Positions 1 to 64,000 of a DNA stretch of 64,000 nt are shown piece by piece (the first letter of the stretch is position 1; every line of letters begins with the position of its first letter). This stretch comes from Alphaproteobacteria bacterium (GTDB lineage Bacteria > Pseudomonadota > Alphaproteobacteria > Bin95). A program made the position numbers and the translations under genes. Location of the stretch: assembly GCA_964291285.2 (NCBI GenBank), contig OZ219785.1:1088001-1152000 (forward strand), given 5' to 3'. A model generated the notes under the pieces. The model had not been told where the DNA came from. It searched no databases and saw only the letters and a program-made list of their open reading frames with translations.

Positions 1-29
1 GTGCGGCCCCTCCGCCGCCACCGTTCGGG

Positions 30-524
30 CTACTCGCCCGCGCTGAACTTGACGAAATCGAGCGGCGGCGGGTCCTTGCCCGCATGCGAGAGCATGTGGT
101 GCGTCTGCCCGCGATGGTGGATCTGGTGCTGGAACAGGTTGGTGAGGCAGCGCCGGAGCGGCAGGCTGAAATATTCGCCGGTCTCGACCGTGTCGAAGGA
201 GAGCGTGCCGTCGAGTTCGGCCGGGTCCAGCCCGTCGGCATATCCGACATACCAACGGTCCTGGGCCTCGTGCGCGGCGCGGAGCGGCTCGAATTCCTCG
301 TGGAGGATTTCGTCGAGGCGGGTGAAGCTCGTCGGCTTCTTCTCCAGCCGCTCGCGATAGATGAGGTCGGACAGCAGGATGTGGTTCAGGGTCGCGTGGA
401 CCGAGCGGAAGAAGCCCCGCCGGTCGAGAACGCGCTCCTCGTGCGAAAGCTCCGCGCAGGCCGCGTAGAGCCGCCGATTGGCCCAGGCGTTGTAGCGGGC
501 GGCGGTGGGAAGATCGACAAGCAT
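30..524 (-). CDS. DinB family protein
   Basis: YNAWANRRL, TLNHILLSD and FQHQIHHRGQ motifs; start taken at ATG 524. Confidence 0.85.
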   Translation of the reverse strand: MLVDLPTAARYNAWANRRLYAACAELSHEERVLDRRGFFRSVHATLNHILLSDLIYRERLEKKPTSFTRLDEILHEEFEPLRAAHEAQDRWYVGYADGLDPAELDGTLSFDTVETGEYFSLPLRRCLTNLFQHQIHHRGQTHHMLSHAGKDPPPLDFVKFSAGE

Positions 525-643
525 GGGGGGAATGCCTTCCAATCCTGATTTGGACGATACCGTCCTGCCTGTTAGCATGAAAACGGGATCACGCCATTAT
601 CCTGCGGCAGCAGGCGGCGAAACCCGGGCGGCAGGAGGCATTC

Positions 644-1063
644 ATGGTGCGCTCGCTCATTCTGGCGCTGGCGCTGGTCGGTATCGCCGGCGCCGCGCAT
701 GCCGGGCCCGAGGGGACATGGCTCACCGAAGGCGGCAAGTCGCATGTCAAAATCCGGCAGTGCGGCGACAATTTCTGCGGCGCCATCGTGTGGCTGCGGG
801 AGCCCCGCAACGAGGACGGCTCGATCAAGCTCGACAAGAACAACAGGGACGAGACGCTGCGGTCCCGGACCATCCTCGGGCTCAAGCTGCTTTCCGGGTT
901 CGCGGCGCATGCCGAAGGGCCGTGGGAAGGCGGCCGGATCTACAATCCCGAAAACGGCAAGACCTACCGCTCGAAGCTCCGGCTGAAGGACGCCGACACA
1001 TTGCGGGTGAGCGGCTGCGTGCTGTTCTTCTGCGAAACCCAGGTCTGGACCCGGGTCGAATAA
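644..1063 (+). CDS. DUF2147 family secreted protein
   Basis: Signal peptide, G.W.T...V.I..CG...CG.IVW, GG.IYNPE.GKTY, L.V.GC motifs; GGAGG RBS. Confidence 0.85.
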   Translation: MVRSLILALALVGIAGAAHAGPEGTWLTEGGKSHVKIRQCGDNFCGAIVWLREPRNEDGSIKLDKNNRDETLRSRTILGLKLLSGFAAHAEGPWEGGRIYNPENGKTYRSKLRLKDADTLRVSGCVLFFCETQVWTRVE

Positions 1064-1160
1064 GCCCTGCCGGCGGGGTTTGTGCCCGACAGCGTCACCA
1101 TCGCACCAACCGGCCTTTGAATCGGCCATATAATAGACTGATACTCAAGTCTTGTTTTCC

Positions 1161-1175
1161 ATAACATGATGTTAT
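1161..1175. promoter_or_regulatory. Palindromic operator-like site upstream of fic
   Basis: ATAACAT-G-ATGTTAT perfect 7-bp inverted repeat in an AT-rich leader. Confidence 0.4.
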
Positions 1176-1205
1176 ATAGGTGATTTTATCCATAAATAAG
1201 CGGAT

Positions 1206-2423
1206 ATGGAAGCGGACATGAATGCGGCATTCGAAGCGCCTGACGACCGCGGCGAAAATGTCGCCCGTATGGAACCGCTGGCGATCGGCGAAGGGTCCAG
1301 GCACCGGACCGAACTGACCGACCTCGCGGTTGAGCTGGCCATGAAGTCCGCCGGTTTCCGCAGCACCCTGCCGGACGGCGTTCGGGCGGGGCTCGCCACG
1401 CTCGTCCGCGCCATGAACTGCTACTACAGCAACCTGATCGAGGGACACGACACCCACCCGGTCGATATCGAACGCGCGCTCGGGGAAGACTACAGCGCCG
1501 AACCCGAAAAGCGGTCCCTGCAGCTGGAGGCCAGGGCCCATGTCGAAGTCCAGGAATGGATCGACGGCGGCGGGCTTGAAGACCGCGCCCTCGCGGCCGA
1601 GGGCCTTGTGGAAATCCACCGCCGGTTTTGCGAGCGTCTGCCCGACGACCTGCTTTGGGTCGAGGACCCGGACACGAAGGAGCGCGTCAGGGTCGTGCCC
1701 GGCGCGTTGCGCGAACGCCATGTCCGGGTCGGCCGGCATCACGCCGTGAGCCCCGGCGCCGTGCCCCGCTTCCTGCAGCGCTTCACGGCCGCTTATGGCG
1801 GTCTCGGGAAGACGGACACGATTCTCGCCTCGGCGGCCGCCCATCATCGCCTGTTGTGGATTCACCCCTTCCTCGACGGCAACGGGCGCGTGGCGCGGTT
1901 GATGTCGCATGCCGTTCTGGGCGGCGCGCTGGACGCGGGCGGTTTGTGGTCGGTCGCCCGCGGCCTTGCCCGCCGCGCCGCAAAGTACAGGGAGCAGCTT
2001 GCGGCCTGCGACCTGCCTCGCCGCAACGACCTGGACGGAAGGGGCCATCTCAGCGAAGAGGCGCTGGCGGAATTCACACGGTTTTTTCTCGGCGTGTGCA
2101 TCGACCAGGTGGACTTCATGCAAGGACTGATAGCCCCCGACCGGCTGCGGCACCGGATCCTGATCTGGCTGGAAGAGGAAATCCGCATGGGCGTCCTCCC
2201 GCCGAGGTCGGGCGCCGTTGTCGAGGCGGTCCTGTTCCGGGGAGAGCTGCCGCGCGGCGATGTGGCGGGCCTTCTGGGGACCGGGGAGCGACAGGCCCGC
2301 CGGCTGACCTCCGCCCTGGTGGAGCGCGGAGTCCTGCGTTCGCAGAGTTCGCGCGCGCCCCTTCACCTCGCCTTTCACGCGAGGCTCGCATCGCGCTGGA
2401 TGCCCGGCCTGTTTCCGGAATGA
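1206..2423 (+). CDS. Fic family protein with probable C-terminal HTH
   Basis: HPFLDGNGRVAR Fic motif; N-terminal SNLIEG matches the (S/T)xxxE(G/N) inhibitory motif. Confidence 0.9.
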   Translation: MEADMNAAFEAPDDRGENVARMEPLAIGEGSRHRTELTDLAVELAMKSAGFRSTLPDGVRAGLATLVRAMNCYYSNLIEGHDTHPVDIERALGEDYSAEPEKRSLQLEARAHVEVQEWIDGGGLEDRALAAEGLVEIHRRFCERLPDDLLWVEDPDTKERVRVVPGALRERHVRVGRHHAVSPGAVPRFLQRFTAAYGGLGKTDTILASAAAHHRLLWIHPFLDGNGRVARLMSHAVLGGALDAGGLWSVARGLARRAAKYREQLAACDLPRRNDLDGRGHLSEEALAEFTRFFLGVCIDQVDFMQGLIAPDRLRHRILIWLEEEIRMGVLPPRSGAVVEAVLFRGELPRGDVAGLLGTGERQARRLTSALVERGVLRSQSSRAPLHLAFHARLASRWMPGLFPE

Positions 2424-3439
2424 GGAACCTTCTGACAGCCGCTACCCTGCTTCTGGCCGCCCATGCCGCAACGGCGGAGCCTGCGGGCTTCCGGAGCGTG
2501 ACCGTTCCCGCGGCGCATCACGGGCGCGAGATGGCCGGCGCCGTCTGGTATCCGTCCGCCGGGGGCGGCGAAGTGCTCTCTTTCGGCGAGAACGGCGTCT
2601 TCCACGGCACACGGGTGCTGGACGGCGCGCGCATGGCCGAGGGGCGGTTCCCGGTGATCCTCGCGAGCCACGGCCTTGGCGGCAATATCGGCGCGCTGGG
2701 CTGGCTCACCGCCGGCCTCGCCGAGGCGGGGGCGCTCGTCATCTCCGTCAACCACCCCAACAGCACGACGCGGGATTTCGACCTCCAGGAGGGCCTGAAG
2801 CACTGGACGCGGGTGCAGGACCTCCGGGCCGCGCTCGACTGGCTCGCCGCCCGCCCGGAGCTTGCCGCGCATGCCGATTTTTCCCGCATCTACGCAGTCG
2901 GCTTCTCCGCCGGCGGCTGGACGGCGCTCGCCCTCGGGGGCGTTCGCGCCGATCTCGAAGGCTATGCGGCCCGATGCGAAACCGCGCCGCCCTCGCCCTG
3001 GCAATGCGCCGACCTGACGCGGCGCGGCGCCGACCTCACGGCCTATTCGGCAGAGGAATGGAATGCCGGGCGCAAGGACGGCCGCATCCGCGCCGTCGCC
3101 GCCATCGAGCCGGCGCTGACCTGGGGCCTCGGGCCGGCGCATGTCCGCGAGCTGGTGGACCGGGTGCTGCTGATCGGCCTCGGCACGGCGGAGACGCGGT
3201 TGCCGGCGACCGACTTCAGCGAAACAGGGAACGGATTCGCGGCCCTTGTCCCCGGTGCCGAGACGGAGACCGTGACGCCGGCGGCGCATTTCTCGGCCCT
3301 CCTGCCCTGCAAGCCGGAAGGGCCGGCGATCCTGGCCGCGGAAGGCGATGACCCGGTCTGCGACGACCCGCCCGGCACGGACCGCACGGCGCTGCACAAG
3401 CGCATCGTGGCTCGAATCGCGGCCTTCCTCACCCTGTAG
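2420..3439 (+). CDS. Secreted alpha/beta hydrolase (dienelactone hydrolase-like)
   Basis: Signal peptide, SHGLGG, GFSAGG nucleophile elbow, H near C-terminus; ATGA overlap with fic. Confidence 0.8.
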   Translation: MRNLLTAATLLLAAHAATAEPAGFRSVTVPAAHHGREMAGAVWYPSAGGGEVLSFGENGVFHGTRVLDGARMAEGRFPVILASHGLGGNIGALGWLTAGLAEAGALVISVNHPNSTTRDFDLQEGLKHWTRVQDLRAALDWLAARPELAAHADFSRIYAVGFSAGGWTALALGGVRADLEGYAARCETAPPSPWQCADLTRRGADLTAYSAEEWNAGRKDGRIRAVAAIEPALTWGLGPAHVRELVDRVLLIGLGTAETRLPATDFSETGNGFAALVPGAETETVTPAAHFSALLPCKPEGPAILAAEGDDPVCDDPPGTDRTALHKRIVARIAAFLTL

Positions 3440-3458
3440 GACAGCCGGGCCGCGCGCG

Positions 3459-5066
3459 CTACATGCGGAAGACGCCGAACTTGCCGCGCTCGATGGGGGC
3501 GTTGAGGGCGGCGGAGATGGCCAGCGCCAGCACGGTGCGGGTCTGGGGCGGGTCGATCACGCCGTCGTCCCATAGCCTCGCCGAGCCGTAATAGGGATGT
3601 CCCTGGGTCTCGTACTGGTCGAGGATCGGCTGGCGGAACGCCGCCTCGTCCTCCTCCGGCCAGTCGCGCCCGTCGCGCGCGAGCGCGTCCCGGCGCACCG
3701 TCGCCAGCACCGTCGCCGCCTGCTCCGCGCCCATCACCGAGACGCGCGCGTTCGGCCAGGTGAACAGGAAGCGCGGCCCGTAGGCCCGCCCGCACATGGC
3801 GTAGTTGCCCGCCCCGAAGCTGTTGCCGATGACGATGGTGAATTTCGGCACCCGCGCGCAGGCGACGGCATGGACCATCTTGGCGCCGTCGCGCGCAATG
3901 CCGCCCGACTCGTATTTCCGCCCGACCATGAAGCCGGTGATGTTCTGCAGGAACACCAGCGGGATGCCGCGCTGGGCGCAGAGTTCGATGAAATGAGCGC
4001 CCTTCTGCGAGGATTCCGAGAACAGGATGCCGTTATTGGCGACGATGCCGACCGGGTAGCCCTCGATATGCGCGAAGCCGGTGACGAGCGTCGTGCCGTA
4101 GAGCGCCTTGAACTCGTCGAGCCGGCTGCCGTCCACGAGCCGCGCGATGACCTCGCGCACGTCGTAGGGCGTCTTCCAGTCCGGCGGCACGATGCCGTAG
4201 ATCTCCTCGGGATCGTATAGCGGCTGCTCCGGCTCGCGGAGGTCGAGCTCCGGGCGCTTCACGCTGTTCAGGTAGCCAAGCGCCGTGCGCGCGAGCGCGA
4301 GCGCATGGTCATCGTCCAGGGCGTAGTGGTCGGTCACGCCCGAGATGCGGGAATGGACGTCCGCCCCGCCCAGCTCCTCCGCACTCACGATCTCGCCGGT
4401 GGCGGCCTTCACCAGCGGCGGGCCGCCGAGGAAGATCGTGCCCTGGCCCTTCACGATCACCGCCTCGTCGGACATGGCCGGCACATAGGCCCCGCCGGCC
4501 GTGCAGGAGCCCATCACCACGGCGATCTGCGGGATGCCTTCCGCCGACATGGTCGCCTGGTTGTAGAAGATGCGCCCGAAATGGGTGGCGTCCGGGAACA
4601 CCTCGTCCTGCTGGGGCAGGTTGGCGCCGCCGGAATCCACCAGATAGACGCAGGGCAGCCGGTTCTCGCGCGCCACCTGCTGGGCGCGCAGATGCTTCTT
4701 GACCGTCAGCGGGTAGTAGGTGCCGCCCTTGACGGTGGCGTCGTTGGCGACCACGACGCATTCGCGCCCGTGCACGCGCCCGATGCCGGTGACGATGCCG
4801 GCCGAGGGGATGTCGTCCTCATAGACGCCCCAGGCGGCGAGCTGGGAGAGCTCCAGGAAGGGCGAGCCGGGGTCGAACAGGCCGCGCACCCGGTCGCGGG
4901 GCAGCAGCTTGCCGCGCGCCAGGTGGCGCTGGCGGGCGCGTTCGCCGCCGCCTTCCTGCACCCTGGCCACGGTTTCGCGCAGGTCGGCGGCGAGCGCCTG
5001 CATCGCATCCGCATTGGCGCGGAAATCCCGCCCCCGCGTCCGGAGCCTGCTTTCGATAACGCCCAT
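3459..5066 (-). CDS. liuB: 3-methylcrotonyl-CoA carboxylase beta subunit
   Basis: [41 protein letters not shown] terminus. Confidence 0.9.
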
Positions 5067-5096
5067 GGCGCCCGCCCGAAGGCCGGGAGCGGCCGC

Positions 5097-5474
5097 TCAG
5101 GCGGCCTCGTCGGTCTCTTCGCCGCGCGCGGTGCGCGTATAGGCGATGGCGCAATGCGCGGCGCAGTAGGGCTTGCCCGGTTCCGCCTCCGCACCGCAGA
5201 AGTGGAAATCGTCGTCCTGCGGATCGCCGATAGGCCAGTGGCAGACCGCCTTGCCGACCGCGGCCAGGCGCACGGGGCGCGGCATTGGCGGCGGCGAGGC
5301 CGGCAGGCGGCGGATCGGCGAGGGGCGGGGCGCGAGGCCCGAGCGGTGCGCCTTGCCGACCACTGCATTCTTGGACACGCCGAGGCGGCGGCCGATCTCC
5401 GCCGTGCTTGCTCCTGTCGCCCAGAGCTTGCGCAACTCGGAAACCCGTTCCAACGTCCAGGTCATCTGTTCCAT
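5097..5474 (-). CDS. gcrA: GcrA family cell-cycle regulator
   Basis: WT.ERV..LRKLW..G.S..EI...LGVSKNAV.GKAHR.GL and C.WPIGDP....FHFCG...YC..H. Confidence 0.85.
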   Translation of the reverse strand: MEQMTWTLERVSELRKLWATGASTAEIGRRLGVSKNAVVGKAHRSGLAPRPSPIRRLPASPPPMPRPVRLAAVGKAVCHWPIGDPQDDDFHFCGAEAEPGKPYCAAHCAIAYTRTARGEETDEAA

Positions 5475-5687
5475 CTTGCCACCGCGATCAATAGTAGCCA
5501 TCAAGCCGATGCATACTATATTCTGTATTCCTGCGCAAGCCTTTCCACGCCCGTAATTCGGTGTCGGCGGGAAGAGCCGGCGGTTTCGGGCTGGCATTTC
5601 TCCCTGGAAGCCGCTATATTGCGCCGACGGTTTCGACGGCGGGCCGGAAGCGGTGCGCCGTGGGGCGGTGATGGAGCTTCGAGGGTC

Positions 5688-6500
5688 ATGTCGGGCCATT
5701 GGTCTCCGGAAGAGTTGCCGTGGGAGGCGTTCGATCCCGAGCGGGTCGATGCCGGCCTCATCCCGCTCGTCAAGGCGGCCAGCATGGTCGAGTCCAACGG
5801 ACGCGACTACGCTGCCTATCTGAACAGCGTGTTCGCGGACGACGAGCAGGTCTGCGACATGATGAACGGCTGGGCCCATGAGGAGGTCCAGCACGGCGTC
5901 GTGCTGGGCCGCTGGGCGAAGCTGGCCGACCCCGCTTTCGACTATGACGCCGCGCTCGCACGCTTCCGCGCCGGCTATTCGATCGAGATCGACGTCGATG
6001 CCTCGATCCGGGGCTCGCGCACCGGCGAGATGATCGCGCGCTGCATGGTCGAGGTCGGCACCTCCTCCTTCTATTCCGCGCTCGCGGACAGGACCGACGA
6101 GCCGTTGCTCAAGGCGATCTGCAGGCGCATCGCGGCGGACGAGCTGCGCCACTACGCGCTCTTCTACCGGACGATGAAGCGCTACCTGGAGACCGAGCGG
6201 CTGAACAGGCTCGAACGCATCCGCATCGCCTTCCTGCGCGTCATGGAGACCGAGGACGACGAGCTCGCCTATGCCTGGTTCGCCGCCAATGAGGGCGGCG
6301 GCGCCTACGACCGCAAACAGGCGAACCGCGCCTATATGCGCGAGAGCTACGCGCTTTACCGCCCGCACCATGCCCGGCGCGGCATGACGATGATCTTCAA
6401 GGCGGTCGGGCTGAAGCCCACCGGCCGGCTCTCGCGGGCGATGAGCGCGCTGGCGATTTCTCTGATAAGCTTCCGCGCCTGGCGGCTGGCCCGCGCCTGA
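5688..6500 (+). CDS. Ferritin-like diiron protein
   Basis: Paired EEVQH and DELRH ExxH motifs. Confidence 0.8.
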   Translation: MSGHWSPEELPWEAFDPERVDAGLIPLVKAASMVESNGRDYAAYLNSVFADDEQVCDMMNGWAHEEVQHGVVLGRWAKLADPAFDYDAALARFRAGYSIEIDVDASIRGSRTGEMIARCMVEVGTSSFYSALADRTDEPLLKAICRRIAADELRHYALFYRTMKRYLETERLNRLERIRIAFLRVMETEDDELAYAWFAANEGGGAYDRKQANRAYMRESYALYRPHHARRGMTMIFKAVGLKPTGRLSRAMSALAISLISFRAWRLARA

Positions 6501-6540
6501 CCGCCTTCCCGTTCCCCTGCCGGAAGGACCGCCCGCTGCC

Positions 6541-7497
6541 ATGTCCGATCTGCCGAAATCCGTCTCGATCTCCGAGGAAGGCCCGCGCGAGGGCTTCCAG
6601 ATCGAGCCCGGCCCGATCCCGACCGCGCGCAAGATCGAGCTGATCGACGCGCTCTCGGAGACCGGGCTGAAGCGCATCCAGGTCGCCTCCTTCGTCAGCC
6701 CGAGGCACGTGCCCGGCTGGGCCGACGCCGACGAGGTGGTCGAGGGCTTCCGGCGCGAGCCGGGCGTCGCCTATTCCGTGCTCTGGCTGAACGAGCGCGG
6801 CCTCGACCGGGCGCTCGGCAAGGAAGGCATCGAGATGAAGGGGGCGATCTCGACCTCCGCCTCCGAGACCTTCATGGGCAGGAACACCAACCGCGGCTAC
6901 GAGCGCAACCGCGAGGTGCAGAAGAACCAGATCGACACCTATCTCGCCTACGGCATGCCGGTGCGCAAGGCGTCGGTGATGGCCGCCTTCGGCTGCAATT
7001 TCGAGGGCGAGGTCCCGGTCGCGAAGGTGCTGGCGGCGGTCCGCGACCTGATGGAGATCGCGGCGGAGAAGGGCGTGGAGATCGGCGCGCTCTCGCTCGC
7101 CGACACGATGGGCTGGGCGCAGCCGGCCTCGATCAGGGCGGTCGTGGGCGCGGTGCGCGAGGCGTGGCCGGACATGGAGATCGCGCTCCACCTGCACGAC
7201 ACGCGCGGCATGGGCATCGCCAACGCCTATGCGGGGCTGGAGATGGGGGTGACGACGTTCGACAGCTCCGTCGCCGGCCTCGGCGGCTGCCCCTTCGCCG
7301 CGCACAAGGGCGCGGCCGGCAATGTCTGCACGGAGGACCTCGTGTTCCTCTGCGAGGAGATGGGCATCGACACGGGCGTGGACCTCGACGCGCTGATCGA
7401 GTGCGCGCGCCTTGCCGAGGACATTGTCGGCCACCCGCTGCCGGGCTCCGTCATGCATGGCGGCTCCCTCTCCCGCTTCCGCGAAGCGCGGGCCTGA
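6541..7497 (+). CDS. Hydroxymethylglutaryl-CoA lyase family protein
   Basis: EGPREGFQ, LHLHDTRG, GLGGCPFA, GNVCTED. Confidence 0.9.
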   Translation: MSDLPKSVSISEEGPREGFQIEPGPIPTARKIELIDALSETGLKRIQVASFVSPRHVPGWADADEVVEGFRREPGVAYSVLWLNERGLDRALGKEGIEMKGAISTSASETFMGRNTNRGYERNREVQKNQIDTYLAYGMPVRKASVMAAFGCNFEGEVPVAKVLAAVRDLMEIAAEKGVEIGALSLADTMGWAQPASIRAVVGAVREAWPDMEIALHLHDTRGMGIANAYAGLEMGVTTFDSSVAGLGGCPFAAHKGAAGNVCTEDLVFLCEEMGIDTGVDLDALIECARLAEDIVGHPLPGSVMHGGSLSRFREARA

Positions 7498-7527
7498 GGG
7501 CGCCCCGCTGGACCGGAGGGTCCCGGA

Positions 7528-8301
7528 TTGGAACATATCGGACGGGTCGAGGAGGAGTTCACCCGCCAGGCCGGCAGGTTCGCCGCCTATGCCGGGAAGG
7601 CCGGCGGCGATGTGGTCGGCATGTTCGGGGAAACGCTCGGCGCGGCCGGCGGCGGCCGGGTCCTCGATGTGGCCTGCGGGCCGGGCGCCGTGGCGGCCGC
7701 CCTGGCAGTCCGGGCCCGCGAGGTCGTCGGACTCGACGCCACGCCGGCGATGCTGGAGCAGGCGCGCAGGCGCTGCGAGGCGGCGGGCCTCTCCAATGTG
7801 CGGTTCGAGCAGGGGAGGGCGGAGGCGCTGCCGTTCGAGACGGCGTCCTTCGATGCGGTCGTGACCCGGATAGCCCTGCATCACTGCGTGGACCCGGTCC
7901 CCGTGCTGGCCGAGATGTTCCGCGTGTTGCGCCCCGGCGGCAGGGCGGCGATTGCCGATGTCGTCGTGTCCGAGGATGCGGACAAGGCCCGGTTGCAGAA
8001 CGCGCTCGAAATCGTCCGCGACCCGTTGCACGTCCGCATGCTGCCGCTCAGCGAGCTGCGGGCGTCCATCGAAGGCTGCGGCTTCGAACCCGACTCCGAG
8101 ACCGTCTGGGATGCGCCGCGCGAATTCGAGCAGTGGATGGGCATCGTCAACGACCCGCAGCGCGCGGAGCCGCTGCGCGTAATTGCGCGCGCGCTTGCCG
8201 AGGAAGGCCGCGACGCCGGAATGGGGCTGTCGGTCCGCGGCGATGACATCGTCTTCTTCCATCGCTGGGCGCTGATCGGGGCCGGGAAGCCGGACCGCTG
8301 A
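7528..8301 (+). CDS. Class I SAM-dependent methyltransferase
   Basis: VLDVACGPG, LPFETASFD, RVLRPGG. Confidence 0.85.
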   Translation: MEHIGRVEEEFTRQAGRFAAYAGKAGGDVVGMFGETLGAAGGGRVLDVACGPGAVAAALAVRAREVVGLDATPAMLEQARRRCEAAGLSNVRFEQGRAEALPFETASFDAVVTRIALHHCVDPVPVLAEMFRVLRPGGRAAIADVVVSEDADKARLQNALEIVRDPLHVRMLPLSELRASIEGCGFEPDSETVWDAPREFEQWMGIVNDPQRAEPLRVIARALAEEGRDAGMGLSVRGDDIVFFHRWALIGAGKPDR

Positions 8302-8394
8302 GGAACCGGCGGAACGCCCATTCCCCCCGGCGGCCGCAAGCCGCTATCCTTGGCGCCGACGACCGCGCGATCCCACCCCGGAGGACCCGACCCC

Positions 8395-8976
8395 ATGACC
8401 GCACCCATCGACGCCCACAAGGTCCTGATGACCGGCGAGAACTCCTTCATCCGGCTGAGCCATGACGGCGGCGGGACCATGTCCGAGCGCACCAGCCACT
8501 GGCGGGTGCTGTGGTGTCCCGCCGGGGCCGGGCACGCGCTCTTCATGCAGGGGGAGCTGACCGGCGGCGACGTCCGCATCTACAGCGACGAGATTGCCGT
8601 CGCCCGCTGGCTGCAGCGCACCATCGAGACGCTGCTGCACCCGCCCTTCGCCGACGAGTCGGTGCCGGTGCTGCCGGCGGTCTTCACCCGCGAGGGCGAC
8701 CCGCGCGCCGCCACGGTGGAGACCGTCGAGTCGGACGAGGACATCGTGCGCATGACCTGGTACGACGCGCTGGAGCCCTTCATCCTGAACGGGCCGCCCG
8801 GCACGGCCGGCCGCCCGCTCGGCGTGCTCTCGACCTTCATCCCCCACGCCTCGGCCCAGCTTTCGCTCAACGGCCGCATCGGCGCCGGCGCGCCCTGGCA
8901 GGAGAAGCGCGGCGAGCACCAGTCCTCCAGCGCCGTGCTGGCCTGGTCCGAGTCCTGGCTCCAGCCGCGGGACTGA
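8395..8976 (+). CDS. Hypothetical protein
   Basis: Host-like codon usage, GGAGG RBS, globular composition. Confidence 0.7.
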   Translation: MTAPIDAHKVLMTGENSFIRLSHDGGGTMSERTSHWRVLWCPAGAGHALFMQGELTGGDVRIYSDEIAVARWLQRTIETLLHPPFADESVPVLPAVFTREGDPRAATVETVESDEDIVRMTWYDALEPFILNGPPGTAGRPLGVLSTFIPHASAQLSLNGRIGAGAPWQEKRGEHQSSSAVLAWSESWLQPRD

Positions 8977-9002
8977 CGCCCGCCGCCCCGCTCGCCTCCT
9001 TC

Positions 9003-9090
9003 CGTCATGCCCGGACTTGTTCCGGGCATCCATGCGGCCGTCCGTAGGGAACGGTGGAGGGAGATGCCCGGAACAAGTCCGGGCATGACG
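9003..9090. repeat. REP-like palindromic doublet between convergent genes
   Basis: 28-bp perfect inverted pair CGTCATGCCCGGACTTGTTCCGGGCATC (9003-9030 / 9063-9090). Confidence 0.8.
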
Positions 9091-9149
9091 AGAAGAAGAC
9101 ATGAGTCCCAAATCGAGGCCGTTGGTATGACCCGCCGCCCCGCTTCCCC

Positions 9150-10367
9150 CTACCCCACCGCGGTCCGGGCGCCGGTCTCGAACTCGATCGCCGCCAGATC
9201 GTCGCCGGCGATGGCGCGCTCGAAGGCGGCGAGGCGCTTGTAGATCGACATCAGCTCCACGATCGTCGTCCAGCTGTTGACGAGGAACTGGAACGAGTTC
9301 TCCACCCGGCCGAAGGCGCGCACGATCTGCTGCATCACGCCGAGCGAGAACCCCGCCGAGATGATGGTCGGCCCGAGCGCCACATAGGGCAGCATCACGC
9401 CCGCCTGGAGATAGCCGTAGCGCACGATGTTGAAGTAGAGGTAGTTGAGGTAGAGGCGGAAATAGTTGCGCCGGACGTCGGCGAACAGCTCGCCGAGCGT
9501 CGGCGGCCCGGCCCGGTCCTCCCGGTCCTCGCCCATGACGAGCTCCTTGCGGAAGGCCGCCTCGACGCGCTGGTTTCGGAACTCCAGCCCCGGCAGCCGG
9601 TAGCCGGCAAGCGCCAGGATGCCGGTGCCGAACACCGACCAGAAGAGCGCGACCCAGACCAGCGCCTGGCCGACCTCGCCGAAGACCGGGATCTCCTTGA
9701 TGTGGGCCGACAGCGCCCAGAGGATCGGCAGGAAGGCGATCAGGGTCATCACCGCATCGATGAAGCGCACGCCGAGCGACTCCATGATGCCGGCAAAGCG
9801 CATGGCGTCTTCCTGCACCCGCTGCGAGGCGCCCTCGATATGCCGCACCTGCTCCCAGAGCCGGACATAGCGGTCGTTGATCGCGGTGCGCCAGCGGAAG
9901 ACGAAATGACTGGTGAAGAAGTGGTTGAGCACGGCGGTGGTGATGAACACCATGGCGATGGTGAGGAAGGTGGCGAGCTGCGCGTAATAGTCCCCGGCGG
10001 TGACCGCGCCCGGCTCCGCCAGCGCCTTCTGGATGATGTCGTAGAAGGTCCGGAACCACTCGTTGATCATCACGTCGAGCTGCACCTGGAACCAGGTGAC
10101 GAAGACGATCAGCGCCGAGCCCGCCACCGACCAGCGCGACCAGGGGTGCGGGCGGAACCACATCCAGAAGAGCGCGAAGGAGGCGTAGGCGAGGAAGGAA
10201 TAGACATAGACCCAGACGGTCCGCTCCGCCGCGCCGATCAGCCCGGACAAGCCCGTCGGGTCGCCCCAGTCCGAGGCGGCCACATACCAGAAGAGCAGCG
10301 CAACAAGCGCCCACGCCACCGCCGAGATGCCGAACGCGCGCGGGCTGGGGAAGAAGCAGCCGAACAT
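9150..10367 (-). CDS. sbmA: SbmA/BacA peptide transporter
   Basis: FFPSPR.F start, FRWRTA, IEGASQRVQED, NQRVEAA.RKELV.GED, ELMSIYKRL. Confidence 0.9.
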   Translation of the reverse strand: MFGCFFPSPRAFGISAVAWALVALLFWYVAASDWGDPTGLSGLIGAAERTVWVYVYSFLAYASFALFWMWFRPHPWSRWSVAGSALIVFVTWFQVQLDVMINEWFRTFYDIIQKALAEPGAVTAGDYYAQLATFLTIAMVFITTAVLNHFFTSHFVFRWRTAINDRYVRLWEQVRHIEGASQRVQEDAMRFAGIMESLGVRFIDAVMTLIAFLPILWALSAHIKEIPVFGEVGQALVWVALFWSVFGTGILALAGYRLPGLEFRNQRVEAAFRKELVMGEDREDRAGPPTLGELFADVRRNYFRLYLNYLYFNIVRYGYLQAGVMLPYVALGPTIISAGFSLGVMQQIVRAFGRVENSFQFLVNSWTTIVELMSIYKRLAAFERAIAGDDLAAIEFETGARTAVG

Positions 10368-10709
10368 GGGGGATACCCTTTCGCCGGAATGGCCGCCCCC
10401 GGCGGGCGCGGGCGGCGCCCCGGTCCGGCGGCTGGAACGATGCCCGCGCGGCGCGCGGGCGTCCTCGGATGGTCCCGGCGGCTATAGCAAATTCGGCGGG
10501 CGGGCGGCCATGCCGGGGAAAGGCGGGCGGTCTCGGCCCCGGCGCCGCCCGTTGCCGGGAGCGGCCCGCCCCGGCGCATCGGCAACCCCTTGCCCGCATG
10601 GCGGCCGCGCAATAATGTCCGGATACGAAGGGGGGAACATATTGGAAAAGAAAATGGAGTTCCGGTCCGCCGCCGGGCGGGTCGTGCCCCTTTTCGGGAC
10701 CGGGCCTGC

Positions 10710-10961
10710 ATGAAGGCGCCGGCCGGGGGAGGAAACCGGGCGGCGGCGAAGGACTTCGCCAGCGACGCCATCGAGCGGAAGCTGGAGGAGGTGCAGGAGG
10801 GGCTGGCCTATTTCAACCAGCGTCACGACGCGGTTCTCCGGGAGCTCAAGCGTCTTGAGGCGACGGTCAACAAGGCTATCGAAACCGCTCGCATGGTCGC
10901 GATCGTGACGGTCATCGCCCTGCTCGCCTTCGTGTTCGCGCTCGCGCTGCCCGGAGGCTGA
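10710..10961 (+). CDS. Small coiled-coil protein with C-terminal membrane helix
   Basis: Heptad-like stretch then hydrophobic tail; start uncertain. Confidence 0.5.
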   Translation: MKAPAGGGNRAAAKDFASDAIERKLEEVQEGLAYFNQRHDAVLRELKRLEATVNKAIETARMVAIVTVIALLAFVFALALPGG

Positions 10962-10987
10962 CCCGCCGGCCGCGGGCGGAGTGTGCG

Positions 10988-11200
10988 ATGTCAGAGATCA
11001 TCTTCGAGGTCAGCGAAGACGAACCGGACGGCGGCTATTCGGCAAGCGCGCCGGGTTTCGGCATCCACACCGGGGGCGAGACCCTGGACGAACTCCGCCG
11101 CAACGTCCGGGAAGCGGTGGACTGCTGCTTCGACGAAAGCATGGACGGGTCACGGTCGATATGGCTGCACTATGTGAAGGACGAGGTCCTTGTCGCGTGA
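10988..11200 (+). CDS. HicB-like antitoxin
   Basis: EIIFEV.ED..DGGY.A.A.G..I.T.GETL.ELR.NVREAV.C.F. Confidence 0.75.
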   Translation: MSEIIFEVSEDEPDGGYSASAPGFGIHTGGETLDELRRNVREAVDCCFDESMDGSRSIWLHYVKDEVLVA

Positions 11201-11226
11201 GGCTCCCTCGGGACGTAATCGGCGCC
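11197..11226 (+). pseudogene. HicA-like toxin 5' remnant
   Basis: GTGA overlap gives M-RLPRDV.G, resembling a HicA N-terminus; similarity is then lost. Confidence 0.5.
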
Positions 11227-11281
11227 GTACCCGGCACCAGGGCATCGGCGTCCCGGAACTGCTCCGCAGGCTCGATCTGCG

Positions 11282-11599
11282 TTAGCCCGCCATCGCCGCT
11301 CCCCGCGCAGCCTCGACCCGGAGCGTGACCCGCAGGCGGTCGTCGAGCGCGGCCAGCATCTTCATCAGCCGGTCCAGCGTGAACCGCCCCAGGTCGGCGT
11401 TGCGGATGCGCGAGAAGTCCGCGGCGGCGAAGCCGGTCAGGGCGGCGGCCTTCCGGACCGACAGCCCGCGCTCGTCCAGCACCGCGACGATGCGGGCCGC
11501 GAGGATCGCCTTGGCCTGCTTCAGGTCCGCATCGGGGTCGCCAAGGTCGCGGAATACATTGCCGCTGCCCTCGACCAATTCGAAATCGCTCTCGCTCAC
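11282..11599 (-). CDS. XRE/HigA-like HTH antitoxin
   Basis: GSGNVFRDLG.PDA, AADFSRIRNADLGRFT.DRL; no adjacent toxin. Confidence 0.8.
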   Translation of the reverse strand: MSESDFELVEGSGNVFRDLGDPDADLKQAKAILAARIVAVLDERGLSVRKAAALTGFAAADFSRIRNADLGRFTLDRLMKMLAALDDRLRVTLRVEAARGAAMAG

Positions 11600-11804
11600 G
11601 GTCTCAATTCCCTTCCCACTAACCGCACTATGACCGGGGCCTCTACCAAAGGTTTTCATCTTTCGGACATCCAACACACCCAAATCACCCCCTACCTGCA
11701 AGAACCTTGCTCAACACAAAAGAAAGTCGAACACAATTCGTCCCGCTTGACAACCGGCTGGCGATCATCGTTATTATCTTGCCAGCTAAACGCTGAGGAA
11801 TCCA

Positions 11805-12632
11805 ATGTCCGAGAATGCGTACTCAGATCTCGCGAAATATTATGGCGCACTCGCTGAACAATTGGCCAGCGAAGCAAGGCAAGCTGACCTTCTTAGAAAT
11901 CCTACTGCGATTGGAACTGACCGAGAAGAGATTTACCGGCGATTTCTGGAGCGCCATGTTCCAAAATCGTGTGAAGTTTTTCGCGGTGGATATATATTTG
12001 ATTTAAGCGGAAATAGGTCCAAACAGATAGACGTCATCGTCACCTCTGGAACGACTCCCAGGTTTGAAATGGGCAGTGGGAACCAAGCGATTGCGCCACT
12101 AGAAGGCACGTTAGCGATTGCAGAAGTTAAATCGAACCTGAACAAGAAAACTTTATATGAAGCATTGGATAATTTTGCACATTTGCCTGTAAATTATAAC
12201 CCCGATCAGGCACTAAATCCGGCCTTAATACCGCCTCGTCATGAACGATTTTGGGATTTGCCCTTTAAGATCATATTCGCCACCAATGGTATTGAAAAAA
12301 CAACACTATATCAACACTTGCGTAACTTCTACGATGACAACCCATCTATCAGACAGGAACGAAAGCCAAGCATAATACATGTGCTTGGGAAATATATTTT
12401 CATGCGAATTACTCCAGATATAGGAACGACAGGACCGGACGGATTAACAATTGACATTCAACCACAATTAGGGGATTATCGGTGGTTTGATGCTTACTGC
12501 GATCTTTCTGCCATGCTGGTCATATTTTCCAAGATACAATCCAACGCATTTATTGCTCCGCACATGATCTGGAAATATGAAAATATGATTAATCCAATAA
12601 TCGAGGAAGCGCGAAAAATCGCAACCAACTAA
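11805..12632 (+). CDS. DUF6602-like PD-(D/E)xK nuclease-fold protein (AT-rich)
   Basis: G..RE.I...FL, S.QIDVIV ... AEVKS; AT-rich relative to flanks. Confidence 0.7.
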   Translation: MSENAYSDLAKYYGALAEQLASEARQADLLRNPTAIGTDREEIYRRFLERHVPKSCEVFRGGYIFDLSGNRSKQIDVIVTSGTTPRFEMGSGNQAIAPLEGTLAIAEVKSNLNKKTLYEALDNFAHLPVNYNPDQALNPALIPPRHERFWDLPFKIIFATNGIEKTTLYQHLRNFYDDNPSIRQERKPSIIHVLGKYIFMRITPDIGTTGPDGLTIDIQPQLGDYRWFDAYCDLSAMLVIFSKIQSNAFIAPHMIWKYENMINPIIEEARKIATN

Positions 12633-12781
12633 GGATTGAACCGCAACTGGCGCTATCCGCCTGCGCCGCACGGTTATCGGCCATTGCGCGGCCCCCCTCG
12701 CACTATAGGGCGGCGGCAATCCGCTTGCATCGGGGCCCGCAGGATGTAGTTTCGCCGCCGCCCCCGCTGCGGAGCCCGCCC

Positions 12782-13045
12782 GTGACCGTCACCACCGTCA
12801 CCAGCCGCGAACTCGACCGGAACGCCGGCCGCGCGAAGCGGGCCGCGAAGGCCGGGCCGGTGTTCATCACCGACCGGGGCCGGCCCGCCTATGTGCTGCT
12901 CGGCATCGAGGACTACCGGCGGCTGGCCGGCGGGCGCCGCAGCCTGCTGGACATGCTGTCCATGCCGGGGCTGGCCGACATCGGTTTCGAGCCGCCGCGC
13001 GCCCGCATCGAAAGCCGCCCGCCGGCGCTATCGTGCGCGGAATGA
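12782..13045 (+). CDS. Phd/YefM family antitoxin
   Basis: TTVTSRE....G.AKRAA..GPVFITDRGRPAYVLL.IEDY. Confidence 0.85.
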   Translation: MTVTTVTSRELDRNAGRAKRAAKAGPVFITDRGRPAYVLLGIEDYRRLAGGRRSLLDMLSMPGLADIGFEPPRARIESRPPALSCAE

Positions 13046-13122
13046 CGGCCGTCACGCGGGACGTTGCCGGTTTCGAGGCGACCGGCGTCCGGCTCGTGAA
13101 TCCCTGGGCAGACAGGCGGTAG
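13027..13122 (+). pseudogene. VapC/PIN toxin C-terminal remnant
   Basis: AIVRGMTAVTRDVAGFEATGVRLVNPW resembles a PIN C-terminus; N-terminal portion missing. Confidence 0.7.
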
Positions 13123-13138
13123 AGAGGAGAACCCGGGC

Positions 13139-13297
13139 ATGGTCCGAAACGAGCGCACCGACCTGCGGCCCGGCGAAGCGGCGGAGCGGCGTATCGACGG
13201 GCGCGAAACCCTGGCGCTCGCCGGCGGGGACGCGGTGCGCTTCTTCGAGGCCCTCGCCGCACCGCCGCCGAACGACCGGCGCGTCGACTCCCGTTGA
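13139..13297 (+). pseudogene. DUF1778/TacA-like antitoxin remnant, internally deleted
   Basis: MVRNERTDLR joined to AAERRI...ETLAL...DA.RFFEALAAPPPNDR; RBS GAGGAG; no GNAT toxin follows. Confidence 0.55.
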
Positions 13298-13384
13298 CCC
13301 GGACGGCGGCGCAAATGCGGCAGGCTTGTAATATTCTCTAATTGTTCTAATTGCCGCCCCATCGACATAAAGGGAGCGGCGGCC

Positions 13385-13795
13385 ATGCCGAAAGCGTTTT
13401 CCGTGGATTTGCGACTTCGGGTCCTTGCGGCGGTGGAGAACGGGCTGACCTGCCGCAGGGCGGCGGAGATGTTCGGCGTGAGCAGAGCGGCCATCCTGAA
13501 CTGGCGCGCGCTCGAAAGGAGACGGGGCGGCGTGCAGCCGAAGCCGATGGGCGGCGACACGCGCTCCTGGCGCATCGAGGCCGAGCGCGACACGATTTTC
13601 GCGCTGCTGGAGAGGAACCCGAAACTCACGGCCTCCGCGCTGCGCCGGGCGCTCGAGGCGCGGGGCCTCGTCTTCAGCTACCATGCGGTGCAGAACTTCG
13701 CGAAGCGCAACGGCATCGAACTGGCGCGGGGCCCGGGCGGCCGCCGGAAGACCGGCGCATGGCAGCCGCCGGCACCAGCTTCCCGGCAGTCCTGA
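13385..13795 (+). CDS. IS630 transposase N-terminal HTH-like protein (no DDE domain)
   Basis: MPKAFSVDLR.RVLAAVE.G..CR.AA..FGVS...PKPMGGD.RS. Confidence 0.75.
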   Translation: MPKAFSVDLRLRVLAAVENGLTCRRAAEMFGVSRAAILNWRALERRRGGVQPKPMGGDTRSWRIEAERDTIFALLERNPKLTASALRRALEARGLVFSYHAVQNFAKRNGIELARGPGGRRKTGAWQPPAPASRQS

Positions 13796-14071
13796 TCCGG
13801 GAGGCTTTTCCCCATCGGGTGTGATGCCCGCCGCGCCAAACGCGGTGGGCAATCCTGCAGCCGGCGCGCGCACCTCTCCCGCATGGTCCCGCCCGCCGCG
13901 ACACCCGCTCCTCGTCCCGTGTGCGCCAAGGCGCCGCGCCTCAAGTCATAACCCGTTCCCGTTCGCCATGGGCCCGCATATAGCCCGGCCGCGGCCCGGT
14001 GTCAAGCAGTTGCAGGAAATAAATCTTCATGGGGGAACCCCGCGGCCGCTCATTCCGAGTAGAGTCGCCAT

Positions 14072-14280
14072 CCTTCGATACGCCCGCCGGAGGCGGGCTA
14101 CTCAGGATGACGGGGGAGGAACCCGGCGCCGTTCGGGACGAGGGGGGAGGTGAAGGCCGTCCGCTCATGCATCCCCCTCCTCATCCCGGGCAGCGCCTGC
14201 GCCGCACCCCCAACCCTCATCCTGAGTAGCGACCGCGTCAGCGGGCGCGTATCGAAAGCCTGTCCTGAGCTTGTCGAAGG
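14072..14280. repeat. REP-like palindromic cluster
   Basis: TTCGATACGC..CTACTCAGGATGA (14072-14110) inverted to TCATCCTGAGTAG..GCGTATCGAA (14217-14256), plus CCTGAGCTTGTCGAAGG. Confidence 0.7.
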
Positions 14281-14294
14281 GGACCGCCCCGCCG

Positions 14295-14678
14295 CTACCC
14301 GCCCGCAAGCAGTTCCGGCGCGGGCGCGATCACGGCGAAGACGGCGCCGGCGGGGTCCTGCAGCACCGCGATGCGGCCGACCTGCGGCACGTCGAACGCC
14401 GCCTGGCACACCTTGCCGCCGGCCTCCGCCGCCGCGGCCGCCACCGCATCGGCGTCCTCCACCCGGACATAGGGCATCCAGTGCGGCGGAATCCCCGGCT
14501 CCGGCGGGGCCATCGCGCCGCCGACGGGCATCCCGCCCCGCTTGAATTCGGTGTAGTCGCCGCCCGGCATCTCTGCCGTGTGCGCCTCCCAGCCGAAAAG
14601 CCTGCCGTAGAAGGCCTTGGCCCCCTCCACGTCCGGCGTCATCAGCTCGTTCCAGAAAAACCTGCCTGCTTCGCTCAT
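14295..14678 (-). CDS. VOC/glyoxalase family protein, in frame with upstream epmA
   Basis: FFWNELMTPDVE.AKAFYG.LFGW ... VGRIAVLQDPAGA.F; own GGAGAGGG RBS. Confidence 0.85.
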   Translation of the reverse strand: MSEAGRFFWNELMTPDVEGAKAFYGRLFGWEAHTAEMPGGDYTEFKRGGMPVGGAMAPPEPGIPPHWMPYVRVEDADAVAAAAAEAGGKVCQAAFDVPQVGRIAVLQDPAGAVFAVIAPAPELLAGG

Positions 14679-15722
14679 CCGTCCCTCTCCTTGTGCTTCC
14701 TCTTCGCGCGCCGCCGCAACGGGCGCCCAGAGCACGTCCTCGATACGGGCCGCGCCCACCGCCAGCATGGCCAGCCGGTCGAAGCCGAGCGCGATCCCGG
14801 CCGAGGACGGCATGCCGTGTTCGAGCGCGGAAAGGAAGTCCTCGTCGATGGGCAGATCGTCGCCGTGGAGCGCCCGCCTCTCGCGCGCGGCAGCCTCGAA
14901 GCGCCGGCGCTGCTCGGCGGCGTCGGTCAGCTCGCCGAAGGCGTTGGCGAGCTCCAGCCCGCCGACATAGATCTCGAAGCGCTCCGCCGTCCGCGGCTCG
15001 GCGGGATCGATGCGGGCGAGCGCCGCCATGCGTGCCGGCCATCCGTGCAGCACGGTCGGGCGCGCGAGGCCCAGATGCGGCTCTATGCGGTTGAGAAAGA
15101 GGCGGAAGAACAGGTCCTCCCAGCCGTCTTCGCCGCCGGGCTCCAGCCCCTCCGCCCGGCAGGCGGCGGCGAGCCGGGTCGTATCCGCCGCCAGCACGTC
15201 GAGGCCGAGCCGGTCCCGGAAAGCGGCCGCGACGGACAGCCGCTCGAAGGGCGCGGCGACCGGCACGCGCCGGCCGTTCCACCGGAGCTCCGGCCCCGCC
15301 AGCGCCAGCAGCGCCTCGCAGTCGGGGACGAGGTCGCGCCAGCCGGCGCCCGCGCGGTACCATTCCAGCAGGGTGAATTCGGGGTGGTGGGTCGCCGAGC
15401 GCTCGCCGTTGCGGAAGACGCGCGCGAACTGGAAGAGGCGCGGCTCGCCGGCGGCCAGCAGCTTCTTCATCGCGAATTCGGGCGAGGAGTGCAGGCGGAG
15501 CGCGCGGGACCGCCCGTCCGGCTCGTGCAACGCCGTCACGAAGGGCGCGACATGCACCTCCATGCCGGCGGCGACCTGGAGCGCGGGGGTCTCGACCTCG
15601 ACGAAGCCCTCGCCGTGAAACCAGTCGCGCATCCGCCTCAGCAGCGCCGCGCGCGCGAGCAGCGCCGGGCGGCGGGCGGCGTAGGCCCCGGGATCCCACC
15701 AGGGATTGTCCCGCGCGGTCAA
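14679..15722 (-). CDS. epmA: EF-P lysine aminoacylase EpmA/GenX (no stop before the VOC gene)
   Basis: LHSSPEFAMKKLLAAG, FRNGE....HHPEFT.LEWYR, ELANAFGELTD, GIALGFDRL; start approximate. Confidence 0.88.
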
Positions 15723-15821
15723 CGGCTTGCCCCCTGGCCGGCCGGGGCCGGTATGGACGGCGCCCGGCCGAGCGGGTAGCGTCCGGCGCGAACGACCATC
15801 CGAGGGAGCATCCGGGAGCCC

Positions 15822-17030
15822 ATGAACGATATCGCCATCAATGCCGAGAACCTCTGGCGGCTGGAAACGCCGGGCCACGAAGGCTGGACGCGGACCGCGC
15901 GCGCCGGCGACCCGAAGAAATACTACATGGTCTCGACCGACAGCCACGCCAACGAGCCGCCGGACCTCTGGGCCAAGCGCCTGCCGCAGGAATACCGCGA
16001 GCGCGCGCCCCGCGTCGTCACCGACGAGAACGGCGTGCAGTGGCGCTATTGCGAGGGCTACCGGCCGGACCGCATCCGCATCATGAGCTTCGAGGGCGAG
16101 GACTGGGTGCGCTCGCAGGCGGGCGCCGACCCCGAGGGGCGCATCCGCGACAATGAGAGCGACGGCATCGACGCCGAGATCATCTTCCCGAACAAGGGCC
16201 TCGCCATGTGGGCGACGCCCGACCCGGTGTTCGCCAACGCGCAGTGCAGGGTCTGGAATGACTGGGCCTGGGAGCAGTTCGGCGCCTGGCCGGAGAAGAT
16301 GGTGCCCGTGGCGGCCGTCGCGACCGGCGACCTCGACGGCACGCTCGCCGAGATCGAGCGCTGCGCAAAGCTCGGCTACAAGGCGCTCACGCTCCCCTGC
16401 AAGCCCATCTGGGGCGGGCACGACGTCGATCACGTCAACTACAACCTGCCGCACTTCGACCCGCTCTGGGCGCTGGTGGAAGAGACCGGGATGCCGGTCA
16501 CCTTCCATGTCAGCACCGGGCGCGACCCGCGCGCCTCGCGGGGCAATGGCGGGGCGGTCATAAACTATGTGACCCACTCGCTGTCGCCGACCATCGAGCC
16601 GGTGGCGAACCTCTGCGCTTCGGGCGTGCTGGAGCGCTTCCCGAAAATCCGCTTCGCCACCATCGAGGCCGGCATCGGCTGGGTGCCGTGGCTGCTCGAC
16701 GCGATGGACGAGGCCTACCGCAAGCACCATATGTGGGTGCGCCCGAAGCTGCAGGGCCTGCCGTCCGACTATTACCGCGCGCATGGCTACGCCACCTTCC
16801 AGGAAGACCCGGCGGGCCTGGCGCTCGCGAAGGACTGGGGCCTTTCCGGCAACTTCATGTGGGCGAACGATTATCCCCACCACGAGGGCACCTGGCCGCA
16901 TTCCGGCGAGGCCATCGAGCGCACCATGGGCGGGCTCGACGAGGGCGACCGGGCGAAAATCCTCGGCCTGAACGCGGCGAAGCTGTTCGGGCTGACGGTG
17001 CCGGAGCATATGCGGCCCGCCAGCGCGTGA
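15822..17030 (+). CDS. Amidohydrolase family protein
   Basis: STDSHANEP, VTFHV, EAGIGW, WANDYPHHEG. Confidence 0.88.
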   Translation: MNDIAINAENLWRLETPGHEGWTRTARAGDPKKYYMVSTDSHANEPPDLWAKRLPQEYRERAPRVVTDENGVQWRYCEGYRPDRIRIMSFEGEDWVRSQAGADPEGRIRDNESDGIDAEIIFPNKGLAMWATPDPVFANAQCRVWNDWAWEQFGAWPEKMVPVAAVATGDLDGTLAEIERCAKLGYKALTLPCKPIWGGHDVDHVNYNLPHFDPLWALVEETGMPVTFHVSTGRDPRASRGNGGAVINYVTHSLSPTIEPVANLCASGVLERFPKIRFATIEAGIGWVPWLLDAMDEAYRKHHMWVRPKLQGLPSDYYRAHGYATFQEDPAGLALAKDWGLSGNFMWANDYPHHEGTWPHSGEAIERTMGGLDEGDRAKILGLNAAKLFGLTVPEHMRPASA

Positions 17031-17977
17031 CGGCGGTCATCCGCGTCCGGCCCGGCTGCGCGGGACCGGCCGCCGAAGAGGAGGCCGTCGGGCCGCCCGG
17101 CCCCGGCGAGGTGCAACTGCGCCAGACCGCCATGGGCCTCGACCGCTGCGGCCTGGAGCCGCCGGAGGCCGGCGCCGCTTTCGTCCCCGGCTTAGCGGCA
17201 GCCGGCACGGTCGAAGCGGTGGGCGCGGGCGTCGAAGGCGTCCGGCCCGGCGACCGGCTGGCCTATACCGACCTGCCGGGCGCCTGGCGCGCGGTCCGCA
17301 ACGTCCCGGCGGGCCGGCTGGTCCCGGTCCCGGACGACATCGACGACGCGACCGCCGCGGCCGTCATCCGCCGGGGCCTCGCCGTCCACTACCTGCTGCG
17401 CCGGCTGCGCCGCGTGCAGCCCGGCGAGACCGTGCTGGCGGTGGGCGCGGCCGGCGGCGTCGGGCGGCTGCTCTGCCAGTGGGCGGCGGCCGTCGGCGCG
17501 GAGGTCATCGGCGCCGTCGGCAGTAGGGAGAAGGCCGGGATCGCACGGGCGAACGGGTGCAGCCATACGGTGCTGCACAGCCCGGAAGACCTTGCCCCGC
17601 AGATCCTCGGGATCACCGGGGGCCGGGGCGTGGATGCCGCCTATGACGCGGTGGGCGGCGGGACCTTCGCCCGCTGCCTCGACTGTCTGGCGCCCGCGGG
17701 CATGGCTGTCGGCTTCGGCGATGTCGCCGGGCCGCCTTTGCCCCTGGCCCTCCAGCGGCTGGAGGCGCACTCCCTCGTCGTAGCGCGGCCGACGCTTGCG
17801 GCCTGGATCGCCGATGGCGGCGACCTGCTGGCGGCCTCGGAGGAGCTGTTCGAGCTGGTCGGCGCCGGCAGGCTCAAGCCCGGCCCGGTGCGCCGCTTCC
17901 CGCTCGCCGAAGCCGGCGAGGCCATCCGCACCCTCCATGACCGGCGCAATGCCGACTATCTGGCGCTGACGGCGTGA
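17027..17977 (+). CDS. Quinone oxidoreductase (MDR family)
   Basis: GAAGGVG Rossmann motif, TGGRGVD..YD.VG; GTGA overlap. Confidence 0.8.
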   Translation: MTAVIRVRPGCAGPAAEEEAVGPPGPGEVQLRQTAMGLDRCGLEPPEAGAAFVPGLAAAGTVEAVGAGVEGVRPGDRLAYTDLPGAWRAVRNVPAGRLVPVPDDIDDATAAAVIRRGLAVHYLLRRLRRVQPGETVLAVGAAGGVGRLLCQWAAAVGAEVIGAVGSREKAGIARANGCSHTVLHSPEDLAPQILGITGGRGVDAAYDAVGGGTFARCLDCLAPAGMAVGFGDVAGPPLPLALQRLEAHSLVVARPTLAAWIADGGDLLAASEELFELVGAGRLKPGPVRRFPLAEAGEAIRTLHDRRNADYLALTA

Positions 17978-18006
17978 TGCCCGCCGAACAATACCGGAGA
18001 AACCCC

Positions 18007-18501
18007 ATGTTCCTCGACCACTTCAAGACCATGGCCGCCTACAACCGCTGGGCCAACGGGCGGCTCTACGACGCCTGCGCGGACCTCGGCGACGCGGAGC
18101 GCAAGCGGGACCGCGCGGCGTTCTTCGGCTCCATCCACAACACGCTCAACCATATCCTGGTCGGAGACCGCGCCTGGCTCGGGCGTCTCGAAGGGCAGGC
18201 CGACAGCGGAACCCCGCTCGACACCGTGCTGTTCGACGATTTCGACGAGCTGCGCCGCGCGCGCGACGCCGAAGACGACCGCATCGACCGCGTCCTCGCG
18301 GCGATGACCGAGGACCGGCTGGCGGGCGACCTCGCCTACAGCAATCTCGCCGGAACGCCGTTCCGCACCCCGATGCGGCTCGTGTGGACGCACATGTTCA
18401 ACCACGAGACCCATCACCGCGGCCAGGTCCACGACATGCTGAGCCAGGCCGGGGCCGCGCCGCCGGAGCTCGACCTGATCTACTATATCCGCTCGCTCTG
18501 A
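18007..18501 (+). CDS. DinB family protein
   Basis: YNRWAN, SIHNTLNHILVGD, FNHETHHRGQ. Confidence 0.88.
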   Translation: MFLDHFKTMAAYNRWANGRLYDACADLGDAERKRDRAAFFGSIHNTLNHILVGDRAWLGRLEGQADSGTPLDTVLFDDFDELRRARDAEDDRIDRVLAAMTEDRLAGDLAYSNLAGTPFRTPMRLVWTHMFNHETHHRGQVHDMLSQAGAAPPELDLIYYIRSL

Positions 18502-18555
18502 GCGGCGGCGGGCCGGCCTCTCGCACCGGCCGCGGCCGCACCCCATATTCCCCGG

Positions 18556-19527
18556 ATGGGCGATGTCGCGCCATATCTCGGGCCGGAGGAAGCCGACGCG
18601 GCGGTGCGCCGGGCGGTCGCGCGCTATATCCGGCGCCGCCGGCAGATGGCGCCCGGGTTCGTGCGGCGCAATTTCCGCCTGAGGGGAACGCTCGAACTCC
18701 ACCGCCGGGCAATCGGGCGGGACCTGCTGCGCGCGCCCGCCAACCTCGCGCTCGCCGGCCCCAATCTGGCCCTGGAGGGCGCTGCCCGGCTTGCCGAGCG
18801 CGGCGGCTACGAGGCCGCCGCCGCCGGGCTGCGCCGGGGGCGGAAGGTGTTCGTCACCGATGTCGCGCGCGAAATCGAGTGGCGGCTGTTCACCGAGTTG
18901 CTGGAACTGCCCTATGCGCAGCCCGGACGGACCTCGGAGCGGGATGCGCTCGCCGGGGAGATCGCCCGCGATCCCGCGGTGGGCGCCCTTCTGGACCGGC
19001 TTTCCTCCGCCGCCGCCGAGCCGGGCTTCCGGGCCTGGGCGGAACAGGCGGCGGCGAGTTACGGCGAGGCGCGTGTGGCGGTCGCCGAGCTTGCGGCCTC
19101 GCTCGTCTCCGCCGGCATCGGCGCCGCCGCCTTCCGGCAATGGACGCCGGGCGCGCTCTCGCTCGGTCCCGTGGCCGCACAGGCGCTGGCGCAGCAGGCG
19201 GCGATTGCGGGCTTTCCGCTCGGCGCGACCGCCGGCGGGCTCTGGTACGGCCTGTTCCCCGCCAAGGCCTCGACCGCCGCCATCGCCGGGCTCACCGGCG
19301 CGCTGGTGCTGCTGCCGGCCATGCTGACCGCCTTCGCCGGCGTGGCGGCCGACCCCGTGCAGGCGCGCCTCGGGATCCACGACCGCCGGCTCGCCCGCCT
19401 GCTTGACGCGCTCGAAGGCCGCCTGCTGGGCGAGGCCGGCCCCGGCTTCAACCCGCGCGAGCCCTGGGTCGCGCGCATTCTCGACCTCGCGGACCTGCTG
19501 AACCTCGCCCGCCGGGCAACGGGTTAG
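18556..19527 (+). CDS. Conserved hypothetical membrane-associated protein (DUF6635-like)
   Basis: HRRA.G.DLLRAP.N, DPVQ.RLG.H.RRL motifs. Confidence 0.65.
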   Translation: MGDVAPYLGPEEADAAVRRAVARYIRRRRQMAPGFVRRNFRLRGTLELHRRAIGRDLLRAPANLALAGPNLALEGAARLAERGGYEAAAAGLRRGRKVFVTDVAREIEWRLFTELLELPYAQPGRTSERDALAGEIARDPAVGALLDRLSSAAAEPGFRAWAEQAAASYGEARVAVAELAASLVSAGIGAAAFRQWTPGALSLGPVAAQALAQQAAIAGFPLGATAGGLWYGLFPAKASTAAIAGLTGALVLLPAMLTAFAGVAADPVQARLGIHDRRLARLLDALEGRLLGEAGPGFNPREPWVARILDLADLLNLARRATG

Positions 19528-20534
19528 CCGGGGGCCATGCCCCAGGCGCGGGCGATGAGTTCGTAGCTCCGCCGGCGGACGGTTTCGTCATGCGTCCAGG
19601 TGACGATGGCGATCTCGTCCACGCCGAGCTCCTCGCCGATGGCCGCGATCCGCTCGACCACATGCTCCGCCCGCCCCACGATGGCCTGCTCACGGAAGCG
19701 GGCGAGCCGGGCCGTCTCGCCGTCGCTGTATTCGTAGGCGGCGGCCTTTTCGGCGGACTCCAGCGGCAGGAACACGCCCCGGTCGCGGCCCAGACGCCAG
19801 CGCAGGCGGGGCCCGAAATGGAACTGAGCCTCCTCCTCGCTGTCGGCCGCCAGCGCCCATACGCAGATCGCGGAGTGCGGCTCCGGCCAGTCCGCGCTCG
19901 GCTTGTAATGCTCGCGGTAGAGGCCGAGCGCCTCCCTTGCCCCGCGCCCGTCGGTGAAGAACCAGGCGAAGGCGTAGGGCAGGCCGAACCAGGCCGCCAC
20001 CTGCGCGCCGTAGTTGGACGATCCCAGCAGCCATATCTGGGGCGCGGTGTCGCCCTGCGGGAAGGCGCCGAGCCTGCCGAACGGGTGGCCCTCCGGCAGC
20101 GGCTCGGCCCTGAGCCAGGCCTGGAGGTCGCGGATGTCGGCCGGAAACTCCGCCGGGCGCTCGTTGGCGCGCGGATTGAGGGCGAAGGCGGTCAGCCCGT
20201 CCGAGCCCGGCGCGCGGCCGAGGCCGAGGTCGATGCGCCCCGGCGCCAGCGCGTCCAGCACCCGGAACTGCTCCGCGACCTTGAAGGGCGCATAGTGCGG
20301 CAGCATCACCCCGGCGCTGCCGATGCGGATGCGCGAGGTCCGGGCCGCCATGCCGGCGACCAGGATTTCGGGCGCCGTCCCGACGATGGTCGGGTGGTTG
20401 TGGTGCTCCGAGACCCAGAAGCGGTCATAGCCGAGCCGCTCGCAATGCTCGGCCAGCGCGACGGTGTTGCGGATCGCCTCGCCCTGCGGGCGGCCCTCGG
20501 CGGCGATCGACTGGTCCAGAATGCCGAGACGCAA
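19524..20534 (-). CDS. Luciferase-like flavin-dependent monooxygenase
   Basis: FWVSEHH, RIGSAGVMLPHY, DLGLGRAPG, WLLGSS. Confidence 0.9.
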   Translation of the reverse strand: MRLGILDQSIAAEGRPQGEAIRNTVALAEHCERLGYDRFWVSEHHNHPTIVGTAPEILVAGMAARTSRIRIGSAGVMLPHYAPFKVAEQFRVLDALAPGRIDLGLGRAPGSDGLTAFALNPRANERPAEFPADIRDLQAWLRAEPLPEGHPFGRLGAFPQGDTAPQIWLLGSSNYGAQVAAWFGLPYAFAWFFTDGRGAREALGLYREHYKPSADWPEPHSAICVWALAADSEEEAQFHFGPRLRWRLGRDRGVFLPLESAEKAAAYEYSDGETARLARFREQAIVGRAEHVVERIAAIGEELGVDEIAIVTWTHDETVRRRSYELIARAWGMAPG

Positions 20535-20537
20535 GGC

Positions 20538-21338
20538 TCAGGCGGGCTCGGCGTCGAGGCGCGCGGCGATGCCCCGGAGCTCCTCGGAGGCCGCCGGGTA
20601 GCGGTGCAGCACACGCGGGTCATGGCCCGGCACCACCCGGTCCGGCGCGCCCGCCAGCGCCTCCAGCCGGTCGAAGCCGGCGAGCAGGTCGGCGACGTTG
20701 TAGACGATCGGGAACGGCCGGCGCTGTTCCAGATTGGCGTAGAAATGCGCCGAGTCCGAGGCCAGCACCACGGGTCCGCGCCGGGTCTCGACGCGCACGC
20801 TCATCAGGCCCTTGGCATGGCCGCCGATATGGTGGACGGAAATGCCGGGTGCGAGCTGCGCGTCGCCGTCATGGAAGGTCAGTTCACCCGCATACAGCTT
20901 GCGCACCATGGTGCAGACATCCTCCACATGGTAGGGCGCCTTTATCACCTCATGGCACATGCAGGGGCCGGTTGCGTATTCCATCTCCTGCGCCTGGAGG
21001 TGGAAGCGGGCATTGGGGAAGTCCGAGAGCGTGCCGGCATGGTCGTAATGCATGTGGGTCACGATCACGTCGCGCACCGCGCCCGCATCGACGCCGACCA
21101 GCGCCAGGCCCTCCTTCGGCAGGCGCTGCAGCTTCCGGTTCCGCTCCGCCGCCGTCTCGTGGTTGAAGCCGGTATCGACGATGAAGGTCCGCGAACGGCC
21201 GACGACGGCCCAGACATAGAAGTCGAGCTGGCCGGACATGTCGTGGGGGTCGCCGCCGATCATGTTCTCGCTCATCGCGCGGTCGGCCACCTCGCCGTAT
21301 TTGACCGCGTAAATCTCGTAGAGATCGCCGTCCTGCAT
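20538..21338 (-). CDS. N-acyl homoserine lactonase-family metallo-beta-lactamase fold hydrolase
   Basis: THMHYDHAG, GGH, ASD, PGHD. Confidence 0.85.
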   Translation of the reverse strand: MQDGDLYEIYAVKYGEVADRAMSENMIGGDPHDMSGQLDFYVWAVVGRSRTFIVDTGFNHETAAERNRKLQRLPKEGLALVGVDAGAVRDVIVTHMHYDHAGTLSDFPNARFHLQAQEMEYATGPCMCHEVIKAPYHVEDVCTMVRKLYAGELTFHDGDAQLAPGISVHHIGGHAKGLMSVRVETRRGPVVLASDSAHFYANLEQRRPFPIVYNVADLLAGFDRLEALAGAPDRVVPGHDPRVLHRYPAASEELRGIAARLDAEPA

Positions 21339-21439
21339 GGGTCCGTTCCTCCGCCCCTTACTGCCCCCGCTTGATGGCCGGGCGCCGCGCCCCTGTCAAC
21401 GACCGAGCCCGCCACCGGCAGGCCGCCCTGCTTCCGGAG

Positions 21440-21519
21440 TGTCATGGGATGTCATGTTTTGTCATGAGGCGCGCCCGGCCTCTCTCGCCATATGTTCCGA
21501 TATGTCATGAGATGTCATG
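21440..21519. repeat. Phased TGTCATG heptamers (10-bp period)
   Basis: Copies at 21440, 21450, 21460, 21503, 21513. Confidence 0.7.
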
Positions 21520-21662
21520 TTCTGCATGCGCAGGGTTCATATGCTGTAGCCGTTTCGGGCATGGAGCTCTCCGCTCTTTGACCTCCTCTCCCGCCGGGCG
21601 GGAGGGGAGGATGTTCCGGACCTGCCGTTTCAACGCGAGCGGGTTGCTTTTTCGCATCCGGT

Positions 21663-21770
21663 TCGTCGCCCCGGACCCCGGTCCGGGGCCCATCTCCAAC
21701 CGTTTCGGTCCGGTGGAGAGGGCGGAGGATGGACCCCGGATCTTCGCTCCGCTCCGTCCGGGGCGACGAT
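21663..21770. repeat. REP-like palindromic element
   Basis: TCGTCGCCCCGGAC ... GTCCGGGGCGACGA inverted ends with internal hairpins. Confidence 0.6.
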
Positions 21771-21820
21771 GGGGGGGCTTGCGGACGAGGTCATTTCGGC
21801 CTGCACGGAGCCGGTCCTAC

Positions 21821-23834
21821 CCCGACTTCCGCAACTCGGCTTGAGAATCGACTGATTTGACGGTTTTCCGGCGCGAGAAGTGTCGGATTTCGGTGCAGTA
21901 CCTCTCGGGACCGGCTTGTAGTGCCGACCTACCCCCTTGATCGGGCTGGCGAAGATCCGGACGCTGCGCTGATGTTCGTGCGCTGCAAGAGACGCTTCAA
22001 GGACGGCAAGGAGCACCGCTACTGGAGCGTTGTGGAGAACGTCCGGGTCCACGGCGGTCGGGTTGTTCAGCGTCAGGTGCTCTATCTCGGGGAGATCAAC
22101 GACAGCCAGCGAGCGGCGTGGTGCCGCTCGATCGAGGTGGTGGAGGGCAAGTCGCGATCACGGCAGATGGCGCTGTTTCCCGAGGACCGGGAGGCGCCGG
22201 CGCTGACTTGCGAAGTGGTGAAGATCGACCTCTCGCAGGTGGCGCTTCACGACCCGCGCCAGTGGGGGGCGTGCTGGCTGGCGCTGTCCTTGTGGGACCG
22301 CCTGGACCTGGACCGCTTCTGGGAAGAGCGGCTGCCGGCGAGCCGGCAAGGCACGCGGTGGCTGGACATCCTGAAGATCCAGGTCTGCTACCGGCTGATC
22401 GACCCGGGCAGCGAGTGGCGCCTTCACCGTCACTGGTATGAGCACAGCGCGCTTCGCGATCTTCTGGGTGGCGAGCGGGCGATCGCCGACGACACACTCT
22501 ATCGCTGTCTCGACAAGCTGCTGGCGCACAAGCAGGGCTTCTTCTCGTTTCTGCGCGACCGCTGGGCGACGCTGTTCGAGGCGCGCTTCGACGTGCTGCT
22601 CTACGACCTGACCTCGACCTACTTCGAGAGCGATCCGCCGTTCGATGACAAGCGCCGCTTCGGCTACAGCCGGGACAAGCGGCCCGACTGCGTGCAGGTG
22701 GTGATCGCCCTGATCGTTACGCCGCAGGGCTTTCCGCTGGCCTATGAGGTGATGCCGGGCAACACCTCCGACGACACCACGCTGGCGGCGTTCCTCAAGA
22801 AGATCGAGGATCAGTATGGCCGCTCCGAGCGGGTGTGGATCATGGACCGCGGCATCCCCACCGAGGAGACGCTGGCCGCGATGCGCGAGGGCGAGGCGCC
22901 GGTGCGCTACCTGGTGGGCACGCCCAAGGGCCGGCTGACGCGGCTCGAGAAGGTGTTCCTGGGCCTGCCCTGGCAGGAGGTGCGCCAGTCCGTGACTGTC
23001 AAGCTTCTGGTCGAGGATGGCGAGCTCTACGTCCTGGTGCGCAGCGAGGGGCGGCAGGTGAAGGAACGCGGCATGCGCCGGCGCCGGCTGAAGAGGCTGT
23101 GGCGTCGATTGGCCGAGTTGCAAGGGCAGTCGAACAGCCGGGATCAGTTGTTGCTCAAGCTCGGCGCCGCCAGGAAGGAGGCCGGCCGGGCCTGGAGCCT
23201 GGTCGACATCACCGTGCCCGGGACCGACAGCGAACTCGCCGCCAACGGCTTCTCATTCCGCCTGCAGCGCGACCGGCTGCGCCAGGTCCGCCGCCGCGAG
23301 GGCCGTTACCTGCTGCGATCCAACATGGTCGCCGAAGACCCCGCCACGCTGTGGCATCTGTACATGCAGCTCGTCGAGATCGAGCAGGCGTTCAAGGAAC
23401 TCAAGCACGACCTCGCGATCCGCCCCATCTTCCATCAGCGCCAAGAGCGCATCGAGGCGCATATCTTCGTCTCGTTCATCGCCTACTGCCTGCTGGTGAC
23501 CCTGAAGAACCTCGCCCGGCCGCGCGCCCCGGGCCTCACCCCACGCGCCATCCTTGAGGCCTTCGCCACCATCCAGATGGTGGACGTCCATCTGCCAACC
23601 ACCGACGGCCGGCACCTCGTCCTGCCGCGCCACACCCGGCCGAACAAGGAGCACGAGCTACTGCTGCAACAGCTCGGCATGACCTGGCCGCAGCAACCCG
23701 CACCCCGGATCTCCGCCTGACGGCACACGGCGCCGCCTCTCCGTTCGCCGCCTTGTAGTGCCGACCCTCGGGGAGACGATCAAGGCTATTCAATGAGTTA
23801 GCATCCTCATGACCCCCGAGTTGCGGAAGTCGGG
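21821..23834 (+). mobile_element. IS1634 family insertion sequence
   Basis: 19-bp terminal IR CCCGACTTCCGCAACTCGG (21821-21839 / 23816-23834), flanked by CTAC and CTAA. Confidence 0.88.
21972..23720 (+). CDS. IS1634 family transposase
   Basis: YDLTSTYFE, GYSRDKRPD, MDRG, Y..L..IE.AFK.LK..L.IRPIFHQ. Confidence 0.92.
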   Translation: MFVRCKRRFKDGKEHRYWSVVENVRVHGGRVVQRQVLYLGEINDSQRAAWCRSIEVVEGKSRSRQMALFPEDREAPALTCEVVKIDLSQVALHDPRQWGACWLALSLWDRLDLDRFWEERLPASRQGTRWLDILKIQVCYRLIDPGSEWRLHRHWYEHSALRDLLGGERAIADDTLYRCLDKLLAHKQGFFSFLRDRWATLFEARFDVLLYDLTSTYFESDPPFDDKRRFGYSRDKRPDCVQVVIALIVTPQGFPLAYEVMPGNTSDDTTLAAFLKKIEDQYGRSERVWIMDRGIPTEETLAAMREGEAPVRYLVGTPKGRLTRLEKVFLGLPWQEVRQSVTVKLLVEDGELYVLVRSEGRQVKERGMRRRRLKRLWRRLAELQGQSNSRDQLLLKLGAARKEAGRAWSLVDITVPGTDSELAANGFSFRLQRDRLRQVRRREGRYLLRSNMVAEDPATLWHLYMQLVEIEQAFKELKHDLAIRPIFHQRQERIEAHIFVSFIAYCLLVTLKNLARPRAPGLTPRAILEAFATIQMVDVHLPTTDGRHLVLPRHTRPNKEHELLLQQLGMTWPQQPAPRISA

Positions 23835-23982
23835 CTAATACCAACGGTCGTTGATTGGAACCTATAGCAGAGCCTCCCTCCGCAGCTCGCCCCCTGAGCC
23901 GAGGCCTCCTACTGCAAGAGGTAATCTCCGCCGAGAGAGGCTAATCGGTTCTTATCTGTGGCCGGTGGTATAAGCTCCCCCG

Positions 23983-25038
23983 ATGGTGGAACTTCGACGG
24001 GGCTGGACGACGGGTGCCTGCGCGGCGGCGGCGGCGCGGGCCGCCTGCGAACGCCTGCTCACGGGACGCCTGCCCGACCCGGTCGCGATAGACCTGCCGC
24101 GCGGTCTGAAAGCCTCCTTCCCGCTTGCCGAGACCGGGGAATGGGTGGGCGTGCGAAAAGACGCCGGCGACGACCCGGACGCGACACACGGCGCCATCGT
24201 GCGCGCCCGCCTGCATCCCGCGCCATCGGGCGCCGGCGTGCGTTTCCGCGCGGGGCCCGGCGTTGGCACCGTCACCCTGCCCGGCCTGCCGCTCGCGGTC
24301 GGCGAGCCCGCGATCAATCCGGGGCCGCGCGCCATCATCGCCGCCAATCTCCGCGCCGTCGCGGACGAATACGGGCTCGGGGCGGACTTCGAGACGGAAA
24401 TCGGCATAGAGGACGGAGAGGCGCTGGCGCTCAGGACAGCCAATGCCCGGCTCGGCATCGCCGGCGGGCTCTCGGTGCTCGGCACGACAGGGGTCGTCAT
24501 CCCCTATTCCTGCGCGGCTTGGATCCATGCGGTGCATCGCGGCGTGGACGTGGCGCGGGCCGCCGGCCTCGACCATGTCGGCGCGGCGACCGGGCGGGGC
24601 TCGGAGGCGGCGCTCCAGGCGCTGCTCGGCCTGCCGGACCACGGCATGATCGACATGGGCGATTTCGCCGGCGCGCTGCTCAAATATCTCCGCCGGCGGC
24701 CGGTGGCGCGGCTCAGCCTCGCGGGCGGTTTCGGCAAGCTCTCCAAGCTCGCGGCGGGGCATCTGGACCTGCACTCCGACCGCTCCGCCGTCGATATCCC
24801 GCGCCTCGCAGCGGATCTGAAGGCGCTCGGCGGGCCGGACGCCAGCGGTGCGCGGAGCGCGGGCGCGGTGCTGGACCTAGCCGGCGGCCTGCCGCTTGCC
24901 CGGCGCATTGCCGAGCAGGCGCGCGAGACCGCGCTTGCCGCGCTCGCCGGCGGCACGCAAGTCGATGTCCGCGTGATCGACCGGCGCGGCCGGGTGATCG
25001 GCGAGGCCGGCGTAGATCGAGGAAGCGGTCTGGAATAA
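23983..25038 (+). CDS. cbiD: Cobalt-precorrin-5B C1-methyltransferase
   Basis: LRRGWTTGACA, KDAGDDPD.THG, GEPAINP, GGLSVLGTTG; C-terminus probably extended by an insertion. Confidence 0.92.
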   Translation: MVELRRGWTTGACAAAAARAACERLLTGRLPDPVAIDLPRGLKASFPLAETGEWVGVRKDAGDDPDATHGAIVRARLHPAPSGAGVRFRAGPGVGTVTLPGLPLAVGEPAINPGPRAIIAANLRAVADEYGLGADFETEIGIEDGEALALRTANARLGIAGGLSVLGTTGVVIPYSCAAWIHAVHRGVDVARAAGLDHVGAATGRGSEAALQALLGLPDHGMIDMGDFAGALLKYLRRRPVARLSLAGGFGKLSKLAAGHLDLHSDRSAVDIPRLAADLKALGGPDASGARSAGAVLDLAGGLPLARRIAEQARETALAALAGGTQVDVRVIDRRGRVIGEAGVDRGSGLE

Positions 25039-25100
25039 TCGCGGCGGGCGTTATGCCATCCAGCAGCGCACCGCTTCACCGATGGAACCGGTATCGCGTC

Positions 25101-25355
25101 TCAGCGATACACGTCTCTGCGACGGCGCACCCGGATCGCCAGCACGGTGAGTTCCTCCTCCCGGATCTCGTACACGACCCGATACTCGCCGACCCGGATT
25201 CGCCGCAATCCGCGCAGCTCCCCCTTCAGTGTGCTCCCCGTGAACGGGTTCCCGGCAAGGCTGTCGATCGCCTCGGCGAGCCGCGTGCAGGCCGGCCCGG
25301 CGATCCGGGCCAGCTCCCTGGCCGCGCTCCGCTTAATCCTGACCGAGTAGGTCAC
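25101..25355 (-). CDS. RelE/ParE family toxin
   Basis: YSVRIKRSA.REL, LKGELRGLRRIRVGEYRVVYEI, R.DVYR. Confidence 0.88.
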   Translation of the reverse strand: MTYSVRIKRSAARELARIAGPACTRLAEAIDSLAGNPFTGSTLKGELRGLRRIRVGEYRVVYEIREEELTVLAIRVRRRRDVYR

Positions 25356-25554
25356 GCCTGACGTCATCCCAGTCGAGCACCGGGTCGCCGGGGTCGCGGA
25401 GTCGGTCTATCGCGACACTCAGGTCGTCGAAGTCCTCAACGTAGCGCTCGATGGCCTGGCGGATCACCTCCGCGCGGGAACGCTTGAGGTCCCGGGCGGC
25501 GTTGTCGAGGGCCCTGACCAGTTCATCGGGAAGCCGCGCTGAAACCTGTGTCAT
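25333..25554 (-). CDS. CopG/RHH antitoxin
   Basis: QVSARLPDEL..ALD..A..LKRSRAEVIRQAIE.Y.ED..D. Confidence 0.85.
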   Translation of the reverse strand: MTQVSARLPDELVRALDNAARDLKRSRAEVIRQAIERYVEDFDDLSVAIDRLRDPGDPVLDWDDVRRDLLGQD

Positions 25555-25603
25555 GGTTTGACTCCGGGTGAAGTCATTCAATGTCGAATACATTACTCTA
25601 CTG

Positions 25604-25669
25604 TCAAGCTGTCGCATAGCCAATTGCGAACGCCTTGACGCCTGCCCCGGTGAGGGTGACATTTCGCAT
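25604..25669 (-). pseudogene. Tyrosine integrase 5' stub
   Basis: MRNVTLTGAGVKAF versus MAKTTLTEARVKAL at 58313; shared ACTGGA.CCGGGAGAA leader. Confidence 0.7.
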
Positions 25670-25772
25670 GTGTATTCTCCCGGTTCCAGTCGCGATATTC
25701 GTTCTCCGGTTGCAAGTTTCGAGAGAGAAACGACGCTTTGTCAGATAGTTAGAACCCAAAGGTGCGAGGCCG

Positions 25773-26522
25773 GTGTCTAGGCCCCGCATCCTCATCCTGG
25801 GCGGGACGGGCGAGGGGGCGGCGATTGCGCGGGCGCTGGAGGGAAAGGCCTCGGTCGTGAGTTCCCTTGCGGGCCGGACGCGGCGCCCGGCGGCGCTTGC
25901 GGGCGCGGTCAGGACCGGCGGCTTCGGCGGCGCCGAGGGCCTTGCGCACTATCTCGGCAAGCAGCGCATCGACCGGCTCATAGACGCGACGCACCCCTTT
26001 GCCGCGCGCATCTCCGCCAATGCGCGCGAGGCCGCGGAGCGGGCGGGCGTGCCCCGGCTTGCGGTCGAGCGGCCCATGTGGCGGCGGCAGCCGGGAGACC
26101 GCTGGATTTGCGTGGCCGACGCGGCGGCGGCCGCCCGGGCTTTGCCGGACCTGCCGGACGCGGTGTTCCTGACGCTCGGCCCCGGCGACCTCGACGCCTT
26201 TGCGGGCCTGAGCGGCCGGCGCTTCGTGCTGCGGCGCATCGACCCCGGCCCCTCGCCGCTGGCCGGCGCGGAGGTGGTGCTGGCGCGCGGTCCCTTCGAC
26301 CTCGCAGGGGAACGCAGACTGTTCGAGGACTACGGCATCCGGACGCTGGTGACGCGGGCTTCCGGCGGCGCGGCCACGGAAGCCAAGATCGCCGCTGCGC
26401 GCGAACGCGGCGTTCCGGTCGTGATGATCCGGCGGCCGCCGGCGGAACCGGGCCCGCGCGTTTCCAGTGTCGAAGCGGCCGTCGCGTGGGCGCTCAGCAG
26501 CGCCGGCAGCGGATCTTCTTGA
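25773..26522 (+). CDS. cobK: Precorrin-6A / cobalt-precorrin-6A reductase
   Basis: ILILGGT.E, SLAGRT, GGFGGAEGL, IDATHPFA, RGPF, MIRRP. Confidence 0.92.
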   Translation: MSRPRILILGGTGEGAAIARALEGKASVVSSLAGRTRRPAALAGAVRTGGFGGAEGLAHYLGKQRIDRLIDATHPFAARISANAREAAERAGVPRLAVERPMWRRQPGDRWICVADAAAAARALPDLPDAVFLTLGPGDLDAFAGLSGRRFVLRRIDPGPSPLAGAEVVLARGPFDLAGERRLFEDYGIRTLVTRASGGAATEAKIAAARERGVPVVMIRRPPAEPGPRVSSVEAAVAWALSSAGSGSS

Positions 26523-26679
26523 ACACCTGGTCGCGGTCGCCGTCCACGGCCAGCCAGTCCAGCAGGCAGCGCAGCGCCTTGCCGCGGTCCGCCAGCCGGT
26601 AGTCCTTCACCGCATCGTCCAGCAGCGTGAGCATGTCGGGGTTCAACTCGACCTCGACCGTCACCTTGTCACCGGCCAT
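26494..26679 (-). CDS. Small conserved hypothetical protein (RHH-like, CxxC tail)
   Basis: GGAGG-type RBS, D..KALRCLLDW, F..IRCRRC. Confidence 0.6.
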   Translation of the reverse strand: MAGDKVTVEVELNPDMLTLLDDAVKDYRLADRGKALRCLLDWLAVDGDRDQVFKKIRCRRC

Positions 26680-26694
26680 CGCCTTCCGCCTCCG

Positions 26695-26826
26695 TTAGAG
26701 CAGCGTTGCCGCCAGAATGACCAGCAGGAGGATCACCCCGCCCGTGGACCAGCCGAGGAACCTGCAGAAACCGCCCCAGATATGCTGGTGGCGCGCCTCT
26801 TCCGCCGCCGCATTGTATTCCGCCAT
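26695..26826 (-). CDS. aa3-type cytochrome c oxidase subunit IV-like small membrane protein (absent from ORF track)
   Basis: MAEYNAAAEEARHQHIWGGFCRFLGWSTGGVILLLVILAATLL; GGGGAGG RBS. Confidence 0.6.
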   Translation of the reverse strand: MAEYNAAAEEARHQHIWGGFCRFLGWSTGGVILLLVILAATLL

Positions 26827-26886
26827 CGGACGCAAACCTCCCCCAAGAGACAAGCCGGCGGCACTATAGCCGGACGCCTGTTGCCC

Positions 26887-27510
26887 TCACTGCGACGGAT
26901 TGACCGGCGGACGGTCCGAATCGGCCGCAATGACCCGCTCGTTCACCACTTTCACGCGGCCTTCCGCGATCCAGCCGACCGCCATCGGCAACACCCGGTG
27001 CTCACGCGCAAGCACGCGGGCGGCCAGTGTCTCTTCCGTGTCGTCGGGACTCACCGGCACGGCCGCCTGGAGGATGATCGGGCCGGCGTCGAGCTCGGCG
27101 CGCACGAAATGCACCGTGCAGCCGTGCCAGCGCACGCCGGCTTCCAGGGCGCGCCTGTGCGTGTCGAGGCCCCGGAAGGCCGGCAGCAGCGAGGGGTGGA
27201 TATTGACGGACCGGTCGCGCCAGCGGGCTACAAATTCCGGCCCCAGCACGCGCATGAAGCCCGCCAGAACGACGAGCCCGATATCCGCCGCCCGGAGCGC
27301 CGTATCCAGCGCCTCCTCGAAGGCCGCCCGGTCGGCGAAATCGCCGTGCGGCACCGTCAGGGCGGGCACGCCGGCGGCTTCGGCCCGCGCGAGACCCGGG
27401 GCGCCGGGGACGTTCGAAACCGCGAGCGCGACCTTCCACGAGGCGGCGCCGGCGTCCAGCAGCGCCTGGAGATTGCTGCCCCGGCCGGACAGCAGCACGC
27501 CGACCCTCAC
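26887..27510 (-). CDS. purN: Phosphoribosylglycinamide formyltransferase
   Basis: [36 protein letters not shown]. Confidence 0.95.
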
Positions 27511-28553
27511 CGCCGCCAGCCCTCGAGGCTCTCCAGGGCGACGCCCTCGCCCTCGATGACCTCGCCGATGCGGAAGACCGTCTCGCCCGCCGCCTCGAAA
27601 GACGCCGCCAGCGCTTCCGCCCGCTCCGGCTCGACCGTGACGGTCATGCCGATGCCGCAGTTGAAGGTGCGCGCGAGCTCTTCCGGCGCGACATGGCCGG
27701 CGAGCCACGCGAAGACGGGCGGCAGCGGCCAGGCAGCGCAGTCGATCCGCATGGCGAGGCCCGGCGGCAGGCCGCGCGGCGGGTTCTCCACGAGGCCGCC
27801 GCCGGTGATGTGCGCCAGCGCCCGGACTCCTCCTTCGGCGAGCGCCGCTAGCACGGGGCGGACATAGATGCGCGTCGGCCGGAGCAGGGCCTCGCCGAGC
27901 GCGTCCTGCGAGAAGGGTGACAGGTCGCCGAGGTCGAGATCCTCCTGTTCGACGATGCGGCGGACGAGCGAGAAGCCGTTGGCGTGCAGGCCGTCCGAGG
28001 CGAGGCCCAGAACGACGTCTCCCGGCCGGGCGCCGGGATGTTCCATCCGTTCGCGCTCGACCGCGCCGACGGCGAAGCCCGCAAGATCGTAGCGGCCCGG
28101 CGGATAGAAGCCCGGCATTTCCGCCGTCTCGCCGCCGATGAGCGCGCAGCCCGCGGCTATGCAACCCTCGGCAACGCCTTCCACCACCGCTGCCGCCGCA
28201 TCCGCATCCAGGGCGCCGGTCGCGAAATAGTCGAGGAAGAACAGCGGCTCCGCCCCCTGTGCGGCGAGGTCGTTGACGCACATCGCCACCAGGTCGATGC
28301 CGACGCCGCGATGGCGGTCAAGCGCCTGGGCGATCTCCAGCTTGGTGCCGACCCCGTCGGTCGCGGCCACCAGCACCGGGTCCCGGAACCCGGCCGCGCG
28401 GAGGTCGAAGAAGCCGCCAAAGCCGCCGAGCTGCCCGTCCGCGCCCGTCCGCGCCGTCCGCGCCGCTGCCGGCGCGATCCGGCGCACCAGCGCCTCTCCG
28501 GCGTCTATATCGACGCCGGCCGCCTTGTATGTCGTGCCTTCCCTGCTCGCCAT
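27507..28553 (-). CDS. purM: Phosphoribosylformylglycinamidine cyclo-ligase
   Basis: [36 protein letters not shown]. Confidence 0.95.
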
Positions 28554-28610
28554 GTCACCTCGGGGGCGGTATAGTCCGGGCTGACAATATCCATCGGGCG
28601 AAGAGGCGCA

Positions 28611-29714
28611 ATGCGAGCGTTGTTCGGGCCGGCGGCGGCGATGATCCTCGCAGCGCTCGCGGTCCTGTTGCCGGGCGGGCCGGCCGCCGCGAAAACCGAT
28701 CTCTATACGGTGCAGGACATTTCCGTGGACGAGTCGGCGCCTTCCGCGGCCGAGGCCAAGCAGGCCGCCATGGCCGAAGCCCGGGCGGCGGCCCTGGATG
28801 CGCTGCTGCGGCGCCTGACGCTTCGCGAGGACCATGAGCGCCTGCCGGTCCCGGAACCCGAGGTCGTCGGGGCGGCGATGCGCACCGTGCAGGTGCTGGA
28901 GGAGCGCCAGTCGCCGGTGCGCTATATCGCGCGCGTCTCGGTCGGTTTCCATCCGGAGCCGGTGCGCGCGCTCCTGCGCGAGGCCGGCATCCCGTTCTCG
29001 GAGGCGGTGAGCGGGCGCGTGGCCGTCTTTCCCGTCTATGACTGGGGACCGCTGCGCCTCCTGTTCGAGGACGCCAATCCCTGGCGCGCGGCCTGGGCGC
29101 GGCGCCCGGCGGCGAACGAGCCGGTGCCGCTTGTGCTTCCGGCGGCCGGCGACCCGGCCATGCCGGCGGCGGACAGCGCGGCCGAGGGCGACCGCGCCCG
29201 CCTGTTGCAGGCTGCCGCACGCATCGGCGCCCGGCGCGCGCTGGTCGCCCATGCCGTCTATCGCCTCGAGGGGCAACGCACCCGCCCGGTGCTGGAGGTG
29301 ACGCTCAGGCGCTACGGAGCGGGTGAAGCGGCCGCTGCCGAGACGCTGCGCGTCGAAGGCCGGGCCGGGGAAACGGTCGGGAGCCTCTGTGTGCGCGCCG
29401 CAGCCCGGGCGGCGGCCGCGATCCAGGAGAGCTGGAAGCGCGCCAATCTGGTCGCGGCGGACGCACCCGCGAAGCCGTTCGAGGCAACGGCGCCGCTCGG
29501 CGGGCTCGGCGACCTCATCGCGGTGAAGGACGCACTCGCGGCAGCCGGCGGCGTGCATCGGCTCCGGCTGGCGGAACTGGCGCGCAGCCGGGCGGTGTTC
29601 CGGTTCCGGTTCGCGGGCGGTCCGGAACGCCTGCGCGGCGTGCTGGAGCGGCAGGGCCTTGCGCTCGAACGGGACGGCGGCAATGGCTGGACGCTCCGCG
29701 CGCTCGACCGCTGA
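28611..29714 (+). CDS. DUF2066-like secreted protein
   Basis: Signal peptide; conserved position divergent from purM. Confidence 0.7.
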
Positions 29715-29732
29715 GGCCGGCGCACCCCGACG

Positions 29733-30290
29733 ATGACCCTGCCCAACGCGATCACGCTCGCCCGCCTGCTGGCGGTACCCCTGGCCGTCTGGCTGGTGGT
29801 GCGCGGCTGGTACGAGGCGGCGCTCTGGCTGTTCCTGCTCGCCGGCCTTTCCGACGCCGTGGACGGCTGGCTGGCCCGCCGGCTCGGGCAGGTATCGCGT
29901 CTCGGCAGCCTGCTCGATCCCGTCGCCGACAAGGCGCTGCTGGTTTCGGTCTTCATCGCGCTCGGCGTTCGCGACCAGCTGCCCGCCTGGCTCGTGATCC
30001 TGGTGGTGTTCCGCGACGCGCTGATTATCTCCGGCTGGCTGCTCGGCCAGATGCTCATGCCGTCCGCCCAGCCGGTGCGGCCGCACTGGACGAGCAAGCT
30101 GAACACCTGCGTGCAGCTTGCCTTCGCCGCGGGCGTACTCGCCATGCTGGCCTGGCAGTTCCACATTCCGGTCGCCCTGGAAGCCGCCTGCGCCGTCGTC
30201 GCCGTGACGACCGCCGTATCCGGCGGGGTCTATGTCGTCACCTGGATGCGCGGCATGATGCGGCTCGAACGGGGAGGCGGTGCGGCATGA
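29733..30290 (+). CDS. CDP-alcohol phosphatidyltransferase
   Basis: PNAIT.AR, D.VDGWLAR....S.LG..LDP.ADK. Confidence 0.9.
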
Positions 30291-31351
30291 GTCCTGCGAA
30301 GCAGACCGGCGTCTGGCTTGTCGTCGCGCTTGCGGCGGTGCTCTTCCTCGCGCTCTTCCAGGACATATTGCTGCCCTTCGTCGCCGGCATCGCCATCGCC
30401 TATTTCCTCGACCCGCTGGTGGACCGGCTGGAGCGCCGCGGCGTCGGGCGGACGATTGGGGCCCTGCTCGTGCTCGCCGGATTCGCGGTGGCGAGCTTCG
30501 GCGTGCTGCTGCTGCTTCTGCCGGTGGTGAACGCCCAGCTCGGCGGTCTCGTCGCCGCCCTGCCCGGCTATATCGAAACCCTGGAGCAGGCCCTCTCGCG
30601 GGTGACCGCGCGGCTGCAGGCGGAGTTCTCGCCCGAGGACATGGAAGGCATCCGCCGGGCGCTGGCCGGCCATGTCGCAACCGCCGCCGGCTGGGCAGGC
30701 GAGATCGCCGGGCGTGTGCTGGGCAGCGGGCTGGCGCTCGTCAACCTGCTGGGCCTCGCGATCGTCACGCCCGTCGTCGCCTTCTACCTGTTGCGCGACT
30801 GGGACCGGATCGTCTCCGCCATGGACGGTCTGCTGCCGCGCCGGAGCGCGCCCGTCATCCGCAAGCAGGCGGCGCTGATCGACACGACGCTCGCCGGCTT
30901 CGTGCGAGGCCAGGCCACGGTCTGCATCCTGCTCGGCCTCGGCTACGGGTGCCTGCTGATGCTCGCTGGGCTCGATTTCGGCTTCATCGTCGGCATCTTC
31001 TCCGGCCTCGTCTCGTTCATCCCCTATGTCGGCAGCGTGCTGGGCGGGCTGATTTCTATCGGGCTGGCGCTCGACCAGTTCGAGTCGCTGTGGCGGGTGG
31101 GGCTGGTCGCCCTGATCTTCGTCGCCGGGCAGGCCGTCGAAGGCAACTACCTCACCCCGAAGCTGGTGGGCGACCGGGTGGGCCTGCATCCGGTCTGGGT
31201 GATCTTCGCGCTGTTCGCCGGCGGCTCGCTGCTCGGCTTCGTCGGCATGCTGGTCGCCCTGCCTGCCGCCGCCGCTATCGGGGTGCTGGCGCGCTTCGCC
31301 ATCGAGCAATACCGGGAGAGCCGCCTGTATGGCTCCGACGACGCCTCGTAA
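30287..31351 (+). CDS. AI-2E family transporter (PerM-like)
   Basis: AYFLDP, FVRGQ, FIPYVG, EGN.LTP.LVG..VGLHP. Confidence 0.9.
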
Positions 31352-32054
31352 TCGACAACTCATACTGCATCTCGGCCACCGCGCCGCCATGGGTGCCGAG
31401 GACTTCCTGGTCGCCGACAGCAATGCCGAAGCGGTGTCGTGGATCGACCGCTGGCCCGACTGGCCGGCCCCGGCGCTGACGGTCTGGGGGCCGGCGGGGG
31501 CGGGCAAGACGCATCTCGCCCATGTCTGGCGCGCGAGGAGCGGCGCCGCGACGGTTCCGCCGGCAGCGCTGGCGGAAGCCAATCCCGTCAATCTGCTGGG
31601 CGGGCGCAAACATCTCGTCATCGACGGGGCGGACGGCGCGGTGGACGAGCTTGCCCTGCTGCATCTCTACAACCTGCTGGCGGGACGGGGCGGCTCGCTC
31701 CTGCTGACGGCGTCCGCGCCGCCCTCACGCTGGGAACTCAGGACCGCGGACCTCGCCTCGCGCCTCGCCGCCGGCCCGGCCGTCGCCATCCGCCCGCCCG
31801 ACGACCGCCTGCTCGAAGCCGTGCTCGCCAAGCAATTCGCCGACCGGCAGATCGAGATCGGCCAGGAGGTGCTCGACCTGCTGCTCCGGCGCATCGAGCG
31901 CAGTTTCGCCGCGGCGCGTCGTGCGGTAGATATTCTGGACCGCGCCGCACTGGCCGGCCGGCGACGCATCACGGCGAGTCTCGTGCGGGAACTGCTTGCC
32001 GAAGGGGCATTCGAACAGGGGGAGGACAGTCATGGATCTCGGAATCGCAGGTAA
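31329..32054 (+). CDS. hdaA: DnaA regulatory inactivator HdaA
   Basis: QL.L.L clamp motif, GPAGAGKTHL, DLASRL, ERS. Confidence 0.85.
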   Translation: MAPTTPRNRQLILHLGHRAAMGAEDFLVADSNAEAVSWIDRWPDWPAPALTVWGPAGAGKTHLAHVWRARSGAATVPPAALAEANPVNLLGGRKHLVIDGADGAVDELALLHLYNLLAGRGGSLLLTASAPPSRWELRTADLASRLAAGPAVAIRPPDDRLLEAVLAKQFADRQIEIGQEVLDLLLRRIERSFAAARRAVDILDRAALAGRRRITASLVRELLAEGAFEQGEDSHGSRNRR

Positions 32055-32811
32055 GCGGGCCATCGTCGGCGCCGCCAGCAAGGGGCTCGGCAAGGGCTGC
32101 GCCATGGCGCTCGCCGAGGAGGGCGTGCATCTGGTCATCAATGCCCGCACGGCCTCGGAACTCGAGGCGACGGCCGAGGAAATCCGTTCGGCCACCGGCG
32201 TCGAGGTGAAGGCCGTCACCGGCGACATCACGCGTCCCGAGATCCGGCAGGCGATCCTCGCCGCCTGCCCCGAGCCGGACATACTGGTCACCAATGCGGG
32301 CGGGCCGGCGCCCGGCAATTTCCGCACCGACACGCGCGAGCGCTGGCTGGCGGCGCTGGAAGCCCAGCTTTTCGGACATGCGGAGATGATCACCGCGGTC
32401 GTGGACGGCATGGCGGAGCGCGGCTTCGGGCGCATCGTCAACATCACCTCGCAATCGACCAAGATGCCGGTGCCCAATCTCGGCCTCTCGACGTCGGCGC
32501 GCCTTGCGCTCCAAGGCTTTTGCAACACCATCTGCCGCGAGGTCGTGGACCGCAATGTCGTCATCAACAACCTGCTGCCGGGGCCGTTCGACACCGACCG
32601 GCTGCAGAGCGGCATCGTCCACGCGGCGAACCAGGCCGGCATCGACGTGGACGCGGCGCGCAAGCAGCGCATGGCCGCCACGCCGGCCGGGCGCTTCGGC
32701 ACCGCCGAGGAGTTCGGCAAGGTCTGCGCCTTCCTCTGCAGCGAGCATGTAGGCTTCATGACCGCCAACAGCGTGCTGATGGACGGCGGCCTGTATCCGG
32801 GGACCTTCTGA
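32032..32811 (+). CDS. SDR family oxidoreductase
   Basis: MDLGIAGK.A.V.AASKGLG, NAGGP.PG, PG.FDTDR. Confidence 0.9.
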   Translation: MDLGIAGKRAIVGAASKGLGKGCAMALAEEGVHLVINARTASELEATAEEIRSATGVEVKAVTGDITRPEIRQAILAACPEPDILVTNAGGPAPGNFRTDTRERWLAALEAQLFGHAEMITAVVDGMAERGFGRIVNITSQSTKMPVPNLGLSTSARLALQGFCNTICREVVDRNVVINNLLPGPFDTDRLQSGIVHAANQAGIDVDAARKQRMAATPAGRFGTAEEFGKVCAFLCSEHVGFMTANSVLMDGGLYPGTF

Positions 32812-32873
32812 GCCATGCACGACACGGTCATTCGCGGCGCAGGCGGCATGACGGCGCCGGGAAGGCTTCGGCG

Positions 32874-33476
32874 ATGATCAGAGCAGCCGATCTCGATCAT
32901 TTCGTCCGTGCGCTCGGTCGCGCCGTGCGCGAGGCGGTGCCGCCGGGCGGACCCGAAGCCGCGCTCGCGGCACGCATATTCGACGCGCTGGAGACGCCGG
33001 GAGAGCTGCCGGCCGCCAGTCTGAAGCCGAGCCGCCCCGCCCCGGCCGACGCGCTGGACACCGCCTTCGCGCTCGCAGCGCAGGGGCCGGAGCCGGTGCA
33101 GCATGTGGCGGGCGCGCTCCGGGCGATGGATGCGCGGCTGGCCTGGGGACCGAGGCTCGGCAGCGAGACCGATCCGGCCTTCCGCAAGGCCCACGCCAAT
33201 GCCGTGCTGGCCGGCGCGGACGGCCTGGAGCGGCGCGAGGATGCGCGCATCGGCGTCAGCCTCGTGGCGCCGCACACCGACTATGTGAAGCACAATCACC
33301 CGCCGGAGGAGCTCTATTTCGTACTCGCGCCCGGCGACTGGTGGCGCGAGGACCTGGGCTGGCGGGCGCGGCCGGCGGGCAGCATCCAGCACAACCCGCC
33401 CCATGCCTGGCATGCCATGCGCACGGGCGAAACGCCGCTGCTCGCGGTCTGGTGCCTCTGGACGGCGGCCGCCTGA
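32874..33476 (+). CDS. DMSP lyase-family cupin (DddQ/DddL-like)
   Basis: AN..L.G..GLE...D...G.SL.AP...Y..H.HPPEELY.VL ... HN.P...HAMRT...PLLA.W. Confidence 0.7.
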   Translation: MIRAADLDHFVRALGRAVREAVPPGGPEAALAARIFDALETPGELPAASLKPSRPAPADALDTAFALAAQGPEPVQHVAGALRAMDARLAWGPRLGSETDPAFRKAHANAVLAGADGLERREDARIGVSLVAPHTDYVKHNHPPEELYFVLAPGDWWREDLGWRARPAGSIQHNPPHAWHAMRTGETPLLAVWCLWTAAA

Positions 33477-33540
33477 CCCCCGCGGCGAGAGGCGGGCACG
33501 GCGATCCCGGCCATAACCGCTCAGTGAAATCCGGGCTAGA

Positions 33541-34806
33541 ATGGCCGCAATGCAGCGCTATTCGATCTTTTCGCTTCTAAGGCACGCGGTCTCCGGGCAT
33601 CGGGACTGGGAGCCGGCCTGGCGCGCGCCGGAGCCGAAATCCTCCTACGATGTCGTCATCGTCGGCGGCGGCGGACACGGCCTCGCCGCGGCCTACTATC
33701 TCGCCCGCAACCACGGCATAACGAATGTCGCCGTGCTGGAGCGGGGCTGGATCGGCGGCGGCAATACCGGGCGCAACACCACCATCGTGCGGTCCAACTA
33801 CCTGCTGCCGGAGAACCAGCGCTTCTACGAGCACTCGCTCAAGCTCTGGGAGGGGCTGAGCCGCGACCTCAACTACAATGTGATGTTCTCGCAGCGCGGC
33901 GTCATCAACGTCTTCCACACCGACGCCCAGCGCGACTACTGGGTGCGCCGGCACAACGGCATGCGCTACGCCGGCATCGACGCGGAACTGCTGACGCGCG
34001 CGGACCTGGCGCGGCTGGTCCCGGCGCTCAACCTCTCGCCGGACATCCGCCACCCCATCGTCGGCGGCGTGATGCAGCCGCGCGGCGGCGTCGCCCGCCA
34101 CGACGCCGTCGCCTGGGGCTATGCGCGCGCCGCCGATGCGCTGGGGGTGGATATCATCCAGGACTGCGAGGTGACCGGCATCGACGTCCAGGCCGGCAGG
34201 GTCACGGGACTGCAGACGAGCCGGGGGCCCATCGGCGCCGGCCGCATCGGCCTCGCGGTCGCCGGCCACTCCTCGCGGCTGGCGGAAATGGCGGGCATCC
34301 GCCTGCCCATCGAGACGCACCTGCTCACGGCGACGGTGTCGGAGCCAGTCAAACCCTTCATGGACAAGGTCGTCTCGGTGGCGGCGGCGCATGTCTATGT
34401 CAGCCAGACGGACAAGGGCGAAGTGCTGATCGGCGGCGCCCTCGACGGCTACAATTCCTGGTCGCAGCGCGGCAGCCCCGCGCGGCTGGAGGACATATTG
34501 TCGGCGGCCTGCGAGTATTTCCCGCGCGTCTCGCGCCTGCGCCAGCTCCGCCATTGGGCCGGCGTCATGGACATGAGCATGGACGGCAGCCCGATCATCG
34601 CCAAACTGCCGGTCGAGGGCCTCGCCATGACCGGCGGCTGGTGCTACGGCGGCTTCAAGGCGACGCCCGCCTCCGGCTGGTGCCTGGCCTGGACGCTCGC
34701 CAACGATGCGCCGCACGCGCTGAACGCGCCCTTCTCGCTCGAACGCTTCCGCACCGGGGCCGTGCTGGACGAAAACGGCGCCGGGCCGGTGGCGTGGGGA
34801 CATTGA
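33541..34806 (+). CDS. soxB: Sarcosine oxidase beta subunit
   Basis: GGGGHGLA.AYYLA.NHGI, GGNTGRNTTI.RSNY, GGFKATP. Confidence 0.93.
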   Translation: MAAMQRYSIFSLLRHAVSGHRDWEPAWRAPEPKSSYDVVIVGGGGHGLAAAYYLARNHGITNVAVLERGWIGGGNTGRNTTIVRSNYLLPENQRFYEHSLKLWEGLSRDLNYNVMFSQRGVINVFHTDAQRDYWVRRHNGMRYAGIDAELLTRADLARLVPALNLSPDIRHPIVGGVMQPRGGVARHDAVAWGYARAADALGVDIIQDCEVTGIDVQAGRVTGLQTSRGPIGAGRIGLAVAGHSSRLAEMAGIRLPIETHLLTATVSEPVKPFMDKVVSVAAAHVYVSQTDKGEVLIGGALDGYNSWSQRGSPARLEDILSAACEYFPRVSRLRQLRHWAGVMDMSMDGSPIIAKLPVEGLAMTGGWCYGGFKATPASGWCLAWTLANDAPHALNAPFSLERFRTGAVLDENGAGPVAWGH

Positions 34807-34819
34807 GGGTACCGGACGC

Positions 34820-35080
34820 ATGCTGCTGATTCCCTGCCCCTTCTGCGGCGCGCGCGACGAGACGGAGTTCGTCTATGGCGGCGAAGCCGGGGTCGAACGC
34901 CCGGCCGACCCCGGGGCCGCGACCGACGAAGCCTGGACCGACTATCTCTGCTTCCACGACAACCCGAAGGGCCTGCATCGCGAACTCTGGTTCCACCGCG
35001 ACGGCTGCCGGCGCTGGCTGACGGTCGAGCGCGATACTTACACCCACGAGCTCCGCTCGGCGCGGTTGAGCCGGCCATGA
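34820..35080 (+). CDS. soxD: Sarcosine oxidase delta subunit
   Basis: CPFCG.R.E.EF.YGGEA, E.W.H..GC. Confidence 0.93.
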   Translation: MLLIPCPFCGARDETEFVYGGEAGVERPADPGAATDEAWTDYLCFHDNPKGLHRELWFHRDGCRRWLTVERDTYTHELRSARLSRP

Positions 35081-38025
35081 GGCGCCAGCCCTTCCGCACC
35101 GCAGAGGGCGGCCACCTGATCGACCGCTCGGAGCCGCTGCGCTTCGATTTCGACGGCCACCGCCATGAAGGATACCGCGGCGACAGCCTGGCCTCCGGGC
35201 TGCTGGCGGCCGGCGTGCGCATCGCGGCGCGAAGCTTCAAATACCACCGCCCGCGCGGCGTCTGGGGCTTCGGCTCCGAAGAGCCGAACGCCATGGTGAC
35301 GACGGGTGTGAGGGAGGAGGCCCGGCCGAACCTGAAGGCGACGGAGGTTCCGCTCTCGGACGGCCTCAGGGCCTCCGGGCAGAACGCCTGGCCCTCCGTC
35401 GCGTGGGACCTCGGCGGCGCGCTTGGCCTTGCCGGCAGCATCCTGCCTGCGGGGTTCTACTACAAGACCTTCATGTGGCCGCCGCGCTGGTGGCTCGCGC
35501 TCTACGAACCGCTGATCCGGCGCATGGCGGGCTTCGGCCCGGCCCCGCCTGTGCCCGACGACGCCTTCTACGCCAAGCGGCGCATCAATGCCGACGTGCT
35601 GGTGGCGGGCGGCGGGCCGGCGGGCGTGGCGGCGGCGCTGGCGGCCGCGCGCGCCGGGGCGCGGGTCGTGCTCGCCGACGAGAATGTCCGCTTCGGCGGC
35701 GACCTGCTGCGCGCGCCGGGCGAGATCGGCGACGGCGACGGGCTCGCCTGGATCGACGCCGCGACTGCCGAGCTCGAAGGGATGAGCAATGTCCGCCTGC
35801 TCCGCCGCGCCACCGTCGCCGGCTATTACGACCACAACCTGCTGACGGTCGCCGAGCGGGCCGGCGGGGACGCGCCGCCGGGCGCGCCGGAAACCCGCCT
35901 CTGGTTCGTGCGGGCGCGGGACGTGGTGATCGCCGCCGGCGCGCATGAGCGCCCGCTGCTCTTCGCCGGCAACGACCGGCCGGGCGTCATGTCGGCGTCC
36001 GCGGCCGGCGGCTACGCCCATGCCTACGGCGTGCTGGCCGGGCGGCGCGCCGTGGTCGCGGGCAACAATGACAGCATCTACCGGGTGGCCCGGCTGCTGC
36101 GGAGCGCGGGCGCCTCCATCGCCGCCGTAGCCGATACCCGCTCCGGCGGCGATGCGCGCGACCTGCCCTGCCGCGCGAACCGGGCCGTCGAACGGGTGCT
36201 CGGCAGCCGCCGGGTGCGCGGCGCGCTGCTCCAACGGGCGGATGGCCGGGCAGGCGGCCGGGGCGAACGCATCGCCTGCGACCTCGTCGCCGTCGCCGGC
36301 GGCTGGAGCCCGGCGGTGCATCTGCACGCCCAGGCGCGCGGCAGCCTGCGCTACGACGAGGAGCGGGGGCTGATCCTGCCCGACAGGCCGGGCGGCGCGA
36401 ACCGGAGCGCGGGCGCGGCGGCCGGGCGCTTCGACCTCGACGGCTGCCTGGCGGAAGGCTGGGCCGCGGGGATTGCCGCGGCTGCATCCTCGGGGCACGA
36501 ACGGGCCGCCGGCGAGCCGCCGCGTTCGCCCGACCGCAGCGCCGGGGACGCGCCCGTCTTCTGGCAGCCGGGCGGCGGCAAGCGCTTCGTCGATCTGCAA
36601 TATGACGTGACCGCAGCGGATGTGGAGCTCGCCGCGCGCGAGGGCTACCGCTCGGTCGAGCATGTGAAGCGCTACACCGCGCTCGGCATGGGCACCGACC
36701 AGGGCAAGACCTCCGGCATGGCGGGCCTCGTCCTGCTGTCCGAGGCGCTCGGCCGGTCCGTCGCGCAGACGGGCACGACGACCTTCCGCCCGCCCTATAC
36801 GCCCGTGCCGATGGCGGCCATGGCCGCCGGCCTCACCGGCGAGGGCCGGGACGCGCTGCGCCGCACGGCGGCCGACGACTGGCACGAGGCGCGCGGCGCC
36901 CCCTTCACCGCCGCCGGCCACTGGCGCCGGCCCCGCTACTATCCGCGCGAGGGCATGAGCGAGGACGAGGCCATCGAGGCGGAAGTGCGCGAGACCCGCG
37001 CCGGGGTCGGCATCGTGGATGTCGGCACGCTCGGCAAGGTCGATATCCAGGGCCGCGACGCCGCGGCCTTCCTCGACCTCGTCTACGCCAACCGGATGTC
37101 CAGCCTGAAGACCGGACGCGGGCGCTACGGGCTGATGCTGCGCGAGGACGGGCGCGTGTTCGACGACGGCGTCGTCATGCGGCTTGGCGAAAACCACTTC
37201 TACCTGACCACCACGACCGCGCACCAGCACGCCGCGATGGAGCACATGGAATACCTGCTCCAGACCGTCTGGCCGGAGCTTGAGGTCTATGCGACCGACG
37301 TCACCGAGCACTGGTTCGCCGCCGCGCTGGCCGGCCCCGGCTCGCGGGCGCTGCTGGGCGAGGCCGCGCCCGGACTCGACCTGTCGGACGACGCCTTCCC
37401 GATGATGGCGGTGCACGCGGCCGCGGTCGCCGACCTGCCCGCGCTCGTCTTCCGCATGAGCTATTCAGGCGAGCTTTCCTACGAGGTCGCCGTGCCCGCC
37501 GATTGCGGCCTGGCGCTCTGGACGCGGCTGCTGACGGCCGGGCGCGAGCACGGCCTGACGCCTTACGGCACCGAGGCGATGGGCGTCATGCGCATCGAGA
37601 AGGGGCATGTCACCCACGCCGAGGCGGACGGGCGCACGACCCCGGACGATCTGGGGCTCGGGCGCATGGTCAGGGCGGATGCGCGCAGCGTCGGCGTGCG
37701 CTCGCTGGACCTGCCGGCGCTCCGCCGGAAGGGCCGCCAGCAGCTTGTCGGGCTCTCCGTCATCGACGCGCAGGCTCGGATCCCGCCCGGCTGCCAGGTG
37801 GCGGAGAGCGGCGACATGCGCCCCGCCCCGCCGCTCGGCCACGTCACCTCCTTCTGCTACAGCCCGACGCTCGGCCGCGCGCTCGCGCTCGCGCTGGTCG
37901 AGAACGGGCGGGCGCGGACCGGCCAGACGGTCCATGTCGCCTCGCCGGTCACCGGCTTCTCCACGGCGGCGGAGGTCGTGTCGCCGGTGTTCTACGACCC
38001 GGAAGGGGTGCGCCTCCGTGGTTGA
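35077..38025 (+). CDS. soxA: Sarcosine oxidase alpha subunit
   Basis: RSFKYHRPRG, KRYT.LGMG.DQGK, GcvT-like C-terminus. Confidence 0.93.
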   Translation: MRRQPFRTAEGGHLIDRSEPLRFDFDGHRHEGYRGDSLASGLLAAGVRIAARSFKYHRPRGVWGFGSEEPNAMVTTGVREEARPNLKATEVPLSDGLRASGQNAWPSVAWDLGGALGLAGSILPAGFYYKTFMWPPRWWLALYEPLIRRMAGFGPAPPVPDDAFYAKRRINADVLVAGGGPAGVAAALAAARAGARVVLADENVRFGGDLLRAPGEIGDGDGLAWIDAATAELEGMSNVRLLRRATVAGYYDHNLLTVAERAGGDAPPGAPETRLWFVRARDVVIAAGAHERPLLFAGNDRPGVMSASAAGGYAHAYGVLAGRRAVVAGNNDSIYRVARLLRSAGASIAAVADTRSGGDARDLPCRANRAVERVLGSRRVRGALLQRADGRAGGRGERIACDLVAVAGGWSPAVHLHAQARGSLRYDEERGLILPDRPGGANRSAGAAAGRFDLDGCLAEGWAAGIAAAASSGHERAAGEPPRSPDRSAGDAPVFWQPGGGKRFVDLQYDVTAADVELAAREGYRSVEHVKRYTALGMGTDQGKTSGMAGLVLLSEALGRSVAQTGTTTFRPPYTPVPMAAMAAGLTGEGRDALRRTAADDWHEARGAPFTAAGHWRRPRYYPREGMSEDEAIEAEVRETRAGVGIVDVGTLGKVDIQGRDAAAFLDLVYANRMSSLKTGRGRYGLMLREDGRVFDDGVVMRLGENHFYLTTTTAHQHAAMEHMEYLLQTVWPELEVYATDVTEHWFAAALAGPGSRALLGEAAPGLDLSDDAFPMMAVHAAAVADLPALVFRMSYSGELSYEVAVPADCGLALWTRLLTAGREHGLTPYGTEAMGVMRIEKGHVTHAEADGRTTPDDLGLGRMVRADARSVGVRSLDLPALRRKGRQQLVGLSVIDAQARIPPGCQVAESGDMRPAPPLGHVTSFCYSPTLGRALALALVENGRARTGQTVHVASPVTGFSTAAEVVSPVFYDPEGVRLRG

Positions 38026-38623
38026 CGACGCAACCGACGCGCGGCGCAGCGCGCTCGCCGGGCTGGACCTCGGCTCGCGCGCCGGCGGGGCGGGCGGCGT
38101 CCTGCTGGGCGAGGGGCCGGCGCGGGAGAGCTTCGTCCTGCGCGGCCCGGCGGACGACCCGGCCTTCGCGCAGGCGGTCGAAGCGGCGCTGGGCGCGGGC
38201 CTGCCGCCGGAGCCCGGCGAGGCGCGGGAATGCAGGGAGGAGGCGCTGCTCATCCGCCTCGGCCCCGACGAATGGCGCCTCATCGCGCCTTTGTCGGACG
38301 ACGGCCGGCTCGCCGCCCGCCTCGCCTCGGAACTCGCCGGCGGGCGGGGCGCGCTCGTCAACGTCTCCTCCGCCTCGACCGTGATTACCGTCGCGGGCGA
38401 ACACGCGGCGGACCTGCTGGCGACCGGCACCGGCATCGACCTCGACCCGGCGGCCTTTCCTCCGGGCCGGGCGGTGCGCACCCGCATCGGCAACGCCCAG
38501 GCGCTCGTCCACCGCAGGGCCGAGGACGTCTTCGATCTCCACGTCCCGCGCAGCTATGTCCGCTCCTTCTGGGAATGGCTGGAAGAGCGCGGCCGCGAGT
38601 TCGACGCCGCCGTCGCGCTCTGA
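38018..38623 (+). CDS. soxG: Sarcosine oxidase gamma subunit
   Basis: LGPDEW, IDL.P.AF..G, RSY...W.WL. Confidence 0.88.
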   Translation: MVDDATDARRSALAGLDLGSRAGGAGGVLLGEGPARESFVLRGPADDPAFAQAVEAALGAGLPPEPGEARECREEALLIRLGPDEWRLIAPLSDDGRLAARLASELAGGRGALVNVSSASTVITVAGEHAADLLATGTGIDLDPAAFPPGRAVRTRIGNAQALVHRRAEDVFDLHVPRSYVRSFWEWLEERGREFDAAVAL

Positions 38624-38641
38624 GGCGGAGGACAGCAGCTT

Positions 38642-39052
38642 ATGGGCGAACTCGTAGCTATCGCGAGGCTTGAGAACACTTTCGACAGAGGCATCGTCGA
38701 ACAGGGCTACGGCGATGCAGGCGCTATTCGTGCAACCAGTGTTGAAGTCGTCGTGAACACTGCCACCGCGATGTTGATGTTGCCCGAAACCGTGGTTGAA
38801 CGCCTCGGACTTGAGGCCCGGCGGCGCGCGATAGTCGTCGATGCAGACGGCAGCAGGGAAATACGGCCGGTTGCCGGTCCCGTCACCGTAGAGATCTGCG
38901 GACGATCGGCATGCACCTCCTGCATCGTTGGTCCGCCGATGAGCGTGGCATCGGTCGGCCGTTCCGTGCTTCTGGAGCTCGACCTGATTTCCGGCGGGCT
39001 TGGGCCCGGCCTTTATCCACGACATCCCGATTACCCGATTCTGAGGCTCTGA
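38642..39052 (+). CDS. Retropepsin-like (clan AA) aspartyl protease homolog with degenerate active site
   Basis: Fold motifs L.LP...V..LGL, ADG, G..VLLELDL; DTGA position reads NTAT. Confidence 0.6.
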
Positions 39053-39579
39053 TGGGCACAGTCCTCCCGGTCGAGCCGCTGACCCGCGCCGCCTTCGCGC
39101 CCTTCGGCGATGTGATCGAGACGGAGGGCGCGCGGCACTTCGAGATCAATGACGGCCGGGCGACCCGCTTCCACGACCTCGCCCGCATCGATGTGGAGGC
39201 GGAAGGCGGACATGCGGTGGTCAACATCTTCCGCGCCCGCCCGCTGCCCATGCCGCTGACAATCGCGATGGTGGAGAAGCACCCGCTCGGCTCGCAGGCC
39301 TTCGTCCCACTCGACGCCGCGCCCTTCCTGGTCGTCGTCGCGCCGCCCGGAGAGACGGTCGCGCCGGACGGCCTCCGCGCCTTCCTCGCGCGCGGCGGCC
39401 AGGGCGTCAACTACGCCCCCGGCGTCTGGCACCACCCCGTCATCGCGCTCGGCCGCGAGACCGATTTCCTCGTCATCGACCGCGGCGGCCCCGGCGACAA
39501 TCTCGCGGAGTTCTTCTTCGACGCGGGCGAGCGCCGTGTCGTCGAGGTCAGTCGGCCGGCGGAGACGGCAGCGCCCTGA
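39052..39579 (+). CDS. allA: Ureidoglycolate lyase
   Basis: [33 protein letters not shown]. Confidence 0.9.
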
Positions 39580-41365
39580 GCGCCTCCAGGAACGCCTCGC
39601 CGTAGCGCCGCAGCTTCGTCGCGCCGACGCCGGGGACTTCGGCCATCTCGGCCAGGGTGGCGGGGCGGCGGTCGAGCATGGCGTGGAGGGCGCTGTCGGG
39701 GAACACGACGTAGGGCGGGACGTTCTGCTCCTGAGCCAGCCTGCGGCGGAGCGCGCGGAGCGCCTCGAAGCCTTCCCGGTCGGGGGAGGCCGTCGGCGCG
39801 CCCCGCTCCTTGCGCTCCCTCGGCTGCCGGGCCGGGCGGGCCTCCCGCTTCTCCAGCCGCAACTGCACCTGCCGCTCGCCGCGCAGCACGGCGCGGGCGT
39901 CCGGGCCGAGGCGGAGCACGGTGAAGCTCTCCAGGCTCTCCTCCGCGACCAGTTCCGCCGCCAACAACTGGCGCAGGATCGAGCGCCATTCGCCAACGCC
40001 CCGGGCCTTGCCGACGCCGAAAGTCGGCAGCCGGTCGTGCCGGAGCCTGAGGACGCGCTCGGTCTCCCGCCCGCGCAGCACGTCGATAATGTGCCCGCGG
40101 CCGAAGCGCTGGCCCGTGCGGTAGATCGCGGAGAGCGCCATCTGCGCCGCCTCCATGCCGTCGAACATCTCGGGCGGGTCCAGACAGACATCGCAATTGC
40201 CGCAGGGCTCGCAGTCGTCGCCGAAATAGCCGAGCAGGATGCGCCGCCGGCATGTCGCCGCCTCGGCATAGCCGACCAGCGCCTCCAGCTTGCCCCGCTC
40301 GACGCGCTTCTGCTCGTCGGAGGCTTCGGACTCGTCGATGAAGCGTCCCAATTGGGTCAAGTCTCCCGGCCCGTAGAGCATCCAGGCTTCCGCCGGCAGG
40401 CCGTCGCGCCCGGCCCGGCCGGTCTCCTGGTAGTAGGCTTCGAGGCTCTTCGGCAGGTCGAGATGGGCGACGAAGCGCACGTCCGGCTTGTCGATGCCCA
40501 TGCCGAAGGCGACCGTCGCCACCATCACCGCATCGTCCGAGGCGACGAACCGCGCCTGGGCGTCGGCCCGCTCCTCCGCCTCCATGCCGGCATGGTAGGC
40601 GAGCGCGCGCACGCCGGCCCCGTTCAGCGCGTCCGCCACTTGCTCGACCCGCTTGCGCGTCATGCAATAGACGATGCCGGCCTCGCCCCGCCGCCCGGCG
40701 AGGAAGGCCAGCAGCTGGTCCACGCGCTTCCCGCGCGGCCGGACCGTGTAGCGGATGTTCGGCCGGTCGAAGCCGGAGACGAAGCGCTCCGCCCCCTCCA
40801 GCCGGAGTTCGCGCAGTATGTCGGCGCGGGTCGCCTCGTCGGCGGTCGCGGTCAGCGCGATCCGGGGCACGGCCGGGAACCGCTCGGCCAGCACCGCAAG
40901 CTGGCGGTAGTCCGGGCGGAAGTCGTGGCCCCACTGGCTGACGCAGTGCGCCTCGTCGATGGCGAACAGCGCGAGCGGCGCCCGCGCCAGCAGCTCCAGG
41001 AAGCCCGGCGCGGCGAAGCGCTCCGGCGAGACATAGACGAGGTCGAGCCGGCCCTCGCGCACCGCCCGCTCGACGCCTGCCCGCTCCCGCCCGTCGAGCG
41101 CCGAGTTGAGCGCGGCCGCCACCACCCCGTTCTGGGCGAGCGCCGCCACCTGGTCCTGCATCAGCGCGATCAACGGCGAGACGACGACCGCCACGCCCGG
41201 CCGGACCAGCGCCGGCACCTGGTAGCAGAGCGACTTGCCCGCGCCCGTCGGCATCAGCACCAGCGCGTCCCGGCCCGCCACCACCGCGTCGATGGCCGCG
41301 CGCTGGTGGCCGCGGAACGCCTCGTGGCCGAAGACCCGCCGCAGGACCTCCAGCGGGTCCGGCAC
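39548..41365 (-). CDS. recQ: ATP-dependent DNA helicase RecQ
   Basis: [36 protein letters not shown], Zn/RQC and HRDC domains. Confidence 0.95.
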
Positions 41366-41391
41366 GGTCCGGGAGCCGTCCGGTGGGGGCG

Positions 41392-42096
41392 TCAGCCTCT
41401 CAGCGCCCGCTCGAACAGCGCCGCCGTGCGCCCGTTGGCGAGCGCGGCGTTCTCCTCGTCATAGGGCTTGCCGCCGATGCGCGCGAAGGCGTGGTCCATG
41501 CCCGGATAGGAGTGGACCTGGGCATGGGCGTTGCCGGCGAGCCCGTCGCGGACCGCCGCCTGCGCCTCCTTCGGCACGAAGCCGTCCTCTTCCGCGATAT
41601 GCAGCATGAGCGGGGCGGAGATGTTCGCCGCCTCGTCCAGCATCTCCTCGATGCCGACGCCGTAATAACCGACATTGGCGTCGAGGTCCGCCCGGCAGGC
41701 CAGCATGTAGGCGAGCTTGCCGCCGAGGCAGAAGCCGACCGTGCCGACCCTGCCGCTGCAGCCCGCCATGGCGCGCATGTGCGCGGCGGTCGCCTTCAGG
41801 TCGTCGATGCCCTTGTCCACGTCGAAGCCCTGGTAGAGCTCGAAGGCCTTGGCCCACTCCTCGTCGGTCCGGTCGGTGATATCGACGCCCGGCTCCTGCC
41901 GCCAGAAGAGGTCCGGCGCGACGGCGACATAGCCCTGGCCCGCCCAGTATTCGGCGATGTCGCGCATGGCGTGGTTGACGCCGAAGATCTCCTGAATGCA
42001 GAGCACGCCCGGCCCCGAGCCCGAAGCCGGCATGGCGCAATAGGCCGTAAACTCTCCCGAGCCGTCGCTTGCCCGGATGGTGATGGTCTCGGCCAT
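41392..42096 (-). CDS. Dienelactone hydrolase family protein
   Basis: QEIFGVN, GFCLGG, Y.G.DHAF. Confidence 0.9.
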   Translation of the reverse strand: MAETITIRASDGSGEFTAYCAMPASGSGPGVLCIQEIFGVNHAMRDIAEYWAGQGYVAVAPDLFWRQEPGVDITDRTDEEWAKAFELYQGFDVDKGIDDLKATAAHMRAMAGCSGRVGTVGFCLGGKLAYMLACRADLDANVGYYGVGIEEMLDEAANISAPLMLHIAEEDGFVPKEAQAAVRDGLAGNAHAQVHSYPGMDHAFARIGGKPYDEENAALANGRTAALFERALRG

Positions 42097-42239
42097 GTCC
42101 GGCCTCCCTCTCGAACTGCCGGGCCCGCCCGCCGGGCCCATGAACCGCGCCGGGCCAGCGCTTCCGCGAAGGGCAGCCGGCCCGCACCCTCCCTGCCACC
42201 ATAACCGCGCGCTGCGCCGCCGCACAAGCGGACCGGCGG

Positions 42240-43244
42240 CTAACCGCTGCTGCGCTCGCGCATCCTCTGCCTTGCTTCACTTAGAAGCGCACCGGCGCCC
42301 CAGCCTGCCGGGCCGCACCGCTCCAGCGCTTCCAGGATCCCGATCAGGTTGTCGTCGCGGACCCGCTCCAGCTCCCGGGTGGATCGCCCTGCGGCCTGGC
42401 GGTCGGACTGTTCGGCGATGGTGTCGACCAGGGCGTCGTCGAGCTCGGGAACGTCGGTCAGCTTCGTCCAGGGCCAGGCGAGGCACGGCCCGAACTGCTC
42501 CATGAAGTGCCGCATGCCGGCCTCGCCGCCGGCCAGCCGGTAGGTCTGGAAGATGCCCATCTGCGCCCAGCGCAGGCCGAAGGAATAGCGCATGGCGTCG
42601 TCGATTTCCCCGACCGTCGCAACCCCGTCATGCACCAGCCACAGCGCCTCGCGCCAAAGCGCTTCCTGCAACCGGTCGGCAATGAAGGCGTCGATTTCCT
42701 TTCGGACCGCCAGCGGCTTCATGCCGAGCGACCCGTAGAACCTGCCGGCGCGTTCGACCGCCTCCGGCGCGGTGTCCCGCCCGGCCACGACCTCGACCAG
42801 CGGCAGCAGGTAGACGGGATTGAACGGATGGCCGACCAGCAGTCGCTCTGGATGCTTCAGGCCGGTCTGCAGGTCGCTGGGCAGGAGCCCCGAGGTGGAC
42901 GACGCGATGACGGTGTCGCCGTTGGCCGTGGAGTCGATCTCCTGGAGAACGCTCTGCTTGAGGTCTAGCCGCTCGGGCACGCTTTCCTGAATGAAGCCGG
43001 CGCCGTCGACGGCCTCGGCGAGCGACCCCGCGATGCCGAGCGCGCCGGCGGCCGGGCGCGCATTGCCGAACAGGCGGTTGAAGGCGCGCTCGGCATTGAC
43101 CATCGCAGCCTGCACTACGGAACCGGCATCCGGGTCCGGATCGTAGAGCGACACGTCAATGCCGTTCAGCACGAAGCGGGCCGACCAGCCGCTGCCGATG
43201 ACGCCGCCGCCGACGCAGGCTACGCGCTCGATGCCGCCGGTCAC
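42240..43244 (-). CDS. L-carnitine dehydrogenase
   Basis: GGGVIG.GW, QESVPER, HPFNPVYLLPLVE, DRLQEALWRE, AGGEAGMRHF..QFGP. Confidence 0.88.
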   Translation of the reverse strand: MTGGIERVACVGGGVIGSGWSARFVLNGIDVSLYDPDPDAGSVVQAAMVNAERAFNRLFGNARPAAGALGIAGSLAEAVDGAGFIQESVPERLDLKQSVLQEIDSTANGDTVIASSTSGLLPSDLQTGLKHPERLLVGHPFNPVYLLPLVEVVAGRDTAPEAVERAGRFYGSLGMKPLAVRKEIDAFIADRLQEALWREALWLVHDGVATVGEIDDAMRYSFGLRWAQMGIFQTYRLAGGEAGMRHFMEQFGPCLAWPWTKLTDVPELDDALVDTIAEQSDRQAAGRSTRELERVRDDNLIGILEALERCGPAGWGAGALLSEARQRMRERSSG

Positions 43245-43273
43245 GGCGCCCTCACGTCCGCGCCGCGTCGCCC

Positions 43274-44176
43274 TCAGCGCCTCCTTAACGCCAGCTTGTC
43301 GCGCACCGCTTCCGGCCCGAGCACCCGCACGCCCATGTTCTCCACGACGGCGACCGCCCGGCGGACCAGGTCTGCATTGGTCGCAAGCACGCCCCGGTCG
43401 AGCCAAATATTGTCTTCCAGCCCGACCCGGACATTGCCGCCGGCCAGCACGGCGAGCGCAGCGTAGGGAAGCTGGTTGCGGCCGAGCGAGAAGGCCGAGA
43501 AGGTCCAGCCGGCCGGCAGGTTGTTCACGAGCGACATCAGCGTGCCGATATCGTCCGGCGCGCCCCACGGCACGCCCATGCAGAACTGCACCATCACCGG
43601 CTCGTCGATCAGGCCCTGGTCGGCCAGCCGCTTGGCGAAGACGAGATGGCCTGTGTCGAAGACCTCGATTTCGGGCCTGACGCCGAGCGCCTGGACGCGT
43701 CCGGCCATGTCCGCCAGCATGGCCGGCGTGTTGGTCATGATGTAATCGCCCTCGCCGAAATTCATCGTGCCGCAGTCGAGGGTGCAGATTTCCGGCAGGA
43801 GTTCCGCGACATGGACGAGCCGTTCCCCGGCGCCCGCCATGTCGGTTCCGGCCTGCGAGGGCGGCAGCGGCCGGTCCGTGGGTCCGAGCGTGAGGTCGCC
43901 GCCCATGCCAGCGGTCAGGTTCAGCACGACATCGACGTCCGACGCCCGCACCCGTTCCACGACCTCGCGATAGAGCGCCGGGTCGCGCGCCGGTTGGCCG
44001 GTCTCCGGGTCGCGGACATGAACGTGGATGACCGCCGCGCCGGCACGGGCCGCCTCGATGCCGGCCTCGGCGATCTCCGCCGGCGTCACCGGCACCCTGT
44101 CGGAGCGGCCGGTCGTGTCGCCGGCCCCGGTCAGCGCACAGGTGATGAAGGCTTCGCGGCTGGGATTGAGCGCCAT
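43274..44176 (-). CDS. Beta-keto acid cleavage enzyme (3-dehydrocarnitine type, DUF849)
   Basis: FITCA.TG, H.HVRD, PEICTLDCGTMNF, VRVGLEDN; adjacent to carnitine dehydrogenase. Confidence 0.88.
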   Translation of the reverse strand: MALNPSREAFITCALTGAGDTTGRSDRVPVTPAEIAEAGIEAARAGAAVIHVHVRDPETGQPARDPALYREVVERVRASDVDVVLNLTAGMGGDLTLGPTDRPLPPSQAGTDMAGAGERLVHVAELLPEICTLDCGTMNFGEGDYIMTNTPAMLADMAGRVQALGVRPEIEVFDTGHLVFAKRLADQGLIDEPVMVQFCMGVPWGAPDDIGTLMSLVNNLPAGWTFSAFSLGRNQLPYAALAVLAGGNVRVGLEDNIWLDRGVLATNADLVRRAVAVVENMGVRVLGPEAVRDKLALRRR

Positions 44177-44766
44177 GGTCGGATCCTCGCTGTCCGTCTT
44201 GCGTGCATCCCTTCGGGGTTGCAGCGCTGCAGGAAGTCCGTAACCGTTCTATGAGGCTGTGAAACGCCGGGCTGCGTCATCGAGGCGCACGAATTCCGCA
44301 CCGAGGCCGCGAAGGCCCTGGATCAGCCGTTCAAGGAACAGCATCCGGTGGCCCCGGCCGATGACCAGCGGGTGGAAGGTGTAAATCTCGAACGTGATTT
44401 ATCGAGTTAGGGCACTATCTGACAGAGGGTCGCATTCCTCCCATGAAGGGGTCCTGAATACAGGATATTTTCGGGCATGACAAGAGGCAATGGCAGGAAA
44501 TCGGGATTGACCTACAGGGAGGTCGTGAAGGCGATAGTGGCACTGGGGGAAGCAGAATGGGGACAATGCGTTGTGCTCAGGGGGGCATGGAGGATAGCTC
44601 CATGCATGAGTGCCCTCCTGATGTAAAGACAGTCAGGATCATGGCGGTGATGCACCGAATCACCTTGTGAGAGGACAAATACCATAATTGATACAGGAGA
44701 AACACAAGCGTGTTGGCCGATGGAAATCGGAATGGTGGCGGCTGCGGCGGTTCCAGAGGCGTCGTC

Positions 44767-45150
44767 ATGAGCCGGCCGCCGGGGGGCCGCCGCACCCGGC
44801 ATGCGGTGATGGCGACGGCGAACGAGTGGGCGCGCATCAGGGAGCTTGCCGACGAGGCGGGCATGGAAATATCGCGCTACATCGTTCACCGGGCCATCAT
44901 GGCGGAGGCGGTGCCGGCCGTCGTCATGCGGCGCGCGGTGCGCGAACTGCTGGTGCTGGTGAAGGTAGAGCAGGAGCGCATGGAGGACCTCGACCTGGGG
45001 GACCGCTGGGCCGCTCTCGGCGATGCCGTCGATGCCTGGCTCTCGCGGGAGGGCGACCTGGACCGTCTGACCGACCCGGGCGCGGTAGCGCGCTGGCAGG
45101 CGGTTTCGGCCAGTGCTGATCCGGAAGGCGGCCCCGCGCCGCAGCCCTGA
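44767..45150 (+). CDS. MobC-like ribbon-helix-helix protein
   Basis: V.AT..EW.RI...A..AGM.ISRYI; next ORF (MARLVCRT) is cut by an IS fragment. Confidence 0.55.
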   Translation: MSRPPGGRRTRHAVMATANEWARIRELADEAGMEISRYIVHRAIMAEAVPAVVMRRAVRELLVLVKVEQERMEDLDLGDRWAALGDAVDAWLSREGDLDRLTDPGAVARWQAVSASADPEGGPAPQP

Positions 45151-45178
45151 GGCGGTCATGGCAAGGCTGGTTTGCCGT

Positions 45179-46010
45179 ACAGGTGGCATATCCGCCCGCT
45201 GATCGACACGCGCCTGATGTGGCGGGTCGAGAAGAAGGAGCCGGGCCATGACCCGGCCCGGCCGATCACGCGACCGCTGTTCCCCGGGCGCGCCGACGTC
45301 ATCGTTCATGACGAACGCGGCCGGGTGTCCTGCGTGTGCCCGCAGACCGGCGAGGTCCGCGCCATGGCCTTCCAGGGGTTCGAGGCCGGGCGCGGCGTCT
45401 GCGGCACGCTCAAATACCGCTGCCCCGCAGCCGCCTTCGGCTTCGAGTGCAAGGGACGCCGGGCCTGCCATCGGGCGGGTGGGGTGAAGTCCGGCGAATA
45501 CGGCCGCATCCTGCGCGTCGATCCCGACAGCCATGACCGGCGCCTCTTCACGCCCACGCCCTGGGGCAGCCCGTCATGGCGGCGCGGATACAACCGGCGC
45601 ACGGCCATGGAGCGGATCAACGCCCGCCTCGACCGCAGCTTCAACTTCGAGACCCATTACATCCGCGGACGCGCGAAGATTGAAGACCCGCATCGGGCTG
45701 GCCCTGGCGGTCATGATGGCCATGGCGCTTGCACAGGCCCGCGCCGGACGCGTCGCACGCATGCGCTCCCTGGTCGGCCCGGCGCCATACCTCGATACCG
45801 GCTGACCCCTCAGCCGACTGCCGACAACGCTGACCCAACCCGCCGGACCCCGGCATACGGACAAACGCGACCGAAGGCCGGCGATGCTGCCGGGCTGGGC
45901 CGCTCAAGTTCGAAAAGCAACCGCGGCGACCGCCTCGAACGCCGGAACAAACAACATCACCACCCGGACCCAACGTCCCATCCGACCGGAAAAACACCAC
46001 AGCGCAAATT
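45179..46010 (+). pseudogene. IS5/IS1182-like transposase 3' fragment, frameshifted near 45679
   Basis: Near-identical inverted copy of ~57124-57955; YNRRTAMERIN. Confidence 0.8.
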
Positions 46011-46017
46011 TTCTATG

Positions 46018-46046
46018 TTGACTTCGCCGCCCCCCCCCCGTATTTA
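46018..46046 (+). promoter_or_regulatory. Putative sigma70 promoter with C10 tract in spacer
   Basis: TTGACT-N17-TATTTA about 40 bp before the RTX ATG. Confidence 0.6.
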
Positions 46047-46085
46047 GGGACGACATTGTTGATCTGACGAGCGGAGGTATCCGGG

Positions 46086-48296
46086 ATGGCGACGAAACCC
46101 ATGGAGTATTTTGTTGACAGCGAGGAGACGCTGGATCTGTCCCGCACTACCGGGGTGAACCACATCTCGCGCGCGGAGGGGCACTACGGCTCGATGCACG
46201 TCCTGGGCGGACAGGGCCACGATGTCTTCCAGGGGAACTGGGGCGACGACTACTTCAAGGATGCCGGCGGCGGCAGCCTCGCGAAAGGCGGCGAGGGGCA
46301 GGACTATCTCGAAGGCGGCTACGGCATGAATGTCCTCCATGGCGGCCGGGGCAGCGACACCCTGGTCGGGAACCAGGAGGACGCGTTCTCCGACCGTCTC
46401 TACGGCGGCGCCGACGGCGACTATCTGATTGCAGGCCGGGTCAAGGACAGCAGCCGGGTGGACGACGGCACCGGCGCGCTCACCGGCACGACGAGGGGCA
46501 GGGGTCCGCAGAGCGACCAGGAGGTCGAAAACCCGCGGGGGAACATCCTCAACGGCGGCACGGGGTTGGACAAATTCATCCTGAACCCCGACAGCTACGT
46601 CTACATTGAGGACTACGAGCGTCCGTGGGGATCGAACAACACCAGGGACTCCATCATTGTGACCGGTCTCGGGGACGGACCGAGGCCCACGATCGTTCAC
46701 CACCCCGATGGCGTCTACGGGAACGCCCACTTCCGGATCATGCTGGGCGACAAGGTGCTCGCCGAGCTCAACTACGGGAAGGCTGTCTCCGGGGAGGGTG
46801 TCGATTTCGCGATCGACTGGATCGGCCAGAGCCTCTCGACGCAGCGCGGGGAGTGGGTCCAGGGTACGCAGGCGGGCGATAACCTTTCGGGCAGCGCCTT
46901 CGAAGACAAGATCTATGGCCATGGCGGCAATGACCGGCTCGACGGCGGCGCGGGCGGTGATGAAATTCATGGCGGCCACGGCAACGACATCCTTCGCGGC
47001 GGGGACGGTTACGACACGATGCTTGGTGGTCAGGGCAATGACACGCTTTACGGCGGTGCGGACAGCGACGCGATTGTTGGCGGTGGCGGCAACGACCTGC
47101 TCTACGGCGGCGCCGGCGAGGATGAGCTAATCGGCGGCTACGGCCACGACCGGCTTGACGGCGGTGCGGGCCAGGACAAGCTCTTTGGCGACAGTGGCCG
47201 GGACATCTTCGTCATCAGCACGACCGACGAGGCTCCCGACATCATCGCGGACTTCAATGTGGCTGAGGACTATGTCCGGCTGCCGTTCGGTCTCGCATGG
47301 GACGATGTGCGGTTCGAGGCGGGCACCCTCGACGCCCCGCGGTGGGGCATCGAAGGCGAGAAGGTGCATTTCCTCGTCACCGGTACAGGGGAGGCGAAGA
47401 AACAGCTTGCCGCGTTCCAGGGTCTCGACGCGAAAGACCTGTCGAAGGTCGAGTTCATCTGGGACTTCGATCCGACCGAGGAGCAGCCGGATCCGGATGC
47501 CGGGAAGACGCTCAAGGGCACGAACAGGAAGGACCTGCTCGTCGGCGGGAACAACGACGACACCATTGACGGCAAGGGCGCGGCGGACGTGCTCTACGGG
47601 CGCGGCGGTGACGACAGGCTCTTCGGCGGCAATGGCAAGGACACGCTGTATGGCGGCAGCGGCGACGACCTCCTGTTCGGGGATGACAACAACGACATCC
47701 TCCACGGCGGCGCCGGCGAAGACACGCTGAACGGCGGGAAGAGCGCCGACCGTCTGTATGGCGAAGACGGCGATGACACGCTCAATGGCGGCAATGGCGA
47801 CGACATGCTGTATGGCGGCGCCGGCAGCGACAAGCTGGACGGCGGGGACGGCAATGACCGGCTGGAAGGCGGCGAGGGGGATCTCGATGTGCTGGCCGGC
47901 GGCGCGGGCGAAGACCGGCTGTTCGGCGACGGTGGCAACGACCGTCTGGAGGGCGGCGAGGGCTCTGACCGTTTGCGTGGCGGCGAGGGCGCCGACGAGT
48001 TCCTCTTCCGCGCGGGCGACGGCGTCGATGTCATCACCGACTTCTCGGTCGAGGATAATGACACGATCATCTTCCTGGCGCAGACCGAGGCGCAGGCGAT
48101 AGCCGGAAACGGTGAGAAGTTCCTGGATGCTTCCGGCCTGAAGATCGTCGACGACTACGAGGCGGGCGGCGTCAGGATCACGTCGAACAAGCTCGACAAC
48201 GAGATCATCCTCAAGGGCGTGACGTTCGAGCAGCTGTCGATCGACAGCTTCAGCTTCGTGACGATGGATGAGTACACGGATCTCGTGAACGGCTGA
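46086..48296 (+). CDS. RTX Ca-binding repeat protein (probable T1SS substrate) RTX1
   Basis: Many GGxGxDxL nonapeptides, D.ITDF C-terminal motif, no signal peptide. Confidence 0.9.
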   Translation: MATKPMEYFVDSEETLDLSRTTGVNHISRAEGHYGSMHVLGGQGHDVFQGNWGDDYFKDAGGGSLAKGGEGQDYLEGGYGMNVLHGGRGSDTLVGNQEDAFSDRLYGGADGDYLIAGRVKDSSRVDDGTGALTGTTRGRGPQSDQEVENPRGNILNGGTGLDKFILNPDSYVYIEDYERPWGSNNTRDSIIVTGLGDGPRPTIVHHPDGVYGNAHFRIMLGDKVLAELNYGKAVSGEGVDFAIDWIGQSLSTQRGEWVQGTQAGDNLSGSAFEDKIYGHGGNDRLDGGAGGDEIHGGHGNDILRGGDGYDTMLGGQGNDTLYGGADSDAIVGGGGNDLLYGGAGEDELIGGYGHDRLDGGAGQDKLFGDSGRDIFVISTTDEAPDIIADFNVAEDYVRLPFGLAWDDVRFEAGTLDAPRWGIEGEKVHFLVTGTGEAKKQLAAFQGLDAKDLSKVEFIWDFDPTEEQPDPDAGKTLKGTNRKDLLVGGNNDDTIDGKGAADVLYGRGGDDRLFGGNGKDTLYGGSGDDLLFGDDNNDILHGGAGEDTLNGGKSADRLYGEDGDDTLNGGNGDDMLYGGAGSDKLDGGDGNDRLEGGEGDLDVLAGGAGEDRLFGDGGNDRLEGGEGSDRLRGGEGADEFLFRAGDGVDVITDFSVEDNDTIIFLAQTEAQAIAGNGEKFLDASGLKIVDDYEAGGVRITSNKLDNEIILKGVTFEQLSIDSFSFVTMDEYTDLVNG

Positions 48297-48557
48297 GCCG
48301 ACCGGCCAGCCGGAAGACTGCGGCCGCTCCTCGGCGAGGGGCGGCCGCAGCCGCGATTACCGCAATCAGGGCAGGGGGCGCCAACCTGTTTGCGGCAGAC
48401 CGTAAGCCCGGTGGACAGGGCTATGCGGGAGCGAACGGTTTCGTGCGGGCCATGTCGCGGGAACCGGTTCCGTTTCATCTGATTGCACGGGGCGCGCCGG
48501 ATGCCGGCGCGGGCGGTGACACGTCGGGCGACGGTGCAGGGGACGACTTTCATTATC

Positions 48558-50348
48558 ATGCATGCCGGACGCCCTGAGCCCTCCTCGCGGTCGGGATTGC
48601 AGCCCCGGGCGGCGCTTTTCCGTTATCGCGGCGCTCTGCTTGTGGTGGTGATGCTGAGCGCGGTGGTGAACCTGCTGATGCTCACCGGTCCGCTTTTCAT
48701 GCTGCAGATCTACGACCGCGTCCTGACCAGCCGGTCGGAGGCGACGCTTGTGATGCTGCTTGCGATCGTGGTGTATCTGTATGGGTTGAAGGGCCTTCTC
48801 GACGGTCTTCGCGGGCGCATTCTGTCGCGGGTCGGGGCGGGGTTTCAGGACGCGCTTGACGAGCGGGTGTTCGATGCCGCCGGGCGGTCGGCGCGCGACC
48901 CGTCCCGGCGCGGCGATTCGGGGCAGGCGCTCCAGCATCTGGAGACGGTGCGCGCGTTTCTGGCGTCTCCGGCGCCCGGGGCGGTCATGGACCTGCCGTG
49001 GACACCGTTCTTTGTAGCGGTCATCTTTATCTTCCACCCGCTTCTGGGCTGGCTTTCGGTTGCGGGCGGTGTGATTCTGGTGGCGCTTGCGCTGGCGAAC
49101 CGTTGGGCGACGCGCAAGCCGCAGGACCAGGCAGCCGCGCTCTCTGCGGAGGCTGCCCGGCGGGCCGAGGATGTCCGGCGCGAGCTGGAGACGGTGACGG
49201 GCCTTGGCATGGCGGGACCGCTTCGGTCGCGCTGGAAGGAGTTGCGCGGGGCGGCGCTGGACCGGTCGATGCGGGCGTCGGACGCGGGCGGCGGGTATAC
49301 GGCGGCGAGCCGGGCGTTCCGTCTTCTGCTGCAGTCGGGGATGCTGGGTCTCGGCGCCTGGCTGGTTCTGGGGGGCGAGTTGACGGCGGGGGCGATGATT
49401 GCGGCGTCGATTTTGCTGGGCCGGGCGTTGCAGCCTCTGGAGCAGACGATCGCGCAGTCGGCGCTGATCCAGCGGGCGCGGGCTGGCTGGCTGTCGGTGT
49501 CGCGGCTTCTGGCGGAGGTTCCGCCGGAGGTTTCGCCGATGGCGCTGCCGCGTCCTGCGGCGCGTCTTCTGGTGCGCGACCTGACGGTGCTGTCCCCGGC
49601 GCGCCGGGATGTTCTGCTGCGGGGCGTGGCCTTCGACGTCATGCCGGGCGAGGCGGTGGCGGTTGTGGGTCCGAGCGGTGCGGGCAAGTCGACGCTTGCG
49701 AAGGCGGTTGCCGGTCTGTGGCCGCCGGCGCAGGGCGAGGTCCGGCTTGGCGGGGCGAAACTGTCGGCCTGGGGAGAGGCGCTGTGGCGGGAGCATCTGG
49801 GCTACCTGCCTCAGGATGTGGTCCTGTTTGCGGGCAGCGTGGCGGAGAACATATCGCGTTTCGCCCCCGGTGGGGGCGAGGAGGCGGTGGTGCGGGCGGC
49901 GAAGGCGGCCGGGGCGCATGAGATGATCCTGTCGCTGCCCGACGCATACGACACGATGCTCACGGGCGGCGGCGGCGGTGTGTCGGGCGGGCAGCGCCAG
50001 CGCATCGGGCTTGCGCGGGCGCTTTACGGCGATCCTGTGCTTCTGGTGCTGGACGAGCCGGACGCGGGCCTGGACGACGCCGGCACGCAGGCGCTGAACC
50101 ATGCGATTGCCGGGGCGAAGGCGTCGGGGTGTGCGGTCGTAGTGGTGGCGCACCGCCGCGCGATGCTTGCCGAGTGCGCCCGGATCGCGGTGCTGGAGGA
50201 CGGGCGGCTGCAGATGTTCGGTCCGGTCGCGGCGGTTATGGCGCGCCTTTCGGGGCCGCAGCCGCGGTTGGCCGTGGAGCGGGGGGAGGGGCCGCCGCGG
50301 GCGATCGAGGACGGCGGCAACCGGGAAGAGGCGGCGGGCGGTGACTGA
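48558..50348 (+). CDS. Type I secretion ABC transporter (PrtD family)
   Basis: LFMLQIYDRVL.SRS..TL, GPSGAGKST, SGGQRQRIGLARALYG, LDEP. Confidence 0.92.
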   Translation: MHAGRPEPSSRSGLQPRAALFRYRGALLVVVMLSAVVNLLMLTGPLFMLQIYDRVLTSRSEATLVMLLAIVVYLYGLKGLLDGLRGRILSRVGAGFQDALDERVFDAAGRSARDPSRRGDSGQALQHLETVRAFLASPAPGAVMDLPWTPFFVAVIFIFHPLLGWLSVAGGVILVALALANRWATRKPQDQAAALSAEAARRAEDVRRELETVTGLGMAGPLRSRWKELRGAALDRSMRASDAGGGYTAASRAFRLLLQSGMLGLGAWLVLGGELTAGAMIAASILLGRALQPLEQTIAQSALIQRARAGWLSVSRLLAEVPPEVSPMALPRPAARLLVRDLTVLSPARRDVLLRGVAFDVMPGEAVAVVGPSGAGKSTLAKAVAGLWPPAQGEVRLGGAKLSAWGEALWREHLGYLPQDVVLFAGSVAENISRFAPGGGEEAVVRAAKAAGAHEMILSLPDAYDTMLTGGGGGVSGGQRQRIGLARALYGDPVLLVLDEPDAGLDDAGTQALNHAIAGAKASGCAVVVVAHRRAMLAECARIAVLEDGRLQMFGPVAAVMARLSGPQPRLAVERGEGPPRAIEDGGNREEAAGGD

Positions 50349-51642
50349 GGCGGGGCGCCGGGCCTGGCCGGTGGGCGGTCCGGTTCGGTTTGGGCTGGTA
50401 ATGCTTGGCGCGGGGTTTGCGGGCGCGCTGGCGTGGGCCTCGGTGGCGGAGATTCACGGTGCGGTGATCGCGTCGGGCAGCATGGAGCTGGAATCGCGGC
50501 GCCAGGCGATCCAGCATCCGGACGGAGGGGTTGTGGCGGCGTTGCCGGTGCGCGACGGGTCGCGTGTCGAGGCGGGGGCGGCGATCCTGGAGCTCGACGC
50601 CACCGGGCTTGCGGCGGAGCGGGCGATTCTGGTGCGTCAGTTGCAGGAGGCGCGGGCGCGCATCGACCGTCTTGCCTCGGAGGCCCGGTCCGGTGACGGG
50701 GTCTCGTTCCGGGACGCGGCGGCGGCCGAAGGGAACCCGGTGCTGGCGGCTCTGCTGGCCGGCGAGCGGCGGCTGTTCGAGAACGGGCGCGAGTCGCTGA
50801 TGCAGACGGTTGCGCAGATCGGCGAGCGCAAGGCGCAGACCGCGGCCTTCATCGAAGCGCTGCGGCTGCAGACGGAGGCCGTGCGGGACCAGCTGGCCCT
50901 GGTCAGGGCGGAGGTCCGCGACAAGCAGGGGCTGCTCGAGAAGGACCTGGTTCGCAAGCCGGAAGTATCGCGGCTGCTCCGGGAGGAGGCGCGTCTAAGG
51001 GGCGTGCTCGGCGAACTGGAGGCGGAGACCGCGCGGGGCCGGAGCGCGCTGGCCTCCTACGAGATCGAGCGGCTGCGCTTGCTGGCGGAGCGCCGCGAGC
51101 AGGCACAGGGCGAGATGCGCACGCTGCAGCCGCGCGAGGCCGAACTCGCCGAGCGCCTCCGGGTGGTGGAGACCCGCCTGTCGCGGCTCGTGCTGCGGGC
51201 GCCGATGGCGGGCGTGGTGCACGGGCTTCGGGTGTTCACCGTGGGCGGGGTGATCCCGGCGGGGACGGAAGTGGCGGCAATCGTGCCGGAAGGGGTGCCG
51301 CTGGCGCCCAGGGTCCGGGTCGAGGCGGCCCGGATCGACGAGGTCCGGGCCGGGCAGGAGGTGACGGTGGTCTTCCCCGCCTTCAATCTCCGCAGCGCGC
51401 CGGAGTTCACCGGGCGGGTGCGCACGGTGTCGGCCGACGCGCTGGTCGACGAGGCCAGCGGCGCCCGCTACTACACTGCGGAGATCGTGTTGGACGAGGA
51501 CTCCGAAGCCGCGGCCCGGGCGCGCGGCATCGTGCCCGGCATGCCGGTCGAGGCCTTCATCCGGACCCGCGCCCGCACGCCCCTCGCCTTCCTGCTCGAC
51601 CCCTTCATCGACTATGTCCGGCACGCCTTCCGCGAGGAGTGA
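50341..51642 (+). CDS. HlyD/PrtE membrane fusion protein
   Basis: IQHPDGGVV, coiled coil, LRAP..G.V, PGMP.E.FI.T..RT. Confidence 0.92.
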   Translation: MTEAGRRAWPVGGPVRFGLVMLGAGFAGALAWASVAEIHGAVIASGSMELESRRQAIQHPDGGVVAALPVRDGSRVEAGAAILELDATGLAAERAILVRQLQEARARIDRLASEARSGDGVSFRDAAAAEGNPVLAALLAGERRLFENGRESLMQTVAQIGERKAQTAAFIEALRLQTEAVRDQLALVRAEVRDKQGLLEKDLVRKPEVSRLLREEARLRGVLGELEAETARGRSALASYEIERLRLLAERREQAQGEMRTLQPREAELAERLRVVETRLSRLVLRAPMAGVVHGLRVFTVGGVIPAGTEVAAIVPEGVPLAPRVRVEAARIDEVRAGQEVTVVFPAFNLRSAPEFTGRVRTVSADALVDEASGARYYTAEIVLDEDSEAAARARGIVPGMPVEAFIRTRARTPLAFLLDPFIDYVRHAFREE

Positions 51643-52136
51643 AGCGCCCGGGAGAAGGGGGGCAATGCACGCCGGGCCGGGGACGGCGCCGTCAGGCCGC
51701 GCACCGCCTTGCGGGCAGGAGACCGCCGCACGCCGTTCATGACGGCCTGGCCGGCCATGATACGGCGGACACCACCGGGGCCGGCCTCGCGGCGCACCCG
51801 ATACCGGAGCGGGAGGCCCGGAACGCGTGGCTTCGGGCGAATGCGGGAACAGGCCGGCTCTCGAGCATGCAGGATGCGGAACGCTGTTCCGGCAGCTTGC
51901 CGCGATGAAAGTCGCGGCCATGTCCTTCACCCGTTTGATGACGCCCCATGGGGCGGATCTTTGGCCGGTCCGTTGCAGGCAATGGCCCGGCCGGATACTC
52001 ATACTCACATCCTTGTGACCGCCGGAGCATTGCCCCGGCCGCGGTTATGGGAGAGGATTGCTGCACTTAACACCATCGACGCCTCCAAGCGAATATCGAG
52101 ACGGACGGAAAATCACACTTCAATCTTACTGGCGCG

Positions 52137-54521
52137 TCAGCCGACGAAGTCGAAATCGGCCTCGGTCAGTTGCGACGCCTGGATCCCCACCACGGTAACA
52201 GTCCCCAGGGACCAGGTGATGACCGCGCCGCTGTCGGACTGCCGGATCACGAGGTCGTCGAAGTCGAGCTCCGAGTCTTCCGTGTAGAAGTCGATGCGGT
52301 CTATTCCGTCCTCAAAGCCGACGATCTTGTCGTCGCCGCCCTTCGTGAATCCGAACGAGTCGTAGCCCGGGCGGCCCCGGAGCGTGTCGTCGCCCTTGCT
52401 GTCGTCGAGTGCCCAGTCGGGCAGGCCGACGAAGTGAAAATCGGCCTCGGTCAGTTGCGAAGTCTGGATCCCCTCCAGGGTGATGGTCCCCAGGGACCAG
52501 TTGATGGCAGCGCCGCTGTCGGACTGCCAGATCTCAAGGTCCTCGAAGCCGAGTTCCCCGTCGATCGAGTGGAAGTCGAGGCGGTCCGTTCCGTCCTCGA
52601 AGTCAAGGATCGTATCGTCGCTGCCATCGTTGAATCCCCACTGGCTCCAGTAGCCCTTCTCGAAGAAACCGAATCGGTCGGCGCCCTCCCCGCCCCGGAG
52701 CGTGTCAACCCCCAAACCACCCGAGAGGAAATCGTTGCCCTTGCCGCCTTCCAGCGTGTCGTCGCCGTTACGACCGGTCAGAAAGTCGTGGCCGTCCCCA
52801 CCCCAGAGCTCATCATCGCCCGAATTGCCGCGGAGGAGGTCGTTACCCCCGCCGCCATAGATTATGTCATCGCCTTTTCGACCGTAGAGCTTGTCGTCAC
52901 CCGAGTTGCCGTAGATCGTGTCGTCGCACGCGGTGCCAAAGAGCCAATCGCGGTCCGCGCTGCCACGAATGGTCACGCCGCAGGCCTCAACGTCGAGCGT
53001 CCCATCGCCCGAAGTGCCCGGGATCGTGTCTTTGTCCTCGCCGCCGTCGTTGTCATCGTCGAGGGGGTTGCCGCCGTCGTTGTCGTTATCGAGGGGGTTG
53101 CCGCCGTCGTTGTCGTTATCGAGGGGGTTGCCGCCGTCGTTGTCGTTATCGAGGGGGTTGCCGCCGTCGTTGTCGTTATCGAGGGGATTGCCGCCGTCGT
53201 TGTCGTCGTCGCTCGTACTGGCGCCGTAAGCGGCCTTTTCGTCGCCGCCACCGCCAGCAGGCAGGATGAAGTCGTTCGCATCCAGACTGTCTGCCGACAC
53301 GCCCGACAGCCTGATCGTGTCGCCGCCGCCGCCGTAGCGAATGACGGTATCGGCGCCGTCCTGCTCGATGACCAGTGCCGTGAACCCGCCGGATACGCCG
53401 TCGAGGCGAATCCGGTCGCCGGCTCCGAAGTCGGTAATGATGTCGGCGCCGTCTCCCGCCTCGAACACGAAGGTGTCGGCGCCCTTGCCGCCCCCCAGCG
53501 TGTCATCGCCCGCGCCGCCGCGCAGCGTGTCGGCACCCCTGGCGCCGCGCAGCGTGTCGTCGCCCGCGCCGCCGTCCAGCGTGTCGTTGCCCTTGCCGCC
53601 CCCCAGCGTATCGTCGCCAGCCCCGCCGGTCAGCGTGTCGGCGCCCAGGCCGCCATAGAGGAGGTCGTCGCCGGCCCCGCCGATCAGCGTGTCGGCGCCC
53701 CCGTAGCCACGCAGGGTGTCGGCGCCATCACCACCGGTGAGCGTGTCCGCGTCCTTGCTACCCTTCAGCACCTCCCCGCCAGAAGGCCCGCCGCTCGAGG
53801 CATCATCGTCGCCGTCATCGTTGCCGTCCGGCGGCGCACCCTGTGCAGGAGCGTCCTCGCCGCCGCCCTCCGGCGAGGCTGCCTCGACGGGAAGAAACCG
53901 GAAGTCGTCCGCGCCAAGGGAGGCCGCCGTCACGCCCTCCAGCTTGATCGTGTCGCCGTCGCCGTAGCGGATGACGGTATGGAAGCCCTTCTGCTCGATC
54001 ACCAGATCCCCGAAACCGCCGGACACCCCGGCGATCTCGATGATGTCGCCAGCCTCGAAATCGCCGATGTAATCGGCCCCGTCGCCGACCGCGAACGCAA
54101 AGACGTCATGGCCACTGCCGCCATAGAGCGAGTCCGCGCCCCGGCCGCCGGTCAGCCTGTCGGCGCCCCGGCCGCCTTCCAGACGGTCGTTGCCCGCACC
54201 GCCATAGAGCGTGTCGTCCCCGTCGCCGCCATAGAGCGTGTCGTTGTCCGTGCCGCCGTCCAGCGTGTCGTCGCCCGCGCCGCCGTCCAGCACATCGTTG
54301 CCAGCGCCGCCGTCCAGCGTGTCATCGTCCGAGCTGCCGGGGTTCATGAGGAGAAAGTCCGCGTCGGCTCCCGGGCTTGCGGTTCCGCCCGTCAGCGTGT
54401 CGTCGCCGTCGCCGCCCGTCAGGATGTCGTCGCCGAGGCCGCCCGTCAGGATGTCATTGCCGAGGCCACCCGTCAGGGTGTCGTCGGCAGCGCCGCCGGT
54501 CCGGGAAATATCCTGTGTCAT
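52137..54521 (-). CDS. RTX Ca-binding repeat protein RTX2
   Basis: GGxGDDTL repeats, duplicated C-terminal module, DFDFVG end. Confidence 0.9.
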   Translation of the reverse strand: MTQDISRTGGAADDTLTGGLGNDILTGGLGDDILTGGDGDDTLTGGTASPGADADFLLMNPGSSDDDTLDGGAGNDVLDGGAGDDTLDGGTDNDTLYGGDGDDTLYGGAGNDRLEGGRGADRLTGGRGADSLYGGSGHDVFAFAVGDGADYIGDFEAGDIIEIAGVSGGFGDLVIEQKGFHTVIRYGDGDTIKLEGVTAASLGADDFRFLPVEAASPEGGGEDAPAQGAPPDGNDDGDDDASSGGPSGGEVLKGSKDADTLTGGDGADTLRGYGGADTLIGGAGDDLLYGGLGADTLTGGAGDDTLGGGKGNDTLDGGAGDDTLRGARGADTLRGGAGDDTLGGGKGADTFVFEAGDGADIITDFGAGDRIRLDGVSGGFTALVIEQDGADTVIRYGGGGDTIRLSGVSADSLDANDFILPAGGGGDEKAAYGASTSDDDNDGGNPLDNDNDGGNPLDNDNDGGNPLDNDNDGGNPLDNDNDGGNPLDDDNDGGEDKDTIPGTSGDGTLDVEACGVTIRGSADRDWLFGTACDDTIYGNSGDDKLYGRKGDDIIYGGGGNDLLRGNSGDDELWGGDGHDFLTGRNGDDTLEGGKGNDFLSGGLGVDTLRGGEGADRFGFFEKGYWSQWGFNDGSDDTILDFEDGTDRLDFHSIDGELGFEDLEIWQSDSGAAINWSLGTITLEGIQTSQLTEADFHFVGLPDWALDDSKGDDTLRGRPGYDSFGFTKGGDDKIVGFEDGIDRIDFYTEDSELDFDDLVIRQSDSGAVITWSLGTVTVVGIQASQLTEADFDFVG
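53041..53210 (-). repeat. 30-bp in-frame tandem repeat (DNDGGNPLDN, about 5.5 copies)
   Basis: CCGCCGTCGTTGTCGTTATCGAGGGGGTTG units. Confidence 0.95.
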
Positions 54522-54675
54522 CGCGCTCTCTCCTCAACGCATGGGTCCATGGCAGGGCATGAAGGCATCCCGAGCCGAAAGTCTATTCCGTGCCGGCAGC
54601 CGCGGCAAGCGCCCAGGGAAAATTTTTAGTCGAACCGCGGGCTTTGTCTGAGTGATGTCGGTCTGGCTGCCGGTG

Positions 54676-55090
54676 TTTGCCGTGAAAATTGTTGGGGATC
54701 GGGCGCAAAAAAAACCTCCCCGCCAAAGCACTGCTCCCGAGGCGTCCGATACTCGCCATCTGCGGCGCCCGTCTTGCGGACCCTGACCGGTAGGCAACCC
54801 CGTAAAAGCCCGAAGTCCCGCCCGCGCGGCCGGCACCTGTTTTCATGATACGGGGTGGCCGACCCGCCCGACAATGAAGGTTTTGCCGTGAAAATTGTTG
54901 GGGATCGGGCGCACAAAACCCCTCCCCGCCAAAGCACTGCTCCCGAGGCGTCCGATACTCGCCATCTGCGGCGCCCGTCTTGCGGACCGTGACCGGTAGG
55001 CAACCCCGTAAAAGCCCGAAGTCCCGCCCGCGCGGCCGGCACCTGTTTTCATGATACGGGGTGGCCGACCCGCCCGACAATGAAGGTTTT
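54676..55090 (-). repeat. Tandem 206-bp non-coding unit x2 upstream of RTX2
   Basis: Units start at 54676 and 54882, with a few substitutions. Confidence 0.92.
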
Positions 55091-55228
55091 GGGGAACCCC
55101 AGACGTTTCTGGCCGCCGTCATGGTGGTTTCTTGATGCCGCGGTCCAGTGTTTTCGTCCTCGACGGGCGCAGTTGTTTTGCTGCGCCGTTCTTCGGCCCG
55201 AGCCTGTATTGCGGTGGGGGGTGGGGTA

Positions 55229-57025
55229 TCAGCCTCTGGGCGCGATCATAATCGCGTCGAGGGCCTCTTGGGCGCGGGCGGCGTAGTGCCGGTTGGCCTC
55301 GGGTACATATCGGAAGCGTCCGTCGCAGCGCACGATAGCGATGGCCGCGTTGCTCAAGCAGGCCAGATTTCCGGGCAGGTGGCGCACATATGCCCGGCAA
55401 CGGTCTTCGTCATAGGTGAAGTCACGCACATAGTGCACACGGTTCTCAATGTGCCAGTGGTTGCGCACCAGATCGAGAAGCTCCTTGGGGCCGGCTCGCT
55501 CTGCGCCAAGCGACGTCAGGCTCCAGGTGACCTCGATGCTGCGCTTGCCGGTTTTGAGCATCTTGCGCTCGCGTTCCATGCGCATTGCCTGGCGGCGCCC
55601 GTGAAGGTGGGCGTAGCCGTCCCACTCGGCAGCGCAGAGGTCGACGACGGCGCAGCGTCGGCGCTCAATGCGACCATGGCCCTTGTCGACGGTTTCGTGC
55701 CAGGGCGCATCGCTGAAGTCGATCGCCTTGAGGTCTTCGAGGATGGTCTGCTGGTTGCCCTTCACCGCGCTGACCACGTAGTCGGCACGGCGTTCGAGCA
55801 GGCAACGCGCGGTCTCGTGCTGGGCGTGCATCGCATCGATGGTGACGATCCGGCCTGTGAGGTCGAGACCGCTGGAGAGTTCGCGCACGGCCGGGATTTC
55901 GTTGCTTTTGGAGCTGACTTCGACCTGCCCGAGGACCACGCCGGTGTCATGCGCCACCGCAGCGACCATCCTCCTGCGCCGGTCTTCGCTCTGCTTCGAG
56001 GCACCGCGCAAATCCTTTCCGTCCATGGCCACAGGCGCGTGCGCACTGCTGTGCTGTCCGGCCCACTGGCCGATGGCATTGTCCAGGGTCTGTGGCGGCA
56101 GGGCGGCGAGGATGTTGTGGAAGGTGGTGACCGCCGGCGGCGTGTAGCACTGCCTGGATGGGCTCCAGAAGGCGCCCACCGCCTTGAGTTGCTTCTGGGA
56201 GAGCAGGGCGGCGAACTGGGCGAAGGCGTTCACACCCCGGTATCCGGCAAGCCGGGCGGCAACGGCCAGCGTCAGAATGGTGGTGAGCGCATAGCGCTTG
56301 CCCCGGGCATGGCGGTATTCGGGCACCTCGCCCAAACACTCGAACAGGCTGCGCAGCCGGGGCGCCGCCATCGGCTCGGTGTGCTGCTCAGCGTTCCAGT
56401 CTGCCGGTATCTCGGGATGGCTCAGCGCCTCGGGGGCGCCGTGTGTCAGTTCGAACACGAAGACCTCCTTGGGCTGGCCGTGGTGACGCCAGCGCGCCAC
56501 CCCTCCGGGCTCGCGGGCAAAGCCGCGCGTCAGACCCAAAGAGCGCCAGTTGGCCGCGCGGTAGCAGGTGCCGGCGAAGCGCGAGACGTCCACAAACGTC
56601 TCCGCCACAACAGCCGGATAGCCATGCGCCGCCCGCAGGTCCTGCGACAGCCGCCGCACGCTCAGCCCCAGCACCCGCGAGGCAAGGTTGGGAACCCGCT
56701 CAGGCGTCAGGATGACAAAGCGCGAGTTGTTGGCAACCAGATGCAGGCGACGGAACTGCTGCTCCGCCGACCACCCGATCCAGCGGTCCCGCGCTCCCAC
56801 CTTGAACGCTCCAGGCTGCCAGCCAACCAGGGCAAGCCAGGCCTCGCCATGAACCGCGACATGGCGCAGACCCTTGCCGATGATGCCGTGGAACCGCAGA
56901 TAGTGGTGCGCCGCTACCAAATCGTCCCAGCGCCGGTGCTCCCGTGCCCCCCAGGTCGGGCGCACCGTGACCGCGCGAAGATCAACCCAAACACCCGCAA
57001 ACAGAAACCTCGCCATGACCGGCAC
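55229..57025 (-). CDS. ISAs1 family transposase with N-terminal DUF4338-like domain
   Basis: ANNSRF.IL, NLASR.L, GTCYRAANW; then DGK.LRG, KSNEIPA, DAMH.Q, HW.IEN..H..RD....ED. Confidence 0.88.
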   Translation of the reverse strand: MPVMARFLFAGVWVDLRAVTVRPTWGAREHRRWDDLVAAHHYLRFHGIIGKGLRHVAVHGEAWLALVGWQPGAFKVGARDRWIGWSAEQQFRRLHLVANNSRFVILTPERVPNLASRVLGLSVRRLSQDLRAAHGYPAVVAETFVDVSRFAGTCYRAANWRSLGLTRGFAREPGGVARWRHHGQPKEVFVFELTHGAPEALSHPEIPADWNAEQHTEPMAAPRLRSLFECLGEVPEYRHARGKRYALTTILTLAVAARLAGYRGVNAFAQFAALLSQKQLKAVGAFWSPSRQCYTPPAVTTFHNILAALPPQTLDNAIGQWAGQHSSAHAPVAMDGKDLRGASKQSEDRRRRMVAAVAHDTGVVLGQVEVSSKSNEIPAVRELSSGLDLTGRIVTIDAMHAQHETARCLLERRADYVVSAVKGNQQTILEDLKAIDFSDAPWHETVDKGHGRIERRRCAVVDLCAAEWDGYAHLHGRRQAMRMERERKMLKTGKRSIEVTWSLTSLGAERAGPKELLDLVRNHWHIENRVHYVRDFTYDEDRCRAYVRHLPGNLACLSNAAIAIVRCDGRFRYVPEANRHYAARAQEALDAIMIAPRG

Positions 57026-57110
57026 ACTGCCATATCAAGAAAAAAATAGCCACCCCGGACCCCACCTCAACATGGCCCAAAGGCAGACAATTAATTCGCC
57101 CTGGAGGAAA

Positions 57111-58193
57111 GCACCGCTTCGAGAAATTTGCGCTGTGGGGTTTTTTCGGTCGGATGGGACGTTGGGTCCGGGTGTTGATGTTGTTTGTTCCGGCGTTCGA
57201 GGCGGTCGCCGCGGTTGCTTTTCGAACTTGAGCGGCCCAGCCCGGCAGCATCGCCGGCCTTCGGTCGCGTTTGTCCGTATGCCGGGGTCCGGCGGGTTGG
57301 ATCAGCGTTGTCGGCAGCCGGCTGAGGGGTCAGCCGGTATCGAGGTATGGCGCCGGGCCGACCAGGGAGCGCATGCGTGCGACGCGTCTGGCGCGGGCCT
57401 GTGCAAGCGCCATGGCCATCATGACCGCCAGGGCCAGGCCGATGCGGGTCTTCATCCTGGCGCGACCGCGGATGTAGTGGGTCTCGAAGTTGAAGCTGCG
57501 GTCGAGGCGGGCGTTGATCCGCTCCATGGCGGTGCGCCGGTTGTATCCGCGTCGCCATGACGGGCTGCCCCAGGGCGTGGGCGTGAAGAGGCGCCGGTCA
57601 TGGCTGTCGAGATCGACGCGCAGGATGCGGCCGTATTCGCCGGACTTCACCCCACCCGCCCGATGGCAGGCCCGGCGTCCCTTGCACTCGAAGCCGAAGG
57701 CGGCTGCGGGGCAGCGGTATTTGAGCGTGCCGCAGACGCCGCGCCCGGCCTCGAACCCCTGGAAGGCCATGGCGCGGACCTCGCCGGTCTGCGGGCACAC
57801 GCAGGACACCCGGCCGCGTTCGTCATGAACGATGACGTCGGCGCGCCCGGGGAACAGCGGTCGCGTGATCGGCCGGGCCGGGTCATGGCCCGGCTCCTTC
57901 TTCTCGACCCGCCACATCGGGCGCGTGTCGATCAGCGGGCGGATATGCCACCTGTCCCACAGCCGCGCCTTCAGGCGGGCGTTGTCGAGACCGCGGTCGG
58001 CGCTGAAATCGGCGCAGCGCCCGGCCATCTCCGGCGCCCCGGCGAACAACTCCTCCAGCATCCCGGACAGCACCCCGGGTTCCGATGCCGACGCCCGCGT
58101 CACCTCGAAGGCCACAGGAACCTCGTAGTCCGTGTCGGCGATCAGGTGAAGCCCGTAGCCGAACCACGACTTCACCTTCTTCCACACCGCGCC
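57111..58193 (-). pseudogene. IS5/IS1182-like element, 5' half removed at the integrase-element end
   Basis: WKKVKSWFGY.LHL, SADRG.D, YNRRTAMERIN; truncation coincides with motif at 58184-58199. Confidence 0.8.
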
Positions 58194-58240
58194 CGCACCG
58201 GTGGGTGCTAACTATCTGACGCAGCGTCGTTTTTTCTCCC
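58184..58240 (+). other. Putative att/left end of two-integrase element
   Basis: ACACC-N5-CGCACC..TGGGT.CTAACTATCTGAC..AGCGTCGTTT shared with reverse complement of 25728-25776. Confidence 0.7.
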
Positions 58241-58312
58241 GAAGTGTAGCGGTCGGGCAAGCGGGTCGCAAGGGCCCGTTCCCCGCCTGCAACTGGAGCC
58301 GGGAGAAACGCA

Positions 58313-59437
58313 ATGGCGAAGACTACCCTCACCGAGGCGCGCGTGAAGGCGCTCAAGCCCCGCAGGTCCGTCCGCGAGGTCCGCGACGGCAGGCTCAGGG
58401 GGTTCGGCGTCCGGGTGTCGCCCTCGGGCCGCAAGCAGTTCTTCATCCACTGCCAGCATCGCGGCGCGCGTATCTGGAAGATCGTCGGCGACGCCGGGTC
58501 GATGAGCGTCACGGACGCGCGGGCTGCGGCTGCGGACATGCTCACCGCCATCAGGCGCGGCGGGGAAGCGCCGCCTGCGCCGGACGAGACGGTCTTCGAG
58601 GCTGTCGCCGAAACCGTGTTCGAGCGCCATGAGCGCCTCTGGAAGGCCGGAACGCTCCATGTGAACCGGGGCTACCTTCGCAATCAGCTGCTGCCGCATT
58701 TCGCCGGGCGTCCGGTTGCCGCCATCGACCGGCAGGAGGTAAGGAACTGGTTCGCCCGCCTGCGCGCGGTGCCGGTGGCGGCCGACAGGTCGATGCCGGT
58801 GCTGTCCGTCATCATGAGGGAAGCGGAGGCCATGAGCCTGCGCCCGGAGGGTTCCAACCCCTGCCGGGGCATCCGCCGCTACCGCCGCAAGGGCCGCGAG
58901 CGGTTCCTCCCGGACGAGGAAATCCGTCGCCTGTCCGGAAGACTCAAGGCGCATGAGGCCTGCTGGCCGCAGCATGTCGCCGTCATCCGCCTGCTGCTGC
59001 TGACCGGCTGCCGCAAGGGCGAGATCCTCACCCTGCAATGGTCCGATTACCGCGAAGGCCGCCTGTTTCTCCGCGATTCCAAGACGGGGCCGAGAACCGT
59101 CTGGCTGTCGGAGCCGGCCCGGACGGTGCTTGATCGTCTCGAGCGTAAGGGGCGATGGATATTCCCCGCATCTCGGGGCGACCGGCCCCGGAGCGGGTGC
59201 TGGCTGGACCACTTCTGGCGCAGGGTCCGCGCCGAGGCGGACCTGGAGGACGCCCGCCTTCACGATTTGCGCCATACGCATGCGAGCCTTGCCCTCAGGC
59301 AGGGCGAGACGGTGCTCGCCATCGGCAAGCTGCTGGGCCACCGCAGGCCGGAAACCACGCTGAAATATACCCATGTCGCCGACGCCATGGTGCAAGACGC
59401 AGCCGAGACGGTCGGCGCCGTGCTGGAGGCAGACTGA
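58313..59437 (+). CDS. Tyrosine integrase 1 (N-terminal arm-binding domain)
   Basis: GFGVRVSPSG.K; LTGCR..E, SKTG, HDLRH, LLGH, T.KY. Confidence 0.92.
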   Translation: MAKTTLTEARVKALKPRRSVREVRDGRLRGFGVRVSPSGRKQFFIHCQHRGARIWKIVGDAGSMSVTDARAAAADMLTAIRRGGEAPPAPDETVFEAVAETVFERHERLWKAGTLHVNRGYLRNQLLPHFAGRPVAAIDRQEVRNWFARLRAVPVAADRSMPVLSVIMREAEAMSLRPEGSNPCRGIRRYRRKGRERFLPDEEIRRLSGRLKAHEACWPQHVAVIRLLLLTGCRKGEILTLQWSDYREGRLFLRDSKTGPRTVWLSEPARTVLDRLERKGRWIFPASRGDRPRSGCWLDHFWRRVRAEADLEDARLHDLRHTHASLALRQGETVLAIGKLLGHRRPETTLKYTHVADAMVQDAAETVGAVLEAD

Positions 59438-60582
59438 TGGCGGGCCGGGAACGGATGAAACTCACCGACGCCGCCGTCGCCCGTCTCCGCCCCCGCGGGC
59501 GGGAATATACGGTCCGGGACACGCGCATCGCCGGCCTTGGCGTCCGGGTGCGGCCCACCGGCGGGCGCAGCTGGGTGCTGCTGCTCGACAGCGGCGGGCG
59601 CACCAGGCGCGTCTCGCTCGGCCCGGTTGGCGTGAAGAGCGCCGCCGAAGCCCGCCGGGAGGCTCTCGAGCGCCAGGCGGCCCCGCAGCCGGAGGAGACA
59701 GCCGCGCCGCCCGGCGCGGCCCCGCTGTTCCGGGATTTCGTCGCGGGTTCGTGGAAGCAGGCACACTTCGACCGCTACAAGCCGTCGGGCCAGCAAACCG
59801 CGTCCGGGATACTCCGGCGACAATTGCTTCCCGCATTCGGCCCGAAGCCGCTCGACCGCATTGTGCCGGGCCATGTCCGGCAGTGGTTCGACCGCTACAG
59901 CCGGACCGCACCCGGCGGCGCCAACCGCGCTTTCACCCTCCTTCACCAGATCATGAACTTCGCCCTCGCCTGCGGTCATGTCGAGGTCAATCCGGCCAGG
60001 CACATGAGAAGGAACCGCCGCCCGGCACTCACACGGTTCCTGTCCCGGGAGGAACTCGCACGTCTCCATGCCGCCCTGGACGCGCAGACCCGGAAGAGCG
60101 CGCGGCAGCAGGCCGACATTGTCCGGCTGCTGCTGCTGACCGGCTGCCGCAGAAGCGAGATCACGGGCCTCGGCTGGTCGGAAGTCCGCGAGGACGGGCT
60201 GGCGCTCACCGATGCCAAGACCGGACCGAGGACCGTTCCGCTCGGCAGCGGCGCGCGGGCCATTCTCGACCGGCAGCCGCGCACGGGCAGCGCGTTCGTG
60301 TTTCCCTCGCCGCGCGACCCCGCCCGCCCGCGCAGCCCCGACCTGCCGCTCTGGTACCGCGTCAGACGCGAAGCCGGCATCGGGGATGTCCGCCTCCACG
60401 ACCTGCGCCATACCATGGCCAGCCATGCCGTCATGAACGGCGTGCCCGTTCCGGTGGTCTCCCGCCTGCTCGGACATTCCGATGTGCGCATGACGCTGCG
60501 CTATGCCCATCTCGCCGACCGCGACATCGAAGCCGCCGCGGAACGCGTCGGGCAGGCCATGAACGCCATCATGGAGACATAG
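59437..60582 (+). CDS. Tyrosine integrase 2 (N-terminal arm-binding domain)
   Basis: GLGVRVRPTG; LTGCR.SE, AKTG, HDLRH, LLGH, T.RY; TGATG coupling. Confidence 0.92.
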   Translation: MAGRERMKLTDAAVARLRPRGREYTVRDTRIAGLGVRVRPTGGRSWVLLLDSGGRTRRVSLGPVGVKSAAEARREALERQAAPQPEETAAPPGAAPLFRDFVAGSWKQAHFDRYKPSGQQTASGILRRQLLPAFGPKPLDRIVPGHVRQWFDRYSRTAPGGANRAFTLLHQIMNFALACGHVEVNPARHMRRNRRPALTRFLSREELARLHAALDAQTRKSARQQADIVRLLLLTGCRRSEITGLGWSEVREDGLALTDAKTGPRTVPLGSGARAILDRQPRTGSAFVFPSPRDPARPRSPDLPLWYRVRREAGIGDVRLHDLRHTMASHAVMNGVPVPVVSRLLGHSDVRMTLRYAHLADRDIEAAAERVGQAMNAIMET

Positions 60583-60931
60583 CCAAGGCTGAGGCGATCA
60601 ATCTGCTCCTTCATGACCAGACAGCACGATATCCGATGGTGCGGCGCCCGTGCGGGTGCTGCGCCGCATGGCCCGAAGCTGTGACAGCGGTCCCGGGCGT
60701 TTGCAATTAGGCTGCTGCCTGTGCTATCAGGCCGTGGAGAGAGGGGAAGAGTCGTGGCGGAGATGCCGGGCGAGTTAGCGATGCGCAGGCTGCTGCGGCT
60801 GTTGGGCCGGGGCGCGACCGCCTCGCGCGCGCGTGACCTTTTCGTACCCCCCCCCCCATAAGCGTTATCTTGTTTAGCGATTGAGGCTCGTTTAGCATTG
60901 TGCCGGTGGGCGAAGCTTGGGAACTGTGTTG

Positions 60932-61275
60932 ATGGATAATGATTGGGAGCTTTTGGCGACGTTCTTGCCGTCTGACTGGCGAGAGTTGGCGTCGGAGCGC
61001 GGCGCGCTGAAGGGTTTGCGCAAGGAGAAGTCGGTCGAGAATCTGTTGCGCATGCTGTTGCTGCATGTCGGGTGCGGGCATTCGCTGCGTGAGACGGTGG
61101 TTCGGGCGAAGAAGGCGGGGCTGGGTGATTATTCGGCGGTATCGCTGATGAAGCGGCTGAGGAAGTCGAGGGACTGGCTTCAGGCGCTGTGCGTTGCACT
61201 TTTCCGGGAACGGGGGCTTGCGCTTGCGGCAGATGGCGGGTTTCAGGTTCGGGCTTTTGATGCGACGACGGTGAA
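60932..61275 (+). pseudogene. IS4 family transposase N-terminal fragment
   Basis: LP.DW..LA...GA....R.....LLR.LL.H...G.SLRE; ends at first catalytic DAT. Confidence 0.7.
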
Positions 61276-61406
61276 GCGGCTCCGCTCCACGTATCGCAGG
61301 GCGCTACGCGGAGCCGCGCGGGGCCCTCCTGTTGACTACCGGGACAACCTACAGAGGGGTCAATCTTCCGCGCCGATCCGGGGTCAACTTTGAACACCGA
61401 TTGACA
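61276..61406 (+). mobile_element. IS21 family right-end remnant
   Basis: Tandem GGGGTCAA..CCGAT repeats ending CCGATTGACA. Confidence 0.7.
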
Positions 61407-61865
61407 GGCGGAGTCGTTGTCATCCATTCTGTCCCTATATTCTTGCAGAATGTCTTCGTTCGGTATCAAAATTCCCCTTTCATTGGGAACATAGTGTTTC
61501 GCCCAAGCCCCACCTTCCCAATGTGTAATCGCGACAAGACGAGGTGTGCTGTCAGACAAGCTATCGACAACCTCGTCAACCAGAGCCGAGGTTCTCTTGT
61601 CTCTTACCGCAGCCATAAACGGAAATGCATCCGACTCAACCGGACGAGAACCATAGCGCCTTAAGGTGCGGTAAAGCTGGGGATGGACAGGGCCTAAATC
61701 CCATGCCTCAAAATGGCCGGACACAAGAGGTACAAGAGGTGCACCGTGCCGCCCCAGATGGATCATGTGGGCGATATACACGAGCTTTTGAAGCGCTAGA
61801 TGGGTAAGCTGCCAGTCTGACCGCTCACCCATACGCTTCGCCACGGCAAGCGCCGATGTTGTCAA
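61407..61865 (-). pseudogene. Panacea (DUF4065/SocA-like) antitoxin, stop removed by IS21 end
   Basis: LT.L.LQKL.Y.A, FEAW..GPV.P.LY, L...TH....W, I....I..Y. Confidence 0.8.
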
Positions 61866-61909
61866 GATGACCTCCGCTGCCAAAGCAGAATAGCATGATC
61901 TGTCAAGCC

Positions 61910-64000: not shown

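Follow-up and report, generated by a model that had tools for sequence, protein, structure and literature searches.

Only a handful of bacterial transposon-like elements (Tn554, SE, GInt and RIT) work with several tyrosine recombinases, and their mechanisms are largely unsolved. The integrases of Tn916, CTnDOT and NBU1 have relaxed targets, in which a short conserved motif lies beside a variable crossover region that tolerates mismatches and whose bases change from one hop to the next; these elements use a single integrase with an excisionase and are mostly conjugative or mobilisable. The element described here has two integrases (int1–int2), and we recognised no excisionase in it. Integrases of the P4/SXT type usually work singly, at fixed sites that are often tRNA or tmRNA genes, whereas here a pair is associated with many sites. 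XerC and XerD, two paralogous tyrosine recombinases that share one asymmetric site and take a half-site each, provide a working model for Int1 and Int2, but they are host housekeeping enzymes that lack arm-binding domains and use a fixed site, and the NCBIfam XerC/XerD scores of Int1 and Int2 (38–75 bits) compare with equivalog cut-offs of 330–335.

SE are strand-biased circularizing integrative elements, in which attL × attR recombination forms a circle and no empty donor site is left. The accounts of SE (SE-6945 and SE-6283/Tn6283; Nonaka, Yano and colleagues) describe two tyrosine recombinases, one of them large, in a coupled operon beside attL (intA-tfp-intB-srap, with IntA, Tfp, IntB and Srap all required), one or two copies per replicon and a 6-bp spacer, with attL-side bases derived from the target and attR-side bases that are donor-derived and similar to those of the target (TTTTCT versus TTCTTT/TTTTTT) (PMC10214605, PMC9345347). 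The PSI-BLAST search reported in the first of these papers gave no homologues of Tfp and Srap in Alpha- and Betaproteobacteria (PMC10214605). Tn554, as outlined there, needs two tyrosine recombinases, carries its left donor flank to the new right side and makes no target duplication (PMC10214605). GInt is described as having four genes (ginABCD), RIT as having three recombinases and BIM as having one recombinase plus an unrelated protein (PMC3414803); integrases of the IntSXT subgroup are given N-terminal DUF4102, core-binding and catalytic domains, the same architecture as Int1 and Int2 (PMC8138268). In the literature searched we found no description of a transposon with two DUF4102 integrases; the supplements of PMC3414803 (Tables S2–S4) and PMC10214605 could list such pairs.

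Here, we analysed a 64,000-nucleotide stretch of alphaproteobacterial DNA (the window; Table 1). The int1–int2 locus probably belongs to one of many copies of a transposon-like integrative element, of which it forms the recombinase module and left end (LE); all movement of this element we infer from comparisons. An initial annotation of the same DNA had proposed a transposon-like element driven by a coupled pair of arm-domain integrases, a proposal supported by repeated copies with defined ends and by six insertions confirmed by empty sites in sister species or paralogous repeats.

Table 1. Positions of the int1–int2 element, its derivative and the enclosing island in the window.
Feature	Position	Strand	Remarks
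1939-bp IS (DDE_Tnp_1), left 1073 bp	57121..58193	-	cut by element; Pfam match
Transposase ORF, 5'-truncated	57330-58187		within IS left part
attL core ACACCGCGCC	58184..58193	+	IS (target) sequence: conserved ACACC arm + 5-bp crossover region
Left end (LE)	58194..58312	+	kept in 19 genomic copies, 13/16 congeners, 45/52 MAG loci
int1	58313..59437	+	374 aa tyrosine integrase, DUF4102-type arm-binding domain
int2	59437..60582	+	381 aa tyrosine integrase, paralogue of Int1, translationally coupled (TGATG)
Copy-specific cargo	60583..64000	.	SocA/Panacea-domain ORF + unassigned ORFs
Miniature derivative (relic)	25014..25766	-	753 bp; LE, first int1 codons, degenerate RE; empty site in five sister species
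ParE toxin	25101-25367		inside relic
RHH antitoxin	within 25333-25662		inside relic
Relic attL core ACACCGGCCT	25767..25776	-	target copy
Relic attR core ACGCCGGCCT	25004..25013	-	one base off target
Right-end block of enclosing island	44383..45180	-	290-bp RE, tip at 44383
NikA-like RHH ORF	44710-45150	+	Pfam 26.4 bits vs cut-off 27
attR core of enclosing island	44373..44382	-	ACACCTTCCA on - strand

The two genes are, as had been claimed, arm-domain paralogues joined by TGATG: the proteins share 40% identity (152/384, E 2e-67), the int1 stop TGA (59435–59437) overlaps the int2 start ATG (59437–59439), and the Pfam families Arm-DNA-bind_3 (E 1.5e-10 for Int1, 1.1e-8 for Int2), Phage_int_M/SAM_3 and Phage_integrase (E 3.9e-20 and 7.2e-22) match both, with PF13356 and PF00589 exceeding their cut-offs in each. 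The motifs TGCR(K/R), (S/A)KTGPRTV, HDLRHT, LGH and (K/R)Y(T/A)H are present in both aligned proteins; we take these to be the R-K-HxxR-H-Y residues, in agreement with the complete sets reported before. No sigma-70-like promoter site was found in window positions 58100–58400. Across the 16 genomic copies, in all of which both genes are intact, Int1 has 374 and Int2 381–403 residues, and dN/dS values of 0.17–0.31 (int1) and 0.25–0.38 (int2) point to purifying selection on both. Among 52 related MAG loci, 47 carry an Int2 orthologue after Int1, and the pair is also found on a Shewanella plasmid, a matching gene of which falls within each of the Int1-type and Int2-type clades (support 91/90 and 100/99); the paired arrangement occurs in Alphaproteobacteria and on a gammaproteobacterial plasmid. 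A word-indexed protein search gave 6220 relatives, and the best 120 of these 6220 are 77–94% identical.

The intact genes in 16/16 copies, the TGATG overlap in 15/16, the dN/dS values and the pairing in relatives together suggest that both genes are needed. The pair looks obligate, and we infer that Int1 and Int2 may act as a heteromer. That the two are instead no functional pair, but adjacent single-integrase islands, or one active enzyme beside a decaying or regulatory paralogue in a fixed-site island, would accord with the solitary action that is normal for P4/SXT-type integrases (PMC8138268, IntSXT section) and with the one genome (G030) that carries a tandem of two Int1-like genes without the Int2 type; it is unlikely in view of the fixed gene order with its stop/start overlap, the selection on and catalytic motifs in both genes, the recurrence of the pair in separate orthologous clades and the use of at least 10 different target sequences in one genome.

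The int-pair unit is present more than 20 times in the genome at 76–96% identity, and BLAST of the genome gave 21 LE and 14 right-end (RE) matches. The element runs from LE through int1–int2 and 5–34 kb of variable cargo to a conserved RE of ~290 bp. The LE consensus comprises a CGCACC tip, a dyad (GCACC-N3-5-GGTGC) and CTAACTATCTGA, an end motif singled out in the initial annotation that LE retains and RE bears in inverted orientation; in the window copy these parts are the tip CGCACC, GCACC-N4-GGTGC, the sub-terminal motif CTAACTATCTGAC and an RBS, together with a terminator-like GACGCAGCGTC followed by T6. The RE bears an inverted GTCAGATAGT motif and terminates in ..GAGATTT-ACACC. Eight copies with both ends span 8–39 kb (the cbiD/cobK relic also has both), and the eight have nothing in common beyond the left-hand 2.37 kb and the right-hand ~290 bp. 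No third conserved gene lies between or after int1–int2 among the genome copies, and since homology among copies stops at the int2 stop there is no conserved fourth gene; the conserved part contains no transposase or other nuclease. Integrative mobilisable elements have a relaxase of their own, or an oriT together with an accessory protein. A NikA-like RHH ORF in the right block of some elements scores 26.4–40.6 bits (cut-off 27) and is missing from the recently active Slam-cargo elements, and the three elements that were annotated showed no relaxase.

The cargo proved not to be mainly of the toxin–antitoxin or defence kind that had been proposed: across copies it includes Slam with a porin, a giant fn3 protein and NrtR/ARPP/ADP-ribosylglycohydrolase, and PADLOC matched none of seven window ORFs, of which six follow int2 and one lies upstream of the IS fragment. 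No Rfam family reached its gathering threshold in the window. Two candidate features of the ends were rejected. Single-stranded DNA hairpins at the LE dyad and at an RE tip dyad (AAATCTC-ATTC-GAGATTT) gave DNA folding z scores of −0.2 to −0.4, no improvement on shuffles, and a frequent GGTGC-to-GGTTC variant in congeners and MAG loci disrupts the LE pairing; both are kept only as conserved dyads. For a small gene in the RE, the reverse strand gives a peptide ..LTY(R/E)EVVKAIVALGE.. in six of eight elements, with the frame closed in two; the frame upstream varies among copies, and the conservation is at the DNA level, third positions included.

Recent movement is suggested by a pair of copies that occupy different sites and share 99.86% identity over 7229 bp. 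Several LE and RE lack a partner end in the genome, which may reflect rearrangement or assembly error among ~20 repeats of 2.4 kb (the assembly contamination estimate is 4.77%). These many unpaired ends, the location of 7 of the 16 copies in two IS-like repeats and a 5'-truncated version fused to another repeat on four occasions are what might be expected if the element were no longer mobile and its copies had spread passively, through IS copies, segmental duplications or homologous recombination; this is very unlikely, as relatives carry clean empty alleles of unique chromosomal sites, the flanks of near-identical copies are unrelated, and the same end structure and ACACC rule recur in other genera. 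Element sequence is partly present in five sequencing runs, in each case as Logan contigs, and no RNA run is listed among them.

At the window locus, homology to ~30 genomic IS copies (97–98% identity) ends at 58193, which is IS position 1073 and 119 bp upstream of the Int1 start; the transposase had been described as cut about 115 bp upstream. Intact 1939-bp copies of the IS read ...CTTCC ACACCGCGCC GGTCTTCG, with ACACCGCGCC once, and this core stands at both junctions of complete copies in the same IS site. The longer ACACCNNNNNCGCACC has exactly two matches in the window, 58184–58199 (+) and 25761–25776 (−), against an expectation of 0.04 from 100 shuffles, none of which reached two matches. 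Homology between the window copy and other copies ends at 60561–60616. No right end was found between 60583 and 64000 or nearby, and the missing IS half with its right end was not found downstream on the same contig; both occur at paralogous copies on two other contigs. The anticipated right end, TACGCC-GCGCC-CGC followed by the rest of the transposase, is thus absent downstream on this contig, and was recovered in the form ..TTTAC(A/G)CC-GCGCC from a pair of sister copies that occupy the same site of the IS. The window copy lies inside a related island of 38.7 kb, whose site is occupied in one relative and empty in four, these four sister genomes reading uninterruptedly ..ACACCTTCCAC|CCGCTGG... 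Most likely, the window copy inserted into an IS inside this larger island, and its RE has since been lost or separated.

Miniature relics, also foreseen in the initial annotation, do exist. The one at the cbiD/cobK junction comprises 753 inserted bp, or the 763 bp given previously when one 10-bp core is counted; its attR core preserves the cbiD reading frame (..GEAGV), and five sister species have a single uninterrupted GAGGCCGGTGT at the junction.

These comparisons show the target to be ACACC followed by five variable bases, with insertion directly after them, and CGCACC to be the element's own tip. Of the CC-N5-CGC recognition sequence suggested earlier, the variable 5-bp centre therefore holds and the CGC part does not. 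ACACC precedes LE by 5–7 nt in 20 of the 30 loci examined in five congeners, in 11/11 loci of one genome of another family and in 42/45 MAG loci, so that the motif upstream of homologous pairs is, as predicted, conserved in other genomes. The RE consensus of this genome, searched at up to one mismatch in five congeners, gave a single match with one mismatch; element lengths and right junctions refer to this genome alone. At least 10 different target sequences or flanks are used in this genome, sharing ACACC and a variable 5-bp centre, none of them being recognised as a tRNA gene, in keeping with the relaxed, non-tRNA targeting first proposed. Empty alleles are provided by intact copies in this genome for the IS-A site, by eight empty copies (three occupied) for a second repeat, by five relatives for C3:1616819 and by seven relatives for C3:1579038.

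The flanks of inserted copies form a 10-bp near-repeat, the five variable bases of which are identical at the two junctions in six of nine pairs, differ once in two and differ twice in one. At C3:1579038, attB and attL both read AGACCGCCGA-G|GGCTCC and attR reads ACACCCCTGA-G|GGCTCC; at C3:1616819, attL has the AGCGA of the target and attR has AGAGA. In these two comparative cases the target bases are kept at attL and differ at attR, a bias that is based on two cases informative for the variable bases and two for the ACACC arm, with the island case ambiguous at its 11th base. The near-repeat does not appear to be a target duplication, because the right copy at C3:1579038 differs from the target at 3/10 bases, with the flank continuing precisely where the target copy ends. 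An origin as true target-site duplications, generated through staggered cutting and repair in the manner of DDE transposons and blurred by later mutation, is suggested by the identity of all ten bases at both junctions in 4/9 pairs and by the single occurrence of the sequence in empty IS and relic sites; this origin is nevertheless highly improbable given the C3:1579038 junctions, the mismatched pair at each of the two 99.86%-identical copies and a conserved part that encodes no transposase or other nuclease.

The flank behaviour is, to judge by sequence, that of the heterology-tolerant crossover elements (Tn554, SE and Tn916), and the protein set differs. The likeness to SE extends to variable cargo after the operon, imperfect inverted motifs near both ends, several target sites, as far as the SE papers describe them, and the footprint of target bases at attL and donor-type bases at attR (two informative cases here). 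The differences from SE are two ~375-aa DUF4102 integrases without Tfp or Srap, the overlap of the int1 stop and int2 start leaving no room for tfp, an alphaproteobacterial host, 16 intact copies, and an ACACC arm with 5 bp. Tn554 has a TnpB of ~630 aa, requires a third protein, TnpC, strongly prefers a single site and resides in Firmicutes, and arm-binding DUF4102 domains are not described for it; here, no recombinase exceeds 600 aa and there is no TnpC-like conserved third gene. As in GInt and RIT, several adjacent, overlapping recombinase genes lie at one end of a mobile island, but there are two genes in 16/16 copies rather than ritABC, and both have the Tyr motif, unlike GinC, which lacks the catalytic Tyr. 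Assignment to one of the multi-recombinase families that already have a name (SE, GInt, Tn554-like or RIT) would be favoured by the common layout of a recombinase operon at one end, variable cargo and a short conserved far end, and by the footprint-like flanks of SE and Tn554 (PMC10214605, PMC9345347); it is scarcely credible when no conserved gene lies between or after the integrases, both are ~375 aa with DUF4102 domains, the sole NCBIfam match of that kind (the gamma-mobile-trio integrase, GmtZ) scores 23.9 bits against a cut-off of 600, and Tfp and Srap were reported without alpha- or betaproteobacterial homologues.

For the transposon-like element, the most likely course is as follows. 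Int1 and Int2 would be produced together from one coupled message and assemble on the joined RE–LE junction of an excised or copied-out circle, helped by putative arm-type sites near both ends that would deliver the integrases. The junction would recombine with any target having ACACC and about 5 bp resembling the carried crossover bases; the exchange would set the target's ACACC+N5 beside LE (attL), and the element's own ACACC with the carried N5 would land beside the remaining target (attR). No target bases would be duplicated, and the near-repeat would reflect a need for crossover similarity in which one or two mismatches are tolerated. Since the bases of the target are retained at attL, those carried along could change at each hop, which would account for the variety of sites as well as for repeated insertion at one position of paralogous IS copies. 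A more specific form of this scheme, which we offer tentatively as a possibility somewhat short of even, is a self-retargeting tyrosine transposon: it would adopt five crossover bases at each site, and base pairing during strand exchange would use them to select the next site beside an ACACC arm. Guided by these adopted bases, the element would home to paralogous repeats, for instance further copies of one IS, and drift stepwise through sequence space, with one ancient paralogue serving the ACACC arm (in target and right end) and the other the element-only CGCACC arm.

If five crossover bases do guide target choice, the element would represent a small re-addressable integrase of interest for genome engineering, and altering the five junction bases should redirect insertion. 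The clear ends, the many natural pairs of insertions and empty sites and the high copy number make footprint-type transposition chemistry directly testable. The int1–int2 family represents a minimal version of the multi-recombinase elements, with two ordinary arm-domain integrases, two short ends and no accessory gene. It is widespread and appears to move diverse cargo and reshape genomes, here through nested islands, disrupted IS copies and the insertion at cbiD/cobK.

The two tyrosine integrases of the window, Int1 and Int2, are encoded by genes that overlap at TGATG, and both proteins match the Pfam models Arm-DNA-bind_3 (DUF4102), Phage_int_M/SAM_3 and Phage_integrase above the curated cut-offs. 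They are 40% identical to each other (E 2e-67), and alignment confirms that both keep catalytic-type motifs, which we take to be the R, K, HxxR, H and Y catalytic residues. The sequence ACACC-N5-CGCACC (N5, five variable bases) occurs twice in the 64 kb, at 58184 (+) and 25761 (−), against an expectation of 0.04; the initial annotation had thus described the integrase pair and its repeated motif accurately. A terminator-like hairpin, GACGCAGCGTC followed by T6, lies at 58217-58239 (+) within the left element end (LE), directly before int1, and overlaps the AGCGTCG motif that had been put forward as part of an arm-type site; it could shield the integrase genes against read-through from the disrupted host gene.

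The insertion sequence to the left of the pair (IS-A) stops at IS position 1073 (window 58193), where every intact copy in this genome continues, reading CTTCC-ACACCGCGCC-GGTCTTCG. The integrase pair is found at exactly the same IS position in three further copies, on contigs C2, C4 and C5, two of them complete: the C2 copy ends after 11.0 kb with GGATTTT-ACACCGCGCC-GGTCTTCG and the C4 copy after 10.1 kb with GAGATTT-ACGCCGCGCC-GGTCTTCG, each followed by the remaining IS. The right junction predicted for the window copy is therefore present at the C2 and C4 copies in the same IS, but not downstream of the window copy itself, which is incomplete: the end census and the IS copy search found neither a right end (RE) nor an IS right half near it on contig C1. 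An orphan RE with an IS right half is present on C4. Upstream of the IS fragment, the 598-aa transposase with a Druantia-protein-like domain has no match in PADLOC; the interspersed ~100-nt repeat looks REP/MITE-like, and the overlapping ORFs at 54534-55122 apparently arise from tandem copies of it. The window pair and the IS fragment themselves lie inside a larger element, given the extent of the 38.7-kb island, a diverged subfamily element with an integrase pair 76% identical to that of the window. The stretch from 44383 through 64000 and on to its far end is cargo of this island, with a diverged LE/RE pair at the borders, and includes two repeat-rich ORFs (46086-48296, +; 52137-54521, −) with GGxGxD-like motifs that, read by eye, are putatively RTX-type.

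Features of the integrase-pair elements (window positions unless a contig, C1-C5, of this genome, G000, is given)
Feature	Position	Strand	Description
int1 ORF	58313..59437	+	374 aa
int2 ORF	59437..60582	+	381 aa
IS fragment left of the pair	57121-58193		belongs to a 1939-bp IS (DDE_Tnp_1 transposase) present in ~30 copies
Transposase ORF	55229-57025	−	598 aa; DruA-like N-terminal domain, DDE_Tnp_1_assoc, DDE_Tnp_1
~100-nt repeat	57001-57107 and 63888-64000		dozens of copies spread over all five contigs, 93-100% identity
Island	44383 (RE) to C1:1171129, beyond the window	− (RE)	38.7 kb
Relic	25014-25766	−	753 bp inserted
Relic attL flank	25767-25776		ACACCGGCCT
Relic attR flank	25004-25013		ACGCCGGCCT
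Truncated integrase-pair copies	C5:326692, C2:770669, C3:398110, C2:226730		

The unit from 58184/58194 to ~60561-60616 occurs more than 20 times in the 6.1-Mb genome at 76-96% identity, and a census by end sequences returned 21 LE and 14 RE matches, the right ends having been characterised within this genome. Eight correctly oriented LE/RE pairs span 8.2 to 38.7 kb; common to all are only the left 2.37 kb (LE, int1 and int2) and the last ~290 bp, while some also share a longer right-hand block (up to 0.8 kb). Six of the eight elements have a single forward ACTAT(C/T)TGA at 18 nt from the left tip (ACTACCTGA takes its place in the other two), and all eight have a single inverted one at 38-39 nt from the right tip. 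Because both integrases have arm-binding domains, these sub-terminal inverted motifs are obvious candidates for arm-type sites. The CTAACTATCTGA / GTCAGATAGT motifs, ACACC and CGCACC..GGTGC may be contacted by the integrases. The last 290 bp of all eight elements (window 44383-44672, −) hold long invariant DNA blocks, for example ACTTCCCCCAGTGCCA and TCATGGGAGGAA, which may serve as binding sites or specify either a small RNA or a small accessory protein, and six of the eight right ends also contain a readable short peptide, LTYxEVVKAIVALGE. Three elements carry Slam and a porin as cargo together with an unassigned 596-aa ORF, and elsewhere the cargo is a 2273-aa fn3-repeat protein or NrtR-NUDIX, ARPP-1, ADP-ribosylglycohydrolase and an IS. 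The toxin-antitoxin or defence cargo proposed initially thus holds for the relic, a miniature derivative at cbiD/cobK, but not as a general rule. Downstream of window int2, Pfam identified a SocA/Panacea-domain ORF and left several ORFs unassigned, and none of six ORFs there matched PADLOC. Some elements, though not those with Slam cargo, have in their right block a NikA-like ribbon-helix-helix ORF scoring 26.4 to 40.6 bits against a cut-off of 27. Four copies of the pair are cut at one point (corresponding to window 58726-58735) with loss of the Int1 arm-binding part, all fused to the same upstream sequence, a 13-copy repeat.

We infer movement from sequence comparison: the elements at C3:1616819 and C5:400414, which are unrelated sites, share 99.86% identity over 7229 bp, and empty alleles, from sister species or same-genome repeats, were found for six insertion sites. 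These are the IS (intact copies in this genome), a second repeat (eight empty and three occupied copies in this genome), the cbiD/cobK junction (five sister species), C3:1616819 (five), C3:1579038 (seven) and the island (four, a fifth having LE at the same point). The cbiD/cobK and island sites are each LE-occupied in another species too (G007:C3:2400682, locus L075; G005:C145:13666, locus L053), and were either inherited in that state or hit repeatedly.

In element orientation, every left junction (attL) reads target-ACACC-N5(-N) followed by CGCACC, and every right junction (attR) reads GAGATTT-ACACC-N5 followed by target. The left tip can be placed from the insertion in the IS, whose own sequence extends to the end of ACACCGCGCC and to which the following CGCACC is foreign, so ACACC and N5 are target and CGCACC belongs to the element, contrary to the recognition sequence of about CC-N5-CGC first suggested. 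That the flanking 10-mers are a target duplication is ruled out at C3:1579038, where the empty allele of the seven relatives reads A(G/C)ACCGCCGAG followed by GGCTCC, and the occupied allele reads AGACCGCCGAG-LE on the left and RE-ACACCCCTGAG followed by GGCTCC on the right; the flank resumes exactly after a single target copy, and three positions of the right 10-mer do not agree with the target. Similarly, at C3:1616819 AGCGA is present in the target and attL and AGAGA in attR, and attR of both the relic and the IS-borne C4 copy carries ACGCC versus ACACC in the target. Across nine LE/RE pairs the five variable bases match fully in six, with one mismatch in two and two mismatches in one; this agreement is far above chance and points to a need for similarity between the carried bases and the target. 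As no ACGCC was found at attL among 30, 11 and 45 loci of other genomes, the ACACC of attR is taken as the element's own arm, with only the next five (sometimes six) bases exchangeable. The LE motif was present in 13 of 16 congeners and none of 24 other genomes in a first sample, and homologous pairs keep ACACC on their upstream side: it precedes the LE tip by 9-12 nt at 20/30 loci from five congeners (five of the remaining ten having ACACA or ACACG there) and is present at 11/11 LE copies of an other-family genome with Int1 identity of 73-75%, and at 42/45 loci from metagenome-assembled genomes (MAGs).

The observed junctions fit a standard tyrosine-recombinase core. The joined element would present the RE-arm ACACC, a 5-6-bp crossover region and the LE-arm (N)CGCACC, and the target would present ACACC, the crossover region and a non-conserved right side; recombination would then generate attL from target arm, crossover and LE, and attR from RE arm, crossover and target, with mismatches in the crossover region tolerated. 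The footprint direction comes from the few informative cases: in both of the two, attL keeps the target version and attR has the foreign one. This is the same bias as the rule reported in PMC10214605 and PMC9345347 for strand-biased circularizing integrative elements (SE) and Tn554, although a Tn916/CTnDOT-like heteroduplex mechanism would give the same pattern in half of the progeny, and the data fit both. The carried bases differ between the 99.86%-identical copies (AGAGA versus CGGGA), and so change between hops. Under the core model, an element in one IS copy would carry bases that match the corresponding position of all other copies perfectly, which would explain the four occupied copies and one orphan end in IS-A and the occupancy of 3/11 copies of the second repeat; alternatively, this repeated occupancy may reflect the spread of already-occupied IS copies. 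High copy number together with retained donors suggests that the element may move by copy-out.

In sister species the relic site is uninterrupted, with GGCGAGGCCGGTGTCTAGGCCC covering the stop of cbiD and the start of cobK. The relic consists of LE, the first int1 codons, a ParE/RHH toxin-antitoxin pair and a degenerate RE; it is whole in two congeners (92% and 85% identity), with the toxin-antitoxin part in three more, and is therefore old. At its right junction (25004-25038) the element-borne core re-creates the last cbiD codons (GEAGV); cbiD gains eight extra codons and then a new stop, and the cobK GTG start is retained on the other side, so the insertion spares both overlapping genes.

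Both ORFs are intact in 16/16 LE-linked copies (Int1 374-388 aa, Int2 381-403 aa), 15 of which keep the TGATG overlap, and dN/dS relative to the window copy is 0.17-0.31 for int1 and 0.25-0.38 for int2. An Int2-type gene directly follows Int1 at 47 of 52 loci found with Int1 in other genomes, namely MAGs labelled Alphaproteobacteria, Defluviicoccus and Rhodospirillaceae and two labelled Chloroflexota/Dehalococcoidia; the other five comprise one internal deletion, one locus cut by a contig end and three that lack Int2. The loci in the MAGs labelled Dehalococcoidia and Chloroflexota (L130, L158) are close, at 73-75% identity, and could reflect cross-phylum transfer or mis-binning. A pair overlapping by 4 nt also occurs on a plasmid of Shewanella baltica (first gene 39% identical to Int1, second 41% to Int2) and is followed by restriction-modification cargo, and CCACACCCCACGC is present before this pair and again ~6.8 kb downstream, past the cargo. 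Beyond that cargo (L055, NC_017570.1, 12190-12680) are three or four tandem units, starting AAAAATGCC(A/T)CCTT and ending CACAC(T/C)(T/C)CACGC, that resemble right ends of successive elements, stacked one on another. In a maximum-likelihood tree the first and second genes form separate clades, each with a Shewanella gene (on a long branch in both; support 91/90 and 100/99). Together, the intact pairs, dN/dS values, linkage, Shewanella pair and separate clades signify an old, conserved two-gene unit, and by analogy with the divided labour of XerC/XerD, Int1 and Int2 may act as a heteromer.

Int1 and Int2 belong to the same protein family as the IntSXT/P4-type integrases, sharing the DUF4102 domain (PMC8138268). 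The element behaves in a manner similar to SE, Tn554 and the heterology-tolerant integrases of conjugative transposons, but it has no conserved equivalent of Tfp or Srap (SE), TnpC (Tn554) or GinD (GInt). Neither integrase is long, the genes number two rather than three or four, and Xer and gamma-mobile-trio models score far below cut-off; BIM modules, as described in PMC3414803, comprise one recombinase and an unrelated protein. By composition the element fits no compared system, close relatives are named in databases only as 'site-specific integrase' or 'tyrosine-type recombinase/integrase', and no description of such a two-integrase element was found in the main texts of the literature searched. 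The initial annotation's interpretation as a two-integrase, transposon-like element with relaxed targeting and miniature relics stands in outline, its target definition and kind of cargo being revised and its heteromer kept as a proposal. The five junction bases might guide target choice. The element is best filed as a two-integrase version of a tyrosine-recombinase transposon.
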